Shown here in pieces: positions 1 through 64,000 of a stretch of 64,000 bases of DNA. Below the pieces are notes generated by a model. That model was not told the origin of the DNA. It saw nothing but the letters and a program-made list of their open reading frames with translations, and did no database searches. Each line of letters begins with the position of its first letter. The stretch's first letter is position 1. Origin of the DNA: a virus; IMG/VR virus record IMGVR_UViG_3300023174_000062. One strand, given 5' to 3'. Both the position numbers and the translations under genes were made by a program.

Positions 1-1
1 G

Positions 2-844
2 CCGCATAAAGCGATTGAAGCATTAGCACAAAGGTCTTGTTCTAAATCAAAATTCTTTTTGTTCTTTGAGAGATTTTTTCCTGTAGTTGGAACATATGCC
101 GATGGTAAACCATTCGCATCGACACATTTTTTTGGAAGTTACGATAAGTTAGTAGAAGATTCTAACATAGGCGGTGTTCATAATGTAATTTATAGTCCAA
201 ATGATGACGCTAAAATAGAACCAAGTTATATTCGAACTAAGAGACTAACAAAAAAAGATAACTTCAATCATTTGGAGATGATGCTATTTGGACATTACAA
301 TACCACAATCACATCTCTTGATCCAATCAAAAGGAATTCTACAGTAACTAATATTGGATATTCAAGAGAAGACAATGACACTAAAGATTTTTATACAAAC
401 AAACTTATAGATAAAAATAACATTTTTAACACCTACAATAATAATGATGGGGAAACTCCAGGAAGAAAATTAATATTCTCTTCTTCATATTTCAATGATC
501 CTATTCAAAGAAGTTCTTGGCTGAAAGATAATATCTTTGGTAGTTTATCAAAAAGCATGTTTAAGGTAGAAGTTGATATTCAAGGTGCGACAAACAATAT
601 TGGCGCTGGACATATTGTCAACCTTGTAATTCCCAGTTCGCTAGATAAAAAAATGTTACCTGGACAATCAAATCTTCTTACCGATGAATATCATAGTGGC
701 AGATATTTTGTGTCTGGAGTTAAACATAATATCACACTCACATCATATATCAAAAGATTAGAATTATCAAGAGGTTCAATTCCTATGGATTTTAATAAAA
801 ATGATTTGACAGCAAAAGATTTGTCGGAACTAAGATACATTTAA
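2..844 (+). CDS. Baseplate hub/tail protein (gp27/GPD-like), 5'-truncated by window edge
   Basis: Frame is open from position 2 (PHKAIEALAQRSC...); C-terminal SGRYFVSGVKHNI..IKRLELSR resembles hub-protein C-termini; lies upstream of gp5/gp25/gp6. Confidence 0.5.
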   Translation, partial: PHKAIEALAQRSCSKSKFFLFFERFFPVVGTYADGKPFASTHFFGSYDKLVEDSNIGGVHNVIYSPNDDAKIEPSYIRTKRLTKKDNFNHLEMMLFGHYNTTITSLDPIKRNSTVTNIGYSREDNDTKDFYTNKLIDKNNIFNTYNNNDGETPGRKLIFSSSYFNDPIQRSSWLKDNIFGSLSKSMFKVEVDIQGATNNIGAGHIVNLVIPSSLDKKMLPGQSNLLTDEYHSGRYFVSGVKHNITLTSYIKRLELSRGSIPMDFNKNDLTAKDLSELRYI

Positions 845-860
845 CTAAAGGTTATTTCAA

Positions 861-1817
861 ATGAGTTTAAAAATTAAATTCTCAGAATTTTTAGAGTTGA
901 AAGACTACAAGGCGTATGAACTTGTAGAAAAACAAATTCTATACAACAATGGCAAAAAATATGGACAAATTGTCTTTCTTGCTGGTGGTGCAGGTTCGGG
1001 TAAAGGTTTTGCAATTCAACATTTCATGCAAGGGTCTGACTTTAAAATCCGTGACGTTGACGAAATGAAAATTGCGTTTCAGAAGTTAGATGCACTTGGC
1101 AAATTCACGACTCAAGATTTACTCGACAAATATGGCGATAAAATTTCTCAGAAAGATAAAGACCTAATTCAAAAAGAATTAATTGATGCGAATGTAAAGA
1201 TGAGTGAATTGAATCTTAAGACTCCAACTCATGTTTATATTCTACACATTCTTGTTCGTGCTACTGGCGCAAAAGACAAAACGTTAGACTTGTTGCTTGC
1301 TGGCGCTGAAAAGGGGCAGTTACCAAATCTTATTTTCGACAGCACATTCAAAGAAGTTGAAGACATGACAAATGTTTTACCAAAATTGTTTGCCGCTGGA
1401 TATCAACCAAAAGACATTCATGTATCTTGGGTTCTGACTAACTATCAGATTGCAATAACAAATAATAAAAAAAGAGCAAGAGTTGTGCCAGAAGATATTT
1501 TACTTGCTACTCACGCAGGTGCGGCACAGACTGTATATGCTTTAGTGACAAAAGCAATGCCACCAGAAGTGCAAGGTGGTGTTTATGTCATCCTAAATAA
1601 TCCAGAGAATACAATTTTCATTGTCGATCCAAAAACAAATAAAGCATACAAAGACAAGAAAGGTAATCCTGTTATTAAAGATTTTAAATATTTGACTCTT
1701 AAAGAACCAGGAAAACCAGCAAAGACAGAACTTGATGTAAAAAAACAATTGCTAACATGGATACGTGATAACGTTCCTCCTGGTGCAGTAGATACATCAG
1801 AATTGGACAGACTATGA
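861..1817 (+). CDS. P-loop NTPase/kinase (zeta-toxin/AAA_33-like)
   Basis: Walker A IVFLAGGAGSGKG; NLIFDST Walker-B-like strand; NKKRARVVP lid-like motif. Confidence 0.7.
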   Translation: MSLKIKFSEFLELKDYKAYELVEKQILYNNGKKYGQIVFLAGGAGSGKGFAIQHFMQGSDFKIRDVDEMKIAFQKLDALGKFTTQDLLDKYGDKISQKDKDLIQKELIDANVKMSELNLKTPTHVYILHILVRATGAKDKTLDLLLAGAEKGQLPNLIFDSTFKEVEDMTNVLPKLFAAGYQPKDIHVSWVLTNYQIAITNNKKRARVVPEDILLATHAGAAQTVYALVTKAMPPEVQGGVYVILNNPENTIFIVDPKTNKAYKDKKGNPVIKDFKYLTLKEPGKPAKTELDVKKQLLTWIRDNVPPGAVDTSELDRL

Positions 1818-2044
1818 AATTTAAAGAGTTTATTAAAGGCACTACACTCTCACAAGAAGAGTGGGAAGAAGAAGTTTTTGGTGCAGAATTAACTGAAGTA
1901 CTTAAACAAGTTGATGGCAAATGGGCGTTAGTTTCTAAAAAGACAGGCAAGCCATTGCGTTACTACAAAGGTGAAGGTAAACCATCAGATGAATGGGTTA
2001 CAAACCAAGAGAGACAAATTCAATACTTTAAACACTTGGGATAA
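1814..2044 (+). CDS. Small hypothetical protein, possible head-internal protein
   Basis: ATGA overlap with upstream ORF; MKFKEFI N-terminus. Confidence 0.6.
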   Translation: MKFKEFIKGTTLSQEEWEEEVFGAELTEVLKQVDGKWALVSKKTGKPLRYYKGEGKPSDEWVTNQERQIQYFKHLG

Positions 2045-2620
2045 TTGATGAAGAATTTTATTGGGCAAGATGGATTTGTTTGGTGGATTGGAATCGTTGA
2101 AAACATTGACGATCCATTGACGCTAGGCAGATGCAAAGTGAGATGCTTTGGATATCATCCAGCAAAGAAGGCTGGACTTATTCCAACTGAAGATTTACCT
2201 TGGACAACATCAATACATCCTGCGAATACACCAAATTTATATGGTGCACCTAAACTAGGTGATTGGGTTTTTGGATTCTTCTTAGATTCTTTATCTGCAC
2301 AAGAGCCAGCGATTCTTGGATACTTGCCAGCAATACCTGAAGCCGCATCGGAATATTTTGGTACTGCTCCAAGTATGACTAGAAACTTTGCGACTGTTAC
2401 TGAGAAGAATTCTGTTGTTTGGAATACAAATGATGATAAAATTACTATGTCAACAAATACTAATTTTAGACTTCATGGAAACACAGAATTGCGATTCTCC
2501 GACGGATTGAATAACACAACACTTAATGAATTGATTGAGAGAATAAAAGCATTGGAAGATAAGAACAAACTGCAAGACATTGAAATTGCTGTTGCTAAGA
2601 CCCTACCAGTGGCTCAATAA
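2045..2620 (+). CDS. gp5: Baseplate hub/spike gp5 N-terminal OB-fold protein (short, no lysozyme domain)
   Basis: GFVWWIGIVENIDDPLTLGRCKVRCFGYH...LPW...GDWVFGFFLD..AQEPAILG is the gp5 OB-domain signature. Confidence 0.85.
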   Translation: MMKNFIGQDGFVWWIGIVENIDDPLTLGRCKVRCFGYHPAKKAGLIPTEDLPWTTSIHPANTPNLYGAPKLGDWVFGFFLDSLSAQEPAILGYLPAIPEAASEYFGTAPSMTRNFATVTEKNSVVWNTNDDKITMSTNTNFRLHGNTELRFSDGLNNTTLNELIERIKALEDKNKLQDIEIAVAKTLPVAQ

Positions 2621-2644
2621 GGTTAATATCATAGGCTACACAGT

Positions 2645-2673
2645 AGTGTAACACTATGTCAAGCGAATGTCAA
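2645..2673 (-). promoter_or_regulatory. Antisense sigma70-type promoter TTGACA-N17-TACACT
   Basis: Minus strand reads TTGACA ttcgc TTGACA tagtgt TACACT; extended -10 TG present. Confidence 0.55.
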
Positions 2674-2691
2674 CATTTATAAGGAAATAAC

Positions 2692-2877
2692 ATGACGAAT
2701 CACGAAAATTTAGTAAATTTATTTGAATCATATCTTGCAGAGAATGCAAAGTTTGAGGAAAAAGGCAATAAAGCCGCTGGCACTAGAGCAAGAAAAGCAT
2801 TAGCAGAATTAAGTAAAGCAACAAAAGAACGCAGAAAAGAAATTCAAGATGCCAAAACGGCAGAACAAGCGACATAA
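2692..2877 (+). CDS. Histone H1-like (Hc1-family) small basic protein
   Basis: KFEEKGNKAAGTRARKAL.ELSK..KERRKEI matches the Hc1 family core; SD AAGGA upstream. Confidence 0.75.
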   Translation: MTNHENLVNLFESYLAENAKFEEKGNKAAGTRARKALAELSKATKERRKEIQDAKTAEQAT

Positions 2878-2890
2878 ATAAAAGAAAAAA

Positions 2891-3274
2891 ATGGCAGATA
2901 TCGCATTCTTCAAAGACTTAAGTTTAGATTTCACCCCACATCCGGTGAGTGGTGACGTTCGCCCTGTTATAAATGAAGTCGCAATCAAAAGATCAATAAT
3001 CAATTTGATTCGAACTAAAAAAGGAACTAGACCTTTTAATCCGTTTTATGGATGTAATTTAAGTGACTATCTTTTTGCATATGAGCCTGGTTTCACCGAA
3101 TTCAACATGAAAAAAGAAATAACTGACGCCATCTCAAGGCATGAGCCTAGAGTTATTGTTAATCAAATAGACGTTAAATATGAAGAATACGGAATCACAT
3201 TAAACATACAGTATATTATAAAGAACATTAATAGAGTAGGTTCTATCACAACATCGTTAGCAAGGGCGGCATAA
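2891..3274 (+). CDS. gp25: Baseplate wedge subunit gp25
   Basis: FKDLSLDF..HP..GD, AIKRSIINL..T..G.RPFNP.YGC, HEPRV motifs; upstream of gp6. Confidence 0.92.
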   Translation: MADIAFFKDLSLDFTPHPVSGDVRPVINEVAIKRSIINLIRTKKGTRPFNPFYGCNLSDYLFAYEPGFTEFNMKKEITDAISRHEPRVIVNQIDVKYEEYGITLNIQYIIKNINRVGSITTSLARAA

Positions 3275-3275
3275 A

Positions 3276-5093
3276 ATGGCCATAGACAATAATTTAAGAA
3301 TAGATGAACTTAATTTTGAAGGTATCAAAGATAACTTCAAAAGATACTTACAAGCACAGGATCAATTCAGAGATTATAACTTTGATGGCTCTGGTATGTC
3401 CGTTCTTTTGGACATGTTAGCATATAACACATACTACAATTCATTCTATCTTAACATGGTAGCGTCTGAGGCGTTTCTTACTACAGCACAAAAAAGAAAC
3501 TCTGTTGTAAATTTAGCGAACTCTTTAAACTATTTGCCTAGATCAACATCGTCTGCAACTATCACTGGAACGCTATTACTCAGCGTGACTGGATCGCCAG
3601 GAAGTGTTTCGGTTCCAGAATACACACAATTCAATGGTATCATTGATGGTGTCACATATCGATTCTCTAATGTTGAAGCAAAAACACTCTTCTCTAATTC
3701 TGGCGTTTTTTCTGACACAATCACACTAACAGAAGGTTCTTTAGTTGCAACACGATATACCGTAAATAGTGCTGATGCCGATCAAAGATTTTTGATTCCA
3801 AATACAAAAATAGACACAACAACAATAACTGTTACAGTTTTGAATTCTGCTGTTGACAGCACAACAAGAACTTTTACTAGGTCTACAAATTTAGTTGAAT
3901 TGACTTCAACTTCTCAAGTTTATTTCTTGCAAGAAGCAGAAGATGGCCAATACGAATTAAAATTCGGAGACGGAACATTTGGTAAGTCTTTAGACAACGG
4001 AAACATTGTTGTTATTCGATATCTTGTTTCGAATGGAAAACTTGGAAATGATATTTTAAATCTAACATTTGCAGATTCCATTACGGGTGTCACTGGCGCA
4101 GTATTTACTGCCAATGATCCAGCCGCAGGTGGAGATGATAGAGAATCTACAGCACAAATTAAATTCAATGCACCAAAGACATATGAAGCGCAGAATCGTG
4201 CAGTAACTGCTGAAGACTATAGAGCATTGTTACTGAGCCAAGCCACAGTTGAATCTGTTGTTGTTTGGGGTGGTGAAGACAATGATCCTCCAACATATGG
4301 TAAAGTGTTTATTGCTATCAAGCCAACAAGCGGTTCTGTGTTAACTGCTACTGAAAAATTAAACTTAGTAAACTCCGTTATCAAACCTAAAAAAGTTTTA
4401 ACAGTACAGACGGAAATTGTTGATCCAGAATATTTGTATATTACTGTTAATGCGACTGTAAAGTATGATGCAAAGAAAACATCAATATCATCGGACACAA
4501 TCTCTGGATTAGTTGTAGATACTATCACAGCATACAATCTTTCAGACATTAGTAAATTTGGAACATATTTTAGATATTCAAAACTATCAAGACTAATTGA
4601 TGTGTCAGAAAAATCAATTTTAAACAACGATACTGTAATAACAATCAAAAAAGAAATTGACGTTCAGTTAGGACAAGCCGTAAGATACGAAGTCGGCTTT
4701 TCAAATGCACTAGACGATACTACACGAAATAGGTCTACGACATACGCATATGGCGATGGAAATAAAATAACGTCCAACAGATTCACATATCTTGGATACG
4801 ATAACTGCTACTTAGAAGATAACGCAGGCCTATTAAGAATTTACAGATTGGAAGCAACTGGAAATATTGGCGTGTTAAATAATGCTGGTACTGTAAACTA
4901 TGATACAGGTAAAGTTGTCATAACAAACTTTGCGCCGTCTGCATTTTTTGACGGCACAAGTAAACTTAAATTAACTGCAACACCAAAGAACAAAGATATT
5001 TTGCCACTAAGAAATCAAATCTTAACAATAAGAGATACTGATATTTCAGTAACTATGGTTGACGATAACTCTATTAGTTTAGTTAGCAGATAA
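3276..5093 (+). CDS. gp6: Baseplate wedge subunit gp6
   Basis: LNFEGIKDNFK.YL..Q..F.DYNFDGSG.SVLLD.LAYNTYY; QNRAVTAEDY; VWGGEDNDPP.YGKVFI. Confidence 0.95.
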   Translation: MAIDNNLRIDELNFEGIKDNFKRYLQAQDQFRDYNFDGSGMSVLLDMLAYNTYYNSFYLNMVASEAFLTTAQKRNSVVNLANSLNYLPRSTSSATITGTLLLSVTGSPGSVSVPEYTQFNGIIDGVTYRFSNVEAKTLFSNSGVFSDTITLTEGSLVATRYTVNSADADQRFLIPNTKIDTTTITVTVLNSAVDSTTRTFTRSTNLVELTSTSQVYFLQEAEDGQYELKFGDGTFGKSLDNGNIVVIRYLVSNGKLGNDILNLTFADSITGVTGAVFTANDPAAGGDDRESTAQIKFNAPKTYEAQNRAVTAEDYRALLLSQATVESVVVWGGEDNDPPTYGKVFIAIKPTSGSVLTATEKLNLVNSVIKPKKVLTVQTEIVDPEYLYITVNATVKYDAKKTSISSDTISGLVVDTITAYNLSDISKFGTYFRYSKLSRLIDVSEKSILNNDTVITIKKEIDVQLGQAVRYEVGFSNALDDTTRNRSTTYAYGDGNKITSNRFTYLGYDNCYLEDNAGLLRIYRLEATGNIGVLNNAGTVNYDTGKVVITNFAPSAFFDGTSKLKLTATPKNKDILPLRNQILTIRDTDISVTMVDDNSISLVSR

Positions 5094-5095
5094 AA

Positions 5096-8000
5096 ATGTC
5101 AGAATCTAAATTCAAGCCATCGTTTGGCGTAGAAACATTACTTTCCGGAGACCTGGCAACAGAATCCGAAAAGTTTTTGTTGTTTATGAAAGCATACTAT
5201 GAATGGATGCAAACAACAAAATTAGATGTTACAAATCAGACTGGCACCTTTGTTCGTGGTGAAACTATTATTGGTTCATCTGGCGCAACAGCAGTAATCA
5301 AACAAATCAATGGTAGTGAAATCATTGTACAAGTTGACACTAGACTACCATTCAGTATACACGAAGTAATTACAGGACAAACTTCAGCCGCAACGGCTGA
5401 GATATCTTTCGTTAAAGATAACGTTGTTCGTAAAACAGGAAAATTATTAGAGTATCGCAATGTAGAAACGTCTATCGACACATACATTGACTATTTGAAG
5501 GATGAATTATATCCTAGTATTCCAATAACGTACTATGGCGATAAGCGAGTAATTGCATCTAAGTTTAGAGAATTCTTTCAATCTAAGAGTAATGAAGATT
5601 CTTATCGATTTATTTTCAAGTTATTGTATGATGACAATATTGACTTTTACTATCCAGGAACTGATATTATTCGTGTCTCTTCTGGTAAGTTTGAAAAGAC
5701 GCAGGTCATTAGAACTGCCGCATCTGCATATGGATACAATGCGTTAGGTAATCTTTTCACTAGAGATATTTTCTTATTCTTAAATAAAACTATTCGTGGA
5801 AGAACTACGGGTTTTCTTGCGAACGTAGTAGACATTAAGAAATTCTTTATTGGATCCAGAGAAGTTGCTGAGATGACATTGAAACTTGTCAGCGGCTCGT
5901 TTGTTGGCGGTGAAGAGATTTTCGATATTACCGATGAGAATTTATTTACAAATCTTTTTGGCATTGTATCTCAAGTTAACGTTATTGATGGTGGTTCAGG
6001 ATACAGAGATGGTGACGTTATCACTATTTCTGGTGATGGTTCAGAAGCACAAGCAAAAGTTATTTCGATTAAAGAATCGCCAATTAGTGCGTTAAAAGTA
6101 AATACTCTTGGACATGGATATCAATTAAACACTTTTGCAACAGTAGACAATACTGATACTGGTGGTTCTGGATTCATTGTTCAAGTTACTGGAATTGCAA
6201 ATACATACGTAGTAACTTCAGGCGCAAACACATATACTGTTGGTGAAGTTTCAGAAGTTTCTGTTATCAACAGAGGTGAAGGTTACTTTAAGAAACCTGT
6301 CATCACATTACAAGACACTCCGATTGCGGCTCTAGGACTATTATCTGATAAATTAATTACGATAAGCAATGCTGGTTCTAACTATGGAGTTGGAAACACT
6401 TTAATCTTTACGGGTGGTTCTGGCGCAAATGCAGCCGGTCAAATTGCATCCGTTGTAGAGAGTACAACATTCGATTTGCTATTTGAAGATGGTCAACGAA
6501 TGACTGCTGACGGCAGTTATTACGACATTGTTAAAAATGAAGATTGGTCAGTAAAGGGTCCAATCAAGCGTATTGAGTTAACTAATTTTGGTACTGGATA
6601 TCAAACTGGTAATCTACCAACAATCACAATCAATACGACAACTGGTGCTGGCGCTAGTCTAATTGCAACAAACGTTCAAGGTAAAAGCGCAAACGTTACT
6701 GTAGACACATCAAACAACATTACTGGTATCGGTTCGATTCGTGCTGTTGAAGTTACAAATTTTGGTATCAACTATACTACAGCAAGTGCCTTTGCAAATA
6801 CATTGGGCGATGGCAATGCAGTATTGAGTCCTGTTGTTTCTGGTCTTGGTGTCAGAGAAGGTATTTGGTTAGATGATGAAGGTAAAGTTGATTACAAAGT
6901 TATTCAAGACTCATACTACTATCAAGATTACTCTTATGTTATTAAGAGTGGTTTAACATTCCAAACATACGCAGACACACTAAAACAAATTGTTCACCCT
7001 GCCGGTTTACAATTCTTCGGTGAGATTCAGATTCTTAATGAAATGGATCTTCATTCCGATTTGGTATCTCAACTACAGAAATACAGAATTGCGTTTGCTG
7101 GTTTAGCGATATCTGTTGGTATCACACACGTAGATTCACACATCAGATGGAAGTTCATAATTGAAGAGCCTCCAATGAATACTGTGACGGCTAAAGCAGA
7201 TGGAAGAATGACTCTATTTGCCGGACCTTCTACTACAAATGCACAAATTGAATACACGAAGTTGGCATTGCAGTATTTGATAAATGGTACAAACAATGTA
7301 ACTATAGACAATTCTTCTAATGCGATAACAGAAGAATTGAGCATCACACGTCCGCCATCAGTAGTAAATCTGTATCGTAGAAATATGACAGATTTGGAGT
7401 TGGGCGAATTGTCTGCATCTACGCTGAATGGCATAATTCCTCAGAGTATCTATGAAGGATCACAAAGAGCGTACAGTAATTCGAATTTTAATTCGATATA
7501 TTCAAACTACGCTAGATTCTATCAAGAAACAATAAAGAAGTTGCGTACTGTACCAACTACGTCAGTATCAACGCCTGATGCACATGAATATAAATTAGTT
7601 AACCATGCTAAACGCATTAAGCAGGTACAAGAAGTTGTTATAGACGATTGGCAAAATTTAACTTTATCTTCTAGACAGAATACAAATTTTGAATTTGTTT
7701 TAGTTACACCAGAAAGTTTAGTTGATGCAAATACAACTATATCTGTCGTTGGGTCTGGTGCAAAAGCATCCTCAAAATTTACAAACAAATATTCAACAAT
7801 TGGACTTCACAGAGTTCAATTTCAAGATTTATTAGTTGGTGAAGCACAAGATCAAAAATTTAGTGACTATACTCTACAAAGCGTATACGAAGGCACACCA
7901 ATCACTAATGGTAATTCTACTGTTGAAGATATCTATGTAAACTATCAAAGAACATTTACTAGAGCAATTAAAACGTTTAGTCCTGGTTTAGCAGTAGCGA

Positions 8001-9595
8001 CATTAAATTCCAATCAAGAATATAAATTAGTCAATCATGCAAGGCGTTTAAAACAAGTTCAAGAGGTAATTCTAGACGATTGGCAAAACTTAACTCTGTC
8101 TTCAAGACAAAACATCACACTTGATTTCTTCTTGATATCTGGAGATGGTTCGACTGATGCAAACGTACCAGTTGACGTTGTTTCATCTGCCATTAATACT
8201 GCCAAGAAAGATACAAGCAAAAACGCTACAATCGGAATTCACAGAATAATATTCCAAGACTTGGCTGTTGGTGAAGCACAGGATAGAAAATTAACAGACT
8301 ACACATTACAGAGTATATACGAAGGCACACCAGTAGATAATCAAAGTCGTACATTCGAAGATATCTACATAAATTATCAAAGAACATACACTAGAGCAAT
8401 AAAGACATTTAGTGCTGGTTTGGCAGTAACAACATTAAATTCCAATCAAGAATATAAACTAGTTAATCACGCAAAGCGTTTGATTCGTTATCAAGAAAAG
8501 TTCTTGGATGAATATGCTAATGTTCAAATTTCATTCGTTGGAACTAATACATTAGAAGAATCTCTGTTGAAGCCAGAAGACTTGGCTGATATGCATTTGA
8601 ATGTGACTACAGTTGCCGCTAATAACTATACATTGAAAGTTAATACAAGTACCAATATTACTCCGTTGTATAAGAGAATATTGCAAGATGTATCGTTAGC
8701 CGAAGTTGCTGATAAAAAACTTACTGCATTGTTACCACAAAGTGAGTATGAAGCAACATCACCAACGTTTGATATTTCTAACTTTGGTTCATTGTATTCT
8801 AACTTGCCAAGTGTAAAAGGCGAGTTGATTAAGACTAGAATCACTCAACCTACTGAAATTTTTGCCGTTACTTCAAATACCGCAATTGTTATACCGTTTG
8901 AAGGAAATGGTTTTAAATATACAGTATATGACGAGGAAGTTATTTCAGGATATGGTGCATCACCAATTTCATCATTAGAAGAAATTCAATTTGATACATA
9001 CAAAAATACAGTATACGACAAGACAATTAAAGCATCTCCATCTCCGCTTGCAAGTGGTCAATCCAATCCTTGGGGACGAAGAGGCAGAACAAATCCTACC
9101 GATGTGTTCCGAGATGAAATTATTGTTAAATCACAGAGTGTTCCTTCTGCATATGCAACAACATATGGTGACGTAAGACTTTTAACTATTCCAAATTTGA
9201 CGTTCAATGATATTATTCCTGGAACTCAAGACATTATCAGCATACAATATTTTGATAAAACATATCCTCAGGCGCCAATAACTTCAGGAACATATATACA
9301 GTATCAAAAGGCTAGTGGTACAGTAGCATCTAGCACTTCATTGTACTATGATTTACCTATGTCAATTTACGAGTTAACGCCAGTGTCTTTTGTATATGAT
9401 ACAGAACTTTCACGCACGGCATCATTGATTACTGGTACAGGTACAAATTTTGTATCGGACTTTAGTATAGGTAGCGCATTTGTTGCAAATAATGAGTATT
9501 TTGCGACTGAGAGTGTAGCAAATACGACATTTATGGTTGCCGACAGGCTTCCAATAAATCCGTTTAGTGGAGTTAGTGCATACAAAATGATATAA
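5096..9595 (+). CDS. Baseplate wedge initiator gp7-like protein with large repeat insertion
   Basis: FMKAYYEW N-terminus; IQDSYYYQDYSYVIKS..HPAG.QFFGE motif; located between gp6 and gp8. Confidence 0.7.
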   Translation: MSESKFKPSFGVETLLSGDLATESEKFLLFMKAYYEWMQTTKLDVTNQTGTFVRGETIIGSSGATAVIKQINGSEIIVQVDTRLPFSIHEVITGQTSAATAEISFVKDNVVRKTGKLLEYRNVETSIDTYIDYLKDELYPSIPITYYGDKRVIASKFREFFQSKSNEDSYRFIFKLLYDDNIDFYYPGTDIIRVSSGKFEKTQVIRTAASAYGYNALGNLFTRDIFLFLNKTIRGRTTGFLANVVDIKKFFIGSREVAEMTLKLVSGSFVGGEEIFDITDENLFTNLFGIVSQVNVIDGGSGYRDGDVITISGDGSEAQAKVISIKESPISALKVNTLGHGYQLNTFATVDNTDTGGSGFIVQVTGIANTYVVTSGANTYTVGEVSEVSVINRGEGYFKKPVITLQDTPIAALGLLSDKLITISNAGSNYGVGNTLIFTGGSGANAAGQIASVVESTTFDLLFEDGQRMTADGSYYDIVKNEDWSVKGPIKRIELTNFGTGYQTGNLPTITINTTTGAGASLIATNVQGKSANVTVDTSNNITGIGSIRAVEVTNFGINYTTASAFANTLGDGNAVLSPVVSGLGVREGIWLDDEGKVDYKVIQDSYYYQDYSYVIKSGLTFQTYADTLKQIVHPAGLQFFGEIQILNEMDLHSDLVSQLQKYRIAFAGLAISVGITHVDSHIRWKFIIEEPPMNTVTAKADGRMTLFAGPSTTNAQIEYTKLALQYLINGTNNVTIDNSSNAITEELSITRPPSVVNLYRRNMTDLELGELSASTLNGIIPQSIYEGSQRAYSNSNFNSIYSNYARFYQETIKKLRTVPTTSVSTPDAHEYKLVNHAKRIKQVQEVVIDDWQNLTLSSRQNTNFEFVLVTPESLVDANTTISVVGSGAKASSKFTNKYSTIGLHRVQFQDLLVGEAQDQKFSDYTLQSVYEGTPITNGNSTVEDIYVNYQRTFTRAIKTFSPGLAVATLNSNQEYKLVNHARRLKQVQEVILDDWQNLTLSSRQNITLDFFLISGDGSTDANVPVDVVSSAINTAKKDTSKNATIGIHRIIFQDLAVGEAQDRKLTDYTLQSIYEGTPVDNQSRTFEDIYINYQRTYTRAIKTFSAGLAVTTLNSNQEYKLVNHAKRLIRYQEKFLDEYANVQISFVGTNTLEESLLKPEDLADMHLNVTTVAANNYTLKVNTSTNITPLYKRILQDVSLAEVADKKLTALLPQSEYEATSPTFDISNFGSLYSNLPSVKGELIKTRITQPTEIFAVTSNTAIVIPFEGNGFKYTVYDEEVISGYGASPISSLEEIQFDTYKNTVYDKTIKASPSPLASGQSNPWGRRGRTNPTDVFRDEIIVKSQSVPSAYATTYGDVRLLTIPNLTFNDIIPGTQDIISIQYFDKTYPQAPITSGTYIQYQKASGTVASSTSLYYDLPMSIYELTPVSFVYDTELSRTASLITGTGTNFVSDFSIGSAFVANNEYFATESVANTTFMVADRLPINPFSGVSAYKMI
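7370..8860 (+). repeat. About 3.5 tandem ~144-aa (432-nt) repeats inside the gp7-like ORF
   Basis: EYKLVNHA codons at 7586, 8018, 8450 (432-nt period); QSxYE at 7442, 7877, 8309, 8738. Confidence 0.9.
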
Positions 9596-9656
9596 AAATA
9601 TCAAACTAAATATGTCACTATCACCAAACAAATTAACAAATTACAGAAAAATCTTG

Positions 9657-9664
9657 TATAAATA
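9657..9664 (+). promoter_or_regulatory. T4-type late promoter TATAAATA
   Basis: Exact consensus in the intergenic gap upstream of gp8. Confidence 0.75.
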
Positions 9665-9713
9665 AGTGAATGAAAAACAACTTTAAATACAGTATTCAAA
9701 AGGAGAAAACCCC

Positions 9714-10994
9714 ATGGCATCAATCGTAACTAGCAAATTCAGAATTCACAATGCACAGCAGTTTGCAGAAGCATTCTCTGAAACATCAAATACCATCATG
9801 TATTTGTTCATTGGTAAAAACACAACTTTTCCCGATGATAACAACCCACCAACTCCAGTAAACTCTACTGCAAACATTGAATATACGCCATGGCGTGACA
9901 TGTATGCGGTTAAACGTATCAATGCGGCTGACGTAACACACGCAATCCCACGTTACGATTGGACTTCTGGTACAGTTTATGTTTACTATGATGACACAGA
10001 CACAAACTTGATCGAATCAGATAACTTCTATGTTATGACAGACGATTATAACGTTTACAAGTGTTTGTGGAATGCAACAAATAGCGCATCAACTACAAAG
10101 CCAACAGGAACAAGCACATCACCATTCACGACAGCAGACGGATACGTTTGGAAATACATGTATACAGTTACAACTGCTAAAGCGTTGAAATTCGTTACTA
10201 ACAGTTACATTCCAGTTCAGACATTAGATTCTGACGATGGTACGAATCAATGGGGTGTTCAAACAGCCGCTATCGATGGTGGTGTTCACGTTGTTAAAGT
10301 AACAGCAGGTGGTTCAGCCTATGGTTCAGCGCCAGCAGTTACAATTACTGGTGACGGTACTGGTGCTACTGCTAACTCAACAATTACTGCTGGTGCAGTT
10401 ACAGCAGTTACAATTACAAATCCTGGTACAGGCTACACAAGAGCATCTGTTACATTCGCTTCTGGTGCCGCAGCCGCTACAGCAATCATTTCTCCAAAGT
10501 ATGGCCATGGTGCTAATGCTGTTGAAGAACTTGGTGGTAAGTACATCATGTTGAACGTTCGTTTAGATGGTACTGAATCTAATACATTCTCTACTGCTAA
10601 CGAATTCCGTCAAGTTGGTATCATTCGTGATCCATTCTTGTATGGTACATCTACAAGAGCGATTGCCGCATCCTACAGACAGTCTTACAAATATCAGATG
10701 ACTGGTATTTCTGGAACATTCTCTGCTGACGAAACAGTAACGAGCGGTTCTAACACAGCATCTGTTATTGAGTGGACTACACCAAACTTGTACACAACTT
10801 TGCCAGTACACAAGGCATTTGCTAATAGCGCATCTGTAACTGGTGGTACATCTGGTGCTACAGGTACTATTCAAGTCATTACGACTCCAGGCTTACAGCC
10901 ATACACAGGCGACATTATCTATGTTGAAAATCGTGTGCCAATCTCTAGAGCGGCCGACCAAATTGAAGACGTTAAACTAATTATTCAATTCTAA
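9714..10994 (+). CDS. gp8: Baseplate wedge subunit gp8
   Basis: FYVMTDDYNVYKCL, DGYVWKYMY, GHGANAVEELGG, FRQVGIIRDP, GDIIYVENR.PI.RA.DQ.EDVKLIIQF. Confidence 0.9.
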   Translation: MASIVTSKFRIHNAQQFAEAFSETSNTIMYLFIGKNTTFPDDNNPPTPVNSTANIEYTPWRDMYAVKRINAADVTHAIPRYDWTSGTVYVYYDDTDTNLIESDNFYVMTDDYNVYKCLWNATNSASTTKPTGTSTSPFTTADGYVWKYMYTVTTAKALKFVTNSYIPVQTLDSDDGTNQWGVQTAAIDGGVHVVKVTAGGSAYGSAPAVTITGDGTGATANSTITAGAVTAVTITNPGTGYTRASVTFASGAAAATAIISPKYGHGANAVEELGGKYIMLNVRLDGTESNTFSTANEFRQVGIIRDPFLYGTSTRAIAASYRQSYKYQMTGISGTFSADETVTSGSNTASVIEWTTPNLYTTLPVHKAFANSASVTGGTSGATGTIQVITTPGLQPYTGDIIYVENRVPISRAADQIEDVKLIIQF

Positions 10995-11024
10995 TTGCAA
11001 CATAAGAAAACGGGTTTGAACTAA

Positions 11025-14000
11025 ATGGCAAATACCAATCCTGGTGGAGTAGATTTAAACACCAGTCCATATTTTGATGATTATAATGAGGATAAAAAGT
11101 TTGTAAGAGTTCTCTATCGTCCTGGACGTGCTGTTCAGGCTAGAGAACTTACACAAGCCCAAACTCTTCAACAAGTGCAGACTAAGCGTTTTGCTGAATA
11201 TTTTTTCAAGCAAGGTGCATTAGTCGATGGGTGCGAACAAACTTTAGACTTAAACTTAAATTTCGTAAAACTGCAACCAACCTACAATGGTAGTACGGTT
11301 GCAGTTGCGAATTTATTAAGTAAAATTGTCTATGGTGCAAACAGCGGTATCAAAGCATACTGTGGAGTAGTTACCGACATTGACGGTAATGATCCTAAGA
11401 CTCTATTTGTAAGTTACATCACAAACGGAACTCAGGTTCTCACAGTAAACGTTGCTCCATCTATATTGGTATCGGGAAATAAAATTACCCTTGCGAGTGG
11501 AAATACTGGAACAATTGAATCTTGGTATACAGACCCAATTTCTGGCTTAAATAAAATCTTCGTTGCAAATACACGAGGAACGTTAACTGCTACAACAGCA
11601 AACACAACATTAAGCACTGGTGCAAATCAAGTGCTTAATATTACTAATGTTGCAGATTTTACTGCAAATAACACATTCGCAAACTCAGAAACAATCTTTA
11701 CATCTGACATAACTGGAAGAAGTTATGCACTTGCGGCCGCACAGAATGCAACAAGAAACATTGTAGATCAAGGCCTTGCAACAGAAAAGATTTATAATTA
11801 CGGATCCAAAATAACTGTTGCTGAAGGTGTAGTTTACACCGCAGATCATTTTGTTAAACATACAGCACAAACAATTATTCTCGACAAGTATTCAAACGAA
11901 CCATCATATAAAGTTGGTATCGTACCAAGTAGATCATTCATTGATTACATTGAAGATCAAACACTTGTTGACAATGCACAAGGTACACCAAACTATCAAG
12001 CACCAGGTGCTGATAGATTGAAAATTGAAACTACTTTAACTAAAGTTGCAGTAGATGCTGTTACTGATGAAAATGAATTCATCACAGTAACTGAAATCGA
12101 AAACGGTATCGCAAGAAAAAGAAAAACTATTAGCGTTGATAGCAAACTAGAAGATGCTATGGCTAAACGCACAGAGGAAGAATCTGGCAATTATACATTA
12201 TCTGATCCTGTTGTTGTTGTCCGTGAGCATTTATTGAATGGAACCAATGGCGGTAGGTATTCTACTGAAGAAGCCGGAAATTCAAATCTATTGCTAGTTG
12301 AAGTTGATCCATTTACAGCATATGTTTCTGGTTACAGAAATCAAATCATTGCAAAAACTTCAATTCAAGTTGAAAAAGGTCTTAACACATCATATGTGCA
12401 AGAAACAAAGACTCAGATCAACTATGGACAATACATTGAAGTAAATGAACTTGTTGGTGCATGGGACATTATGGAATCAACACCAGTTGATCTCTACGAC
12501 ACTCCACAAAAAGTTATTACAAACCTAGCATATTCAACAGCAACAGTTGCTGGTAGTGCTATTGGTACTGCAAAAGTACGTTCGATTGAATACGTTGATG
12601 GTCTGAAAGGCACATCATCTGCAAAGTATAAGTTATATTTGTATGAAATTGTTATGAACACAGGTAAAAACTTTTCTGACGTTCGTGCAGTTTATGACTC
12701 AGCAACTCCTAAACGTTTTGCCGATATCATTACAACTACAGCAGGTGCAGTCTTAAAAGAAACATCATTCAATACGATGATTTTTCCATTGCCGTATCAA
12801 GCAATTAAAACAATTCGTGACTCAGCACAAAACGTTAAGACAGCGTTTACATTCAAAAAGAAATTCACGGTTTCATTCTCATCTGGTGTTGCTACTGTTG
12901 CTACTGACGTTGTTACAGAAACATTCGTTGGTACTGGAGTATTAAGTGATACTCAAAAGAATGATAACTACATGGTTGTTGTTAACAATGGTGGCGCAAA
13001 CGTAGAGACTTCTGCATTGACTGGTACCGTTACTGTGGGTGCTGGCTCCAATACAGTTATTGGTTCCGCAACAACATTCCTCAGTCAAGTTAACGTTGGC
13101 GATTTAATTAAAATTAATAGCCTAACAAGACAGATTTCTGCTATTGCAAATAACACATATTTGACACTTTCATCAGTACATACTGGTGCGACTGCAAACA
13201 CATTCACCAAGATAATTCCAACCGGAACAGTTATACCTATGGGCGCCCAAGGCGGCAAAGGAAGTTCTAGAACAATTACAGTTTCTTCTCCTGGTACTGT
13301 AGCAATTGACGTTCAAGAAAATGCTACGTTTACTGCTGAAATTATTGTGTCTATGGACAGAACAAGCGCAAGAGAAAAAGTTAAAACGTTGAATTATTCA
13401 ACGACTGCGAATATTCAACCAAATACACATCCTAGTGGAATATCTGGACCATTCGGCTTAGGCTATGGTGACGTATATCAATTACGTGCTGTTTATCAAT
13501 CAGCAAACATGGCTTCACCTGCTACAACAAGCAGTACTAATGTAACTCAGTACTATACGTTAGACAATGGACAGCGTGATTACTCATATGAACATGCAAC
13601 AATTAAACCTGCGACAGGTTATGTTCCAACAGGAAGATTGTTAGCGGTATTTGATAACTTCACCCACGATACTTCTCAGGGTGTTGGTTATGCATCTGTA
13701 GATTCTTATCCAATCAATGATAGCACAACATCAAATACAACAATCACGACTGCTAGTGTTCCGACATTTACAAGTCCAAATTCAAAAGTAGTATATAATT
13801 TACGTGATTGTATTGACTTCAGACCAATTAAGACTGCAAACACATCTTTGAATCCTATTGATGTTGGCACATATCAAATTCCAACATTTGGACTTCGTAT
13901 TCCAGAATCAGGTACAAACTTTGATGCAGATTTAATTTTCTACAAAGGTAGAGTTTCTAAAGTCTTCATTAGCAGTAGCGGTTTGTTCGGTATCAATGAT

Positions 14001-17000
14001 GGTGTTCCAGCACAATCAGGTAATCAGAGAGCAGAATCTCCACCAACAAAACCAGACACATTAGAAATTGCTGAACTTAATATTCCAGCATATCCATCAT
14101 TACCAACTGACGTTAAAATCAGATTGTTGAAAAACAAACGATTCACAATGCGTGATGTTGCAAAGATGAATGAAAGACTCGAAAGACTTGAGTACTTTAC
14201 TGCATTAAGTTATCTTGAAAAGCAAGCAACAGATAAAACTGAATTAGATGCTGATGGATTGAATAGATTCAAGAATGGTATTATTGTTGATGCATTCACC
14301 GGTTGGTCAGTTGGTTCTGTAGCAGATTCAATTGGAACATCTTCAATCGACAAAAAGAATAAACTATTGACTTGTTTACAAGACAATGATAATCATGTCA
14401 ACCTTACATACTTAGCACCACAATCGACTGCAAGACTATCAGTTGGCAATAAAGTTTTGTTGCCATATACTGAAGTTGAAGCGCCAGGATTAAAACAAGT
14501 ATATGCGTCTAGACAATTAAGACTTGCAGAAGAATTGAACTTCACGTGGAATGGTAACATGACCATCATTCCATATGCAGACACATTCTTTGAAACAGAA
14601 AATGTGCCAGAGAAAGCAGTAGTGTATAATGATGACCAAGGTGCAGATAACTGGAAAGCATTACGAAATGCTTGGAATACTGAAGTTGCGCCATTAAATC
14701 AAAAGTGGCTTGGTGATCCAGTAACAGCAGAAGTAAGCAGACAAACAACTCAAGTTGGTGGGTTCAATGTAACTACAGCGTTACAACGAACAACCGAAAC
14801 TGCATACAATCAATTAGCAACTGGTAGTCAATCAACTACATCTAAACAAGATGTTCAGTTTGAAAGAGTTATTAGCGTAGAAGCCGCATTGTGGATGCGT
14901 TCAAGAGAATTCGTTGTGCAAGCAACTGGACTTAAAGAGAGTGCTAGATTATATGCATTCTTCGATGGCGTTGATGTTACTGCAAATTGTACTCAAATTC
15001 AATTGAAAGGTGCAACAACAACTGTACAATCATTAAATTCAAGTTTTACAAGTAATGGTATCTTAGGTGGTATAGGAAGTACTTGGGAAGGCATTACAGA
15101 TGATGCAAATAATCCTGACGCATTGATTGTTAAGAATCACGAAATTTTATTATTATTTCAAGTGCCAAAACAAAAATTCTATACTGGTCAACGTGAGTTT
15201 AAATTGACTGACAGTCCTACAAATGCTATTGATGCATTGACTACTGCTACTGCAAATATTTTTGCACAAGGTATTCAACAAAAGACTGCTACATTTGCAA
15301 TTAACTCTAGGCCATACAGCGTATCATTCGATACCAATTTGTCGAATATTAGAACAATTGGAAGAAGAGTTAGAACTGAACAGACTGTAGAGTTGGCTAG
15401 AACTCCAATTCCTGTAGCATCTACTGACCCATTGTCTCAGAGTTTCTACGTTGATCCAGAAACATATCCAAATGGATTCTATGTAACTTCTATTGATTTG
15501 TTCTTTAAGACTAAATCAACGAATAATAATTTAGGTGTATCTGTCGAACTTCGTGAACTTGAAGATGGATATCCATCACAACTTTATATCAGCAAGACTG
15601 ATAGCGCATATCTTAAAAATCCTAGCATTAACATTAGTTCAAACGCATCTGTGCCAACAAAGTTTGCATTCAAAAATCCTATATATTTAAATTCTGGTGC
15701 AGATTATTGTTTTGCTGTTAGACCTGATGGTAATGATCCAGACTTTGCGATTTGGGTTGCAGAACTTGGTGCGATTGACATTACAAATCCGGACAAGCAA
15801 ACACGTATTGAGCGGGCATATAACTCTGGTGTATTATTCACATCTCAAACGGATAAAACGTGGACTGCAAAACAAAATACCGACATGAAGTTTACGATGA
15901 GAATTGCAGAGTTTGCAGTTAATACTCCAAGATACGCATACTATAATAACATTTCATCTAATACTGCATTCACATATGATGCATTGACTCCTAAATTTGC
16001 AGATCAAATTCTTCCCGGAACGTCAATCACATATGAAATCAAAACGGCTGACAGTACTGCCGCAGTTGATTCTGACTACACGACAATTAAAAATCTTGAA
16101 AGATTGAGATTGAATTCACGCAAACAGATTTCATTGGGTACTTCCGAGACTGCAACGAATTTCAAATCGTTGTTGGTGAGAGCAACCTTATCTACTGCTA
16201 ATAAGCATATTAGCCCGTATTTGGACAATGAAAATCATGCTATATACTTTGATAAGAACATTATCAATAACAATTCATATACTGCGGTAGATGGAACAGT
16301 AACATATGGCGTAGGAAATAACATTGTTGTTGGAACAGGAACAAGTTTCACGACACAAGTATTCCCTGGTGAATATGCTTACTTTGGTGACGAATACAGA
16401 AAAGTTTCATCTATTGCAAACAATGTGTATTTGACAGTATCAAATAACTTCACGACAGCGAATGCAACAAATCAAGCGATGACTATTCGCAATGAAGAAA
16501 ATCCGATTGGACCATATTCTTCACAGTCTAGATATGTGACTAAAGTTGTTACATTGAATGACGGATTTGAAGCATCAGACTTGGTAGTTTATTTCAACGT
16601 AAATAGACCACCAGGAACTACAGTAAAAGTTTACTGTAAGTTGTTGAATGAGAATGATACTGACGCATTTGAAGATAAATTCTATACCCCAATGAGTTTA
16701 GTTGGTACAGAAACAACTACGTTGAATCAGAATGAGTACAAAGAAGAGAAGTACACAGTACCTTCTGTAGCAAAAACTGGTGGTTCTGAATTGTTAGCAG
16801 GTACAGTTTTGACTTCTAACACATCAACAACATTGATTGGTACTAATACTCGCTTCTTAGAAGACTTGAAAATTGGTGACACAATTGCCGTTGGTACTGC
16901 TAGAACAGAGCGTGTGGTTTCTACGATTGCAAACAATACATCATTGACAGTAGAGACTGCTTATCCAACTGTTGCTTCTGGACAAGACATTTTCCGTGTT

Positions 17001-17144
17001 CTAAATAACACTGTTGCTTATACGACACCTGATGGAAGAACATTTCAAGGGTATAAATATTTTGCAATTAAGGTTGTGTTCCTTTCTAGTAACCCAAATT
17101 ATGCACCAAAAATCAAAGAATTAAGGGGGATAGCATTAGCATGA
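11025..17144 (+). CDS. Large virion structural protein (DUF4815/VrlC-like)
   Basis: LNTSPYFDDY...VLYRPGRAVQARELTQ.Q, APGADRLKI, RT.EESGNY, RFKNGIIVDAF, DPLSQSF motifs typical of large baseplate-associated proteins of T4-like phages. Confidence 0.8.
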   Translation: MANTNPGGVDLNTSPYFDDYNEDKKFVRVLYRPGRAVQARELTQAQTLQQVQTKRFAEYFFKQGALVDGCEQTLDLNLNFVKLQPTYNGSTVAVANLLSKIVYGANSGIKAYCGVVTDIDGNDPKTLFVSYITNGTQVLTVNVAPSILVSGNKITLASGNTGTIESWYTDPISGLNKIFVANTRGTLTATTANTTLSTGANQVLNITNVADFTANNTFANSETIFTSDITGRSYALAAAQNATRNIVDQGLATEKIYNYGSKITVAEGVVYTADHFVKHTAQTIILDKYSNEPSYKVGIVPSRSFIDYIEDQTLVDNAQGTPNYQAPGADRLKIETTLTKVAVDAVTDENEFITVTEIENGIARKRKTISVDSKLEDAMAKRTEEESGNYTLSDPVVVVREHLLNGTNGGRYSTEEAGNSNLLLVEVDPFTAYVSGYRNQIIAKTSIQVEKGLNTSYVQETKTQINYGQYIEVNELVGAWDIMESTPVDLYDTPQKVITNLAYSTATVAGSAIGTAKVRSIEYVDGLKGTSSAKYKLYLYEIVMNTGKNFSDVRAVYDSATPKRFADIITTTAGAVLKETSFNTMIFPLPYQAIKTIRDSAQNVKTAFTFKKKFTVSFSSGVATVATDVVTETFVGTGVLSDTQKNDNYMVVVNNGGANVETSALTGTVTVGAGSNTVIGSATTFLSQVNVGDLIKINSLTRQISAIANNTYLTLSSVHTGATANTFTKIIPTGTVIPMGAQGGKGSSRTITVSSPGTVAIDVQENATFTAEIIVSMDRTSAREKVKTLNYSTTANIQPNTHPSGISGPFGLGYGDVYQLRAVYQSANMASPATTSSTNVTQYYTLDNGQRDYSYEHATIKPATGYVPTGRLLAVFDNFTHDTSQGVGYASVDSYPINDSTTSNTTITTASVPTFTSPNSKVVYNLRDCIDFRPIKTANTSLNPIDVGTYQIPTFGLRIPESGTNFDADLIFYKGRVSKVFISSSGLFGINDGVPAQSGNQRAESPPTKPDTLEIAELNIPAYPSLPTDVKIRLLKNKRFTMRDVAKMNERLERLEYFTALSYLEKQATDKTELDADGLNRFKNGIIVDAFTGWSVGSVADSIGTSSIDKKNKLLTCLQDNDNHVNLTYLAPQSTARLSVGNKVLLPYTEVEAPGLKQVYASRQLRLAEELNFTWNGNMTIIPYADTFFETENVPEKAVVYNDDQGADNWKALRNAWNTEVAPLNQKWLGDPVTAEVSRQTTQVGGFNVTTALQRTTETAYNQLATGSQSTTSKQDVQFERVISVEAALWMRSREFVVQATGLKESARLYAFFDGVDVTANCTQIQLKGATTTVQSLNSSFTSNGILGGIGSTWEGITDDANNPDALIVKNHEILLLFQVPKQKFYTGQREFKLTDSPTNAIDALTTATANIFAQGIQQKTATFAINSRPYSVSFDTNLSNIRTIGRRVRTEQTVELARTPIPVASTDPLSQSFYVDPETYPNGFYVTSIDLFFKTKSTNNNLGVSVELRELEDGYPSQLYISKTDSAYLKNPSINISSNASVPTKFAFKNPIYLNSGADYCFAVRPDGNDPDFAIWVAELGAIDITNPDKQTRIERAYNSGVLFTSQTDKTWTAKQNTDMKFTMRIAEFAVNTPRYAYYNNISSNTAFTYDALTPKFADQILPGTSITYEIKTADSTAAVDSDYTTIKNLERLRLNSRKQISLGTSETATNFKSLLVRATLSTANKHISPYLDNENHAIYFDKNIINNNSYTAVDGTVTYGVGNNIVVGTGTSFTTQVFPGEYAYFGDEYRKVSSIANNVYLTVSNNFTTANATNQAMTIRNEENPIGPYSSQSRYVTKVVTLNDGFEASDLVVYFNVNRPPGTTVKVYCKLLNENDTDAFEDKFYTPMSLVGTETTTLNQNEYKEEKYTVPSVAKTGGSELLAGTVLTSNTSTTLIGTNTRFLEDLKIGDTIAVGTARTERVVSTIANNTSLTVETAYPTVASGQDIFRVLNNTVAYTTPDGRTFQGYKYFAIKVVFLSSNPNYAPKIKELRGIALA

Positions 17145-17389
17145 TAGTTGAAAAGATTACAATTGCTGAACCTGTCCGTGGGTTCACAGAAAGAGATCGA
17201 AACTCTAAGGCAATTTTAAATACGGACATGGATTCTCTCTTACAGTATAAAATTCAAAAACGAAAAATTTCTGATATAAATAAGAGTAGAAACGAAATCA
17301 ACATGATTCGTGGAGAGGTTGACCAAATCAAGTCGGACCTAGGCGAAATCAAAAATCTATTATTAAAAATCACTAAAGAGAGAGAGTAA
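17141..17389 (+). CDS. Small coiled-coil protein typically found after DUF4815 genes
   Basis: RD..SKAILNTD...Y and EI..I..E...IKSDL.EIK.LL pattern; ATGA overlap. Confidence 0.6.
   Translation: MIVEKITIAEPVRGFTERDRNSKAILNTDMDSLLQYKIQKRKISDINKSRNEINMIRGEVDQIKSDLGEIKNLLLKITKERE
17275..17282 (+). promoter_or_regulatory. T4-type late promoter TATAAATA (intragenic, upstream of fibre gene)
   Basis: Exact consensus about 110 nt before 17392. Confidence 0.5.
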
Positions 17390-17391
17390 AC

Positions 17392-19092
17392 ATGGCAAAC
17401 CTAGTACTATCACAAGTTGCACTATCTAATACATTCAACGAATTTAGACAATCATATAACGATGTGGCTAACGTTGTAAATTCGATTCAATCGGATCAGA
17501 CTACAAACCTACAAGCAAATACTATCTCAGTTGCTAGAACAGCGACTGTAGGAAACTTAAATTCACAAGGATTTGCAACAGTTACCGGAAACTTTAGCGT
17601 AAATTCAGATAAGTTATCTGTTACTGCCGCAACTGGTCTTGTTTCTATTGCAAATGACTTAAACGCTAACAACAGAATTCGTTTGCACAGTTCAAATGGT
17701 TCTATCACAGCATCAAACACAATTTTCTCGACTAATACTATTTCTCGACATATTGAATCACTTGGTACTGGCGAAGCAATCACAGCAGGTACAGTTTGGC
17801 ACAATGATCGTGGTGAAGATCCAGAACAGCACTTAGTTATTGGTATTGGTGACAAAGACGGCTCACACGATATTGCTGTTGTTAACAGAAGCACAGGTGC
17901 TAATGGATATGCTGAGTTTATTGCATTCTCAGCAACAGGTAATAGTGAAGATGGTTGGATTTCAACTGGTATCAATAGCCCAACATATAGCCAAGGTGCA
18001 TATTCTATTACTGGTCCTGATGACGGTTATCTATTGTACGAACCAAAGAACGGCACATCAGGAAATGGTAACTTGATTATTGCTACTGGTTCTGGTGGCT
18101 CAAGAAATCAAATCATTATTGGTGCTGGTGGTTTCAATAATCCTGCAAATAATCAACAGATGGTTATCACTCCAGGACAAAGCGTTGCAATCACTATTAA
18201 CACACAATCTTCAAACACTACGACTGGTGCTTTGACAGTTAACGGTGGTATTGGTCTACGTGGTAACTTGAACGTTGGTGGTAACGTTGCAATTACAGGT
18301 ACAATTACACTTGGTGGTGGCGGTAACACAGTTTCTACATCATCATTGAGCGTTGACAACCCAATGGTTTTCTTGGGTTCAAACAATGCCGCAGACATTC
18401 TCGACTTAGGTATTGTTGGTGAATACACATCTAGTGGTAGAAAATATGCTGGTCTTGTTCGTGACGCAAGCGATTCAGGTATATTTAAGTTGTTTGCAAA
18501 TAACTCTACTAGACCTAATAATACAGTTGATTTTGCAGACGCAAACAATGCATATGGAACATTACTTGTAGGCACACTTCGTGCAAATAATAATATATCA
18601 TCTACAAGTAACACAACAGGCACATTGGTTGTAACTGGTGGTGTTGGCATTAGCGAAAACTTAAACGTTGGTGCTAACGTTACAGTTACAGGTCTTGCAA
18701 CATTCACTGGTGGTATCAGAGCGCAAGAGATTCAAGAAGACGTTGTAGACACTACACAAGGTTCAAACGTTATTGGTTGTGATTATAGTTTAGGTAACAT
18801 CTTCTATCGCACAAGCACAAACTTTAGCGGAAACTTCACAATGAACATAACAAATGCACCAACAACAGATGGTCGTGTTTTCTCTGTCACATTGTTCCAA
18901 ACACAAGGTTCAACTGGATACAGACCAACAACGTTAAACATTAACGGTTCTGGCGCAACTATCAAGTGGGTTGGTGGAAGTGCACCAACTCCAACATCTT
19001 CATCTGGTGCGATGGATGTATTCTCATTCACAATCATTCGTAGAGGCGCCGCATATGAAGTTCTTGCAACTTCAACATTGAACTTTGCTTAA
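17392..19092 (+). CDS. Tail fibre/baseplate-associated beta-rich protein
   Basis: S.TFNEFR..N N-terminus; repeated STSNTTGAL.V.GG.G...NLNVG motifs; C-terminal IKWVGGSAPTPT..DVFSF domain. Confidence 0.7.
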   Translation: MANLVLSQVALSNTFNEFRQSYNDVANVVNSIQSDQTTNLQANTISVARTATVGNLNSQGFATVTGNFSVNSDKLSVTAATGLVSIANDLNANNRIRLHSSNGSITASNTIFSTNTISRHIESLGTGEAITAGTVWHNDRGEDPEQHLVIGIGDKDGSHDIAVVNRSTGANGYAEFIAFSATGNSEDGWISTGINSPTYSQGAYSITGPDDGYLLYEPKNGTSGNGNLIIATGSGGSRNQIIIGAGGFNNPANNQQMVITPGQSVAITINTQSSNTTTGALTVNGGIGLRGNLNVGGNVAITGTITLGGGGNTVSTSSLSVDNPMVFLGSNNAADILDLGIVGEYTSSGRKYAGLVRDASDSGIFKLFANNSTRPNNTVDFADANNAYGTLLVGTLRANNNISSTSNTTGTLVVTGGVGISENLNVGANVTVTGLATFTGGIRAQEIQEDVVDTTQGSNVIGCDYSLGNIFYRTSTNFSGNFTMNITNAPTTDGRVFSVTLFQTQGSTGYRPTTLNINGSGATIKWVGGSAPTPTSSSGAMDVFSFTIIRRGAAYEVLATSTLNFA

Positions 19093-19133
19093 TTATTGAT
19101 ATCGATTCTATTAGTTATTAACAGGAAAAACAA

Positions 19134-21125
19134 ATGACATTTTTAGCATCTGTATCGGGTAAATTTAGTGCGACAGCGCAAGTAAAATCAAGTGGTGGTG
19201 CGTCCATAGGACAACAGGCGTTTGTTGCGCCTGGAACGTATACGTGGATCGCCCCACCTGGAGTTACTAAAGTTTCTGCTGTTTGTATCGGTGGTGGTGG
19301 TTCTGGCTATAGAACATGGGCTAACTATGGTGGCGCTGGAGGTGGTCTTGGTTGGAAAAATAATATTCCAGTAAGTCCAGGAACTGGATACACAGTTGTG
19401 GTTGGTGACTCTGGTCGTGATCGTTATGGTTCAGCCGGACAAACTAGTTACTTCATCGGTACAGGTACCGTAGCAGGTTATGGTGGTGGTAATGGAACAT
19501 CTGGTTCTAATACTTCAGGTCCTAATTCAAACGGCTATGGTGGTGGCTACACAGGCGATGGTGGTGGTGCTGGAGGAAATTCAAATGGTCAAGCCGGTGG
19601 TGGTGCTGGCGGCTATACTGGTCGTGGTGGTAATACTAGTGAAAACATGTATGGCAATGGATATGGATCCGCATCAGGGGGTGGTGTTTATTCATCAACA
19701 TATGGTACAGGCGGAGGCGGTGGTGTTGGAATTTGGGGTCAGGGCTCCGATTCATACTACTGGACCGGACCATATGGTGTAACAACATCATCAGGCAATG
19801 GTGGTGGTGGTAATGGAGGATCTGGTGGTGGTCGAGGTCACTACGGAGAGAATCCATTTGGATCACCAGGTCACGAAGTTTTTCATCCGGCCGGAGGTAA
19901 CTTTGGAGGCGGTGGCGGTGGTGGTGGTACCAGTTTAGGTCAATTTGGTGGACCTGGTGGTGTAGGTGCAGTAAGATTAATTTGGGGTCAGGGCAGAGCA
20001 TTCCCTAGCACAAATACTGGAGACGTTTCTCCTGCACTTCAAGTTCCATTTCCAACAACAGGTGATGCTGTCTACACTCTTCCAGGAACATATACTTGGA
20101 CATGCCCACCAGGCGTGTCATCAATATCTATTGTTGCTGTAGGCGGAGGTTCTGCTGGTTACGGACCATGGACAGGAACCTATGGTGGTTCTGGTGGCGG
20201 TCTAGGCTACAAAAATAATTATCCTGTATCACCAGGAAGTACCTATACTGTACGAGTAGGTGCAGGTGGTGCAGGCGGTTATGGACAAGACACATATTTT
20301 GTTGGTCGTGGTACTGTCTGTGGCTACGGCGGTGGGACTGGCGTGTTTGGTTATGGTGAGGCTGGTCAAGGTCCTAATGCAAACGGCTATGGCGGTGGCT
20401 ACACAGGCGATGGTGGTGGCGTTGGTGGTAATTACACTGGTTATGCTGGCGCAGGTGCAGGTGGATATACCGGTCAAGGCGGAAATACAAATGCAGGTGG
20501 TAGTGGTGGTAGCGGCGCAGGTGGATATCCATACTCATCAACATATGGTGGTGCTGGTGGCGGCGGCGTAGGTTTGTACGGGCTTGGCAACAGCGGAATG
20601 GTGTATGGCACAGGCTGGTATCCTTACTCTACTGGCAATGCTGTAGGATATGGTAGAATGGGTTCGTATTCGGGTAGCGGTATCGGTTCAGGTGGCAATA
20701 GCGGCGGCGGTGGCTCTGGCGGTGAAAACGGATTCGTTGGTGAAAATGGTGCATACAGTTATCCTGAAGGTGGTGGTCCTACTTCTTATCCTGGTCCACG
20801 AGGTGGTAACTGTGGTGGCGGTGGAGGCGCAGGAGGAACTTCTTGGGCGAATGGCGGCAAAGGTGGTACCGGTGGACTTCGTATTGTTTGGCCAGGAAGT
20901 AGTAGACAATTCCCAAATACAAACGTTGGTGATGCTGTTGGAGATACAATGTATGGAAGAGGCTATTGGGGTGGATCATCAGGAACAGATGGACGTGGTT
21001 CGGTTGGATATTACACCCACATGTTTGGTCCAAATGGCGTAAGAGAACCTCAGTCTCCAGTAAACAATTCCGATTCATCATATATACCTGCATATCAACC
21101 TTTATTTGGTCAGAATTATGGTTAA
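19134..21125 (+). CDS. Glycine-rich virion/fibre-associated protein, paralogue 1
   Basis: Two internal units each PGTYTW.PPGV..S.V..GGG...GG.G.VR..W; very high Gly/Tyr content. Confidence 0.75.
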   Translation: MTFLASVSGKFSATAQVKSSGGASIGQQAFVAPGTYTWIAPPGVTKVSAVCIGGGGSGYRTWANYGGAGGGLGWKNNIPVSPGTGYTVVVGDSGRDRYGSAGQTSYFIGTGTVAGYGGGNGTSGSNTSGPNSNGYGGGYTGDGGGAGGNSNGQAGGGAGGYTGRGGNTSENMYGNGYGSASGGGVYSSTYGTGGGGGVGIWGQGSDSYYWTGPYGVTTSSGNGGGGNGGSGGGRGHYGENPFGSPGHEVFHPAGGNFGGGGGGGGTSLGQFGGPGGVGAVRLIWGQGRAFPSTNTGDVSPALQVPFPTTGDAVYTLPGTYTWTCPPGVSSISIVAVGGGSAGYGPWTGTYGGSGGGLGYKNNYPVSPGSTYTVRVGAGGAGGYGQDTYFVGRGTVCGYGGGTGVFGYGEAGQGPNANGYGGGYTGDGGGVGGNYTGYAGAGAGGYTGQGGNTNAGGSGGSGAGGYPYSSTYGGAGGGGVGLYGLGNSGMVYGTGWYPYSTGNAVGYGRMGSYSGSGIGSGGNSGGGGSGGENGFVGENGAYSYPEGGGPTSYPGPRGGNCGGGGGAGGTSWANGGKGGTGGLRIVWPGSSRQFPNTNVGDAVGDTMYGRGYWGGSSGTDGRGSVGYYTHMFGPNGVREPQSPVNNSDSSYIPAYQPLFGQNYG

Positions 21126-21143
21126 AAAATTTAGGAAAAACAA

Positions 21144-23132
21144 ATGACATTTTTAGCATCCGTATCAGGTAAATTTAGTGCAACGGCACAAGTAAAATCT
21201 AGTGGCGGCGCATCTATCGGCCAGCAAGCATTCGTTGCACCAGGAACATATACATGGATTGCACCTCCAGGAGTTACAAAAGTTTCTGCTGTTTGCATCG
21301 GTGGTGGTGGTTCTGGTCATAGAACATGGGCTAACAGCGGAGGTGGCGGCGGTGGCTTGGGTTGGAAAAATAATATTCCAGTAAGTCCAGGAAGTTCATA
21401 CACAGTACGAGTAGGTGATGGTGGCCGTGATCGCTATGGTGAAGGCGGAGGAACCAGTTACTTCATTGGTACAGGTACTGTAGCAGGTTATGGTGGTGGT
21501 AATCCAAATTCTGGTTCTAATGCTAGTAACGGACCAAATTCAAACAGTTACGGTGGTGGATATGTAGGTGATGGAGGCGGTGCTGGTGGTAATCCAAGTT
21601 ATTATGGTGGTGCCGGTGCTGGCGGCTATACTGGTCGTGGTGGTAATTCTGGTGAAACTATGTGGGGCACTGGTTATGGAGCCGCATCAGGTGGTTGCTA
21701 TTATTCATCAACATACGGCAGTGGTGCTGGTGGTGGTGTTGGAATTTGGGGCAAAGGCTCTGATGGATATTACTTTACATCAAATATTGGTATAACAACA
21801 ACATCAACATATGGCGGTGGTGGCAATGGAGGTTCTGGTGGTGGTCGAGGTCACTACGGAGAGAATCCATTTGTAAGTCCAGGTTTTGAAGTTTTTCATC
21901 CAGCCGGAGGTAACTTCGGTGGTGGAGGCGGCGGTTCCGGCTCAAGTCAAACTACTTTTGCTGGACCAGGCGGTGTAGGTGCAGTGAGATTAATTTGGGG
22001 TCAAGGAAGAGCGTTTCCAGATACAAACACAGGTGATGTTGCACCAGAACTTCAGATTCCATTTCCAACAACAGGCGATGCGGTTTATACACATCCTGGA
22101 ACATACACATGGACATGCCCTCCTGGCGTGTCATCGATATCTGTTGTTTGCGTGGGCGCTGGCTGTGCTGGTTACGGACCATGGACAGGATCCTATGGCG
22201 GTGGAGGTGGCGGTCTAGGATACAAAAATAATTATCCTGTATCACCAGGAAGTACATACACAGTACGAGTAGGTGCTCCGCAACAAAACAGTTATGGACA
22301 AGACTCATATTTTGTTGGTCGTGGTACTGTATGTGGCTATGGTGGCGGTAGTGGCGTTTTTGGAAATGGCGAAACTGGCGGCGGTCCGAATGCAAACAGT
22401 TACGGTGGTGGTTACACAGGCGATGGTGGTGGTGCGGGTGGTACTTACACTAGTTATTCAGGCGGGGGTGCGGGTGGATATACTGGCACAGGCGGAAATT
22501 CAAATGCATATGGTTCTGGTGGTAGTGGCGCTGGCGGTTATGCATATTCTTCAACGTATGGTGGTGCTGGTGGCGGAGGTGTAGGTTTGTACGGACAAGG
22601 CGCATCAGGCTATCCATATGGTTCTGGTTGGTACCCATATTCTACTGGTAATGCCGTAGGCTATGGTAGAATGGGTTCGTACTCAGGTTCGGGTGTTAGT
22701 TCTGGAGGTACAGGTGGTGGTGGTGGCTCTGGAGGCGAAAATGGATTCGCTGGAGAAAATCCTTCATACAGTTATCCCGAAGGCGGTGGAAGTTCATCAT
22801 ATCCTGGTTCACGAGGAGGTAACTGTGGTGGTGGAGGTGGTCCTGGTGGAACAAGTTGGTCGAGGTATAGTTGTGGAGGGGTCGGTGGTGTTCGCATTGT
22901 CTGGCCAGGAAATACAAGAACGTTTCCAAGCACAAACGTTGGTGACGCAATAGGTGATACGATGTATGGAAGAGGCTATTGGGGTGGAGCAAGTGGTCCA
23001 GACGGACGTGGTAGCAACTCAAATTACACTCACATGTTTGGTCCGAATGGCGTAAGAGAACCTCAGTCTCCAATAAACAATAGTTCAAGTACATATATAC
23101 CTGGATATCAACCAACGCTTGGTCAAGCGTAA
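21144..23132 (+). CDS. Glycine-rich virion/fibre-associated protein, paralogue 2
   Basis: Colinear with 19134..21125; first ~58 aa identical. Confidence 0.75.
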   Translation: MTFLASVSGKFSATAQVKSSGGASIGQQAFVAPGTYTWIAPPGVTKVSAVCIGGGGSGHRTWANSGGGGGGLGWKNNIPVSPGSSYTVRVGDGGRDRYGEGGGTSYFIGTGTVAGYGGGNPNSGSNASNGPNSNSYGGGYVGDGGGAGGNPSYYGGAGAGGYTGRGGNSGETMWGTGYGAASGGCYYSSTYGSGAGGGVGIWGKGSDGYYFTSNIGITTTSTYGGGGNGGSGGGRGHYGENPFVSPGFEVFHPAGGNFGGGGGGSGSSQTTFAGPGGVGAVRLIWGQGRAFPDTNTGDVAPELQIPFPTTGDAVYTHPGTYTWTCPPGVSSISVVCVGAGCAGYGPWTGSYGGGGGGLGYKNNYPVSPGSTYTVRVGAPQQNSYGQDSYFVGRGTVCGYGGGSGVFGNGETGGGPNANSYGGGYTGDGGGAGGTYTSYSGGGAGGYTGTGGNSNAYGSGGSGAGGYAYSSTYGGAGGGGVGLYGQGASGYPYGSGWYPYSTGNAVGYGRMGSYSGSGVSSGGTGGGGGSGGENGFAGENPSYSYPEGGGSSSYPGSRGGNCGGGGGPGGTSWSRYSCGGVGGVRIVWPGNTRTFPSTNVGDAIGDTMYGRGYWGGASGPDGRGSNSNYTHMFGPNGVREPQSPINNSSSTYIPGYQPTLGQA

Positions 23133-23163
23133 TTTACAAACTGAAAAATTAGGAGAAAATTAA

Positions 23164-23637
23164 ATGGACTTAAGAATTAAAGTTATTGACGGTGAGGTTA
23201 TCGAACATCCGGTGACTGTAGTAAATCTAAACTATTGTTTTGGTATGGAAATACCACCAGAATATGTTCCTTTCTACAAAGCAGGTATGCCAGCAGTTGG
23301 AGTTTATGAAGTTTGTGAACAACCTTCAACATACACATACGATCCAGAAACAAATACAGTAAGCGAAAGTTGGACTGTTAGAGATATGACTGCCGAAGAA
23401 AAGAAAGCAAAACAAGATAATATTAAAACTATCTTTTTTAGTGAAGATCATCCAACTCATACGTGGACTTCTTGGATTTTCAATGAAGAAACATGTACAA
23501 TGGAAGCGCCTGAACCAGCGCCAGAGCCAACAAGAGAAGAGTCATCACAAGGTATTGGTTTCAATTGGGTTGAAGGCAGAGGTTGGATTCGACACAAAAT
23601 GAATCATGAAACTATGGTATTTGAACCTGTAGAATAA
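23164..23637 (+). CDS. Tail fibre assembly/chaperone-like protein
   Basis: WTVRDMTAEEK..KQ and SWIFNEETC.MEAP.P.P motifs typical of ORFs following Gly-rich fibre genes. Confidence 0.55.
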   Translation: MDLRIKVIDGEVIEHPVTVVNLNYCFGMEIPPEYVPFYKAGMPAVGVYEVCEQPSTYTYDPETNTVSESWTVRDMTAEEKKAKQDNIKTIFFSEDHPTHTWTSWIFNEETCTMEAPEPAPEPTREESSQGIGFNWVEGRGWIRHKMNHETMVFEPVE

Positions 23638-23656
23638 TCTTTTATAAGATTTCAAT

Positions 23657-23688
23657 AAAACCCACCTTCTCGGTGGGTTTTTTATTTT
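23657..23688 (+). terminator. Rho-independent terminator
   Basis: AAAACCCACC-ttctc-GGTGGGTTTT then T-tract. Confidence 0.85.
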
Positions 23689-23697
23689 CCGCCCTAT

Positions 23698-23705
23698 TAT
23701 AAATA
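23698..23705 (+). promoter_or_regulatory. T4-type late promoter TATAAATA
   Basis: Exact consensus after the terminator, before gp13. Confidence 0.8.
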
Positions 23706-23735
23706 GAAGATGAAATTCATTAAGGGGCAAAGTAA

Positions 23736-24485
23736 ATGAGTACAAGCAAACCAGCATCAAGAGAAGAATTCAAACAATTCTGTCTTAGAAGACTAGGTGC
23801 GCCTCTCCTAGAGATAAACGTAGCAGACGAACAAGTTGAAGATTGCATAGAGATTGCGTTTTCATATTACTACGACTATCACTATGACGCAACAGAGAAA
23901 GTCTATCTAGCACATCAAGTCACACAAACAGACATTGACAATAAGTATCTTTCAATAGATGATTCTGTCATTGGTGTGATTAATATTCTTCCATTGGGCA
24001 ACAGTTATTCTACAAACAATCTATTCAATTTGAGATATCAGATTGCACTTAACGATTTGTTTGCTTTCAATACAGGTCCTTTTGCACCATACTACATGGC
24101 ACTTCAGAACGTTGCTTTAGCAGAAGAGTTGTTTGTTGGTAAACAAGCGATTCGTTTTCAACGTCACTCAAATAAACTTTATGTGGATATTGCTTGGGGT
24201 GAGAAAGTTGTTCTCGGAGAATACATCATTGTTGAAGCATATCAACGAATCAATCCAGACACATACACAGATGTTTATAACGATAGATGGCTACAGAAAT
24301 ATTGCACATCACAAATCAAAAAGCAATGGGGTGAAAACTTGAAAAAGTTTGAAGGACTCTCTATGCCAGGCGGAGTTACATTTAACGGGCAGAAAATATA
24401 TGACGAAGCAGTTGAAGAAATCCAGACTATGGAATCTGAAATGATTAGCACATACTCTTTACCTGTTACTGACATGTTAGGCTAA
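23736..24485 (+). CDS. gp13: Neck protein gp13
   Basis: KPASREEFKQFCLRRLGAP.LEINV..EQVED; IKKQWGENL.KF.G..MPGGVT.NG. Confidence 0.95.
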   Translation: MSTSKPASREEFKQFCLRRLGAPLLEINVADEQVEDCIEIAFSYYYDYHYDATEKVYLAHQVTQTDIDNKYLSIDDSVIGVINILPLGNSYSTNNLFNLRYQIALNDLFAFNTGPFAPYYMALQNVALAEELFVGKQAIRFQRHSNKLYVDIAWGEKVVLGEYIIVEAYQRINPDTYTDVYNDRWLQKYCTSQIKKQWGENLKKFEGLSMPGGVTFNGQKIYDEAVEEIQTMESEMISTYSLPVTDMLG

Positions 24486-24489
24486 TCTC

Positions 24490-25302
24490 ATGGCACGTAA
24501 TCGTTATTTTAATCAATACACTCCCGTCAAACAGGAACAAAATCTTGTTGAAGATTTAGTCATAGAGTCTATTAAGATTTATGGTGTAGATGGTTATTAT
24601 TTACCAAGAACGGACGTAAATTTAGATAAGATTTACGGCGAAGATGCGTCTATGATTTTTGATGATGCACTCGAATTAGAATTGTACATTAAAAGTTTTG
24701 AAGGATTTCAAGGTCAAGAAGACTTTCTTTCAAAGTTTGGTTTGCAAATCGATGAATCAATCACATTCGTTGTTGCACAGAAACGTTTCACGCAGTCATT
24801 GAAGCCATCATTCATAACAGAATATGGTTACAACTTTAAAAATGAAGATGGTGAGTATTTGCTAGATGAGCAATCATATGACTATGCAAACATTCTAAGA
24901 CCGAGAGAGGGAGATTTGATTTGGATCCCTATGCTTGGCTACATGTACGAAATTAAATTCACAGAGAACATTGAAAACTTCTTTCAACTAGGTAAACTCT
25001 ACACATACGAAATGCGTTGTGATAGATACGAATACTCTAGCGAACGTATTGATACTGGTGTTGCAGAAATTGATGGAATCGAAGATCAATACAGTCTTTC
25101 TACTGATAACATTCAAAAGATATTGGATGAAGAATCAAATATCTTTGCTTTAGAAGATGACACTAGACTTGTTGCAGAAGGAGACACGGTTATACCATTT
25201 GAAGTTTCCGCAGACAATGAATCTATTGGTCAGAAAATTATTGATGAAGATGTTCTCGACTTCTCAGAGAAGAATCCATTTGCACTTACAAGGACTTATT
25301 AA
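24490..25302 (+). CDS. gp14: Neck protein gp14
   Basis: EQNLVEDL.IESIKIYG....YLPR; LSKFGL.I; RPREGDLI; FFQLGK.YTY; DFSEKNPF. Confidence 0.95.
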   Translation: MARNRYFNQYTPVKQEQNLVEDLVIESIKIYGVDGYYLPRTDVNLDKIYGEDASMIFDDALELELYIKSFEGFQGQEDFLSKFGLQIDESITFVVAQKRFTQSLKPSFITEYGYNFKNEDGEYLLDEQSYDYANILRPREGDLIWIPMLGYMYEIKFTENIENFFQLGKLYTYEMRCDRYEYSSERIDTGVAEIDGIEDQYSLSTDNIQKILDEESNIFALEDDTRLVAEGDTVIPFEVSADNESIGQKIIDEDVLDFSEKNPFALTRTY

Positions 25303-25304
25303 CT

Positions 25305-26033
25305 ATGATGTTCGGTCACGATTTTTACCATGGTGCGTTAAGGCGTTATGTCATCATGTTTGGAAACTTGTTTAATGAAATTCAAGTCGAAAGATATAAT
25401 AGCGATGGAATTAAACAGCAAACAATCAGCGTTCCTATTGAATACTCGCCAAAGCAAAAATTTGTTCAACGTGTTTTAAGTGATCCCACATTGAATCGTG
25501 AGATTTCTGTTAGTCTTCCGAGACTAGGCTTTGAGTTCACTAGCATTACATATGCACCACAGAGAAAATTGAATAGCGCACATAAAATTGTGAGGGGTGT
25601 TGACGCTGGAGGTACAGATTTTAATTATACCTACACGCCAGTTCCATACGATATTAACTTTTCTTTATATGCATTAGTTAGATATGCAGAAGATGGTACG
25701 CAGATTGTCGAACAGATTATTCCATTCTTCACACCAGATTGGACAGTCACTATGAAATTGATTCCTGAACTAGGAATAAATATGGACATACCAATTGAAT
25801 TGACTGGTGTAACTGTTGATGATTCATACGAAGGCGACTTTGATGGACGTAGAATTTTGTCTTGGCAGATGGACTTTACTGTTAAAGGCTATCTATTTGG
25901 ACCTAGCAGAAAGTTCAAGTATATTTCAAATGCTGAAGTCAAGACATTTATTGACACTGGCATTGTAAACATACAAACATTTGATGGCGATGAAAACTTT
26001 ACTGTAACTGAAACTAAAACAAACGGCATATAA
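25305..26033 (+). CDS. gp15: Tail terminator/sheath stabiliser gp15
   Basis: FYH...RRYVIMFGNLFN; LPRLGFE; PVPYDINF.L; QIVEQIIPFFTP. Confidence 0.95.
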   Translation: MMFGHDFYHGALRRYVIMFGNLFNEIQVERYNSDGIKQQTISVPIEYSPKQKFVQRVLSDPTLNREISVSLPRLGFEFTSITYAPQRKLNSAHKIVRGVDAGGTDFNYTYTPVPYDINFSLYALVRYAEDGTQIVEQIIPFFTPDWTVTMKLIPELGINMDIPIELTGVTVDDSYEGDFDGRRILSWQMDFTVKGYLFGPSRKFKYISNAEVKTFIDTGIVNIQTFDGDENFTVTETKTNGI

Positions 26034-26455
26034 TGAAAAAAACTGTTGATGATAAATTGAATGACATATTTGATGTGCAAGGTAAGATTGTTGAACAAGC
26101 ACTACCCGCAGTAGTGGAACAACCAAAAGATATTGTTGGCGCACCGAATGATGATTCTATAGATGCCGACTATGAATATGCAAGAGAAAATCTAAAGTCA
26201 TTCATCGAACAAGGCAAAATTGCTATGGAAAACATTATCTTTTTAGCAAAAGAAGGTGAGTCTCCAAGAGCATACGAAGTTGTCGGTCAGTTGATTAAAA
26301 CATTGTCAGACACTAACAAAGATTTGTTAGACTTGGGTAAAAAAGTAAAAGAGTTAAAGAGTAAAAAAGATGATACACAACAACCACAGCATGTAACGAA
26401 TGCATTGTTTGTTGGTAGCACAGCAGAATTACAGAAACTAATTGGTAAGAGATGA
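26033..26455 (+). CDS. gp16: Terminase small subunit gp16
   Basis: DYEYARENL; ESPRAYEV..QLIK; NALFVGSTAELQK. Confidence 0.95.
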   Translation: MKKTVDDKLNDIFDVQGKIVEQALPAVVEQPKDIVGAPNDDSIDADYEYARENLKSFIEQGKIAMENIIFLAKEGESPRAYEVVGQLIKTLSDTNKDLLDLGKKVKELKSKKDDTQQPQHVTNALFVGSTAELQKLIGKR

Positions 26456-28071
26456 CAGCGAAATCCTATCTAGGAAATTCTCTTTTAAAAGCATCTGGTG
26501 TTCCTCTCAACTTCACAAAAGAAGAAATTGAAGAATACTTGAAATGTGCTGACGATCCTATATACTTCATTGAAAGTTATTGTAAGATTGTCACGCTAGA
26601 CCATGGGCTTCAGCCATTTAAACTTTATGATTGTCAAAAGAACAAAGTAAAGATTATCCATGAGAATCGTAAAGTCATTCTTATGGAAGGTCGCCAACAA
26701 GGTAAAACAACAACATCGGCTGCCTACATTCTATGGTACACATTGTTTCAAGGAAGCAAGACTGTAGCGATTCTAGCAAACAAAGCAACAGCCGCTAGAG
26801 AAGTTTTGTATCGTTATCAAATCATGTATGAGAATCTTCCCACATGGCTTCAGCAAGGTGTCACTACATGGAACAAGGGTGACATTGCTTTAGAGAATGG
26901 CTCAATCGTATTCACAGCCGCAACAAGCGCATCAGGTATTCGTGGTAAGTCAGTTAACTTATTGTACGTTGACGAAGCCGCTATCATACCGAACAATGTA
27001 GCAGAACAATTCTTCACTTCAGTTTATCCTACGATTTCTGCTGGTGAAACGACAAAGATTCTGTTAAGTTCTACCCCACTAGGATACAATCATTTCTGGA
27101 AGTTCTGGAATGATGCAGAGAACGATAGAAACGGGTTTGTCAATCTGTTCATTCCTTACTGGGAGATTCCTGGACGTGATGAGAAGTGGGCATCTGAGCA
27201 AAGAAGATTGCTTGGTGAGTTGAAGTTTAATCAAGAGGTTCTTTGTAACTTTTTGGGTTCTAGTCTCACACTCATTGCATCTGACGTTATAGCGCAAATG
27301 TCTGCTGATCCTATCATATATCAAAAAGATGGGCTTGATATATATGAGAAAGTAGAAAAAGATCACGCATACTGCATCATTGCAGACACCGCTAAAGGTG
27401 TTGGTGGTGACTACTCAGCATTTCAGATTATCGATATAACTCAAATGCCATACAAGATTGTGGGTAAGTACAGAAACAATGAAATTAGTCCACTTTTGTA
27501 TCCGTCAGTACTTTACAGAGTTGGTAAAGAATACAATGAAGCATATATTTTAATTGAAATAAATTCTTCAGAGCAAGTTGCAGAGATTCTTTATGGTGAA
27601 TATGAATATGAAAATATCATCTCTGTTAGCAGAACACCTCAAGGACAAGTTGTCAATGGGGGCTTTGGTGGAGGTAAGACTCAATTAGGCGTTGTCACGG
27701 ATAAGAAAATTAAACGCATTGGTTGTTCTAACTTCAAGTCTATGGTTGAAGAGAAAAAACTAGTAATTCGTGATGCAGATACAATATCAGAAATTTCAAC
27801 GTTTATTGAACGAAAGAATAGTTATTCTGCTGACGAAGGATATCACGATGACTTGGTTATGCCTTTAGTTCTATTTTCATGGTTGACAACAAACACATAC
27901 TTTAAAGAGTTGACTAACATTAATATCAGAAAAGAGTTGTACGAAGCAAGAATCAAAATGATTGAGGAGGAAATAACTCCATTCGGTTTTATAAATAATG
28001 GTGAAGATAATGAAGTTTTTAAAGACAATTCAGGACAAGTTTGGGAAACTTATAAAAGTGAATTTTTATAA
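26452..28071 (+). CDS. gp17: Terminase large subunit gp17
   Basis: GRQQGKTT Walker A; LLYVDEAA Walker B; STPLG.NHF; HDDLVM nuclease motif. Confidence 0.97.
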   Translation: MTAKSYLGNSLLKASGVPLNFTKEEIEEYLKCADDPIYFIESYCKIVTLDHGLQPFKLYDCQKNKVKIIHENRKVILMEGRQQGKTTTSAAYILWYTLFQGSKTVAILANKATAAREVLYRYQIMYENLPTWLQQGVTTWNKGDIALENGSIVFTAATSASGIRGKSVNLLYVDEAAIIPNNVAEQFFTSVYPTISAGETTKILLSSTPLGYNHFWKFWNDAENDRNGFVNLFIPYWEIPGRDEKWASEQRRLLGELKFNQEVLCNFLGSSLTLIASDVIAQMSADPIIYQKDGLDIYEKVEKDHAYCIIADTAKGVGGDYSAFQIIDITQMPYKIVGKYRNNEISPLLYPSVLYRVGKEYNEAYILIEINSSEQVAEILYGEYEYENIISVSRTPQGQVVNGGFGGGKTQLGVVTDKKIKRIGCSNFKSMVEEKKLVIRDADTISEISTFIERKNSYSADEGYHDDLVMPLVLFSWLTTNTYFKELTNINIRKELYEARIKMIEEEITPFGFINNGEDNEVFKDNSGQVWETYKSEFL

Positions 28072-28074
28072 ATA
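28067..28074 (+). promoter_or_regulatory. T4-type late promoter TATAAATA (second copy at 27990-27997)
   Basis: Exact consensus before gp18. Confidence 0.8.
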
Positions 28075-28113
28075 AATTAAACAAACCCACATCATTATAA
28101 CAAGGAGAATTCA

Positions 28114-30018
28114 ATGGCTATAAGTCTAATTTCACCAGGCGTTAAGATCACCGAACAAGATTTGGTAACGTCTAATCAATCAGCATCATCAACAATTGGC
28201 GCATTTTCTGGACAATTTACATGGGGTCCTATCGAAGTTGCTACTCAAGTAGCAGGCGAAAGCGACTTGGTAAATCAGTTTGGTAAACCAAATACAAATA
28301 ATAACGTAGACTTCTTGTCTGCCGCAAACTTTTTGGGATATTCTTCTCCATTGTTTGTTGTTCGTGTCGCTAACACAGCACTAAACGCTACAACAGAAAC
28401 TGCTACAGGTTCTGGTGGTACTGGTACAGGTCAATTAGTTAAGAATGATGATGCATATTTAAATACAGCATCTTTTAACATTGGTCCATTCATTGCAAAA
28501 TACGCAGGCGACTATGGAAACGCACTTAAAGTTTCTACTTGCCCATCTTCAACTGCATGGTCTTCTTCATTGACTGGAACATTTACAGTTGCGGCTGGTT
28601 CTACTCAAGTTGTTGGTGCTGGTTCTGCGGCAAACACAGAATTGAGAGTTGGCGATCAAATCGTTCTCTCTGGACGTACTGCAAAAGTACAATCTATTGC
28701 AAACGCAACATATTTCACATTAGACTCTGCACACTTATCTGGTGCATCTGCTGTTTCTGCTACTCGCCGTTGGGAATTCTTCAATGAATTCGATCAAGCA
28801 CCAAGCACAACAGCACAAGCCGCCGCAGTTGGCGCAACTAATGATGAAATGCACGTTGTTGTCGTTGACAGAACTGGTGCAATCACTGGTACAGCAAACA
28901 CAGTTTTAGAAAAATACGCAAGCGTATCTAAAGCGGCTAATGCAAGATCAGAAAATGGTGGTACTAACTACTACAAAGAAGTTATCAATCAGCGTTCTGA
29001 TTGGGTTCGTTGGACTGCTCACGACAATGCTGGTACAAATTGGGGTACAAACCTTACAGCGGCTAACGGCGCACCAACAACATACACTTCAGTAACTACT
29101 CCTAAGAACTATAACTTCAATGGTGGTTCTGATGGTACTACTTTAACAGATGGTGATCGTGTAACTGGTTACTTGAAGTATGCAAACAAATCTGAAGTTC
29201 CAGCAACAATCGTTATTGCTGGTCAAGCAAACGCTACAGTAGCAAACAGAATCATTGGTGACATTGCTGAAGTAAGAAAAGATGCTATCGTTTGTATCTC
29301 TCCATTGAGAGCAAACGTTGTTAATAACTCTGGTTCTGAAGCATCTGCAATTGCAACATGGGCTGATACAGTCACACGTTCTACATACGCATTCGCAGAT
29401 AGCGGATGGAAGTATCAGTACGACAAATACAATGACGTATATGTTTATGTTCCATTGAATGCTGACATAGCAGGTTGCATGGCACGTAATGATGCAAATG
29501 CAGAAGCATGGTTGTCACCAGCAGGTTTTAACACTGGTCGTATTCAAAACTTAGTTCGTTTGGCTTTCAATCCAACTCAAGCAGAGCGTGACACACTTTA
29601 CAAGACTGCTGTTAATCCAGTAAGTACACAAGTTGGTCGTGGTACAATCTTGTTTGGTGACAAGACATTCGTAACAAGAAACACATCAACTAACAGAATT
29701 AACGTTCGTAGATTGTTTATCGAATTAGAGAAAACAATTGGTGTTGCGGCTGATAACGTATTGTTCGATCAGAATGATGAAACTACTCGCTCAAACTTTG
29801 TTAACTTGATTACTCCTTATTTAAGAAGTGTTCAAGCACGCCGTGGTATTGCCGCATTCAGAGTTGTTTGTGATGGTAGCAACAATCCAGAAGACGTTGT
29901 AAATGCCAACGAATTTGTTTGCGATATTTTCGTACAACCAATCCGTTCTGTTAACTTCATTCAACTCAACTTTGTGTCTGTAAGAGGTACTGCTACTTTT
30001 AATCAAATCGCAGGCTAA
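28114..30018 (+). CDS. gp18: Tail sheath protein gp18
   Basis: SPGV...E.D; WLSPAGFN.G; LFGDKT; RINVRRLFI; P.RSVNFIQLNFV. Confidence 0.97.
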   Translation: MAISLISPGVKITEQDLVTSNQSASSTIGAFSGQFTWGPIEVATQVAGESDLVNQFGKPNTNNNVDFLSAANFLGYSSPLFVVRVANTALNATTETATGSGGTGTGQLVKNDDAYLNTASFNIGPFIAKYAGDYGNALKVSTCPSSTAWSSSLTGTFTVAAGSTQVVGAGSAANTELRVGDQIVLSGRTAKVQSIANATYFTLDSAHLSGASAVSATRRWEFFNEFDQAPSTTAQAAAVGATNDEMHVVVVDRTGAITGTANTVLEKYASVSKAANARSENGGTNYYKEVINQRSDWVRWTAHDNAGTNWGTNLTAANGAPTTYTSVTTPKNYNFNGGSDGTTLTDGDRVTGYLKYANKSEVPATIVIAGQANATVANRIIGDIAEVRKDAIVCISPLRANVVNNSGSEASAIATWADTVTRSTYAFADSGWKYQYDKYNDVYVYVPLNADIAGCMARNDANAEAWLSPAGFNTGRIQNLVRLAFNPTQAERDTLYKTAVNPVSTQVGRGTILFGDKTFVTRNTSTNRINVRRLFIELEKTIGVAADNVLFDQNDETTRSNFVNLITPYLRSVQARRGIAAFRVVCDGSNNPEDVVNANEFVCDIFVQPIRSVNFIQLNFVSVRGTATFNQIAG

Positions 30019-30046
30019 ATAACTACAGACAATAAAGGAGATAGAA

Positions 30047-30640
30047 ATGGCAGATTTTTCAATAACAAAGTTTAGAGCGGCCATAGGGACTGGCTCTAGA
30101 CCAAACCTATTTAAGGTTGTGGTAACGCCTCCAAGAGCAACAGGATATGATTTGACAGGGTTTGAATACTTGTGCAGATCAGGTTCGCTACCATCATCTA
30201 CATTAGGCACAATTGAAATCCCTATGAATGCTGGTCGTAGATTAAAAATGGGCGGTGATAGAACATTCACAGAATGGACTTCAACCGTTCTTAACGATGA
30301 AGGTTATAAAATTCGTTCTGCTATTGAAAAATGGCAGAATGATATCGTTAAGGTAAATTTCGATTTAGGTGTAATCGGAAATAGATCAGCATCTATTGGC
30401 GCACAAGATGGAAATGGTCTTTACGGTTCAGTTACAATTTATCAATTAAAAGAGGACGGAAGTTCTGTTCCTAATGGTAGTTATAGATTGGTTAATTGCT
30501 GGCCAACAGACATTTCAGCCATCGACTTATCATACGACACAACAGATGCAGTAGAAGATTTCACAGTAACTTGGACTTACGATTACTTTGAAAATGGATT
30601 TGAAGGCGAATCTGCTATTGCATCACTAAGTAAAGGATAA
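30047..30640 (+). CDS. gp19: Tail tube protein gp19, paralogue 1
   Basis: G.RPNLF; C.S.SLP.STLG.IE; GDRTF.EWT.TV.ND; CWPT.IS.IDLSYD....VE.FTVT..YDY. Confidence 0.9.
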   Translation: MADFSITKFRAAIGTGSRPNLFKVVVTPPRATGYDLTGFEYLCRSGSLPSSTLGTIEIPMNAGRRLKMGGDRTFTEWTSTVLNDEGYKIRSAIEKWQNDIVKVNFDLGVIGNRSASIGAQDGNGLYGSVTIYQLKEDGSSVPNGSYRLVNCWPTDISAIDLSYDTTDAVEDFTVTWTYDYFENGFEGESAIASLSKG

Positions 30641-30645
30641 AAATT

Positions 30646-31218
30646 ATGGCATTCGCAACACTCACACAACTAAAAACCGCTTTAGTTAGAGGCGCAAGAG
30701 CAAACCTATTTGAAATTGAAATGGGTTTCCCAGCATCTCTTAGCACAGTAACTGGTGGCGCTACAGACTCATTAAAACTATTATGTAAATCTGGTGCTGT
30801 ACCAGGCTTTACGATTGGAACAATTGAAGTTCCATATAAGGCTGGTAGAAGAATTAAGATTCCAGGCGACAGAACATTTGCTGATTGGTCGGTAACAGTT
30901 ATTAACGATGAAGATCATAAATTACGCCGTGCATTCACTTCATGGGTTAATTTAATTTCTAAATCTAATTATGACTCTCCTACAAAGTCAACAGCGCAAG
31001 ATTATTATAAAGATATTATTGTTAGTCAATTGAATGCAGATGGTGCAGTTGTTAGAAAATACAAATTAAATGATGCATATCCAACTGACGTTGGCGCATT
31101 AGATTTGTCTTTTGATAGCACAGACACAATTTCTGAATTTACTGTTAACTTCCAATATCATCATATGCAAGCGGCTACTGGAACTACTGCGTTTTCTACG
31201 ACACTCGATCTAGCATAA
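30646..31218 (+). CDS. gp19: Tail tube protein gp19, paralogue 2
   Basis: GARANLF; GRRIKIPGDRTFADWSVTVIND; AYPT.VG.LDLSFD....ISEFTV.FQY. Confidence 0.9.
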   Translation: MAFATLTQLKTALVRGARANLFEIEMGFPASLSTVTGGATDSLKLLCKSGAVPGFTIGTIEVPYKAGRRIKIPGDRTFADWSVTVINDEDHKLRRAFTSWVNLISKSNYDSPTKSTAQDYYKDIIVSQLNADGAVVRKYKLNDAYPTDVGALDLSFDSTDTISEFTVNFQYHHMQAATGTTAFSTTLDLA

Positions 31219-31282
31219 CTGTATAAAAAGACTTAAATAATGTATTTTACGCAACATAAATAATTGCGTAATAGTTGTCAAT

Positions 31283-31314
31283 AATGGGGGCTATTACGCC
31301 CCCATTTCTTTTTT
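31283..31314 (+). terminator. Rho-independent terminator (possibly conditional)
   Basis: AATGGGGGC-tattac-GCCCCCATT then TCTTTTTT. Confidence 0.8.
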
Positions 31315-31328
31315 AGAGAGACTCAAAT

Positions 31329-32993
31329 ATGGCGATAAAACTTTTTGGATATAAAATTGGTAAGGATGATGCTGAATCAGAACAGTTAAAATCGTTTGTC
31401 ACACCTACCGATGATGATGCGGCAGTATCGATTTCAGGTGGTGGTGTATATGGCACATACATGGACCTCGAAGGTCAGATTAGAAGCGATGCCGATTTAA
31501 TTAAAAAATATCGTGAGATGGCACTTCAACCAGAATGTGATGCGGCAATTGAAGACATTGTGAATGAAGCACTAGTTTTTGAAAACGGTGACTATCCAGT
31601 TCAAATCATTTTAGATAAACTAGAACAGCCCGAATCAATTAAGAAAAAGGTTCGTGATGAATTCTATTATATTATGAAACTGCTTGATTTTAACAATCAA
31701 GGCTACGATATCTTTCGTAGATGGTATGTTGATGGACGCTTATACTATCACATGTTGATTGACGATAAAAATCCTAGAGCAGGATTGAAAGAAGTTCGTT
31801 ACATCGACCCACGTAAGATTCGTAAAGTACGTGAAGACAAAAAACAAAACAATCGTCCAGGTACAGTAGACACAGCACAAAGATTTTATGAATACTTTAT
31901 CTACTCTGATAAAGGTTTTGCTAGAGACGGTTCACAAGGTATCAAGATTGCTTCTGATTCAATCTGTTATGCCAACTCTGGTATCACAGACAAAGATGGT
32001 AAGATTATTGTTTCACATTTACACAAAGCAATCAAACCACTCAATCAATTACGTATGCTTGAAGATGCGACAGTTATCTATCGTATTTCAAGAGCACCAG
32101 AACGTAGAATCTTTTACATTGACGTAGGTAACTTGCCTAAGATGAAGGCAGAACAGTACTTGCGTGAAATCATGCAGAAGTACAAAAACAAATTAGTGTA
32201 TGATGCAACTACTGGTGAGATTCGTGATGATAGACGTTATCAAACAATGCTTGAAGACTTTTGGTTGCCACGTAGAGAAGGTGGTAAAGGTACTGAGATT
32301 ACCACACTACAAGGTGGACAAAACTTAGGCGAGATTGATGACGTACTATATTTTCAAAAGAAAATGTTTAAGTCTTTGAATGTTCCAGTTTCACGTTTAG
32401 AAGCAGACAACGGATTCTCTTTAGGTCGTGCTTCTGAAATCACTAGAGATGAATTGAAGTTTGGTAAGTTTGTTTCACGTTTACGTTTAAGATTTTCTAT
32501 TCTATTTGATAAAATGCTCGAAACACAACTTCTTCTTAAAGGTGTTTGTACCCGTAAAGAGTGGGAACAAATGAAAGAAGAAATCAGTTATGACTATCAA
32601 TCAGATGCACACTTTGCCGAATTAAAGAACGTTGAAATTATGAAAGAACGTTTATCTATTCTTTCAGACATTGATAACTATGTCGGCAAATACTTCTCCG
32701 TTAACTATGTCAGAACAAACATTCTACGTCAGAGTGAAGACGATATTAAGCAGATGGACGAAGAGATGGAAGAAGACAAAGCAAAGATGGAAGAAGACGG
32801 CATTTCAGCAGAAGATTTGCCGCCACCTCCACCTCCAGCACCTCCTCCACAACAACTTGTTGTCAGCGTAAAGAAGGAAGAAGCCGAAACTAGAGTAATT
32901 GATGATGCAGACCAAAAAGAATTGGCTAAGTCTATGACTACACTTTTTGAACAAATGATTGAGAATTCTAAGAGTGACAAAGAATCTGAGTAA
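31329..32993 (+). CDS. gp20: Portal vertex protein gp20
   Basis: IYRISRAPERRIFYIDVGNLPK.KAEQYL; MLEDFWLPRREGGKGTEITTL.GGQNLG. Confidence 0.97.
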   Translation: MAIKLFGYKIGKDDAESEQLKSFVTPTDDDAAVSISGGGVYGTYMDLEGQIRSDADLIKKYREMALQPECDAAIEDIVNEALVFENGDYPVQIILDKLEQPESIKKKVRDEFYYIMKLLDFNNQGYDIFRRWYVDGRLYYHMLIDDKNPRAGLKEVRYIDPRKIRKVREDKKQNNRPGTVDTAQRFYEYFIYSDKGFARDGSQGIKIASDSICYANSGITDKDGKIIVSHLHKAIKPLNQLRMLEDATVIYRISRAPERRIFYIDVGNLPKMKAEQYLREIMQKYKNKLVYDATTGEIRDDRRYQTMLEDFWLPRREGGKGTEITTLQGGQNLGEIDDVLYFQKKMFKSLNVPVSRLEADNGFSLGRASEITRDELKFGKFVSRLRLRFSILFDKMLETQLLLKGVCTRKEWEQMKEEISYDYQSDAHFAELKNVEIMKERLSILSDIDNYVGKYFSVNYVRTNILRQSEDDIKQMDEEMEEDKAKMEEDGISAEDLPPPPPPAPPPQQLVVSVKKEEAETRVIDDADQKELAKSMTTLFEQMIENSKSDKESE

Positions 32994-33010
32994 CCAGAAT
33001 TCTTAAATTT

Positions 33011-33018
33011 TATAAATA
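33011..33018 (+). promoter_or_regulatory. T4-type late promoter TATAAATA
   Basis: Exact consensus in gap after portal. Confidence 0.8.
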
Positions 33019-33037
33019 AAGAAAAAGGAGATATACT

Positions 33038-33265
33038 ATGGAAAATATTCAAACGGCAATTCAACACGCTTATGACGCAAAACCTTCTGAGTTCAAGTCA
33101 TCTATTTTAGATGCGATATCAGATAAAATGCAGAATCATTTAGACGTTAAGCGAATGGAACTTGCTAGTTCAATTTTCAAAGATGATAGCGAAGATCAAG
33201 ATTCAAATAACTTAGAAACAGAGTTTCAATCAAGTACAGAAGGAAACGTAGATGAAGACCTTTAA
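33038..33265 (+). CDS. Prohead core protein (gp67-like position)
   Basis: Small acidic ORF directly after the portal; strong SD AGGAG. Confidence 0.55.
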   Translation: MENIQTAIQHAYDAKPSEFKSSILDAISDKMQNHLDVKRMELASSIFKDDSEDQDSNNLETEFQSSTEGNVDEDL

Positions 33266-33758
33266 ATCTTTCATTCAATTGGATGAAATAGAACGAGTAA
33301 AGTATAAAGATGGCATCGCCAATAAAATGGCGGCCGTATCATATCTTGCACAGACTAAAGATCCAGGTGACTTAGAAAAAGTTGGACCTGAAGAAGTTGG
33401 TCCACATGACACCAAAAAAGGTTCTGGCAAGCGTCCTGCTGATAGACTTGACAATAAGCAACCATTCGGTGAAGCAGAAAGTCATCAGTCTAAGACTACA
33501 ATGAAGCACATCAACAATCCTAACGCCGCTGAAAAAAAAGCCGCTAAAGATATTAAGCCAGGAACGTCTGGATATAGAGATAGAATTGCAATGTTGAAAT
33601 CTGCACAGGCACGTGGTGCTTTGAAAAAAGAAGACGTTAATTTACTTTCTAATCTATACGATCAGTTAGATGAGAACAATCAAGAAATCTTTTTGAATCA
33701 GTTGGAAGAAGATGCTGAAGTACTTTTAGCATTTGCAAAAACTATAGCGGAAGAATAA
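33252..33758 (+). CDS. Putative prohead core/internal protein
   Basis: MKTFKSFIQLDE leader; head-module location. Confidence 0.5.
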   Translation: MKTFKSFIQLDEIERVKYKDGIANKMAAVSYLAQTKDPGDLEKVGPEEVGPHDTKKGSGKRPADRLDNKQPFGEAESHQSKTTMKHINNPNAAEKKAAKDIKPGTSGYRDRIAMLKSAQARGALKKEDVNLLSNLYDQLDENNQEIFLNQLEEDAEVLLAFAKTIAEE

Positions 33759-33759
33759 A

Positions 33760-34230
33760 ATGGCAGATACCGTAACCTCACAAACATTAAAAGACCATGC
33801 ATCAGCATGGGCAGTTAAGTTGACAAATATTTCTGATGGCACTGGTGAAACCAATGTCACTAAAGTTAACGCAAATACTTTGATTGCATCGAATGGTGAC
33901 GGTAGCACACGACTATCAATCACAAAATTATTTTGGAACGTAGCAAGAGGTACTTCATCATTGCAAGACCCTAGAGTTACTTTATTTTGGGCTAACTCAA
34001 TTGCTGGTGGCGCAAACACAACTATTGCAACATTAACTGGATCGGGCGTTTTAGATTTGACAACAGGCCTACAAGCACCATTCACAAACAATGCACCAAA
34101 CACAGCAGGTAATATTTTATTATCTACCACAGGCTTTACTGCATCAGCCGCATACACATTAGTTCTTGAAGGTAAAAAGACTGCCGGATATTCTAGCCGT
34201 GAAACTACCGATGATGGTATAAGTCCATAA
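33760..34230 (+). CDS. Conserved virion-associated hypothetical protein
   Basis: MAD.VTSQTL.D...VKLTNISDGTGE..V.KV pattern; head module. Confidence 0.55.
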   Translation: MADTVTSQTLKDHASAWAVKLTNISDGTGETNVTKVNANTLIASNGDGSTRLSITKLFWNVARGTSSLQDPRVTLFWANSIAGGANTTIATLTGSGVLDLTTGLQAPFTNNAPNTAGNILLSTTGFTASAAYTLVLEGKKTAGYSSRETTDDGISP

Positions 34231-34231
34231 T

Positions 34232-34555
34232 ATGTTGAAGTTTAAAGATTTTGTGTCTATGTCTAACGAACAGTTAGACGAGGCTAAACTTGTGAAAGTA
34301 AACAGAATACGTAATGGCGTGGTCCAACGCAGACACGCAGTATCTGCTACTCCTGGATACAAAATTATTGGAGGAAAACTTGTAAGAATGTCTTCACAAG
34401 AAAAAATGCATCGTAGAATTGCTCAACGTAAAGCCGCAATGAAAAGAAGACCAAAACTTGCAGTCGCTTTACGTAAGAGAGCAAAGTCAATTAAGAAAAG
34501 ATTTTCAACTGGCATCGAACGCAAAGCACCAGTAAATCAACAACAAAACGCATGA
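34232..34555 (+). CDS. Basic prohead core protein (gp68-like position)
   Basis: Very Arg/Lys-rich; directly before the protease; LDEA putative gp21 site. Confidence 0.55.
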   Translation: MLKFKDFVSMSNEQLDEAKLVKVNRIRNGVVQRRHAVSATPGYKIIGGKLVRMSSQEKMHRRIAQRKAAMKRRPKLAVALRKRAKSIKKRFSTGIERKAPVNQQQNA

Positions 34556-34562
34556 GGCGAAA

Positions 34563-35213
34563 ATGAAATTAATCACAGAAATTAACGAACAAGTAAATAT
34601 CATTTCCGAAGCAAACGAAGCGGGCGGAAAAAGTTTTTACATTGAAGGCGTCTTCATGCAAGCCGAACAACAAAACCGAAATGGTAGAATGTATCCATTA
34701 GCAGTTTTGCAAAAAGAAACTGAACGATACGTTATTGAAAGCGTAATGAAGAATCGTGCTTATGGAGAATTAGGGCATCCAGATGGTCCTTCTATTAACT
34801 TAGAACGTGTATCACACATTACTAAGAGTTTGCGTCAAGATGGAAACAACTTCATCGGTAAAGCAAAGATTATGGAAACTCCATATGGTAATATTGTAAA
34901 GAATTTGATGACTGAAGGCGCAACTCTTGGAGTATCTACAAGAGGTATGGGAAGCCTTACAGAAGGTAAAAACGGAGTTAAAATAGTCGGCAACGACTTT
35001 TATCTTGCGACTTGTGCGGACATTGTAGCAGACCCTTCAGCACCAGATGCATATGTACGTGGTATTATGGAAAACAAAGAGTGGGTTTGGGATAACGGCG
35101 TCATTAGAGAAATAGACGTTCAGAAACAAAGAACTTTTATTGAGAAATCGTCTAAAAAAGATTTAGAAGAAAACATGATAAAAGTCTTCAAAGATTTCAT
35201 CTCCAAACTATAA
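34563..35213 (+). CDS. gp21: Prohead core protease gp21
   Basis: MKLITE; NRNGR.YP; A.GELGHPDGP.INL.RVSH; GVSTRGMGSL; DIVADPSAPDA. Confidence 0.97.
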   Translation: MKLITEINEQVNIISEANEAGGKSFYIEGVFMQAEQQNRNGRMYPLAVLQKETERYVIESVMKNRAYGELGHPDGPSINLERVSHITKSLRQDGNNFIGKAKIMETPYGNIVKNLMTEGATLGVSTRGMGSLTEGKNGVKIVGNDFYLATCADIVADPSAPDAYVRGIMENKEWVWDNGVIREIDVQKQRTFIEKSSKKDLEENMIKVFKDFISKL

Positions 35214-35218
35214 TTTTG

Positions 35219-35226
35219 TATAAATA
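35219..35226 (+). promoter_or_regulatory. T4-type late promoter TATAAATA
   Basis: Exact consensus before gp22. Confidence 0.8.
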
Positions 35227-35269
35227 CATGTACTAATAAATTTTAAATATCATACAAAGGAGACCTATT

Positions 35270-36145
35270 ATGACTGACACAATTAAGAAGGATGATGAGT
35301 TGCTCGAAGGAGAACTTCCACCTGCATTAAAAGCAGCCATCGAAAAGAAAAAATCTAAAGAAGTGGAAATGGACGATGAAGAAGGCGATGACAAAGAAGA
35401 AATGAAAGAGAAGAAAAAAGTCAAAGTTAAAGAAGACATTGATGCAATTTTCTCTGGAGAATCCCTTTCTGAAGAATTCAAAACAAACGCAAAAGCAATC
35501 TTTGAAGCGGCTATTACAGCCAAAGTCGAAGAAGCAAAAACATCTTTAGAAGAAGAATATGCAACAAAACTCGAAACAGAAGTTGCTTCTATCAATGAGA
35601 ATTTAGTCACTAAAGTTGATGAGTACTTAGAGTACGTTGTTAGCGAGTGGATGGAAGAGAACAAACTTGCCGTTGAAAAAGGTATTAAAGCCGAATTGGC
35701 TGAAGACTTTATGATCGGTCTTAAGAATTTGTTCACAGAACATTATGTTGACATTCCAGAAGACAAAGTTAATGTTGTTGAACAATTTGCAGAACAAGTT
35801 GAAGTGCTTGAGTCTGAATTAGACAAAGCAGTTACAGAAAATGCAAATTTAAACGCACAGATTAGTGTTTACAAAAAAGAACAAGTTGTTAGTGAAGTTT
35901 CAGAAGGTCTTAGCGAAGTTCAATCTGCAAAATTAAAATCTCTTGCAGAAGGTATTGAATTTGTTTCTGAACAAGACTACAAAGAAAAACTTCTTTTAAC
36001 TAAGAAGAAATATTTTGATGAATCGACAAAAGATACTGTCAAAAAAGCGGCTCCAATGGACGATGATGTTTCTACTATCGAAGAATCATTTACTCCAGTA
36101 ATGAACCATTATGTACAAAATATTTCTAGAACACTCAAGAAATAA
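35270..36145 (+). CDS. gp22: Prohead scaffold protein gp22
   Basis: LSEEFK..A..IFEAA; VD.YL.YV..EWM.EN.LA...GI..E..EDF..GLK.LF.EHY. Confidence 0.95.
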   Translation: MTDTIKKDDELLEGELPPALKAAIEKKKSKEVEMDDEEGDDKEEMKEKKKVKVKEDIDAIFSGESLSEEFKTNAKAIFEAAITAKVEEAKTSLEEEYATKLETEVASINENLVTKVDEYLEYVVSEWMEENKLAVEKGIKAELAEDFMIGLKNLFTEHYVDIPEDKVNVVEQFAEQVEVLESELDKAVTENANLNAQISVYKKEQVVSEVSEGLSEVQSAKLKSLAEGIEFVSEQDYKEKLLLTKKKYFDESTKDTVKKAAPMDDDVSTIEESFTPVMNHYVQNISRTLKK

Positions 36146-36150
36146 GTTTT

Positions 36151-36158
36151 TATAAATA
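36151..36158 (+). promoter_or_regulatory. T4-type late promoter TATAAATA
   Basis: Exact consensus before gp23. Confidence 0.85.
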
Positions 36159-36186
36159 AATTAAACAATACTCAAAGGAGAAAAAC

Positions 36187-37530
36187 ATGAGCGTAGAAAA
36201 TCTTTTAAAAAAATGGGCACCAGTTCTTGACCATGGCGATCTAGCCGCAATCAAGGATTCCCACAAGCGTTCCGTAACGGCGCAACTTCTTGAGAACCAA
36301 GAACGTGCTTGCCGTGAAGACGCACAGGGTTCTGGTGGTTACCGCAACCAAACATCGTTGCTTTCTGAAGCCGCACCAACTAACGCAATGGGCGCATCTT
36401 CATCTACAGCGGCCGATGGCGCAATCGACATTTATGATCCAGTCTTAATCAGTTTGGTTCGCCGTTCTGCACCTAACTTAATCGCATACGACATTTGCGG
36501 TGTTCAGCCAATGACAGGTCCAACAGGCTTGATCTTTGCAATGCGTTCACGCTATGCGACACAAGGCGGTACAGAAGCATTGTTCAACGAAGCAAACACA
36601 GCATTCTCTTCTGCTGGTAGCGGTTATACAACACAATCACAAACAGGTTCTTCACCTGCTGACTTATCTGCTGGTACAGAGTACACACGTGGAACTGGTA
36701 TGACTACAGCACTCGCTGAAGCATTAGGTGACGCCGCAGGTAATGCATTCCAAGAGATGGCATTCTCCATCGAAAAGATTGCTGTTACTGCTAAGAGCCG
36801 TGCTTTGAAAGCAGAATACACAATGGAACTTGCACAAGACTTGAAAGCAGTCCATGGTTTGGATGCTGAACAAGAATTGGCTAACATTCTTTCTACAGAA
36901 ATCTTAGCAGAAATTAACCGTGAAGTTGTTCGTACAATTAACTTGACTGCTACAGTTGGCGCACAAGAAAACGTTACAACTGCTGGTACATTCAACCTTG
37001 ACGTTGATGCTAACGGTCGTTGGTCTGTTGAGAAATTCAAAGGCTTGATGTTCCAATTGGAGCGTGAGTCTAATGCGATTGCTAAAGCAACTCGCCGTGG
37101 TAAAGGTAACGTGCTTATCTGTTCTTCAGACGTAGCATCTGCATTGCAAATGGCTGGTGTTCTTGATTACACTCCAGCACTTGCAAACAACTTGCAAGTT
37201 GATGACACAGGTAACACATTCGCTGGTGTATTGAATGGTCGTATCAAGGTTTACATCGATCCATATTTCGCCGCAACATCTGGTACACACTACGCAACAA
37301 TCGGTTACAAAGGCACTTCTGCTTTTGACGCTGGTTTGTTCTACTGCCCATACGTTCCATTGCAAATGGTTCGTGCAGTTGGTCAAGACACATTCCAACC
37401 AAAGATCGGCTTCAAGACACGTTACGGTATGGTCGCAAACCCATTCGCAACATCTGCCGCTGATGGTACATTGTCTTTCGCTAACAAGAACATCTACTAT
37501 CGTAGAATCGCAATTACTAACTTGATGTAA
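36187..37530 (+). CDS. gp23: Major capsid protein gp23
   Basis: GVQPMTGPTGLIFAMR; SRALKAEYT.ELAQDLKA.HGLDAE.EL; FQPKIGFKTRYG; probable gp21 cleavage LLSE/AAP. Confidence 0.98.
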   Translation: MSVENLLKKWAPVLDHGDLAAIKDSHKRSVTAQLLENQERACREDAQGSGGYRNQTSLLSEAAPTNAMGASSSTAADGAIDIYDPVLISLVRRSAPNLIAYDICGVQPMTGPTGLIFAMRSRYATQGGTEALFNEANTAFSSAGSGYTTQSQTGSSPADLSAGTEYTRGTGMTTALAEALGDAAGNAFQEMAFSIEKIAVTAKSRALKAEYTMELAQDLKAVHGLDAEQELANILSTEILAEINREVVRTINLTATVGAQENVTTAGTFNLDVDANGRWSVEKFKGLMFQLERESNAIAKATRRGKGNVLICSSDVASALQMAGVLDYTPALANNLQVDDTGNTFAGVLNGRIKVYIDPYFAATSGTHYATIGYKGTSAFDAGLFYCPYVPLQMVRAVGQDTFQPKIGFKTRYGMVANPFATSAADGTLSFANKNIYYRRIAITNLM

Positions 37531-37562
37531 TTGATTAAGCCGAGATAAACATCGGTGTTAAG

Positions 37563-37589
37563 AAGAGGACCTTAGGGTCCTCTTTTTTT
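37563..37589 (+). terminator. Rho-independent terminator after gp23
   Basis: AAGAGGACC-ttag-GGTCCTCTT then T-tract. Confidence 0.9.
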
Positions 37590-37594
37590 GTCTG

Positions 37595-37602
37595 TATAAA
37601 TA
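37595..37602 (+). promoter_or_regulatory. T4-type late promoter TATAAATA
   Basis: Exact consensus before gp3. Confidence 0.8.
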
Positions 37603-37621
37603 TAAGACAATAGGAGATAAC

Positions 37622-38137
37622 ATGGCGACACTATCAACAGTACCAACAAATAAAAGTTTTCTTTCCAATAACAAATTCGAGTTTGTTCTTGGTCGAATTC
37701 CTAACTTCACTTTTTTTGTGCAAGGCGTAAACTTACCTGGAATGTCTCTTCAGTCTAGTTCAATCAATACTCCATTCTCTGCTGTTAGTCTTCCTGGAAA
37801 TCAAATTACATTTGGAACACTTTCATTGTCATTCATTGTAGATGAAGACATGCAATCGTGGTATGAGTTATACAATTGGATTATTCAATTAGGTAATCCA
37901 AAAGGATACAATAAAATTGGAAACTTAACAGGACAACCAGGCTCTGTTACAAGCATAACATCTGATGCAACATTAATTTTAAAATCGAATGCAAACAATC
38001 CAAACTTTCAATTTAATTTCTTTGATGTGTATCCTACCGATTTAGGTGAAATGTCTTTCACCACTACAGACAATCAAGAGTTTGTTACTTCCACAGCAAC
38101 GTTTAACTATGGTTTCTATGAAGCAGTAAGAATTTGA
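37622..38137 (+). CDS. gp3: Tail tube terminator/completion protein gp3
   Basis: N.SFLS..KF.F...RIPN..FF.Q..NLPG; L.L.FIVDEDM..W.E.YNW. Confidence 0.88.
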   Translation: MATLSTVPTNKSFLSNNKFEFVLGRIPNFTFFVQGVNLPGMSLQSSSINTPFSAVSLPGNQITFGTLSLSFIVDEDMQSWYELYNWIIQLGNPKGYNKIGNLTGQPGSVTSITSDATLILKSNANNPNFQFNFFDVYPTDLGEMSFTTTDNQEFVTSTATFNYGFYEAVRI

Positions 38138-38162
38138 CATTTGCCTAGGAATGTGTTATTAT
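38134..38162 (+). promoter_or_regulatory. sigma70-type promoter TTGACA-N17-TATTAT
   Basis: Near-consensus with TGTG extended -10, upstream of uvsY. Confidence 0.65.
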
Positions 38163-38192
38163 GTTTAGATTGACTTGATATGAGGATTGAAT

Positions 38193-38630
38193 ATGACGTT
38201 AGACCAGATGATGGAAGAGTGGAGACTAGACGCTACAGTTGACTCCACAGAATTAGGTATCGCATCTTTAAAGATACCAGAACTGCACAGCAAATATCTC
38301 AAAATTTATTTTGACGAAAGACGCAAACTCAAAGCACTTGAGTTTCAAAGCAAAGATTTATCTTTGAAGAAGTATGAGTATTACAATGGAAAACTTTCAC
38401 AAGAAGAACTTGACGAACTCAATTGGGAGCCATTCGTTAAGCGTCTGATGAAAAATGAAGTTGATATGTATCTTGACTCCGACAAAGATATTATACACAA
38501 CAATGTTCGCATAATCAATCAAAAAGAAAAGTTAGCGTTTTTGGAAGAGGTTATTAAAAATATCAACCAACGCAATTTTCAGATTAAGAACGCTATAGAA
38601 TGGAAGAAGTTTACGCAAGGTGTACAATAA
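38193..38630 (+). CDS. uvsY: Recombination mediator UvsY
   Basis: W..D..VD..EL...SLKIP.LHSKY; YY.GK; I.QR.FQIKNAIEW.KF; ATG at 38193 with GAGGA SD. Confidence 0.9.
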   Translation: MTLDQMMEEWRLDATVDSTELGIASLKIPELHSKYLKIYFDERRKLKALEFQSKDLSLKKYEYYNGKLSQEELDELNWEPFVKRLMKNEVDMYLDSDKDIIHNNVRIINQKEKLAFLEEVIKNINQRNFQIKNAIEWKKFTQGVQ

Positions 38631-40080
38631 ACTCTATATCTCAAAAGTAGATGAAGTCTACGCACACATCAAGTGTGAGAACTCCGATGCAATGGAGTTG
38701 AATGAATACTTCACGTTCTACGTTCCCGGTTACAAATTCATGCCTGCATTTAGAAACAAAGTGTGGGATGGAAAAATACGTCTATTCAATTCTCAGAACA
38801 GACAAATCTATTATGGCTTGATTCCATACTTAGAGAAGTTTGCTAAAGAACGTGACTACGTAATTGAATTTGATGAATCAGTAGAAACGTATGATGAATT
38901 TTCTGTAGCAGAAGCAAAAGATTTTATCGATACTCTAGGTGTACCATTTGAAGTTAGAGACTATCAAATAGATGCATTCATTCATGCAGTACGTAGCAGA
39001 AGAAACTTGCTAGTATCACCCACGGCATCTGGTAAGTCTCTTATCATATATCTCATTGCGAGATATTTAAATTGCAAGACTCTTATCATTGTTCCCACTA
39101 TCTCACTTGTCGCACAGTTGTATAAAGACTTTGAAGACTATGGATTCGAGAGTGATAAATATATACACCAGATTATGTCAGGTGCAAGCAAAGAAACTGA
39201 TTGCCCCATTGTCATATCTACATGGCAGTCAATTTACAAGATGCCAAAAGAATGGTTCGAAGAATTTGAATTAGTTGTTGGAGATGAAGCGCATTTGTTT
39301 AAAGCAAAGTCGCTGATATCTATCTTAACAAAACTAACAGAATGCAAGTATAGATTTGGTCTGACAGGTACGCTAGATGGCACACAGACACACAGATTAG
39401 TCTTAGAAGGTTTGTTCGGTAAAGTCAAACAGATTACAACAACAAAAGAATTGATTGACTCTGGACGATTAGCGAAGTTTAGAATTAAAGCATTGGTGCT
39501 TAAGCACAACGAAGAATCTTGTAAGTTGGGTAAGAATTTTAAATATCAAGATGAGATAAATTATATTATAGGTAAGCCGTCACGTAATAGATTCATTAGA
39601 AATTTAACTATGAGTTTAGAAGGTAACACTCTTCTACTGTATCAGTTCGTTGACAAGCACGGCAGAATATTGTATAATATGCTTAAGGACGCAGTAGAAG
39701 AAAATAGACCTGTATTCTTCATTCATGGTGCAGTTGGTGTAGATGAAAGAGAAGAAGTTCGTAGAATTACTGAAGAAGAAGAAAATGCAATTATCGTAGC
39801 ATCATACGGAACATTCTCTACTGGCATTAACATTCGTAATCTGCACAATGTTATTTTTGCTTCACCAAGCAAGAGTAAGATTAGAACACTACAGTCTATT
39901 GGTCGAGGATTGCGTTTGGGTGATAACAAGAAAGAAGCCATTCTATATGACATATCGGATGACATGACATATAAGAGTAGGAAGAATTTTACATTGGAAC
40001 ATTTTATCGAACGAATGAAAATTTATAATGATGAGAAGTTTGAATATAAAATTTACACGTTAAATTTAAAGGAAGAATAA
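38620..40080 (+). CDS. uvsW: SF2 DNA helicase UvsW
   Basis: SPTASGKS, GDEAH, GLTGT, QSIGRGLR motifs. Confidence 0.95.
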   Translation: MYNKLYISKVDEVYAHIKCENSDAMELNEYFTFYVPGYKFMPAFRNKVWDGKIRLFNSQNRQIYYGLIPYLEKFAKERDYVIEFDESVETYDEFSVAEAKDFIDTLGVPFEVRDYQIDAFIHAVRSRRNLLVSPTASGKSLIIYLIARYLNCKTLIIVPTISLVAQLYKDFEDYGFESDKYIHQIMSGASKETDCPIVISTWQSIYKMPKEWFEEFELVVGDEAHLFKAKSLISILTKLTECKYRFGLTGTLDGTQTHRLVLEGLFGKVKQITTTKELIDSGRLAKFRIKALVLKHNEESCKLGKNFKYQDEINYIIGKPSRNRFIRNLTMSLEGNTLLLYQFVDKHGRILYNMLKDAVEENRPVFFIHGAVGVDEREEVRRITEEEENAIIVASYGTFSTGINIRNLHNVIFASPSKSKIRTLQSIGRGLRLGDNKKEAILYDISDDMTYKSRKNFTLEHFIERMKIYNDEKFEYKIYTLNLKEE

Positions 40081-40475
40081 TGATTTGCAAGATACTCAAA
40101 TTGTCTAACGGCGATACATTGGTTGGAAATGTCGTTGAAGAAACTAAAGGCTTTATTGAAGTTCATCGACCAATGAGAGTTGTTGTTCTACCTAAAGGCG
40201 AACACATGTATAGTTTATCTCTTACGAAGTGGGATCCACTTATGAATTTTAGCATCCCTGCTAGAATCTTTAAACAGACTATTGTTTCCGTATCAGAGGC
40301 TACTACAGATGTTATTAGAATTTATGGGCAAGCGTATACAGAATTTGATGATGAGTCTGAAATTGAAGATGACAATGAAGTCGAATCAGAAAATAGAATT
40401 AATGATATCAAAGAAGAGATTGAGAAGATGAGAGAGGCATTGTCTTCATCATCTAACAATCATATATTACATTAA
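40080..40475 (+). CDS. Conserved hypothetical protein (Sm-like beta fold) between uvsW and gp55
   Basis: KILKL.NG..LVG N-terminus; similar to 63174..63476. Confidence 0.6.
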   Translation: MICKILKLSNGDTLVGNVVEETKGFIEVHRPMRVVVLPKGEHMYSLSLTKWDPLMNFSIPARIFKQTIVSVSEATTDVIRIYGQAYTEFDDESEIEDDNEVESENRINDIKEEIEKMREALSSSSNNHILH

Positions 40476-40499
40476 GTCTTTATCAAACAGGACACAGCA

Positions 40500-40528
40500 A
40501 TGATACCTTATTGTCAAGTGTTTGTCAA
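40500..40528 (-). promoter_or_regulatory. Antisense sigma70-type promoter TTGACA-N17-TATCAT
   Basis: Minus strand reads TTGACA aacac TTGACA ataagg TATCAT. Confidence 0.55.
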
Positions 40529-40544
40529 CTAACTGAGGTGAAAC

Positions 40545-41168
40545 ATGAGCATTACTACCACTATCGTGAAAACAAAAGAAAAGCATTACGTAAACAACGA
40601 ACATTTCCTAGAAGAGATGATTGTATTCCGTGCGGCTGTTAAAGAAGCAGAAGCAACAAACGGCGAACGCCCAAGAGTACCCGAGTACATTGGTGAATGC
40701 TTGTTTAAAATTGCAACGCACTTGGCACGTAAACCAAACTTTGCAAACTATACATTCAAAGAAGATATGGTATCTGATGGTATTGAAAATTGTCTACTGT
40801 ACATTGATAACTTTGATCCAGAGAAGTCTAAAAATCCATTTGCATACTTCACTCAAATCATTTACTATGCATTCTTGCGAAGAATTCAAAAAGAGAAAAA
40901 ACATTTATACATAAAATATAAGAGCATGGACAATCTTATTATTTCTGCGCTTGTTGAAAACAATGGCGAAGAGTATGTGACTGCTGGACTTAATGGTGTG
41001 CTACATGATGCATACAGCGAAGAATTCATTAGCGATTTCATTAATGCATTTGAAGCAAACAAAGAAAAGAAAGTTGCCGCAGCCAAGCCTAGGAAGAAAA
41101 AGAAAAAAACTGTATTTGATGAATTTTTGGAGAACGATGATGCAGACACCAATACCAGCCCAACTTGA
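40545..41168 (+). CDS. gp55: Late-transcription sigma factor gp55
   Basis: HYVNN..FL; YIGEC..KIA.HL..KPNF.NY...EDM.SDGIENC..Y..NFDPEKSKNPFAYFTQI.YYAFLRRI.KEKK. Confidence 0.96.
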   Translation: MSITTTIVKTKEKHYVNNEHFLEEMIVFRAAVKEAEATNGERPRVPEYIGECLFKIATHLARKPNFANYTFKEDMVSDGIENCLLYIDNFDPEKSKNPFAYFTQIIYYAFLRRIQKEKKHLYIKYKSMDNLIISALVENNGEEYVTAGLNGVLHDAYSEEFISDFINAFEANKEKKVAAAKPRKKKKKTVFDEFLENDDADTNTSPT

Positions 41169-41328
41169 AAACTGGCTAAAGATTGTTAACGACAAAAGAT
41201 CACCACAAAATCTCAAAGAAACTGCCGTCTTGCATTTGACTGAGATTCGTGCTATAATCGACAAGTCTTTAGGTACAACAATGAAGAAGCAAGGGCAACG
41301 CAAGTATGAGAATATGTCTACTAGGTGA
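41137..41328 (+). CDS. Small hypothetical protein (63 aa)
   Basis: ATG at 41137 with GGAG SD; bridges gp55 and gp47. Confidence 0.55.
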   Translation: MMQTPIPAQLENWLKIVNDKRSPQNLKETAVLHLTEIRAIIDKSLGTTMKKQGQRKYENMSTR

Positions 41329-42379
41329 TACGCACTTTGGTGTCAGAAATGATTCCAAAGCGTTTCATGCTTACTATGAAAAATTTTATAATGAAACATT
41401 CTTTCCAGAACTAAAACATCGTGGCGTAAGAACAATCATTCAACTCGGTGATTTATTTGATAGACGCAAGTACATCAACTTTCATTCGCTGATGGAAAGT
41501 CGCAGATACTTCTTTGACAGATGCGTTGAAGAAGGCATTACTCTTCATGCATTGATTGGCAATCACGATATCTTTTGGAAAGAAAGTCTTGAAGTTAATT
41601 CTCCAGACTTGTTGTTGAGAGACTATCATAACATTGTGCTATGGCAGAAACCTGGCACGATTGAAATTGATGGAATCAAAATCGATATGATACCATGGAT
41701 TTGCAAAAGCAATGAAGAAGAAATTTATGAGTTTGTAAAGAACACATCTTCTCCGTTATGCATGGGTCACTTTGAACTTGCTGGCTTCCCATTGTTCCGT
41801 GGTGTAGATAGCCATGAAGGACTTGACTATAAGTTTCTAAGCAACTATAATCATGTATACAGCGGACACTATCATACACCATCACAGCACGACAACATCA
41901 CGTATGTTGGTGCGCCATATGAATTGTTTTGGAATGACTACAAAGATAAAAAGCATTTTGGTATTTTAGATACCGAAACAATGAAAACAACATTCGTAGA
42001 GAATCCTCATCGAATGTTCTATAAGATAAATTATGATGATAATCAATTAAAGATTGAAGATTTGAAAGACTTAGATTTTTCTAAGTATGCAAATGCTTAT
42101 GTGAAAGTTGTTGTTTTGAATAAACAGGATCCTTATCTATTTGAAAAGTTGATAGATGAGATTTATAAGTTTGGTCCTGTAGATGTTACGATTGTTGAAG
42201 ACTTTACTGCATCGAATGAAGAAACTGATAGTGATATTATTGACCAAGCGCAAGATACTATGACAATTCTTTCTTCGTTCATTGATTCGCAAGGCCTAAA
42301 TATTTCAGACATAAACAAACTTAAAACATTAATGCGTGAACTTTATGTCGAAGCATTGAGTACCGAAAATTTAGAATAA
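41306..42379 (+). CDS. gp47: Recombination nuclease gp47 (Mre11/SbcD-like)
   Basis: GDTHFG, LGDLFD, GNHD, GHF, SGHYH phosphoesterase motifs. Confidence 0.95.
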   Translation: MRICLLGDTHFGVRNDSKAFHAYYEKFYNETFFPELKHRGVRTIIQLGDLFDRRKYINFHSLMESRRYFFDRCVEEGITLHALIGNHDIFWKESLEVNSPDLLLRDYHNIVLWQKPGTIEIDGIKIDMIPWICKSNEEEIYEFVKNTSSPLCMGHFELAGFPLFRGVDSHEGLDYKFLSNYNHVYSGHYHTPSQHDNITYVGAPYELFWNDYKDKKHFGILDTETMKTTFVENPHRMFYKINYDDNQLKIEDLKDLDFSKYANAYVKVVVLNKQDPYLFEKLIDEIYKFGPVDVTIVEDFTASNEETDSDIIDQAQDTMTILSSFIDSQGLNISDINKLKTLMRELYVEALSTENLE

Positions 42380-42392
42380 AGGATGGTAAAAT

Positions 42393-43037
42393 ATGAGTAA
42401 TTATAGCGGTGTGGTAAATCGACCACAAATTAGAGCCAACAGAATTTCTCCTTGGCTTTGGTGGGATGATGCATTTACTGATGATGAATTGAATCAGATA
42501 TGCGAACTGTCTTCTAAGAATTTAGAAGAGGCTAAAGTCTTTATGCCAAATAAAGAAACACCAGGAGCACCTGATTTTCCAAAAGCATTGCCTGATAAGA
42601 GAACATCTGAAATTAGTTTTAATTATGTGGATGATGACAATCGTTGGATATTTGAAAGAATCAATGGAGTTATTAATCATGTAAATTTTTCAGAATTTCA
42701 TTTTGATCTAAATGGATATGAAATGTATCAGTATGCAGAGTACAAGGCAGAGAATTCTGGTCACTATGTTTGGCATTCTGATTTACACATGAATGACCAT
42801 CTAACTCCAACAATGAGAAAGTTGTCTATTAGTTTGGTATTGAATGAGCCTGGAGTTGATTATGAAGGTGGAGACTTTCAGTTTATGAGATCAACACCAG
42901 AAAATTTAGAGACAGTTGAGTTTAAAAAAGGAAGAATGATATTGTTCCCTTCTTGGTTAACTCATCGTGTTACTCCAGTAACTAAAGGTGTTAGAAAGTC
43001 TGCTGTTATTTGGGTTTTAGGACCAAAATTTAGATAA
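42393..43037 (+). CDS. 2OG-Fe(II) oxygenase (prolyl-hydroxylase-like)
   Basis: HYVWHSD, RKLS.S..LN....YEGGDF, LFPSW..HRVTPVT.GVR.S.V.W. Confidence 0.9.
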   Translation: MSNYSGVVNRPQIRANRISPWLWWDDAFTDDELNQICELSSKNLEEAKVFMPNKETPGAPDFPKALPDKRTSEISFNYVDDDNRWIFERINGVINHVNFSEFHFDLNGYEMYQYAEYKAENSGHYVWHSDLHMNDHLTPTMRKLSISLVLNEPGVDYEGGDFQFMRSTPENLETVEFKKGRMILFPSWLTHRVTPVTKGVRKSAVIWVLGPKFR

Positions 43038-43045
43038 TTTTAAAG

Positions 43046-44758
43046 ATGATTATTTTTCGTAATTTGAAGTGGAAGAATTTCTTGTCAACAGGAAATTTTT
43101 TCACCGAGTTGAATTTAGATTCCAACAATACTACATTAATTGTTGGGTCTAATGGTTCAGGTAAGTCTACGATGCTTGATGCATTGTGCTTTGTGCTGTT
43201 CGGCAAACCATTTCGTAATATCAACAAAGGACAACTTGTCAACACAATCAATCAAAAAGATTGTACTGTTGAAATCGAATTCGACACAGGCAACAAGTCA
43301 TACAAAATCGTTCGTGGTATCAAACCAAACGTGTTTGAAATTTACTGCAATGGGCATCTAGTCAATCAAGATGCCGCAGTCAAAGACTATCAAGAACATC
43401 TAGAGAAATTCATTCTCAAACTCAACTACAAATCGTTTACTCAAATCGTTCTGTTGGGTTCAGCATCATTTACTCCATTCATGCAATTGTCTGCAAGCGA
43501 TAGACGTTCTATCATTGAAGACTTGTTGGACATTCAAATCTTCTCACGCATGAATAGTGTTCTCAAAGATAGATTTCTTTTGTTGAAAGAAAAACATTCG
43601 CAGTCAAAGTATGCAATAGACTTGAAAAGTGAAAAGATTCAGTATCAGATTCAGTTTATCGATTCGCTAAACAAGAACAATGCAACTCAAATTTTATCTA
43701 AACAACAAGACATTGCCAACACTCAATTACTGATTGCTGAGAGTGAAACTAAATGTGCGACAATACAAACAAGTCTGTCAGAAATGATTACACAAATTTC
43801 TGACAAATCTAAAGTCGATGCAAAGTTATCTAAGTTTAAAACTCTACAACAAAGTTTAGTAAAGACTCATAAAAAAATTGATACTGACATTGAGTTTTAT
43901 CATAACAATGATGATTGCCCTACATGCAAACAAACAATCGGTAATGAATATAAACTACACATTGTAGAAGAACGAAATAAAAAATTAGTTGAAGTTGATG
44001 ATGCATTGTCAAAAGTCAAAACTGAACTTGATGTTGTGAATGGTAGACTTACTGAGATTGAAACAATTGCCGAACAGATTCAAACATTGAATTCGCAGTT
44101 GACATTTGAACAGAGTGAGATTAGAGTTAATCAGAGACACATTGATAATATCAATAAAGAAATCGAAAGATTGAATTCTGTTAAAGATGATGTTACTGCT
44201 GAACAAGAAAAACTTGCAACGTTGAATGTGGAACTTGCAGAATTAGAATCTGAAATTAAAGTTATTGCCGAAGAACGATTATACTATGAAGTCGCAACAA
44301 ACTTATTAAAAGACACAGGTATCAAAACGAAAATCATTCGACAATATATACCAGTAATCAACAAGTTAGTTAATAAATATCTTGCGGCATTAGATTTCTT
44401 TGTGAACTTTAATTTGGATGAATCTTTCAAAGAAACAATTAAGTCTCGCCATCGTGATGACTTTACATATGCATCATTCAGCGAAGGTGAAAAGCAACGT
44501 ATTGATATGGCATTGATGTTGACATGGCGTGCTGTTGCTAAGTTGAAGAACTCGGCAAGCACAAACATATTGATACTTGATGAGATTTTTGATTCGTCAT
44601 TAGATACGAATGGTACAGAAGACTTAATGAAAATTCTAAACATGCTTGAAGGTTCTAATTTGTTTGTCATATCACACAAAGGTGATATTCTGCAAGACAA
44701 GTTTGCTAACGTGATTAGGTTTGAAAAGGTCAATAATTTTTCAAGGATAACAAAATGA
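43046..44758 (+). CDS. gp46: Recombination ATPase gp46 (Rad50/SbcC-like)
   Basis: GSNGSGKST; CPTC hook; FSEGEKQRID signature; ILDEIFDSSLD. Confidence 0.96.
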   Translation: MIIFRNLKWKNFLSTGNFFTELNLDSNNTTLIVGSNGSGKSTMLDALCFVLFGKPFRNINKGQLVNTINQKDCTVEIEFDTGNKSYKIVRGIKPNVFEIYCNGHLVNQDAAVKDYQEHLEKFILKLNYKSFTQIVLLGSASFTPFMQLSASDRRSIIEDLLDIQIFSRMNSVLKDRFLLLKEKHSQSKYAIDLKSEKIQYQIQFIDSLNKNNATQILSKQQDIANTQLLIAESETKCATIQTSLSEMITQISDKSKVDAKLSKFKTLQQSLVKTHKKIDTDIEFYHNNDDCPTCKQTIGNEYKLHIVEERNKKLVEVDDALSKVKTELDVVNGRLTEIETIAEQIQTLNSQLTFEQSEIRVNQRHIDNINKEIERLNSVKDDVTAEQEKLATLNVELAELESEIKVIAEERLYYEVATNLLKDTGIKTKIIRQYIPVINKLVNKYLAALDFFVNFNLDESFKETIKSRHRDDFTYASFSEGEKQRIDMALMLTWRAVAKLKNSASTNILILDEIFDSSLDTNGTEDLMKILNMLEGSNLFVISHKGDILQDKFANVIRFEKVNNFSRITK

Positions 44759-44943
44759 AAATATTGAGTGAATATTTTGGAGACGAAATTGATAGACATG
44801 CAGAAATATACTTTGATGAAAACTTTTTCAAAGTTAGGGTAAGAAACGAACTTGGTTCTTATTTTGTTGCATTTTTTAATAATCTTGATGAAGCAGAAAA
44901 CTTTGCAGAAAATTATGTAAGAGGAGAAACAAATGAACCTTGA
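44755..44943 (+). CDS. Small hypothetical protein
   Basis: Coupled ORF ending EAENFAENYV. Confidence 0.6.
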   Translation: MKILSEYFGDEIDRHAEIYFDENFFKVRVRNELGSYFVAFFNNLDEAENFAENYVRGETNEP

Positions 44944-45436
44944 ATTCGTACCAGAAACATCATCAGTTCTTTTAAGTGAATGTGATGATTTTGATTTTAA
45001 TAATCCTCCATACGATCCCAAAGAACTCGCACAAGCGTTACACGATAAAATGGTAGAGAGTGATGGACTTGGATTATCAGCAAATCAAGTTGGAATTCCA
45101 TATCGTGTTTTTGTTATGAGGACAGGTGATGAACCTTTTGCAATTTTTAATCCTAAAATTGTAGACGTATCAGATAGAGAACTTGTAATGAAAGAAGGCT
45201 GTTTAAGTTTTCCATTATTGTATTTGAATGTTAAACGTCCAGATGGCGTTCGCATTCGCTATCAAAAAGAAGATGGAAGCACCACAACCGAAAAGTTTAT
45301 TGGTATGACTGCCAGAATTGCATTGCACGAATTTGACCACATGATTGGAAAAGTGTATACTCAAAAGGCTTCACAATTTGAAACTCAACGTGCATTACGT
45401 AAACGCATGATTCTAAAACGTAAGGTAAAAAAATGA
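44933..45436 (+). CDS. def: Peptide deformylase
   Basis: GLGLSANQVG, EGCLS, HEFDH motifs. Confidence 0.95.
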   Translation: MNLEFVPETSSVLLSECDDFDFNNPPYDPKELAQALHDKMVESDGLGLSANQVGIPYRVFVMRTGDEPFAIFNPKIVDVSDRELVMKEGCLSFPLLYLNVKRPDGVRIRYQKEDGSTTTEKFIGMTARIALHEFDHMIGKVYTQKASQFETQRALRKRMILKRKVKK

Positions 45437-45792
45437 GTGAAGATATGGTAGCGATGCGAGACAAGTACTGGTGGGAACATTATCCGTTGCATCAATTGTG
45501 GTGTAATGATTTGTGTCCATTGGTACCACGATTTGAATATCGTAAAGGCGATGAATACAACGCAAATAACTGGTCGTTACATTGGTTGTTTCTTCATGTG
45601 TGGACGATGGAACATTTTTCATTTGGTCTAGACGCAGGTCTAAGTTTTGATGAAATCTATGTTGGTGCTATTGTTCCTTGGTTTCGTATTACATTTGGAA
45701 TTCGTCATGCACACTCACAATTAGGATGGAAAATTTCTAGAATGCTACGCAGGCGATCAGCACTAAAGAATGAAAACGGTGAATACAATTAA
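45433..45792 (+). CDS. Hypothetical Trp-rich protein
   Basis: ATGA-coupled ORF. Confidence 0.5.
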   Translation: MSEDMVAMRDKYWWEHYPLHQLWCNDLCPLVPRFEYRKGDEYNANNWSLHWLFLHVWTMEHFSFGLDAGLSFDEIYVGAIVPWFRITFGIRHAHSQLGWKISRMLRRRSALKNENGEYN

Positions 45793-45800
45793 ATTGGGGG

Positions 45801-46265
45801 ATGAATATTATGAGTAACATGACACGACACGCAGAACACGAACTTGACATTATCGGAATGACTGATGATGATGAAATGAATGGAATGATGCGAAAGCATA
45901 TTCTTCACATGATAGAAGAGTTTGCCGAAGAAGGACATAGTGGATTCTCAGCAAGTTATGCCATTCAATGTTTAGAAAAACTTTTGCGCTTTGAACCTTT
46001 GTCTCCTTTACAGGGTACAGATGATGAATGGGAAGATGTAGCAAGTATAAACGGTTCGCCTACGTGGCAGAACAAAAGATGTAGTAGAGTATTTAAAGAT
46101 GAAACAGGCGCATATGATATTAATGGAAAAGTTTTCTGGGAATGGTATACAGATGAAAATGGTGAAAAATTCAAATCGTATTTCACCGGACGTGAAAGCA
46201 GAGTTTATGTTACATTCCCGTATGTACCTACAACTGTCTACGAAGAAAGCGTTGCAGAGTCGTGA
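45801..46265 (+). CDS. Conserved phage hypothetical protein
   Basis: F..EGHSGFSA; PLSPL.G.DDEW; QNKRCSRVFK. Confidence 0.6.
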   Translation: MNIMSNMTRHAEHELDIIGMTDDDEMNGMMRKHILHMIEEFAEEGHSGFSASYAIQCLEKLLRFEPLSPLQGTDDEWEDVASINGSPTWQNKRCSRVFKDETGAYDINGKVFWEWYTDENGEKFKSYFTGRESRVYVTFPYVPTTVYEESVAES

Positions 46266-46486
46266 AAAAGTATAATTGTTGGTGCTACAACTGCTTGGAC
46301 GAATTACAAGATCCGGTAACAATGTTGCCGCTGACAATGAACATGTTTATTGTATGTCCTAGTTGTGGAAATAAACGTTGCCCGAGAGCAACTTGGCATG
46401 GATTAGAATGTACAAATAGTAATGAACCTGGACAAGAAGGGAGTAGATATGGCAATAGCGCAGGCGTTCAATTTCAATCAAAATAA
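46262..46486 (+). CDS. Small Cys-rich (Zn-binding) protein
   Basis: CWCYNC ... CPSCGNKRCP...H...C...N.PGQ.GS.Y. Confidence 0.6.
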   Translation: MKKYNCWCYNCLDELQDPVTMLPLTMNMFIVCPSCGNKRCPRATWHGLECTNSNEPGQEGSRYGNSAGVQFQSK

Positions 46487-46784
46487 TCCTACAGATTTTT
46501 TTCCCAACGCAGACATAAACATACACGAATATGCAATTCAAGGTAAGATGATTGTCGCATCGTGTAGGATTAGCAGTTCACAAACTATTGGAATGACAGC
46601 AGATGTTAAAGATAAAATCAGAACAGAATTGATTCATCAGATTGCAGATTACGTTCTACAAAACAACTTAGTAGAATTTACCCAAATTAAAGATCCGATA
46701 ACATTAGACTTACTTGTTAAGGCACGGTGTTTTATGGCACCAAATGACAATGTACAAATTTTAAGAAGCCTACATAAAGTATAA
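46449..46784 (+). CDS. Hypothetical protein
   Basis: ATG at 46449 preceded by AAGGGAG. Confidence 0.5.
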   Translation: MAIAQAFNFNQNNPTDFFPNADINIHEYAIQGKMIVASCRISSSQTIGMTADVKDKIRTELIHQIADYVLQNNLVEFTQIKDPITLDLLVKARCFMAPNDNVQILRSLHKV

Positions 46785-46798
46785 TAGTGGAGAATGAA

Positions 46799-47899
46799 AT
46801 GAAACCTTGGCAACATGGATACGATATAGACTATCTTAAAGGACTTGAAGCGCAGTATGCAGACTACAATGCATATACGTTATCTCCTTTTGCGAAGTAT
46901 AAGAAGAATAACATTGCTGAGTCTTTGAAAAAAGGAACTCTTGTTTTGCTTGGTGATGCAATGATTGATGTAACAGTAAACAAAGTTGCGTCAGACATTA
47001 CAATGCATGGCGACACAGTTATTGCAACAAAATTAAAAGGTGATGTTACAATTGGAAAATTAGTTGGTGATCTCAATGCTATTGAGAAACAAATCAATAC
47101 ATTGTCCGGATCAAACTTTTGGCTATATGTGTGGGCAGAAAACAAAACACATTGTGATTTAGCAGAACAATTAGGATTCTGTTATGTTGGTCCTAAGATT
47201 ACAACCTATGGTGAAGTCTATGCAATTTACTATAAAGGCACAGGCATACCAAGATCATTTCCTAAAGTTGATCCAGCAGAATATTTGAGTATTAAAAAAG
47301 TTGGAAATTTGAACTTAGATTTCATTCAAAAAGTTTATGATAAATTAAATAAACTTCCTGAATTTACAAATCACTACAGCAATTATAACAAAGATAAAGC
47401 ATGGTCTGCATTGTCTTTACGTGGTTACACTAGAGATCCAGCATTCATTACAAAACCATCTGAGATGAATGATAAATGGAAAGAAGAAAACAAAGATAAC
47501 GTGTTTGGTTTAATTGATACGCCATTGTATGAGATGTTTCCCGAAGTGCGTGAATTTGTTGAACAATTGGGTAAAGAAGTGCATCGTGTTCGATTTATGC
47601 GTTTGAAACCAGGTGGTGGAGAACTTGAACGACATACGGATCAAGTTGATTCTGATTCTGGTGGTTCGAAAGGAAAACTTGCACGTATTCATGTACCAAT
47701 TAAAACAAATGATGACGTTATATTTACTGTTTGGAATACCAGAGGTGTTGCTGAAAAGGTAAACATGAAAGTTGGTGAGTATTGGTTTTTAGACACACGC
47801 AAACCACACCAAGCAATCAATGGTGGAACTGAAGAAAGAATTCATTTAGTAATTGACGTAGTGTCAGAAGGAAATTTATATGAGTCGCTTGTATCCTGA
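46799..47899 (+). CDS. Fusion: degenerate GNAT-like domain plus aspartyl/asparaginyl beta-hydroxylase-type 2OG-Fe(II) dioxygenase
   Basis: N-half WLYVWAENK...AEQLGF.YVG resembles GNAT motif B; C-half RFMRLKPGG..ERHTD, RIHVPI.TN, LDTRKPH.AIN.G.EERIHLVID. Hydroxylase well supported, GNAT tentative. Confidence 0.7.
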   Translation: MKPWQHGYDIDYLKGLEAQYADYNAYTLSPFAKYKKNNIAESLKKGTLVLLGDAMIDVTVNKVASDITMHGDTVIATKLKGDVTIGKLVGDLNAIEKQINTLSGSNFWLYVWAENKTHCDLAEQLGFCYVGPKITTYGEVYAIYYKGTGIPRSFPKVDPAEYLSIKKVGNLNLDFIQKVYDKLNKLPEFTNHYSNYNKDKAWSALSLRGYTRDPAFITKPSEMNDKWKEENKDNVFGLIDTPLYEMFPEVREFVEQLGKEVHRVRFMRLKPGGGELERHTDQVDSDSGGSKGKLARIHVPIKTNDDVIFTVWNTRGVAEKVNMKVGEYWFLDTRKPHQAINGGTEERIHLVIDVVSEGNLYESLVS

Positions 47900-48644
47900 A
47901 GATGTTTCTGATATAATCAAAGATTGGAAAGACCCAAACCCTGCACCAATAGTTGAAATGCACAATGGCTTTTATGTTGTACGTGATGACTTATTAGAGT
48001 ATGGAAGTAAAAGTCGATTTATTGACCATCTAGTAAAAACTACTGAGTGTGATGAATGGGTCTTTGGTGGCGCAAACAAAGTTGGTTGGGGTCCTATATC
48101 ATTAACGCATGTGTGCAATCTGTATGGAAAAAAAGCAACGTTCTTCATGGCTAAACGCAAAGAGCCTACGTGGCATCAGCAAAGAGTGCTTGACCTTGGG
48201 GGTACAATTCATTGGGTTGACAATGGTATGCTTACTGTGACAAAAGCAAAAGCAAGACGTTATCAAGAAGAAGACACAAAGCGCAGACAATGTTTGCCTT
48301 TAGGGTTAGAACATCCATCTGTGCTTGCATCGATTGTTAAAGTTGCAAGAGATTTGAAAATCAAACCAACAGAGATTTGGACTGTTGCATCAAGCGGAAC
48401 ATTGAATCGTGGATTGCAAATGGCATTTCCCGATGTGCCTGCGTATGCAGTAGAAATTGGACATAAGATGAGTGACTACGAAAAAGGTCGTGCTATCACT
48501 ATGCGTTCACCATATAAGTATGACCAAGTAGTTGAAGAGAGTCAAGCACCACCATATCCATCTGAGAAATACTACGATGCTAAACTTTGGCAGTTTGTAG
48601 TGAGTAGTGGGAAACCAGGCGCACTAATCTGGAATGTAGCGTAA
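47880..48644 (+). CDS. PLP-dependent enzyme, fold type II (TrpB/ACC-deaminase-like)
   Basis: VVRDDLL..GSK.R Schiff-base Lys motif; IWTVASSGTLNRGL phosphate loop; YDAKLW; LIWNVA. Confidence 0.8.
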   Translation: MSRLYPEDVSDIIKDWKDPNPAPIVEMHNGFYVVRDDLLEYGSKSRFIDHLVKTTECDEWVFGGANKVGWGPISLTHVCNLYGKKATFFMAKRKEPTWHQQRVLDLGGTIHWVDNGMLTVTKAKARRYQEEDTKRRQCLPLGLEHPSVLASIVKVARDLKIKPTEIWTVASSGTLNRGLQMAFPDVPAYAVEIGHKMSDYEKGRAITMRSPYKYDQVVEESQAPPYPSEKYYDAKLWQFVVSSGKPGALIWNVA

Positions 48645-48667
48645 TCAATATTCAAAGGAGTCGAAAC

Positions 48668-48925
48668 ATGAGTACAGAAGAAGATAAATTTAAACATTCT
48701 AAACGAATCCTTAAAGATGAAAATGCAATACGAAAGCAATTGAAAATTGCAAAAGCATATAACATACCAGTTGAGAATCCACACGAACTTGCTAAACATC
48801 ATGCTATGAACTGTGGAAATCCTAATTGTGTGATGTGTGCAAATCCTAGAAAAGTATGGAAAGAAAAAACGATTCAAGAAAAACGTTTTGAACAGACTGA
48901 AAAGTACAAAGAAGAAAATGATTAA
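48668..48925 (+). CDS. Small basic hypothetical protein
   Basis: KHHAMNCGNPNCVMCANPRK; strong SD AAGGAG. Confidence 0.6.
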   Translation: MSTEEDKFKHSKRILKDENAIRKQLKIAKAYNIPVENPHELAKHHAMNCGNPNCVMCANPRKVWKEKTIQEKRFEQTEKYKEEND

Positions 48926-49379
48926 AGAGAAATATCTTGGCGCATACATGAAGACTGCAAGAGTCTTTGCTGAATTGAGTACTGCTAGACGTAAACAAGT
49001 TGGTGCGGTTGTCGTTAAAGATGATCGCATCATATCAATTGGTTACAATGGTATGCCAAGTGGATGGGATAATAATTGTGAAGACATGTTTATTATCCAA
49101 GATGAAATTTCTACTGGTGTGTACTCTCTAACCAAAAGAACAGAACTTAAAACAAAACCTGAAGTTCTCCATGCAGAGTCTAATGCAATTGCCAAACTAG
49201 CAAAGTCTACCGAGAGTGGTGATGGTGCAAGTATGTTTATTACTTGCGCTCCATGCATGGATTGTGCTAAAATGATATTTCAAAGCGGTATCAAAGAAGT
49301 ATTTTACGGTGAAGACTACCGTGATGATGCTGGTATTCGTTTCCTAAATAAATGCGGAATAACTGTAAAACAAATATAA
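48918..49379 (+). CDS. cd: dCMP deaminase
   Basis: VGAVVV..RIISIGYNG.PSG; HAESNAI; PCMDC zinc motifs. Confidence 0.93.
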   Translation: MIKEKYLGAYMKTARVFAELSTARRKQVGAVVVKDDRIISIGYNGMPSGWDNNCEDMFIIQDEISTGVYSLTKRTELKTKPEVLHAESNAIAKLAKSTESGDGASMFITCAPCMDCAKMIFQSGIKEVFYGEDYRDDAGIRFLNKCGITVKQI

Positions 49380-49380
49380 T

Positions 49381-50955
49381 ATGACAAAACATTTTTATGA
49401 ACGTAATGATTGGTTGTTGAACCACGAAACAAACAAGACATTTGAAGAAGTGCAATGGATGACTGAAGACGAATTTCGTCAATGGTTCATCGATTTGCGT
49501 AAAGCAGTCGTACACTCATGGGACACTATGGGTCAGCCACCAAGAGTTGGTTGGGATGAAGATGCAATCAAAAAACAATTCAAAGAGATGTATGGATTTC
49601 CTGTGCATGAGTTTGAACACGTTGACGAATTGACTGGTGAGAAAGATGTAATTCGAAACACTAGCGTAGTTGGCAATGCGGCTAATCAATGGTTCCCGAC
49701 TATGATGAAGACACGCATTAACTATACGAAGAATGATGATGGGCTTTCAATCTATGACCACTTTCTAAAAGATGAATTGCTTGAGAAGACATTGAAGTAT
49801 TCCAAACGACACTTCAAGCGTGATTCGTTCTATGCATATTCAAATACAATTAAAGTCAATGAGATTATCAGCGTTGGTTCTTACAATGTCAAATTTAAGA
49901 ATGGCAATGACTTTGTTCGTTGGTTTGAAGACAACAACATTCGACAATATGGTTATGACTATTGGGTAGAGAGTCGTGACGATGACGAAGAGTATAGTGG
50001 CTACAATGAAAAACTTAAAGATGCAAAGTATCTTGAAGTGACACAAGATATTCTAGAGACAATTCCATCTAAGTCTACAATGAACATAAAGTCGCATGAC
50101 CAGAAGAAGTATCGTCTGCGTATGTACAAGTATGGACAAAAGATTTTTCCTGTCGGCTTAAAAGCATTCCGTGTATCGTGGTGCCAATATGCTGTTAACT
50201 TCCCACCATTGACTGCAAAACTACTTTATGAAAAATTTACTCGACACGTTAAGAACCAAGATAGAATTGTTGTTTACGATCCCTCTTCTGGTTGGGGTGG
50301 GCGTATTTTGGGTGCTATGGCTTCTCGCACTTCTCTTCCTTTACACTATGTGGGTACTGATCCTAATACCGATCACACTATTAATGGCGATGGCGGCACT
50401 ACTAGTACTAAATATGCCGACTTGGCTAATTTCTATAACTCCTCAAAGAACGAAGGAGTTTTGTTTGAACAGTCCAACACTTATGAAATTTTTCAACTTG
50501 GTTCAGAAGTTGTCAGAGATGATAGTTCGTTCCAAAAGTACAAGGGCGAATTAGACATGGTGTTCACTAGCCCTCCTTACTTTGCTAAGGAAGCGTATAG
50601 TGAAGATCCAACGCAATCGTATAAAAAGTTTACTGGCTATGATGCATGGCGTGAAGGCTTCTTACGTCCAACGCTAGAAACTGCTGTTGAGTATTTGCGT
50701 AATGACAGATATCTACTTTGGAATATTGCTGACGCTAAGTTTGGTGCTGACATGTTGCCACTTGAAAAAGATAGCAAAGACATTTTGGAATCACTCGGTA
50801 TGCAATTCAAAGGTGTCGTTAAAATGGCACTAGCACAAATGCCAGGCGGCAATCGTATTGACCCTGATACTGGTTTACCTAAAGCAAAAAACTTTTGCAA
50901 AGTAAACGGGATGTGGTTGAAGTATGAACCAATCTTTGTATTTTACAAGCCATGA
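49381..50955 (+). CDS. SAM-dependent DNA amino-methyltransferase-like protein (N4-C/N6-A type) with long N-terminal extension
   Basis: NFPP..AK..YE (motif X), YDPSSGWGGR (motif I), YVGTDPN, DMVFTSPPYF (motif IV). Confidence 0.85.
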   Translation: MTKHFYERNDWLLNHETNKTFEEVQWMTEDEFRQWFIDLRKAVVHSWDTMGQPPRVGWDEDAIKKQFKEMYGFPVHEFEHVDELTGEKDVIRNTSVVGNAANQWFPTMMKTRINYTKNDDGLSIYDHFLKDELLEKTLKYSKRHFKRDSFYAYSNTIKVNEIISVGSYNVKFKNGNDFVRWFEDNNIRQYGYDYWVESRDDDEEYSGYNEKLKDAKYLEVTQDILETIPSKSTMNIKSHDQKKYRLRMYKYGQKIFPVGLKAFRVSWCQYAVNFPPLTAKLLYEKFTRHVKNQDRIVVYDPSSGWGGRILGAMASRTSLPLHYVGTDPNTDHTINGDGGTTSTKYADLANFYNSSKNEGVLFEQSNTYEIFQLGSEVVRDDSSFQKYKGELDMVFTSPPYFAKEAYSEDPTQSYKKFTGYDAWREGFLRPTLETAVEYLRNDRYLLWNIADAKFGADMLPLEKDSKDILESLGMQFKGVVKMALAQMPGGNRIDPDTGLPKAKNFCKVNGMWLKYEPIFVFYKP

Positions 50956-51587
50956 TTTTCTCACATAAAACATTACGTAATTTTGGATATATGGAATTCA
51001 AATTTAATGAATTTGAATTGAAACCAATTCACGATGAAATTCGAGAAATTCAAAATGAGAATTTTACTAGACACCGTGCAGATGTTCAATTGGTTTCAAA
51101 TTTTGCAAATGAGTACACGCTACCAAAATGCCATGACTACGTTGAAAAACTTTTGAAACCATATGCTCTAGATTATTTTAGAAATTCTGAATTGTGGTCA
51201 AACAACTTAGTTACAGATGACCATGAAGTAAATACGAATATTAAGATGACTCCTTTATGGGTTAATTTTCAAAAGAAGTATGAATTTAATCCAATCCATA
51301 GGCATAGTGGAGTTCTTAGTTTTGTTATTTGGATTGATATTCCATATAGAAAAGAAGATGAGAAATATATAAAATCAGACAATTCGGTTGCGGCCGCACC
51401 TGGATGTTTTAGTTTTGTATATACTGATATTTTGGGTGGTGTAAAAACACATTGGATCCCAGCAGATTGCACTTACAACAATACGATGGTTCTTTTTCCT
51501 GCTGGACTAAATCATTGTGTATATCCATTTTACACTTCAGACAAGTATAGAATTTCTGTCGCAGGAAATTTCTCTCTTGCAATATAA
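50952..51587 (+). CDS. 2OG-Fe(II) oxygenase (TIGR02466-like), paralogue 1
   Basis: WVNFQKKYEFNPIH.HSG.LSFVIW; LFPA.LNH.VYPF......RIS.AGN. Confidence 0.85.
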   Translation: MIFSHKTLRNFGYMEFKFNEFELKPIHDEIREIQNENFTRHRADVQLVSNFANEYTLPKCHDYVEKLLKPYALDYFRNSELWSNNLVTDDHEVNTNIKMTPLWVNFQKKYEFNPIHRHSGVLSFVIWIDIPYRKEDEKYIKSDNSVAAAPGCFSFVYTDILGGVKTHWIPADCTYNNTMVLFPAGLNHCVYPFYTSDKYRISVAGNFSLAI

Positions 51588-51600
51588 AGGAGAAAATAAT

Positions 51601-52278
51601 ATGAAAAAAAATGAATTTGAATTTGAATTTGGTGAGTTTCACAATTTAGGATTTATTGGATTGCAATTGTCTGAAGAACAACTAAAACCAATTCGAAATG
51701 AAGTTGAAACAATTCGTAAAAATTTCAAAGGCCATTTAAAGATAAACAAAGAGTTGGCAGGAAATATTGAACATGAGTATGAATTAAACAAATGTAAAAG
51801 TCATATCTTCAGTATACTTATGCCATTGATGGCTCAGTACATTGAACGTTGGGGCGTCTTCAATAAAATTGGTATGTTGACGAATGATGTTCCAATGGTA
51901 CTTAGTAGTCTATGGGTTAATTTTCAAAAGAAACATGAATTTAATCCTCCTCATGTGCATCAAGGCTTAGCAAGTTTTGTTATATGGCTTGATACTCCAT
52001 TTTCAATGGAAGATGAATTGAATACTCTATCAAGTAAAGATGCCGCTATTAAAATTCCTGGACATTTTCAGTTTCTATATACGGACTCACAAGGACATAT
52101 TCGTCAATGCAATATGCCAGTAGACAAAACATGGAATGGAAGAATGGTTCTCTTTCCTTCAACTATGGTACATGCTGTATATCCATTTTCTACTTCCGAT
52201 GAGTATAGAATAAGTATTTCTGGTAACGTTAAACTAGATACAAGTAAATCTAAAATATCAAATTACAATATGAGATGA
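51601..52278 (+). CDS. 2OG-Fe(II) oxygenase (TIGR02466-like), paralogue 2
   Basis: WVNFQKKHEFNPPH.H.G..SFVIW; LFPS.M.H.VYPF......RISISGN; ATG at 51601 after AAGGAG. Confidence 0.85.
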   Translation: MKKNEFEFEFGEFHNLGFIGLQLSEEQLKPIRNEVETIRKNFKGHLKINKELAGNIEHEYELNKCKSHIFSILMPLMAQYIERWGVFNKIGMLTNDVPMVLSSLWVNFQKKHEFNPPHVHQGLASFVIWLDTPFSMEDELNTLSSKDAAIKIPGHFQFLYTDSQGHIRQCNMPVDKTWNGRMVLFPSTMVHAVYPFSTSDEYRISISGNVKLDTSKSKISNYNMR

Positions 52279-52862
52279 GTTTATATTTTACTAATCACAT
52301 TGTTTCACCTTTATCTCAAGATGTTATAGATGATCTTAGAAAGTTTGACTGGCACACAATCATAGATAAAGGAAATAAATTAGAAGACTTGAATGATAGA
52401 CAATGGAGATTCATCAAAGGCTTGGTTATAGAATTGATTGTGGAGAAGTATAGTGGAGAAGATGGACTAACTTATGTTGGAGATTCATTCAAAGATTATT
52501 TTTGGAAAAAATATAATCTAACTGTAGAATTAAAAAGTGGTTTGTCTGGAAGCATGTATGGTAAAAAAGGAAATTTAAATAAAAATTTCAACATCAAACT
52601 TAACAACAGTAACGGCACCAATAAAAAATCTACATTAGAACTAAGTGAAGTTGCCGACATATTGCTTGTAATCAAAAATGACGGAGCATTTGTTGTTGAC
52701 AACAATACTATAATCAGATGCAGTATGAAAAGTGGAGATGGATTTGATCTTGTATTGAATAGGGGTGACGTTACTCCTATAACTGGTAAACTATATTCAA
52801 ATACTTGTGGCGAATTGAATCTAAAAGAAAAAATTATGAATGCTATCAGAGGTGTAATCTAA
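52275..52862 (+). CDS. Hypothetical protein, possible PD-(D/E)XK restriction-endonuclease-like nuclease
   Basis: RFIKG...E...; KDY........VELKS spacing compatible with E..D..ExK; very AT-rich. Confidence 0.4.
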   Translation: MSLYFTNHIVSPLSQDVIDDLRKFDWHTIIDKGNKLEDLNDRQWRFIKGLVIELIVEKYSGEDGLTYVGDSFKDYFWKKYNLTVELKSGLSGSMYGKKGNLNKNFNIKLNNSNGTNKKSTLELSEVADILLVIKNDGAFVVDNNTIIRCSMKSGDGFDLVLNRGDVTPITGKLYSNTCGELNLKEKIMNAIRGVI

Positions 52863-52883
52863 TATTTTTTATTTTGTCCTCTG

Positions 52884-52896
52884 TAAGTTGTTGATT
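52884..52896 (-). promoter_or_regulatory. IHF-binding consensus site
   Basis: Minus strand AATCAACAACTTA = WATCAANNNNTTR, with an upstream A6 tract. Confidence 0.5.
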
Positions 52897-52984
52897 TTAA
52901 AGGGTTTTTTACTCTATTTTTGGTAAAATGTTGTTTAAATGCGACAAATGTGTTGTTTTAATGCTACACTATGTCAAATAATCG

Positions 52985-53012
52985 TTGACTTCAGTTCCTA
53001 CTGTGCTATACT
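52985..53012 (+). promoter_or_regulatory. Early sigma70-type promoter TTGACT-N16-TATACT
   Basis: Near-consensus, TGTG extended -10; SD GAGGA before 53046. Confidence 0.7.
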
Positions 53013-53045
53013 AGATACATAGATTGAGATTACAGAGGAACTTAC

Positions 53046-53645
53046 ATGTCACATATCGAACGTCCTGGTGCCTACGAAGCCGCTATCAAGCGTAACATCT
53101 TGAACAATGCTACCAAAACTTTCTACAGGACATATCCTGATGCTGGCGATATTGTCACATTCCTGAATGCTAATTACAAAAATTCGTTTTACTCAAACCT
53201 TCTTGGTTCATTGAACACTTATGGTAAGTTGACAGAAAAACAAGTCCTTGCTGTACGCAAGTCTATGGCAACAATGGCTGAACGTAAAGCGCAATGGCAA
53301 GCCGAAGCGGTTGCTAAAAATGCAACCCGTACATTCGTTGGTACTGAAAAGAAAAAGATTACTGTTACTCTTACAGTTAAAAAAGCAATTGTGGTTGAGC
53401 GTCCTCGCTTCCACTACTATGATTCTGGCACCAGCCTTCTCCGTATTTGTGAAGATGCCGCTGGCAATGTTATCGTATTCAGCGGCAATGCAGATTTTCC
53501 TGCCGAAGGCGAGACTGCCACTATCACCGCTACAGTAAAGATGCACCGCTACTATAAACAAGGTGACATTGAAGTGCCACAGACAGTTATCATCCGTCCT
53601 AAGACTGTTGCAACGGTACAACAACCTGTTGCAGAAACCGCTTGA
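53046..53645 (+). CDS. Early hypothetical protein with probable C-terminal OB-like domain
   Basis: YGKLTEKQV.AV helix; FVG...K.ITV..TV...D..GN..VF...ITATVK.H..Y....QT.I.RPK. Confidence 0.65.
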   Translation: MSHIERPGAYEAAIKRNILNNATKTFYRTYPDAGDIVTFLNANYKNSFYSNLLGSLNTYGKLTEKQVLAVRKSMATMAERKAQWQAEAVAKNATRTFVGTEKKKITVTLTVKKAIVVERPRFHYYDSGTSLLRICEDAAGNVIVFSGNADFPAEGETATITATVKMHRYYKQGDIEVPQTVIIRPKTVATVQQPVAETA

Positions 53646-53670
53646 CATTTAATTCATACTAAGTTAAGAT
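53642..53670 (+). promoter_or_regulatory. sigma70-type promoter TTGACA-N17-TAAGAT (probably leaderless transcript)
   Basis: The -10 element ends 7 nt before ATG 53677; no SD. Confidence 0.6.
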
Positions 53671-53676
53671 ACATAC

Positions 53677-55854
53677 ATGCTTAATAAACAACTTTCAAAA
53701 TCCACTTTAGCAAAGTTACTTGCTACAGAGAATATTTCGGTAGACTATCGCAAGGTGCAGACTGCATCATTCGATATCGTGAATCGCCGTCTTACTCTTC
53801 CCATTATGAATGACACCACACCAGAAATGACAGACCTTTTGGTCGGGCATGAAGTGGGTCACGCATTAGACACACCACAATCATACGTTGAATCGGCTAA
53901 GGCTGGCGGTTCTGCATTCTCTACATTCTTGAATGTGGTTGAAGATGCAAGGATCGAACGTAGAATGAAGGATCGATATCCAGGTTTGCGTAAGCCAATG
54001 GCTATTGCATATCGTCAATTTACCGAACGTGACTTCTTTGGTATCAAAGGTCAAGATGTAAACGCAATGATGTTGATTGATAGAATCAATTTGCATTTTA
54101 AACTTGGTGCTATTGCGGGCATTAAATTCAATGCAGAAGAAATGCTGTACGTTAAAGAGGTTGAAACGGCAGATTCTTTTGAGCAAGTAAAAGATATCAC
54201 CGAACGTTTGTATGCTTTTTGCAAAGCAGAGTTAGAACAAAAACGTCAAGAGGCTAAAGAAGAATTCGAAAAGCGCAAAGAGAATGGCGAATTCGATGAT
54301 GAAGATTTTGGTGACGATAGTTTCGGTGGTGATGATACTGAAGACTATGAAGACAAAAATCCAAATGATTATGATTCTGGATCCGATGACGGTGATGATG
54401 ATTTCGAATCTGAAGATCAATTCGACAATGGCTATTCTAATACGCCAACATTCGAAGATGCTATGCCTAATGAGTTGAAGGCATATGGTGATGAAGTGAA
54501 ATCTGTAACGGATGAAAAATTTCAACAAGCATTAAAAGGTCTTGCCGAAACAAAAGAAATTTATGTTGGTAAAATTGCTAGCCAATCTAAAATCAATGTA
54601 AAAGAATATGTTGTTCCGTTTAAAGAGTTAAAATTCTTTAATGATGAATTGTACAATGATCCTGAGTTGGAACCACACCAGCGTTATGATTCTACTTTGC
54701 TAACAAAATTTGAAGCCAAGAATAAAAATCCAATTGCGTATCTTGTAAAAGAATTTGAAATGAAAAAGAAAGCGGCTGAATTGCGCCGTGTAACAGTCTC
54801 CGATACTGGTACGCTGGACACCAACAAGTTGCATACTTACAAATTCAATGACGATATCTTCCGTAAGATTGGTTCTGTTGCTGAAGGTAAGAATCACGGT
54901 ATTGTGATGTTCATTGACTGGTCTGGTTCTATGCAAGATAATCTGTCTGGCACAATTGAACAGTTGATTACAATGGCAACGTTCTGCCGCAAAGTGAATA
55001 TTCCGTTTGATGTTTATGCCTTCAGTACCGAATATCAAAAGGCTAAAAAAGAATATGTTCCTGCGCCAGAAGGTCAATTGCAAATTGATAATTTTTCTCT
55101 GTTAAACATTTTGTCTAGCAGTATGAAGAATCCAACATATCGTAAATTTGCAAATGATTTGTTGCAAGTGGCTGAGGCATATCAACCTTATGTAAATCAT
55201 CGTAGAAATTACAAGTCTAGTTATATCTGTGATGGTATGGGACTTGGTGGTACTCCGTTGAATGCGACAATTCAAGTTGCATCTAATGTTGTGAATGATT
55301 TCCGTAAACGCACTCGGTCAGAAATTGTGAATGTTATCTTTTTGACTGATGGAGAAGATTCTTCTACTCTTTGGACTGATAATGAATTAGGTCGTAGTGT
55401 TCGTATCGGACCTTCTGACTTCCGTTCAGTATCTTACATTGAAGATAAAGATTCTGCAAAAACCTATCGTGTAAGTGACAAAGGTGTAACACCTACTCTG
55501 TTGGAAATTCTAAAGGATCGTACTGGTTGCAATTTGATTGGATTCTACATTCTGCCAAAAAGCAAACGTTACTTCCAAAATGCAATGGCACGTTTCAACA
55601 TGATGATGACGGATGATAAGTACAAACAATTCCGTAATGAAAAATTCTTTTCTGTTAACGGATATGGCTACTCAGAATATTTTCTGATTCCTGGTGGTGA
55701 TGATTTGTCTACCGAAGATGATTCGCTATCAGACATTCTTGGCGAAGCCAAAGATGTTTCCGCACGTAAGTTGAAAGGCGCATTCTTGAAAATGAACCAA
55801 AACCGTTTGACTAATCGTGTTCTTCTCTCTAAGGTAATCAAGGAAATTGCTTGA
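53677..55854 (+). CDS. CobT-like metallopeptidase plus vWA domain protein
   Basis: HEVGH and NVVEDARIE in N-half; MIDAS DWSGSM, GGTPL, FLTDGE in C-half; acidic linker. Confidence 0.85.
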   Translation: MLNKQLSKSTLAKLLATENISVDYRKVQTASFDIVNRRLTLPIMNDTTPEMTDLLVGHEVGHALDTPQSYVESAKAGGSAFSTFLNVVEDARIERRMKDRYPGLRKPMAIAYRQFTERDFFGIKGQDVNAMMLIDRINLHFKLGAIAGIKFNAEEMLYVKEVETADSFEQVKDITERLYAFCKAELEQKRQEAKEEFEKRKENGEFDDEDFGDDSFGGDDTEDYEDKNPNDYDSGSDDGDDDFESEDQFDNGYSNTPTFEDAMPNELKAYGDEVKSVTDEKFQQALKGLAETKEIYVGKIASQSKINVKEYVVPFKELKFFNDELYNDPELEPHQRYDSTLLTKFEAKNKNPIAYLVKEFEMKKKAAELRRVTVSDTGTLDTNKLHTYKFNDDIFRKIGSVAEGKNHGIVMFIDWSGSMQDNLSGTIEQLITMATFCRKVNIPFDVYAFSTEYQKAKKEYVPAPEGQLQIDNFSLLNILSSSMKNPTYRKFANDLLQVAEAYQPYVNHRRNYKSSYICDGMGLGGTPLNATIQVASNVVNDFRKRTRSEIVNVIFLTDGEDSSTLWTDNELGRSVRIGPSDFRSVSYIEDKDSAKTYRVSDKGVTPTLLEILKDRTGCNLIGFYILPKSKRYFQNAMARFNMMMTDDKYKQFRNEKFFSVNGYGYSEYFLIPGGDDLSTEDDSLSDILGEAKDVSARKLKGAFLKMNQNRLTNRVLLSKVIKEIA

Positions 55855-55885
55855 TGTTGCGTAAAAACAACAGTTTGAATAACCC

Positions 55886-55914
55886 TTGACTTACCATAAA
55901 TACTCTGTTATACT
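55886..55914 (+). promoter_or_regulatory. sigma70-type promoter TTGACT-N17-TATACT
   Basis: Near-consensus upstream of the AAA gene. Confidence 0.7.
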
Positions 55915-55957
55915 ACTAGTATTGAAATTGATTTTTAACTGAAAGGCAAATTATATT

Positions 55958-57145
55958 ATGATTACGCAAAGTGAAAAAATTGCATTCGTTACCGAAGCCG
56001 CCAAACGTTTCGGTGCCATTGTAACCCGCCAGCAATTGGTGACACTTTCTGAAGAGACTGGCACCAAGCGCCAGTTCTGGCTTGAAGCCGACCAGTACCG
56101 AGTTGGTCGTGGCAAGTATCAATTGCCCCTCCAAGAATTTAATGTTAACATGGCTGGTCTTGCACTAGTGCAATCCACTCCAGTTCCTTCTATGCCAATT
56201 ACTGAACCTATCAAGGCTCCTGTTGCAAAGGCAGTAGCAAAAATGTCTTCCGTTGCACGTATGCAAGAAGGCGCAATTATTCCTAAAGTGAATTCTCTAT
56301 ACGTTCCTTTTGGATTCTTTGACAACATGAAACGTATTGTTGCATCGAAGAAATTTTATCCAGTATTTGTTTCTGGTCTCTCTGGTAACGGCAAGACTTT
56401 CATGGTCGAACAAGCCTGTGCCCAATTGAAAACAGAATGTCTCCGTGTGAATATTTCACCAGAGACTGATGAAGATGATTTGATTGGTGGTTTCCGTTTG
56501 ATTGACGGTGAGACAAAATGGTTTGATGGTCCAGTTGTTCAAGCAATGAAGTCTGGCGCCGTTTTGATTCTTGATGAAATTGATCGTGGTTCAAATAAAC
56601 TAATGTGCTTGCAAGGTGTACTTGAAGGCAAAGGTTTGTTTGTTAAAAAGACTGGTGAGTTTGTTGAGCCAATGCAAGGTTTCAACGTTATCGCTACTGC
56701 AAACACCAAAGGTAAAGGTGATGAATCTGGTCGCTATATGGCCGCTACAATTCTTGATGATGCGTTCCTTGAGCGTTTCCCAATTACTGTAGAACAAGAA
56801 TATCCTGATGTTAAAGTTGAAACAAAGATTTTGACTAAGTTGTTTACCAGCCTTGGTATTGATGACAAAGCATTCGCAGAAAATCTTGTGAAGTGGGCTG
56901 ATATCATTCGTAAGACTTTCGAAGAAGGTGCTATCGATGAATTGATTTCTACTCGCCGTTTGTCGCACATTGCTGAAGCCTATACTATCTTCAATGATAA
57001 GATGGAAGCAATTAAGTATTGTATCAACCGCTTTGATGCAGAGACTAAAACTTCATTCCTTGATTTGTATACCAAGATTGATGCTGGCATTGATCCTACT
57101 GCGGAAGTGACACCTGCGCCAGCAGTTGATGACGTACCGTTCTAA
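55958..57145 (+). CDS. cobS: MoxR/CobS-like AAA+ ATPase
   Basis: GLSGNGKT, ETDEDDLIGGFRL, LILDEID, ATANTKG, LDDAFLERF, ISTRRL; paired with vWA gene. Confidence 0.85.
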   Translation: MITQSEKIAFVTEAAKRFGAIVTRQQLVTLSEETGTKRQFWLEADQYRVGRGKYQLPLQEFNVNMAGLALVQSTPVPSMPITEPIKAPVAKAVAKMSSVARMQEGAIIPKVNSLYVPFGFFDNMKRIVASKKFYPVFVSGLSGNGKTFMVEQACAQLKTECLRVNISPETDEDDLIGGFRLIDGETKWFDGPVVQAMKSGAVLILDEIDRGSNKLMCLQGVLEGKGLFVKKTGEFVEPMQGFNVIATANTKGKGDESGRYMAATILDDAFLERFPITVEQEYPDVKVETKILTKLFTSLGIDDKAFAENLVKWADIIRKTFEEGAIDELISTRRLSHIAEAYTIFNDKMEAIKYCINRFDAETKTSFLDLYTKIDAGIDPTAEVTPAPAVDDVPF

Positions 57146-57166
57146 ATCTCCTGGCAGTAATGCCTT

Positions 57167-57195
57167 AGAGGCTACTTGACGTAGCCTCTTTTTTT
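57167..57195 (+). terminator. Rho-independent terminator overlapping a sigma70 promoter
   Basis: AGAGGCTAC-ttgac-GTAGCCTCT then T-tract; TTGACG(57176)-N17-TATAAT(57199). Confidence 0.85.
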
Positions 57196-57236
57196 ATATA
57201 TAATAGTGAGATAATTTTTAATAATATGGAGAATTT

Positions 57237-58094
57237 ATGGAATTTGAATTGAACATTCAGCAATTAAGAACTAAAAAACTTTTTATTGCGACACCAATGT
57301 ATGGCGGACAATGCCATGGTGCATACACAAAAGCAATCACCGATCTTATGGTACTATGTACCAAGTATGGTATTGAAGCCAAACTCTTTTTCATCTTCAA
57401 CGAATCACTAGTGCAACGTGCTAGGAATTATTTGACGGATGAATTTGTTCGTAGTGGATTCGATTATATGCTTTTCATCGATAGCGATATTCACTTTGAA
57501 GCGCAAGACGTTTTAGTGATGATGCACTTTGCGGTAACCCGTGAAGATATGGATGTTGTTTGTGCGCCATATCCAAAGAAAGCAATTTCTTGGGAGAAAA
57601 TTAAAGTTGCAGTTGACAAAGGATTCGCAGATGCTAATCCAAATCAATTGGAAGAATTTGTTGGTGACTACGTTTTCAATCCAGCAGATGGTGTTACTCA
57701 ATTCCGAATTGATGAACCAATCGAAGTGAAAGAAAGTGGTACAGGCTTTATGCTTATCACACGTACTGCACTTGAAAAATATGATGTTGCATTCCCAACA
57801 CAAAGTTATAAGCCAGATCATGTGCGTACAGAAAACTTTGATGGTAGCCGAGAAATCATGGCGTACTTTGATTGCGTTATTTGTCCAGATACAAAACGTT
57901 ATCTCTCAGAAGATTACATGTTCTGTCAATGGATGCGTAAAGCAGGTGGTAAGGTTTGGTTGCTTCCATGGATTCGTTTGAAACATGCTGGTAGTTATAT
58001 CTTTGGTGGTTCTTTGCAAGCACTTGCGGCTATCAATGCATCACCAACCGCCGATGCTACAGCAGTTAAAAGAAGTGTTACTGCACTAAGATGA
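57237..58094 (+). CDS. GT-A fold glycosyltransferase-like protein
   Basis: LFIATPMYGG; NESLVQRARN; LFIDSDI (DxD); GTGFMLI; YLSEDY.FC; L.H.G. Confidence 0.75.
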   Translation: MEFELNIQQLRTKKLFIATPMYGGQCHGAYTKAITDLMVLCTKYGIEAKLFFIFNESLVQRARNYLTDEFVRSGFDYMLFIDSDIHFEAQDVLVMMHFAVTREDMDVVCAPYPKKAISWEKIKVAVDKGFADANPNQLEEFVGDYVFNPADGVTQFRIDEPIEVKESGTGFMLITRTALEKYDVAFPTQSYKPDHVRTENFDGSREIMAYFDCVICPDTKRYLSEDYMFCQWMRKAGGKVWLLPWIRLKHAGSYIFGGSLQALAAINASPTADATAVKRSVTALR

Positions 58095-58378
58095 TAGACT
58101 ATCGATATAATGAAGATAAGACTTTGGAGGAACTGAAGTCTTATATTGACGCAACATACGGGCAACATTATTCCCGTGACAAATTCCAAGCAACAGAATT
58201 CATCATCGATGGTGGACATGGTGAAGGATTCTGTATCGGGAACGTGCTGAAATATGCACAAAGGTATGGCAAGAAAGACGGCCGCAATCGTAAAGACTTG
58301 CTTAAAATTTTACACTATGCTATAATCATGCTACACGTACATGACTTGAATGAAGGAAAACAAAATGAAACTAAGTGA
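58091..58378 (+). CDS. DUF3310-like protein
   Basis: TY..HYS; GFC.GNVLKYAQRYGKK.G...DLLKI.HY. Confidence 0.75.
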   Translation: MIDYRYNEDKTLEELKSYIDATYGQHYSRDKFQATEFIIDGGHGEGFCIGNVLKYAQRYGKKDGRNRKDLLKILHYAIIMLHVHDLNEGKQNETK

Positions 58379-59036
58379 ATCAACAATCAACGTTCTTAAA
58401 AACTTTGCTACCATTAATGCTGGTATGCAATTTAAAGAAGGCTCTGTAGTGCGAACTATCTCCAAAGGACAGAACGTACTAGGCAAAGCAACAGTAACGG
58501 AAGCATTCGAAAAAGATTTTGTCATTTATGATTTGAATCGTTTCTTGTCTCTCTGTGGTTCTTTGACTGACCCTGAGATTGTTATCAATAGTGATAGCAA
58601 TAATCTCACAATCAAATCTGGAACATCCAAGACAACATATGGTCTTGCAGATGAATCTATGATTATTGCACCGCCAGCAAAAGAGATTAAAGTAGAAAAT
58701 GCCGAAGTGAATTTTCGACTGACAAAAGATGACTTGAATCAAGTATTGAAGTTGTCTGGCATCTTGGGTCTTCCAAACATTGCAGTAACTGGTAATGGTT
58801 CGGAAATCTCTATCTCTGCGCTTGACGTTAAGAATGCAGACTCTGATGACTTCTCAATTAAAGTTGGTGAGACTTCAGCAAACTTCCGAATGATTTTCGT
58901 TACAGAAAATCTTAAGATGGTTCCTGGTACATATGATGTATCTATTTCGTCCAAAGGCATTTCACATTTCAAACATGCGACTGATGCAATTGAATATTGG
59001 ATTGCTACTGAAGCCGGTTCTAAGTACGAAGGTTAA
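58365..59036 (+). CDS. gp45: Sliding clamp gp45
   Basis: MKLS..T..VLKNFA.IN; F.IYDLN.FL; ENLK...G.Y.V.IS.KGIS.F; YWIA.E. Confidence 0.93.
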   Translation: MKLSESTINVLKNFATINAGMQFKEGSVVRTISKGQNVLGKATVTEAFEKDFVIYDLNRFLSLCGSLTDPEIVINSDSNNLTIKSGTSKTTYGLADESMIIAPPAKEIKVENAEVNFRLTKDDLNQVLKLSGILGLPNIAVTGNGSEISISALDVKNADSDDFSIKVGETSANFRMIFVTENLKMVPGTYDVSISSKGISHFKHATDAIEYWIATEAGSKYEG

Positions 59037-59040
59037 TATT

Positions 59041-59301
59041 ATGAGTAATGTGATTGTTCCGTCCTCTCCAGAGGACCGTAAAAAGATTCTGGATGCACTT
59101 GTCGAAATTTCAAATTCACTCACTCGCATTGAAGCGGAACGTGATTTGATTAAAGACATTCTTGTTTCGGTTGAAGATAAATTTGAGTTGCCTAAAAAGT
59201 ACACTCGCAAACTTGCAAAAATTTATCACAAACAAAACTTCACCGAGGTACAACAAGAACAAGACGATGTTGAAACCCTTTATGAGAGTGTGGCTAAGTA
59301 A
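59041..59301 (+). CDS. dsbA: T4 DsbA-like dsDNA-binding transcription regulator
   Basis: E.S..LTRIEAERD.IKDI.......LPKK...KLAK.YHKQNF......VE.LYE. Confidence 0.7.
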   Translation: MSNVIVPSSPEDRKKILDALVEISNSLTRIEAERDLIKDILVSVEDKFELPKKYTRKLAKIYHKQNFTEVQQEQDDVETLYESVAK

Positions 59302-59309
59302 CACTCAGT

Positions 59310-59338
59310 TTGCATTCTAACATGCAATGTGTTAGAAT
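59310..59338 (+). promoter_or_regulatory. sigma70-type promoter TTGCAT-N17-TAGAAT overlapped by a 9-bp inverted repeat
   Basis: ATTCTAACA-tgcaatg-TGTTAGAAT at 59314-59338. Confidence 0.55.
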
Positions 59339-59367
59339 ATATTTTTATGTTATGATAAGGTGAACAC

Positions 59368-60306
59368 ATGCTACAAGATTTTTTGTGGGTCGAAAAGTAT
59401 CGACCAAAAACTGTTGAAGATACAATTCTTCCAGCAGACTTAAAGGCAACATTCCAACAATTCGTTGACCAAAAGAATGTTCCCAATCTGATTCTTACAG
59501 GCGGTCCTGGCGTTGGTAAAACTACTATCGCCAAGGCTATGCTTGAAGAACTTGGATGTACTTATATTGTTATTAACGGATCGATGAATGGCAACATCGA
59601 TACCTTGCGAAATGAAATTAAAAACTTTGCCTCAACTGTATCATTCTCTGGTGGTCGCAAATATGTTATTCTTGACGAGGCTGATTATCTTAATCCGCAA
59701 TCTACTCAACCCGCATTACGAAACTTCATGGAAGAGTTTTCTGCTAATTGTGGTTTTATCCTTACTTGCAACTTTCTCAATCGTATCATCGCCCCTCTTC
59801 ACAGCCGATGCTCTGTTGTACAGTTTAAGATAAACGCATCAGACAAGCCAAAACTTGCTGGTCGTTTTATGAAACGTATGACTGGCATTCTACAAAAAGA
59901 AAACGTAGAGTATGAAGAGAAGGTTGTTGCTGAACTTATTATGAAACACTTTCCTGATTGGAGGCGTGTTCTCAATGAACTGCAACGTTACTCCGCTACG
60001 GGTAAGATTGATACTGGAATTCTTGCGAATATCTCAAGTGACAATTTCAAGTCATTAGTTGATAAACTGAAAGCAAAAGACTTCACAGGTATGCGTAAGT
60101 GGGTTGCAGAGAATCTAGACAATGAGCCATCAGTACTATTCAAACGAATCTTTGATAACAGCAATGAATGCTTAGTGCCAGATTCTGTTCCACGTTTGGT
60201 TCTATTGCTTGCCGACTATCAATACAAGTCTGCATTTGTCGTTGACCAAGAAATTAACTTTGTCGCTTTCTTGACTGAAGTGATGGTTGACTGTGAATTC
60301 AAATGA
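59368..60306 (+). CDS. gp44: Clamp loader large subunit gp44
   Basis: LWVEKYRP; GPGVGKTT; ILDEAD; LHSRC. Confidence 0.96.
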   Translation: MLQDFLWVEKYRPKTVEDTILPADLKATFQQFVDQKNVPNLILTGGPGVGKTTIAKAMLEELGCTYIVINGSMNGNIDTLRNEIKNFASTVSFSGGRKYVILDEADYLNPQSTQPALRNFMEEFSANCGFILTCNFLNRIIAPLHSRCSVVQFKINASDKPKLAGRFMKRMTGILQKENVEYEEKVVAELIMKHFPDWRRVLNELQRYSATGKIDTGILANISSDNFKSLVDKLKAKDFTGMRKWVAENLDNEPSVLFKRIFDNSNECLVPDSVPRLVLLLADYQYKSAFVVDQEINFVAFLTEVMVDCEFK

Positions 60307-60722
60307 CACCATTTGACTACCTAAACGCTATCAACCAATCAAAAGAAAACATGATGGTTGGTACTGACAATGATGACTTGGCAGAAAAATCGTACAATGC
60401 GTACATCGTTAATAAAGGACTATCTTACTTTCCAGACACCGTACTCTATGCTAATGAGATGAATCTCCGTCATTTACTTGACAACAAACCTCAATTTCTC
60501 TATTTACTAAATACCATCAGGCCTAAAAAAAGGTTCAGCAAATGGTTTAAAAATGAAATAGTTGAGGACATTAATGTGATTTCAGAATATTTTGGCTATA
60601 GTTACGCTAAGGCTAAACAAGTACAGAATCTCATAACCTCCGATCAACTTAAAATCATGCGACAAAAATTAGAAAAAGGTGGTTTGAAGTCTAAGGAGAA
60701 AAAAAATGGCGGTGAACGTTGA
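60303..60722 (+). CDS. gp62: Clamp loader small subunit gp62
   Basis: PFDYLNAIN; N.GLSYF.DT...ANEMN; KRFSKW; YFGYS..KA. Confidence 0.92.
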   Translation: MTPFDYLNAINQSKENMMVGTDNDDLAEKSYNAYIVNKGLSYFPDTVLYANEMNLRHLLDNKPQFLYLLNTIRPKKRFSKWFKNEIVEDINVISEYFGYSYAKAKQVQNLITSDQLKIMRQKLEKGGLKSKEKKNGGER

Positions 60723-61119
60723 AGACCTACTTGAGGTAAGATTAAAACAAGAAGACGATTTTTTAAAAGTAAAAGAAACACTAACCCGTATTGGCGTTGC
60801 ATCCCGTAAGGATAAAACATTGTACCAATCGTGTCATATTTTACATAAAAAAGGTAAATATTATATTGTACATTTTAAAGAGTTATTTGCATTAGATGGC
60901 AAACCAACTGACTTTGAAGAGAATGATTTAGCGAGAAGAAACACAATTGCAAAATTGCTAGCCGAATGGGGACTAATTGAAATTGTTCCTAGGGCAACAA
61001 ATGTTGAAGAGCCTATAGCACCATTGTCTCAAATCAAAATCATATCTTACAAAGAAAAAAATGATTGGCTCTTAACTGCTAAATATAATATCGGAAACAA
61101 AAAGAGGGAAGTAGAATAA
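60706..61119 (+). CDS. regA: Translational repressor RegA
   Basis: DDFLKVKETLTRIGVAS; LYQSCHILHK.GKYYIVHFKELF.LDG. Confidence 0.97.
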   Translation: MAVNVEDLLEVRLKQEDDFLKVKETLTRIGVASRKDKTLYQSCHILHKKGKYYIVHFKELFALDGKPTDFEENDLARRNTIAKLLAEWGLIEIVPRATNVEEPIAPLSQIKIISYKEKNDWLLTAKYNIGNKKREVE

Positions 61120-61120
61120 A

Positions 61121-61564
61121 ATGGATGAACTAGTACAATCGCTAAAAGTGACTTTAGCAAATCACTATGCGTTTTATTTGAAGACACATTACTATCATTG
61201 GAATGTAACAGGCTCTAATTTTCCACAGTATCATGTTTTTCTAGAAGGAATCTATACTGAAGTTTATGGTGTAGTTGACCAAATTGCAGAAGAGATTCGT
61301 GGATTGGATTCATATGCACCAGGAAGTTTTAATCGATTCATTCAGTTGTCTCAAATTCAAGGTGATGAAACTGTGCCACCAGCAGAAGTAATGTTGCAAA
61401 GATTATTGGATGATATTCCTGTAATGTTATCAAACATTGAACGTACATATGAACTTGCAGAACAAGTACATGCACATCATATCAGCAACTTTTTGGCGGA
61501 AAGACAAGACGCATTTAACAAACATGCATGGATGCTTAGAGCAACATTAAAAAAATTGGCATAA
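61121..61564 (+). CDS. dps: Dps/ferritin-like DNA-protection protein
   Basis: YLKTH.YHWNV.G..F..YH.FLE..Y......DQIAEEIR; KH.WML. Confidence 0.9.
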   Translation: MDELVQSLKVTLANHYAFYLKTHYYHWNVTGSNFPQYHVFLEGIYTEVYGVVDQIAEEIRGLDSYAPGSFNRFIQLSQIQGDETVPPAEVMLQRLLDDIPVMLSNIERTYELAEQVHAHHISNFLAERQDAFNKHAWMLRATLKKLA

Positions 61565-61587
61565 ATAAATTTGTCAACCAAATACAC

Positions 61588-61616
61588 TTGACAAGCGTTA
61601 TATAATATGAGATAAT
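61588..61616 (+). promoter_or_regulatory. sigma70-type promoter TTGACA-N17-GATAAT
   Basis: Near-consensus; -35 is one arm of TTGTCAA-N10-TTGACAA (61571-61594). Confidence 0.6.
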
Positions 61617-61644
61617 GTTATCTCAAACTAAATTAGGAGATTCT

Positions 61645-61866
61645 ATGAAATCCATGAAAGTATTGACAGCAGTAGCACTTACTACTCTCTCCCTAGTTGC
61701 CGTTGCGGCAGACAAACCAGCAGAAACAAAACCTGCGCCTGCAACAACAGCATCAGCACCTGCCGCTAAAGCAGACTCTAAAAAAGAGAAACCACATCCC
61801 AAAGTGATTACTCCAAAAGAGAAAGCCGCAAAAAAAGCAGAGGCTAAAGTAGACGCTAAGAAATAA
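61645..61866 (+). CDS. Small exported Ala/Lys/Pro-rich protein with signal peptide
   Basis: MKSMKVLTAVALTTLSLVAVA/ADK Sec-type signal with AVA cleavage site; SD AGGAG. Confidence 0.7.
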   Translation: MKSMKVLTAVALTTLSLVAVAADKPAETKPAPATTASAPAAKADSKKEKPHPKVITPKEKAAKKAEAKVDAKK

Positions 61867-61908
61867 TTCTTAGCAAATTTTTTATCATTATTTGATGAGG
61901 TATATAAA

Positions 61909-62136
61909 ATGGCATTCGTAAATTCTAGCAAAACACAGACAGAACTCTTGGTATCATACTTGCGTGGTACTGGTCGTGGAATCTCTGCACCCCAAGCAAA
62001 GTCTTTGTTTGGTATCAAAAACCTTCGTGCCCGTATCAGCGACTTGCGCCAAGCAGGTTTCAAAATCCGTAAGGATATGAACACAGAAGGTAACACAACA
62101 TATTTTGTTTCCCGCAGAATGGTTGGACAGGCTTAA
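61909..62136 (+). CDS. Small winged-helix DNA-binding protein
   Basis: IS..QA..LFGIKNLRARISDLRQ.G..I.......Y. Confidence 0.7.
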   Translation: MAFVNSSKTQTELLVSYLRGTGRGISAPQAKSLFGIKNLRARISDLRQAGFKIRKDMNTEGNTTYFVSRRMVGQA

Positions 62137-62141
62137 TCTGT

Positions 62142-62149
62142 TATAAATA
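62142..62149 (+). promoter_or_regulatory. T4-type late promoter TATAAATA
   Basis: Exact consensus at the start of a 171-nt non-coding gap. Confidence 0.7.
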
Positions 62150-62154
62150 AACGT

Positions 62155-62246
62155 ATCTCAGGGATGGGAACGTAAATGGCTCTTCTACCTTAGGAGCGTC
62201 TAACGCTGGTACAACGATATGGTACCCCTGTATTCAGTAAGCAGGA
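62155..62246 (+). ncRNA. Candidate structured RNA (unassigned)
   Basis: GC-richer than flanks; stems GCTC/GAGC, AGCGT/ACGCT, GGTAC/GTACC, CCTG/CAGG and long-range CAGGG/CCCTG. Confidence 0.4.
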
Positions 62247-62253
62247 TTTTAAT

Positions 62254-62310
62254 GATACGCCTTCGGGGTATCGAATTTTATTTTTAACTCGCTTAATAGG
62301 AGAAACTATG
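62254..62310 (+). promoter_or_regulatory. ROSE-like RNA thermometer 5'UTR
   Basis: cUUCGg-capped hairpin at 62254-62272, then CUC(G)CU-uaau-AGGAG hairpin masking the SD with a bulged G. Confidence 0.6.
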
Positions 62311-62535
62311 TTACAAAACATCAATAGTGCTATCGATGCATTTCAAAGCACAAAAACGCAATTCGTCAAAACATTCGTCAAGAATGAAGAACTTGCAAAA
62401 CCCCTCAACACTTTCATTGAAGCGCAAACATCTTACGCAAAGGCTGTCGCTGTAGAAGTCAATAAGTTTTTTACAACTCTTGGCATGTCTGCATACACAT
62501 TTGATGCTAAGAAAGCATTTTCAAAATCTAAGTAA
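62308..62535 (+). CDS. Small amphipathic helical protein (phasin-like, tentative)
   Basis: Good SD; Ala/Thr/Phe amphipathic pattern; apparently co-transcribed with hsp20. Confidence 0.5.
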   Translation: MLQNINSAIDAFQSTKTQFVKTFVKNEELAKPLNTFIEAQTSYAKAVAVEVNKFFTTLGMSAYTFDAKKAFSKSK

Positions 62536-62548
62536 GAGGAGATATAAA

Positions 62549-63049
62549 ATGGGACACACACCAATTCCCGCTATCTTTGGCGGACAAGGTTTCAAAGATT
62601 TTGATAAATTCTTTGTTGGCTTCGATGAGCAATTCAATCGACTAGCAAAAATACATGATGATGTGACTAAAAACATTCCTAACTACCCACCTTACAACAT
62701 TCGCAAGACTGGTGACAATACCTACGTCATTGAAATTGCGGTTGCTGGTTTTGGTAAACAAGAAATCGATATCACTTTAGAAGACAACAAATTAATTGTT
62801 GCGGGTAACACAAAAGATGATGGAGACAATTTCTTGTTTAAGGGTATTGCTAATCGTGCATTCACTCGCACATTTGCACTTGATGACCAAATCGAAATTC
62901 AAGATGCCGCTTTGATTAATGGCATGTTGAAGATTGCTTTGGAACGAATCATTCCAGAACATAAGAAGCCTAAGAAGATTGAAGTTAAGGATGCTGAATC
63001 TAAAACTAAAAAATCATCTCAGCAATATTTAACTGAGGATGAATTATGA
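62549..63049 (+). CDS. hsp20: Small heat-shock protein Hsp20/IbpA-like
   Basis: FVGFD; NYPPYNI; IEIAVAGF; KGIA.RAF.R.F.L; A...NGML.I.LER.IPE.KKPKKI; ATG at 62549 after GAGGAG. Confidence 0.95.
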   Translation: MGHTPIPAIFGGQGFKDFDKFFVGFDEQFNRLAKIHDDVTKNIPNYPPYNIRKTGDNTYVIEIAVAGFGKQEIDITLEDNKLIVAGNTKDDGDNFLFKGIANRAFTRTFALDDQIEIQDAALINGMLKIALERIIPEHKKPKKIEVKDAESKTKKSSQQYLTEDEL

Positions 63050-63129
63050 AATCAATAAAAAACTTCTTTATTGCTTTACTTGAATCTATTCAAGAAATAA
63101 AAAAACATAAAGCAGAGCGTTTTAAGTAA
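63046..63129 (+). CDS. 27-aa micro-ORF (MKSIKNFFIALLESIQEIKKHKAERFK)
   Basis: ATGA overlap with the hsp20 stop, GAGGA SD, ends just before terminator. Confidence 0.5.
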   Translation: MKSIKNFFIALLESIQEIKKHKAERFK

Positions 63130-63135
63130 ACACCG

Positions 63136-63160
63136 AGGGGGCGCAACGCCCCCTTTTTAT
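63136..63160 (+). terminator. Rho-independent terminator
   Basis: AGGGGGCG-caa-CGCCCCCT then T-tract. Confidence 0.85.
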
Positions 63161-63173
63161 TATAGGATATAAA

Positions 63174-63476
63174 ATGGCAAACTTGAGAATTTTAAAATTG
63201 GCAACAGGTGAAGAACTTGTCGGTGACATTGTAGAAGAAACTCCAGAAAAATATCGTGTAGAGAACCCATGTGTTCTTGGTATTGCAATGGGACCAAATG
63301 GCAAAGCAAGCCTTCAAATGCAACCTCTCCTAATCTTTTCAGAACAAAAAGTGGTAGAGTTTAATCCCAACCACGTAATTTACAACGTATCAGTTGCACA
63401 AGAAATAAAAAACAAGTATAATGAGATTTATGGTTCAGGAATTGTCCTGCCACCGACTCAAGGCATTATTACTTAA
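63174..63476 (+). CDS. Conserved hypothetical protein (Sm-like) upstream of DNA polymerase
   Basis: ILKL.TGEELVG ...NP... Y...YGSGIV.P. Confidence 0.7.
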   Translation: MANLRILKLATGEELVGDIVEETPEKYRVENPCVLGIAMGPNGKASLQMQPLLIFSEQKVVEFNPNHVIYNVSVAQEIKNKYNEIYGSGIVLPPTQGIIT

Positions 63477-64000
63477 TGAAATTTTATACGCATTTTTCTA
63501 AACTCGGCAACAACATTCTTGTTCGTGGATATAATAACGGTAAGAGGTTCAGCGATAAAGTTGAATACAACCCAACGTTATATCTACAATCTAAAGATGG
63601 TGATTATCGAACGTTAGATGGTCAATCACTTGCGCCTGTGTCGCAAGGCACAATGCGTGATGCTACTGAATTTATGAAACGTTATGAAGATGTTGACAAC
63701 TTCAAAGTTTATGGCTCAACAAACTTCCCATACGTTTATATCAATGAAGCCTATCCAGGAAAAATAGATTATGATCCAGAACAAATTAAGATTGCGAATA
63801 TTGACATTGAGGTTGGTTCTGAAAATGGCTTTCCTGAACCTGCGTCTGCGAGTGAGCCAATTACTGCCATCACGTTTAAGATAGCAGGACACTTCTATGT
63901 GTCTGGCTGTGGTGACTACGATAACAATCGTGATGATGTAACATATATCAAGTGCCGTGATGAGAATAATCTTATCATGCGCTTTCTCGACATGTGGGAA
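63476..64000 (+). CDS. gp43: DNA polymerase gp43 (family B), 3'-truncated by window edge
   Basis: MKFYTHF...GNNILVRGY..G...YNPTLY; ExoI IDIEV..ENGFP; frame open to window end. Confidence 0.93.
   Translation, partial: MKFYTHFSKLGNNILVRGYNNGKRFSDKVEYNPTLYLQSKDGDYRTLDGQSLAPVSQGTMRDATEFMKRYEDVDNFKVYGSTNFPYVYINEAYPGKIDYDPEQIKIANIDIEVGSENGFPEPASASEPITAITFKIAGHFYVSGCGDYDNNRDDVTYIKCRDENNLIMRFLDMWE

Follow-up and report, generated by a model that had tools for sequence, protein, structure and literature searches.

A candidate DNA base hypermodification module centred on an SPPY amino-methyltransferase-fold enzyme in viral DNA

Do the eight adjoining genes at positions 46,799 to 52,862 of the viral DNA stretch analysed here (64,000 nucleotides, called the window) make up a pathway for an unusual DNA base, and which of them take part in it? 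All eight ORFs on the + strand were confirmed (Table 1) and they are as tightly packed as the sequence-only reading had described, with overlaps or short gaps throughout. G1 and G2 overlap by 20 nt, 23 nt separate G2 from G3, G3 and G4 overlap by 8 nt (G4 start at 48918), G4 and G5 are 1 nt apart, G5 and G6 overlap by 4 nt, G6 and G7 are 13 nt apart (G7 start at 51601) and G7 and G8 overlap by 4 nt. The G4 and G7 ORFs are open from GTG codons at 48837 and 51517, respectively. A homologue of the anti-Thoeris protein Tad3 is encoded about 0.5 kb upstream of G1 in the window (Tad3 gene end 46265, G1 start 46799).

Table 1. Positions and assignments of the eight genes in the window
Gene	Position	Strand	Length	Assignment	Place in the locus
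G1	46799-47899	+	366 aa	N-terminal GNAT fold and C-terminal AspH/proline-hydroxylase-type Fe(II)/2OG oxygenase	proposed tailoring enzyme
G2	47880-48644	+	254 aa	fold-II PLP enzyme	proposed tailoring enzyme
G3	48668-48925	+	85 aa	Cys/His-rich; phrog_4499	clade-specific neighbour, outside core
G4	most likely 48918-49379	+		dCMP deaminase, T4 cd-like	ordinary nucleotide-metabolism gene, outside core
G5	49381-50955	+	524 aa	SPPY amino-methyltransferase fold	anchor enzyme
G6	50952-51587	+		2OG-FeII_Oxy_5 oxygenase	variable accessory gene, outside module
G7	most likely 51601-52278	+		2OG-FeII_Oxy_5 oxygenase, G6 paralogue	variable accessory gene
G8	52275-52862	+	195 aa	no family assigned	rare accessory gene

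Conservation of the genes across related loci

Seven of the eight domain assignments made from the letters hold, the exception being the nuclease-like label of G8. G4 is a dCMP deaminase (PF00383, 6.5e-22; phrog_174, 1e-51) with HAE and PCxxC zinc motifs, and G6 and G7 are paralogous 2OG oxygenases that both match PF13759 (1e-7 and 7e-11, respectively) and are 40% identical to each other (BLASTP 1e-51); G6, which also falls in phrog_81, is of an oxygenase type common in cyanomyoviruses. For G8, read earlier as a PD-(D/E)XK nuclease, no Pfam, PHROG, PDB or phage match was obtained and the single PADLOC match was weak (PDC-M62A, E 2.6e-4); nothing supports the suggestion of a terminal nuclease that cuts unmodified DNA.

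The gene neighbourhood was compared across 59 syntenic loci of related uncultured T4-like phages. G5 is present in 59/59, accompanied by both G1 and G2 in 30 loci, by G1 only in 15, by G2 only in 3 and by neither in 11, and three near-complete genomes having G1 and G5 truly lack G2. A constant G5 with intermittent G1 and G2 is what one would expect if an installer were joined by dispensable tailoring enzymes. Each of the remaining five genes is clade-specific or nearly always missing. G3 lies between G2 and G5 only where the relative's G5 is at least 75% identical and is absent from all 39 more distant loci, as well as from the fusions described below, while G4 adjoins G5, lies several kb off or is missing from the locus; both genes are absent from 32 of the 39 distant loci. 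Oxygenases follow G5 in only 3/53 loci and G8 in 1/53, and a G8 copy of 88% identity occurs in L119. Hence the co-conservation anticipated for the whole set holds for G5 with its optional partners G1 and G2, but the comparison contradicts a single eight-gene operon, and G3, G4, G6, G7 and G8 are best read as part of a variable accessory region with no relation to the module. A full pathway in which the dCMP deaminase, the two additional oxygenases and a terminal nuclease also took part would agree with the tight coupling of all ORFs in the window; given these distributions, the fact that none of the five genes was ever found inside a fusion protein and the G8 results, we regard it as very improbable.

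Fusions joining G5, G1 and G2

G5, G1 and G2 are one functional unit, with folds and catalytic motifs as described below. Single proteins of 1,057-1,191 aa (P0125, P0126, P0129, P0131, P0132 and P0133) are encoded in other genomes; they carry G5-like, G1-like and G2-like parts in this order, keep all motifs and can be aligned with the whole of G1 and of G5. In addition, G5 and G2 are joined in proteins of about 680 aa (P0136-P0139), and G1 and G2 in P0065 and P0070. Long representatives of the G2 family (n = 10, each from a separate 50% identity cluster) bear a PF01555 DNA methylase domain in seven cases, in at least three domain orders, a ParB_N domain in one and an AspH domain in one. In gp1 of Erythrobacter phage R6L the G2 domain interrupts a ParB-DNA methylase, with motif I on one side of it and the SCPPY motif on the other, and in Microcystis phage Mae-JY30 a G2-like gene and the end of a PF01555 gene overlap. 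Fused forms are found on islands that carry an integrase or a resolvase, with Type I and Type ISP restriction genes next to them.

Enzyme folds and their nearest relatives

The N-terminal part of G5 (about 260 aa) belongs to no recognised family. Its C-terminal domain has the class-I amino-methyltransferase fold, and both motif I (DPSSGWGGR, residues 300-308) and motif IV (TSPPYF, 396-401) are present, the invariants of the family being D300, P301, G304, G307, R308, D327, P328 and T396-F401; the earlier assignment as an amino-methyltransferase thus stands. The match to PF01555 is weak (19.2 bits, below the curated cut-off of 26.7), and by sequence G5 is closest to phage genes that carry an N4-cytosine or DNA methylase annotation, together with the solved structure 2zie. 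The predicted model (pLDDT 84) best matched aTrm11 (Z 15.2), TrmN and lmo1582 among solved structures, the first two being tRNA m2G methyltransferases. Because this ranking is flat, with Z falling only from 15 to 12, and tRNA enzymes are on top, an RNA target is compatible with the fold. The module might accordingly act on RNA (tRNA or rRNA) or on protein, for instance in an RNA modification of the 3-amino-3-carboxypropyl (acp) type or at a protein amide nitrogen: METTL5 and PrmC are also among the top matches, the fused proteins are named TrmN6 in one source and the known acp modifications are all on RNA. Nevertheless, the best matches of G5 among predicted viral structures are annotated as N4-cytosine DNA methylases, G2 is fused to the DNA methylase family PF01555 and to ParB, relatives of G1 and G2 occur in DNA hypermodification clusters and the fused forms adjoin restriction systems, which makes an RNA or protein target distinctly improbable.

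G2 is a fold-type II PLP enzyme, as proposed: the Pfam PALP match is weak and below the curated cut-off, but phrog_7093 is matched at 6e-28. An invariant Lys44 (GSKSR), an SSGT phosphate loop and a C-terminal signature (PPYPS..YDAK.W...WNV) were identified. Both phrog_7093 and this signature, which is not found in cysteine or cystathionine synthases, are common to G2 and gp52 of phage M6, and hhalign related the two proteins with a probability of 98.3% (E 2.4e-14, 217 columns). Biochemical work on M6 gp52 showed that the substrate it decarboxylates is an amino acid linked through the side chain to thymine of polymeric DNA (PMC8989533). The G2 profile has no PDB relative at E < 0.1. Distant relatives of G2 (24-27% identity) in Bdellovibrionales chromosomes lie near SAH hydrolase with no adjoining methylase, and the fold is therefore able to serve other purposes.

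The C-terminal half of G1 belongs to the AspH family (PF05118, E 5e-13), with the oxygenase domain at about residues 157-364 (H279-x-D281, H337, R347), and its model (pLDDT 91.6) matches 4p7x (Z 15.5); the closest solved relatives of this domain are free-proline hydroxylases. A GNAT fold at about residues 9-150 of the predicted model matches 2pc1 (Z 12.3), in agreement with the two-domain architecture read from the sequence. No recognisable Q/R-x-x-G-x-G/A acetyl-CoA loop was seen in the alignment of this domain, and acylation is therefore doubtful. Gp4 of Mycobacterium phage LilMcDreamy is a homologue of G1 (hhalign 99.7%, E 1.4e-25); its gene overlaps the end of an amino-acid:DNA transferase (AADT) gene (PF18724, 47 bits), downstream of a ParB gene and a Tet_JBP-like gene, in a type of cluster described in PMC13229309.

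Could G5 be an ordinary anti-restriction N4-cytosine/N6-adenine methyltransferase, with G1 and G2 as small-molecule metabolic helpers (SAH or homocysteine removal, modification of a free amino acid) and fusion serving channelling? SPPY is the classic m4C motif, and the 11 of 59 loci in which G5 stands without G1 or G2 count against a module and also fit a plain m4C/m6A methylase. The free-proline hydroxylases related to the G1 oxygenase domain, the homocysteine and cysteine enzymes among fold-II PLP enzymes and the SAH hydrolase near distant G2 relatives point the same way. We still consider this unlikely, since the C-terminal signature of G2 matches the DNA-acting gp52, its profile lacks a PDB relative at the above threshold, a G1 homologue sits inside an AADT cluster and a PALP domain inserted in a ParB-methylase is hard to explain as metabolism.

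A possible base modification pathway

We favour, as moderately probable, the reading of G5, G1 and G2 as one post-replicative DNA base hypermodification module, with G5 as an acp-type installer and G2 and G1 as tailoring enzymes. The fusions and the homology of G2 to M6 gp52 support the earlier proposal that a methyltransferase-fold enzyme primes the base for PLP and oxygenase/acyltransferase enzymes; by sequence comparison, both G1 and G2 have relatives among the enzymes of amino-acid-on-DNA pathways. In the following scheme we infer the DNA target, the atom modified, the acp/aminopropyl chemistry and the sequence of reactions. G5 would install a SAM-derived, amino-acid-bearing group, instead of or besides methyl, on a nitrogen of the base, with exocyclic N4 of cytosine or N6 of adenine as the probable acceptor; the simplest such group would be acp, with release of methylthioadenosine. 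The appended amino acid would be decarboxylated by G2 through a Schiff base to its free alpha-amine, leaving a 3-aminopropyl arm on the base. The AspH-type domain of G1 would hydroxylate a side-chain carbon and its GNAT-fold domain may acylate the amine. With G1 and G2 each optional, the end products would differ between phages. The module would probably build an undescribed complex base, and we found no description of such a module in the literature; its likely purpose is to shield phage or mobile-element DNA from restriction.

The thymidine pathway is not involved, as had been supposed: a ThyA-family hydroxymethylase, AADT, 5-hmdU kinase and Tet_JBP are all absent from five near-complete module-carrying relatives, in a search whose positive control on M6 worked. 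The amino-acid handle would therefore not come from the 5-hmdU route, and SAM is the proposed source because no other substrate of a methyltransferase fold bears an amino acid. Tyw2 (wybutosine) and spermidine synthase are class-I methyltransferase folds that move the aminocarboxypropyl or aminopropyl group of SAM or dcSAM instead of methyl. Their chemistry is that proposed by analogy for G5, and their substrates are tRNA or polyamines, not DNA. The sequence and model of G5 hold no feature separating acp or aminopropyl transfer from methyl transfer.

The same aminopropylated base could arise in another order of steps, if the cofactor were tailored first: G2 would decarboxylate free SAM to dcSAM, G1 would perhaps modify the methionine part of SAM and G5 would be an aminopropyl transferase on DNA. 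Spermidine synthase is a methyltransferase fold using dcSAM, the aminopropyl transferase BpsA matches G5 in structure (Z 12.3, a generic fold match only), and CmoA, which makes Cx-SAM for CmoX, is a phage precedent. Moreover, G5 standing alone would be workable if the host supplied dcSAM, and one relative without G2 encodes a SpeD-type SAM decarboxylase. However, a SpeD-like gene was found in only one of five genomes, the relative of G2 whose activity is proven works on amino acids bound to DNA and not on a free cofactor, and genomes with G1 only would be difficult to account for if SAM were the substrate of G1. We therefore think that tailoring of the cofactor is improbable and retain tailoring on DNA.

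The proposed module resembles the thymidine hypermodification of M6, ViI and PaMx11 (Lee et al., NAR 2021, PMC8989533) in the post-replicative tailoring of a base-attached amino acid, in the homology of G2 to gp52 and in a similar logic of acetyltransferase and oxygenase-type tailoring; a cluster of that type, in LilMcDreamy, holds the G1 homologue. In contrast to those systems, the five near-complete relatives carrying the module have no 5-hmdU source, 5-hmdU DNA kinase or amino-acid:DNA transferase, and the installer has an amino-methyltransferase fold and depends on SAM. It probably modifies a nitrogen of the base instead of C5 of thymine, with a group that probably comes from SAM and not from a free amino acid. 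A methyltransferase-fold installer followed by extending enzymes is also known from the CmoA/CmoX/CmoY 5-carboxymethylcytosine system of Synechococcus phage S-B43, in which CmoX takes a group other than methyl from a SAM derivative and places it on DNA, where it acts as a handle for later modifying enzymes (PMC12783734). CmoX, however, is a C5-cytosine methyltransferase homologue using CmoA-made Cx-SAM, and its handle is extended by an ATP-dependent amide ligase, whereas G5 is of the SPPY amino-methyltransferase type and is accompanied by PLP and 2OG enzymes. Finally, G5 has the motif IV region and the fold in common with ParB-fused or orphan phage N6/N4 DNA methyltransferases (PF01555, phrog_498), the kind of ParB-methylase into which the G2 domain of R6L gp1 is inserted. 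It differs from them in scoring below the Pfam cut-off, in its N-terminal domain and in its fusion to PLP and oxygenase enzymes, which would be without a substrate on a merely methylated base.

Gene content of the locus and its conservation among relatives

The interval 46799-52862 holds eight plus-strand ORFs, G1 to G8, joined by overlaps or by gaps of at most 23 nt, and is flanked by gp47, a 2OG oxygenase gene, gp46 and a peptide deformylase gene (pdf) on one side and by CobT-like and CobS genes on the other. The gp46 product of the window is about 48% identical to gp46 of Synechococcus myoviruses, and the source of the window is an uncultured T4-like myovirus. ORF, Pfam and PHROG evidence confirmed the eight ORFs and the domain calls of the sequence-only reading, with the exception of the nuclease label given to G8. 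The latter contains a D...ELK string on inspection of its sequence, and a PD-(D/E)XK family match sought in Pfam, PHROG, PDB and phage proteins was not found, leaving that label unsupported. The G4 product scored above the Pfam cut-off for PF00383 (77.8 bits) and carries both zinc motifs, HAESNA (HAE) and CAPCMDC (PCxxC). A promoter and terminator scan returned sites no more frequent than expected by chance.

Features of the window and of related loci, with positions in the respective sequence
Feature	Sequence	Position	Strand	Description
G1	window	46799-47899	+	AspH-family oxygenase (PF05118, E 5e-13); preceding domain without Pfam match
G2	window	47880-48644	+	PLP enzyme; weak PALP match, strong phrog_7093 match (6e-28)
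G3	window	48668-48925	+	small Cys/His-rich protein, phrog_4499
G4	window	48918-49379	+	dCMP deaminase
G5	window	49381-50955	+	524 aa; DPSSGWGGR and TSPPYF; PF01555 sub-threshold
G6	window		+	PF13759 oxygenase, 40% identical to G7
G7	window		+	PF13759 oxygenase, 40% identical to G6
G8	window		+	no Pfam, PHROG, PDB or phage match
Tad3 homologue	window	45801-46265	+	154 aa; PF25185 (Type I Thoeris inhibitor Tad3), E 2.7e-42, 143.8 bits
Third 2OG-Fe(II) oxygenase	window	42393-43037	+	phrog_61; between gp47 and gp46
GC-rich stretch	window	18000-24000		GC 0.44-0.49 (about 0.36 elsewhere), strong positive GC skew
ORF	window	19134-21125	+	about 660 aa; no Pfam match
ORF	window	21144-23132	+	about 660 aa; PF21722 Gly_rich_2 (2e-6)
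Partner protein	L153	7340-8029		no family match
Partner protein	L161	7346-8029		no family match
Partner protein	L160	1750-2397		no family match
Distant G2 relative	L141	7911-8732		about 1.5 kb from S-adenosylhomocysteine hydrolase gene
gp1-gp4 cluster	LilMcDreamy (L159)	1-3759		resembles thymidine hypermodification cluster

A search of IMG/VR returned 272 stretches related to G5. Searches with G5 and G2 supplied 130 related IMG/VR loci, onto which all window proteins were mapped by tblastn, giving the order gp47-gp46-pdf-[G1]-[G2]-[G3, G4]-G5-...-cobT-cobS. Among the 59 G5-anchored loci in which the whole gp46-to-G5 interval was covered, G1 and G2 were both present in 30, G1 only in 15, G2 only in 3 and neither in 11. 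Within this interval, G3 and G4 occurred in the closer clades only, and both were missing from 32 of 39 distant loci. Oxygenase genes followed G5 in 3 of 53 loci and G8 did so in 1 of 53, although the G5 proteins of many relatives are 94-99% identical. Furthermore, a profile search for G2 in three near-complete genomes carrying G1 and G5 failed to detect it in any of them. Because of these counts and of the absence of G2 from the three genomes, the eight genes do not form a conserved unit. The one constant gene is G5, which G1 and G2 accompany optionally; these three, as the proposed installer and the proposed tailoring enzymes for DNA base hypermodification, are referred to below as the module. 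The phrog_61 oxygenase gene is likewise present in some relatives only (38-42% identity, 98% in L027), and owing to this patchiness 2OG oxygenases seem to come and go freely in this phage group.

Protein families of the module

Motif I (DPSSGWGGR, residues 300-308) and motif IV (TSPPYF, residues 396-401) of G5 are invariant in 19 family members, fused forms included. The match to PF01555 reached 19.2 bits, under the curated cut-off of 26.7, and was confined to residues 392-472, while single-sequence PDB searches with G5, and with G2, found nothing. In the G5 model (pLDDT 84) the C-terminal domain adopts a class-I Rossmann methyltransferase fold, and its structural matches gave a flat ranking with aTrm11 (Z 15.2, rmsd 3.1, 180 aligned), TrmN (Z 14.5), lmo1582 (Z 14.4), METTL5 (Z 13.2) and PrmC (Z 12.3). 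On the basis of the model, this domain is predicted to belong to the amino-methyltransferase type of class-I methyltransferases. Among predicted viral structures, G5 is matched best by proteins annotated as N4-cytosine DNA methylases; by sequence it comes closest to phage genes that carry the annotation N4-cytosine or DNA methylase, and to 2zie among solved structures. For the N-terminal ~260 residues we found no Pfam match, no informative Atlas neighbour and no separate structural match.

As judged by sequence comparison, the PLP enzyme G2 is homologous across the whole domain to M6 gp52, a proven DNA-acting decarboxylase. The hhalign alignment of the two (probability 98.3%, E 2.4e-14, 217 columns) extends over the lysine and the SSGT loop to a characteristic signature at the C-terminus, and phrog_7093 is common to both (2e-159 for gp52). 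Residues K44 (in GSKSR) and S171-S172-G173 of G2 are conserved in 23-25 sequences, the Thr following G173 is nearly invariant, and in the alignment K44 falls on the SK of gp52, in which K36 was proposed as the aldimine lysine (PMC8989533). Purified M6 gp52 and ViI gp226 were shown to be PLP-dependent decarboxylases whose substrates are amino acids joined via the side chain to thymine in polymeric DNA (Lee et al., PMC8989533). The G2 profile searched against PDB returned noise only. Distant G2 relatives (24-27% identity) without an adjoining methylase were also observed at 5-6 loci (L139-L144) in Bdellovibrionales/Pseudobdellovibrionaceae MAGs, in contexts that look chromosomal.

The G1 model (pLDDT 91.6) comprises two domains. 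Residues 157-364 adopt the AspH/proline-hydroxylase fold (4p7x, Z 15.5; AspH, Z 15.0), match the nucleoside-antibiotic beta-hydroxylase 7v4p (Z 15.1) and scored 49.5 bits with PF05118, above its cut-off of 22.6; the triad H279, D281 and H337 (H-x-D...H) and the 2OG-binding R347 are invariant in the alignment. Residues 9-150 adopt a GNAT fold (2pc1, Z 12.3, rmsd 3.5, 137 aligned; 2fia, Z 11.4; Naa60, Z 10.7). Since this N-terminal domain retrieved only sub-threshold acetyltransferase-like viral clusters in the Atlas search, the GNAT call is based on the structural match; by eye, the Q/R-x-x-G-x-G/A acetyl-CoA loop between strand 4 and helix 3 was not recognised in the variable stretch at about residues 88-95 of the alignment. 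In addition, G1 aligns with gp4 of Mycobacterium phage LilMcDreamy (hhalign 99.7%, E 1.4e-25). The gp4 gene begins inside the end of gp3, whose product scores above the cut-off for the amino-acid:DNA transferase family PF18724 (47 bits), and it lies downstream of gp1 (annotated ParB-like) and gp2 (weak Tet_JBP match). Thus, given the gp52 and LilMcDreamy homologies, G1 and G2 both come from families that occur where DNA bases carry an attached amino acid. The LilMcDreamy gp1-gp4 cluster matches the type of ParB-dependent T-dioxygenase hypermodification clusters described in PMC13229309 and itself appears to be an uncharacterised cluster for thymidine hypermodification, present here in a cultured phage, the annotation of gene 2 as queuine tRNA-ribosyltransferase being misleading.

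Fusions of the three proteins and a possible route to modified bases

A search for longer G2 relatives yielded 21 fused proteins. Those of 1,057-1,191 aa, one of which (P0133) bears the label Nitrosomonas nitrosa, consist of a G5-like part (N-domain, DPxxGxGGRLLG and TSPPYF), a full G1-like part (GNAT-like domain and RHTD...PH...RxH) and a G2-like part (GSKxRF, SSGTLSRGLQ and C-terminal YDAKxW...WNVA), in this order; shorter proteins, about 680 aa long, combine G5 with G2, and two further ones (P0065, P0070) G1 with G2. Screening 1.84 billion cluster representatives in full with a G2 profile (HMMER) identified 1,493 relatives, 980 of them at E <=1e-10, while a scan of assembled genome contigs produced 12 loci only, every one in MAGs. 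Pfam domains of ten long G2-family representatives combined PALP with PF01555 in seven, in at least three different domain orders, with ParB_N in one and with AspH in one. Moreover, gp1 of Erythrobacter phage vB_EliS_R6L, a ParB-DNA methylase (phrog_498, 8e-138), is interrupted by a G2-type domain, which separates motif I from motif IV (SCPPY, alignable with motif IV of G5), and Microcystis phage Mae-JY30 has a separate, unfused gene for a G2 homologue that overlaps the terminal part of a PF01555 gene. Given these fusions and arrangements, the link between a PLP domain and a DNA amino-methyltransferase is recurrent and arose independently several times. A predicted complex of G5 and G2 (score 0.30, mark 0.32) speaks neither for nor against their interaction.

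The machinery of the known thymidine (5-hmdU) pathway was searched for in five near-complete module-carrying relatives, two of them with terminal repeats. As a source of 5-hmdU, neither PF00303 (ThyA-family) nor PF12851 (Tet_JBP, searched without a positive control) was detected in any of the five, and ThyX was found in four. The 5-hmdU DNA kinase (PF18748) and the amino-acid:DNA transferase (PF18724) were also absent from all five; the PF18724 control search on phage M6 was positive.

We consider it comparatively unlikely that G5 is a plain methylase with G1 and G2 acting as metabolic helpers, or that the module targets RNA. A PLP enzyme requires a primary amine beside a carboxylate, and a methylated base provides none. 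To our knowledge, the 3-amino-3-carboxypropyl (acp) arm is the sole amino-acid-bearing group that a SAM enzyme can transfer. As the minimal methylase-PALP fusions hold nothing else to deliver an amino acid, we propose an acp-transfer pathway. In this pathway G5 would alkylate a base nitrogen with acp, releasing methylthioadenosine, G2 would decarboxylate acp to a 3-aminopropyl arm, an exact analogue of gp52 acting on C-alpha-glycinylthymidine, and G1 would add a hydroxyl to the side chain and perhaps an acyl group to the amine. Such a pathway would account for G1 and G2 each being dispensable, for G5 never being so and for the absence of the known thymidine machinery. We put forward, tentatively and as somewhat less likely than not, that G5 represents the first case of an enzyme transferring an aminocarboxypropyl (or aminopropyl) group to DNA and that, together with the PLP decarboxylase and the hydroxylase/GNAT fusion, it would generate cationic or zwitterionic N-alkylated bases that would be widespread in aquatic T4-like phages and occur also on bacterial mobile islands beside restriction systems. 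The same product would arise if G2 first made decarboxylated SAM (dcSAM) and G5 then transferred aminopropyl; a SpeD-type SAM decarboxylase was found in only one of the five relatives, thus lending no systematic support to this order of steps, which we consider unlikely.

Known entry points to phage hypermodification are C5-hydroxymethyl pyrimidines, 7-deazaguanine exchange and, recently, Cx-SAM carboxymethylation. If acp transfer by G5 is correct, an amino-methyltransferase fold that installs an amino-acid-bearing group from SAM would be a new entry, and acp-type chemistry would be carried from RNA over to DNA. Phages do use methyltransferase folds to place non-methyl handles on DNA, as described for CmoX (PMC12783734), a likeness that for G5 is a proposal. 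Our literature search on acp/aminopropyl DNA modification, on PLP enzymes with ParB-methylases and on phages R6L and Mae-JY30 retrieved no account of acp or aminopropyl bases in DNA and no description of the module, which could be a phage post-replicative hypermodification system with a new installer and a chemistry possibly itself new to DNA. The single-polypeptide fusions and the cultured phages Erythrobacter R6L, ZS04 and Microcystis Mae-JY30 allow direct testing, and the enzymes could become tools for sequence-specific DNA alkylation.

Mobile islands and genomic surroundings

Integrase or resolvase genes mark the islands that harbour the fused genes, next to which restriction genes of Type I and Type ISP (or Mrr-helicase) are found. 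Three of these islands, all bacterial and mobile, share a conserved partner protein of 215-229 aa (28-52% identical from island to island), whose gene runs into the start of the fused gene, be it methylase-PALP or methylase-GNAT/AspH-PALP; in one of them (L161) a Mrr_cat_2-helicase gene is located just upstream of the pair. The window encodes no equivalent of this protein, which may serve as a fourth component or belong to an R-M-like system. Genes neighbouring the fusions on cellular islands could be assigned to neither a PADLOC nor a Pfam family.

In the window, the Tad3 homologue is encoded about 0.5 kb upstream of G1 and among the relatives is found in a few close ones only (e.g. L013, L016, L017). 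Because of Tad3 near G1 and of restriction genes beside the fused forms, we read the pdf-cobT region as a variable hotspot of accessory and counter-defence genes, consistent with an anti-restriction role; the module could account for restriction resistance of an abundant uncultured aquatic T4-like phage clade. Elsewhere in the window, the GC-rich stretch contains two ORFs that probably encode glycine-rich structural or fibre proteins.
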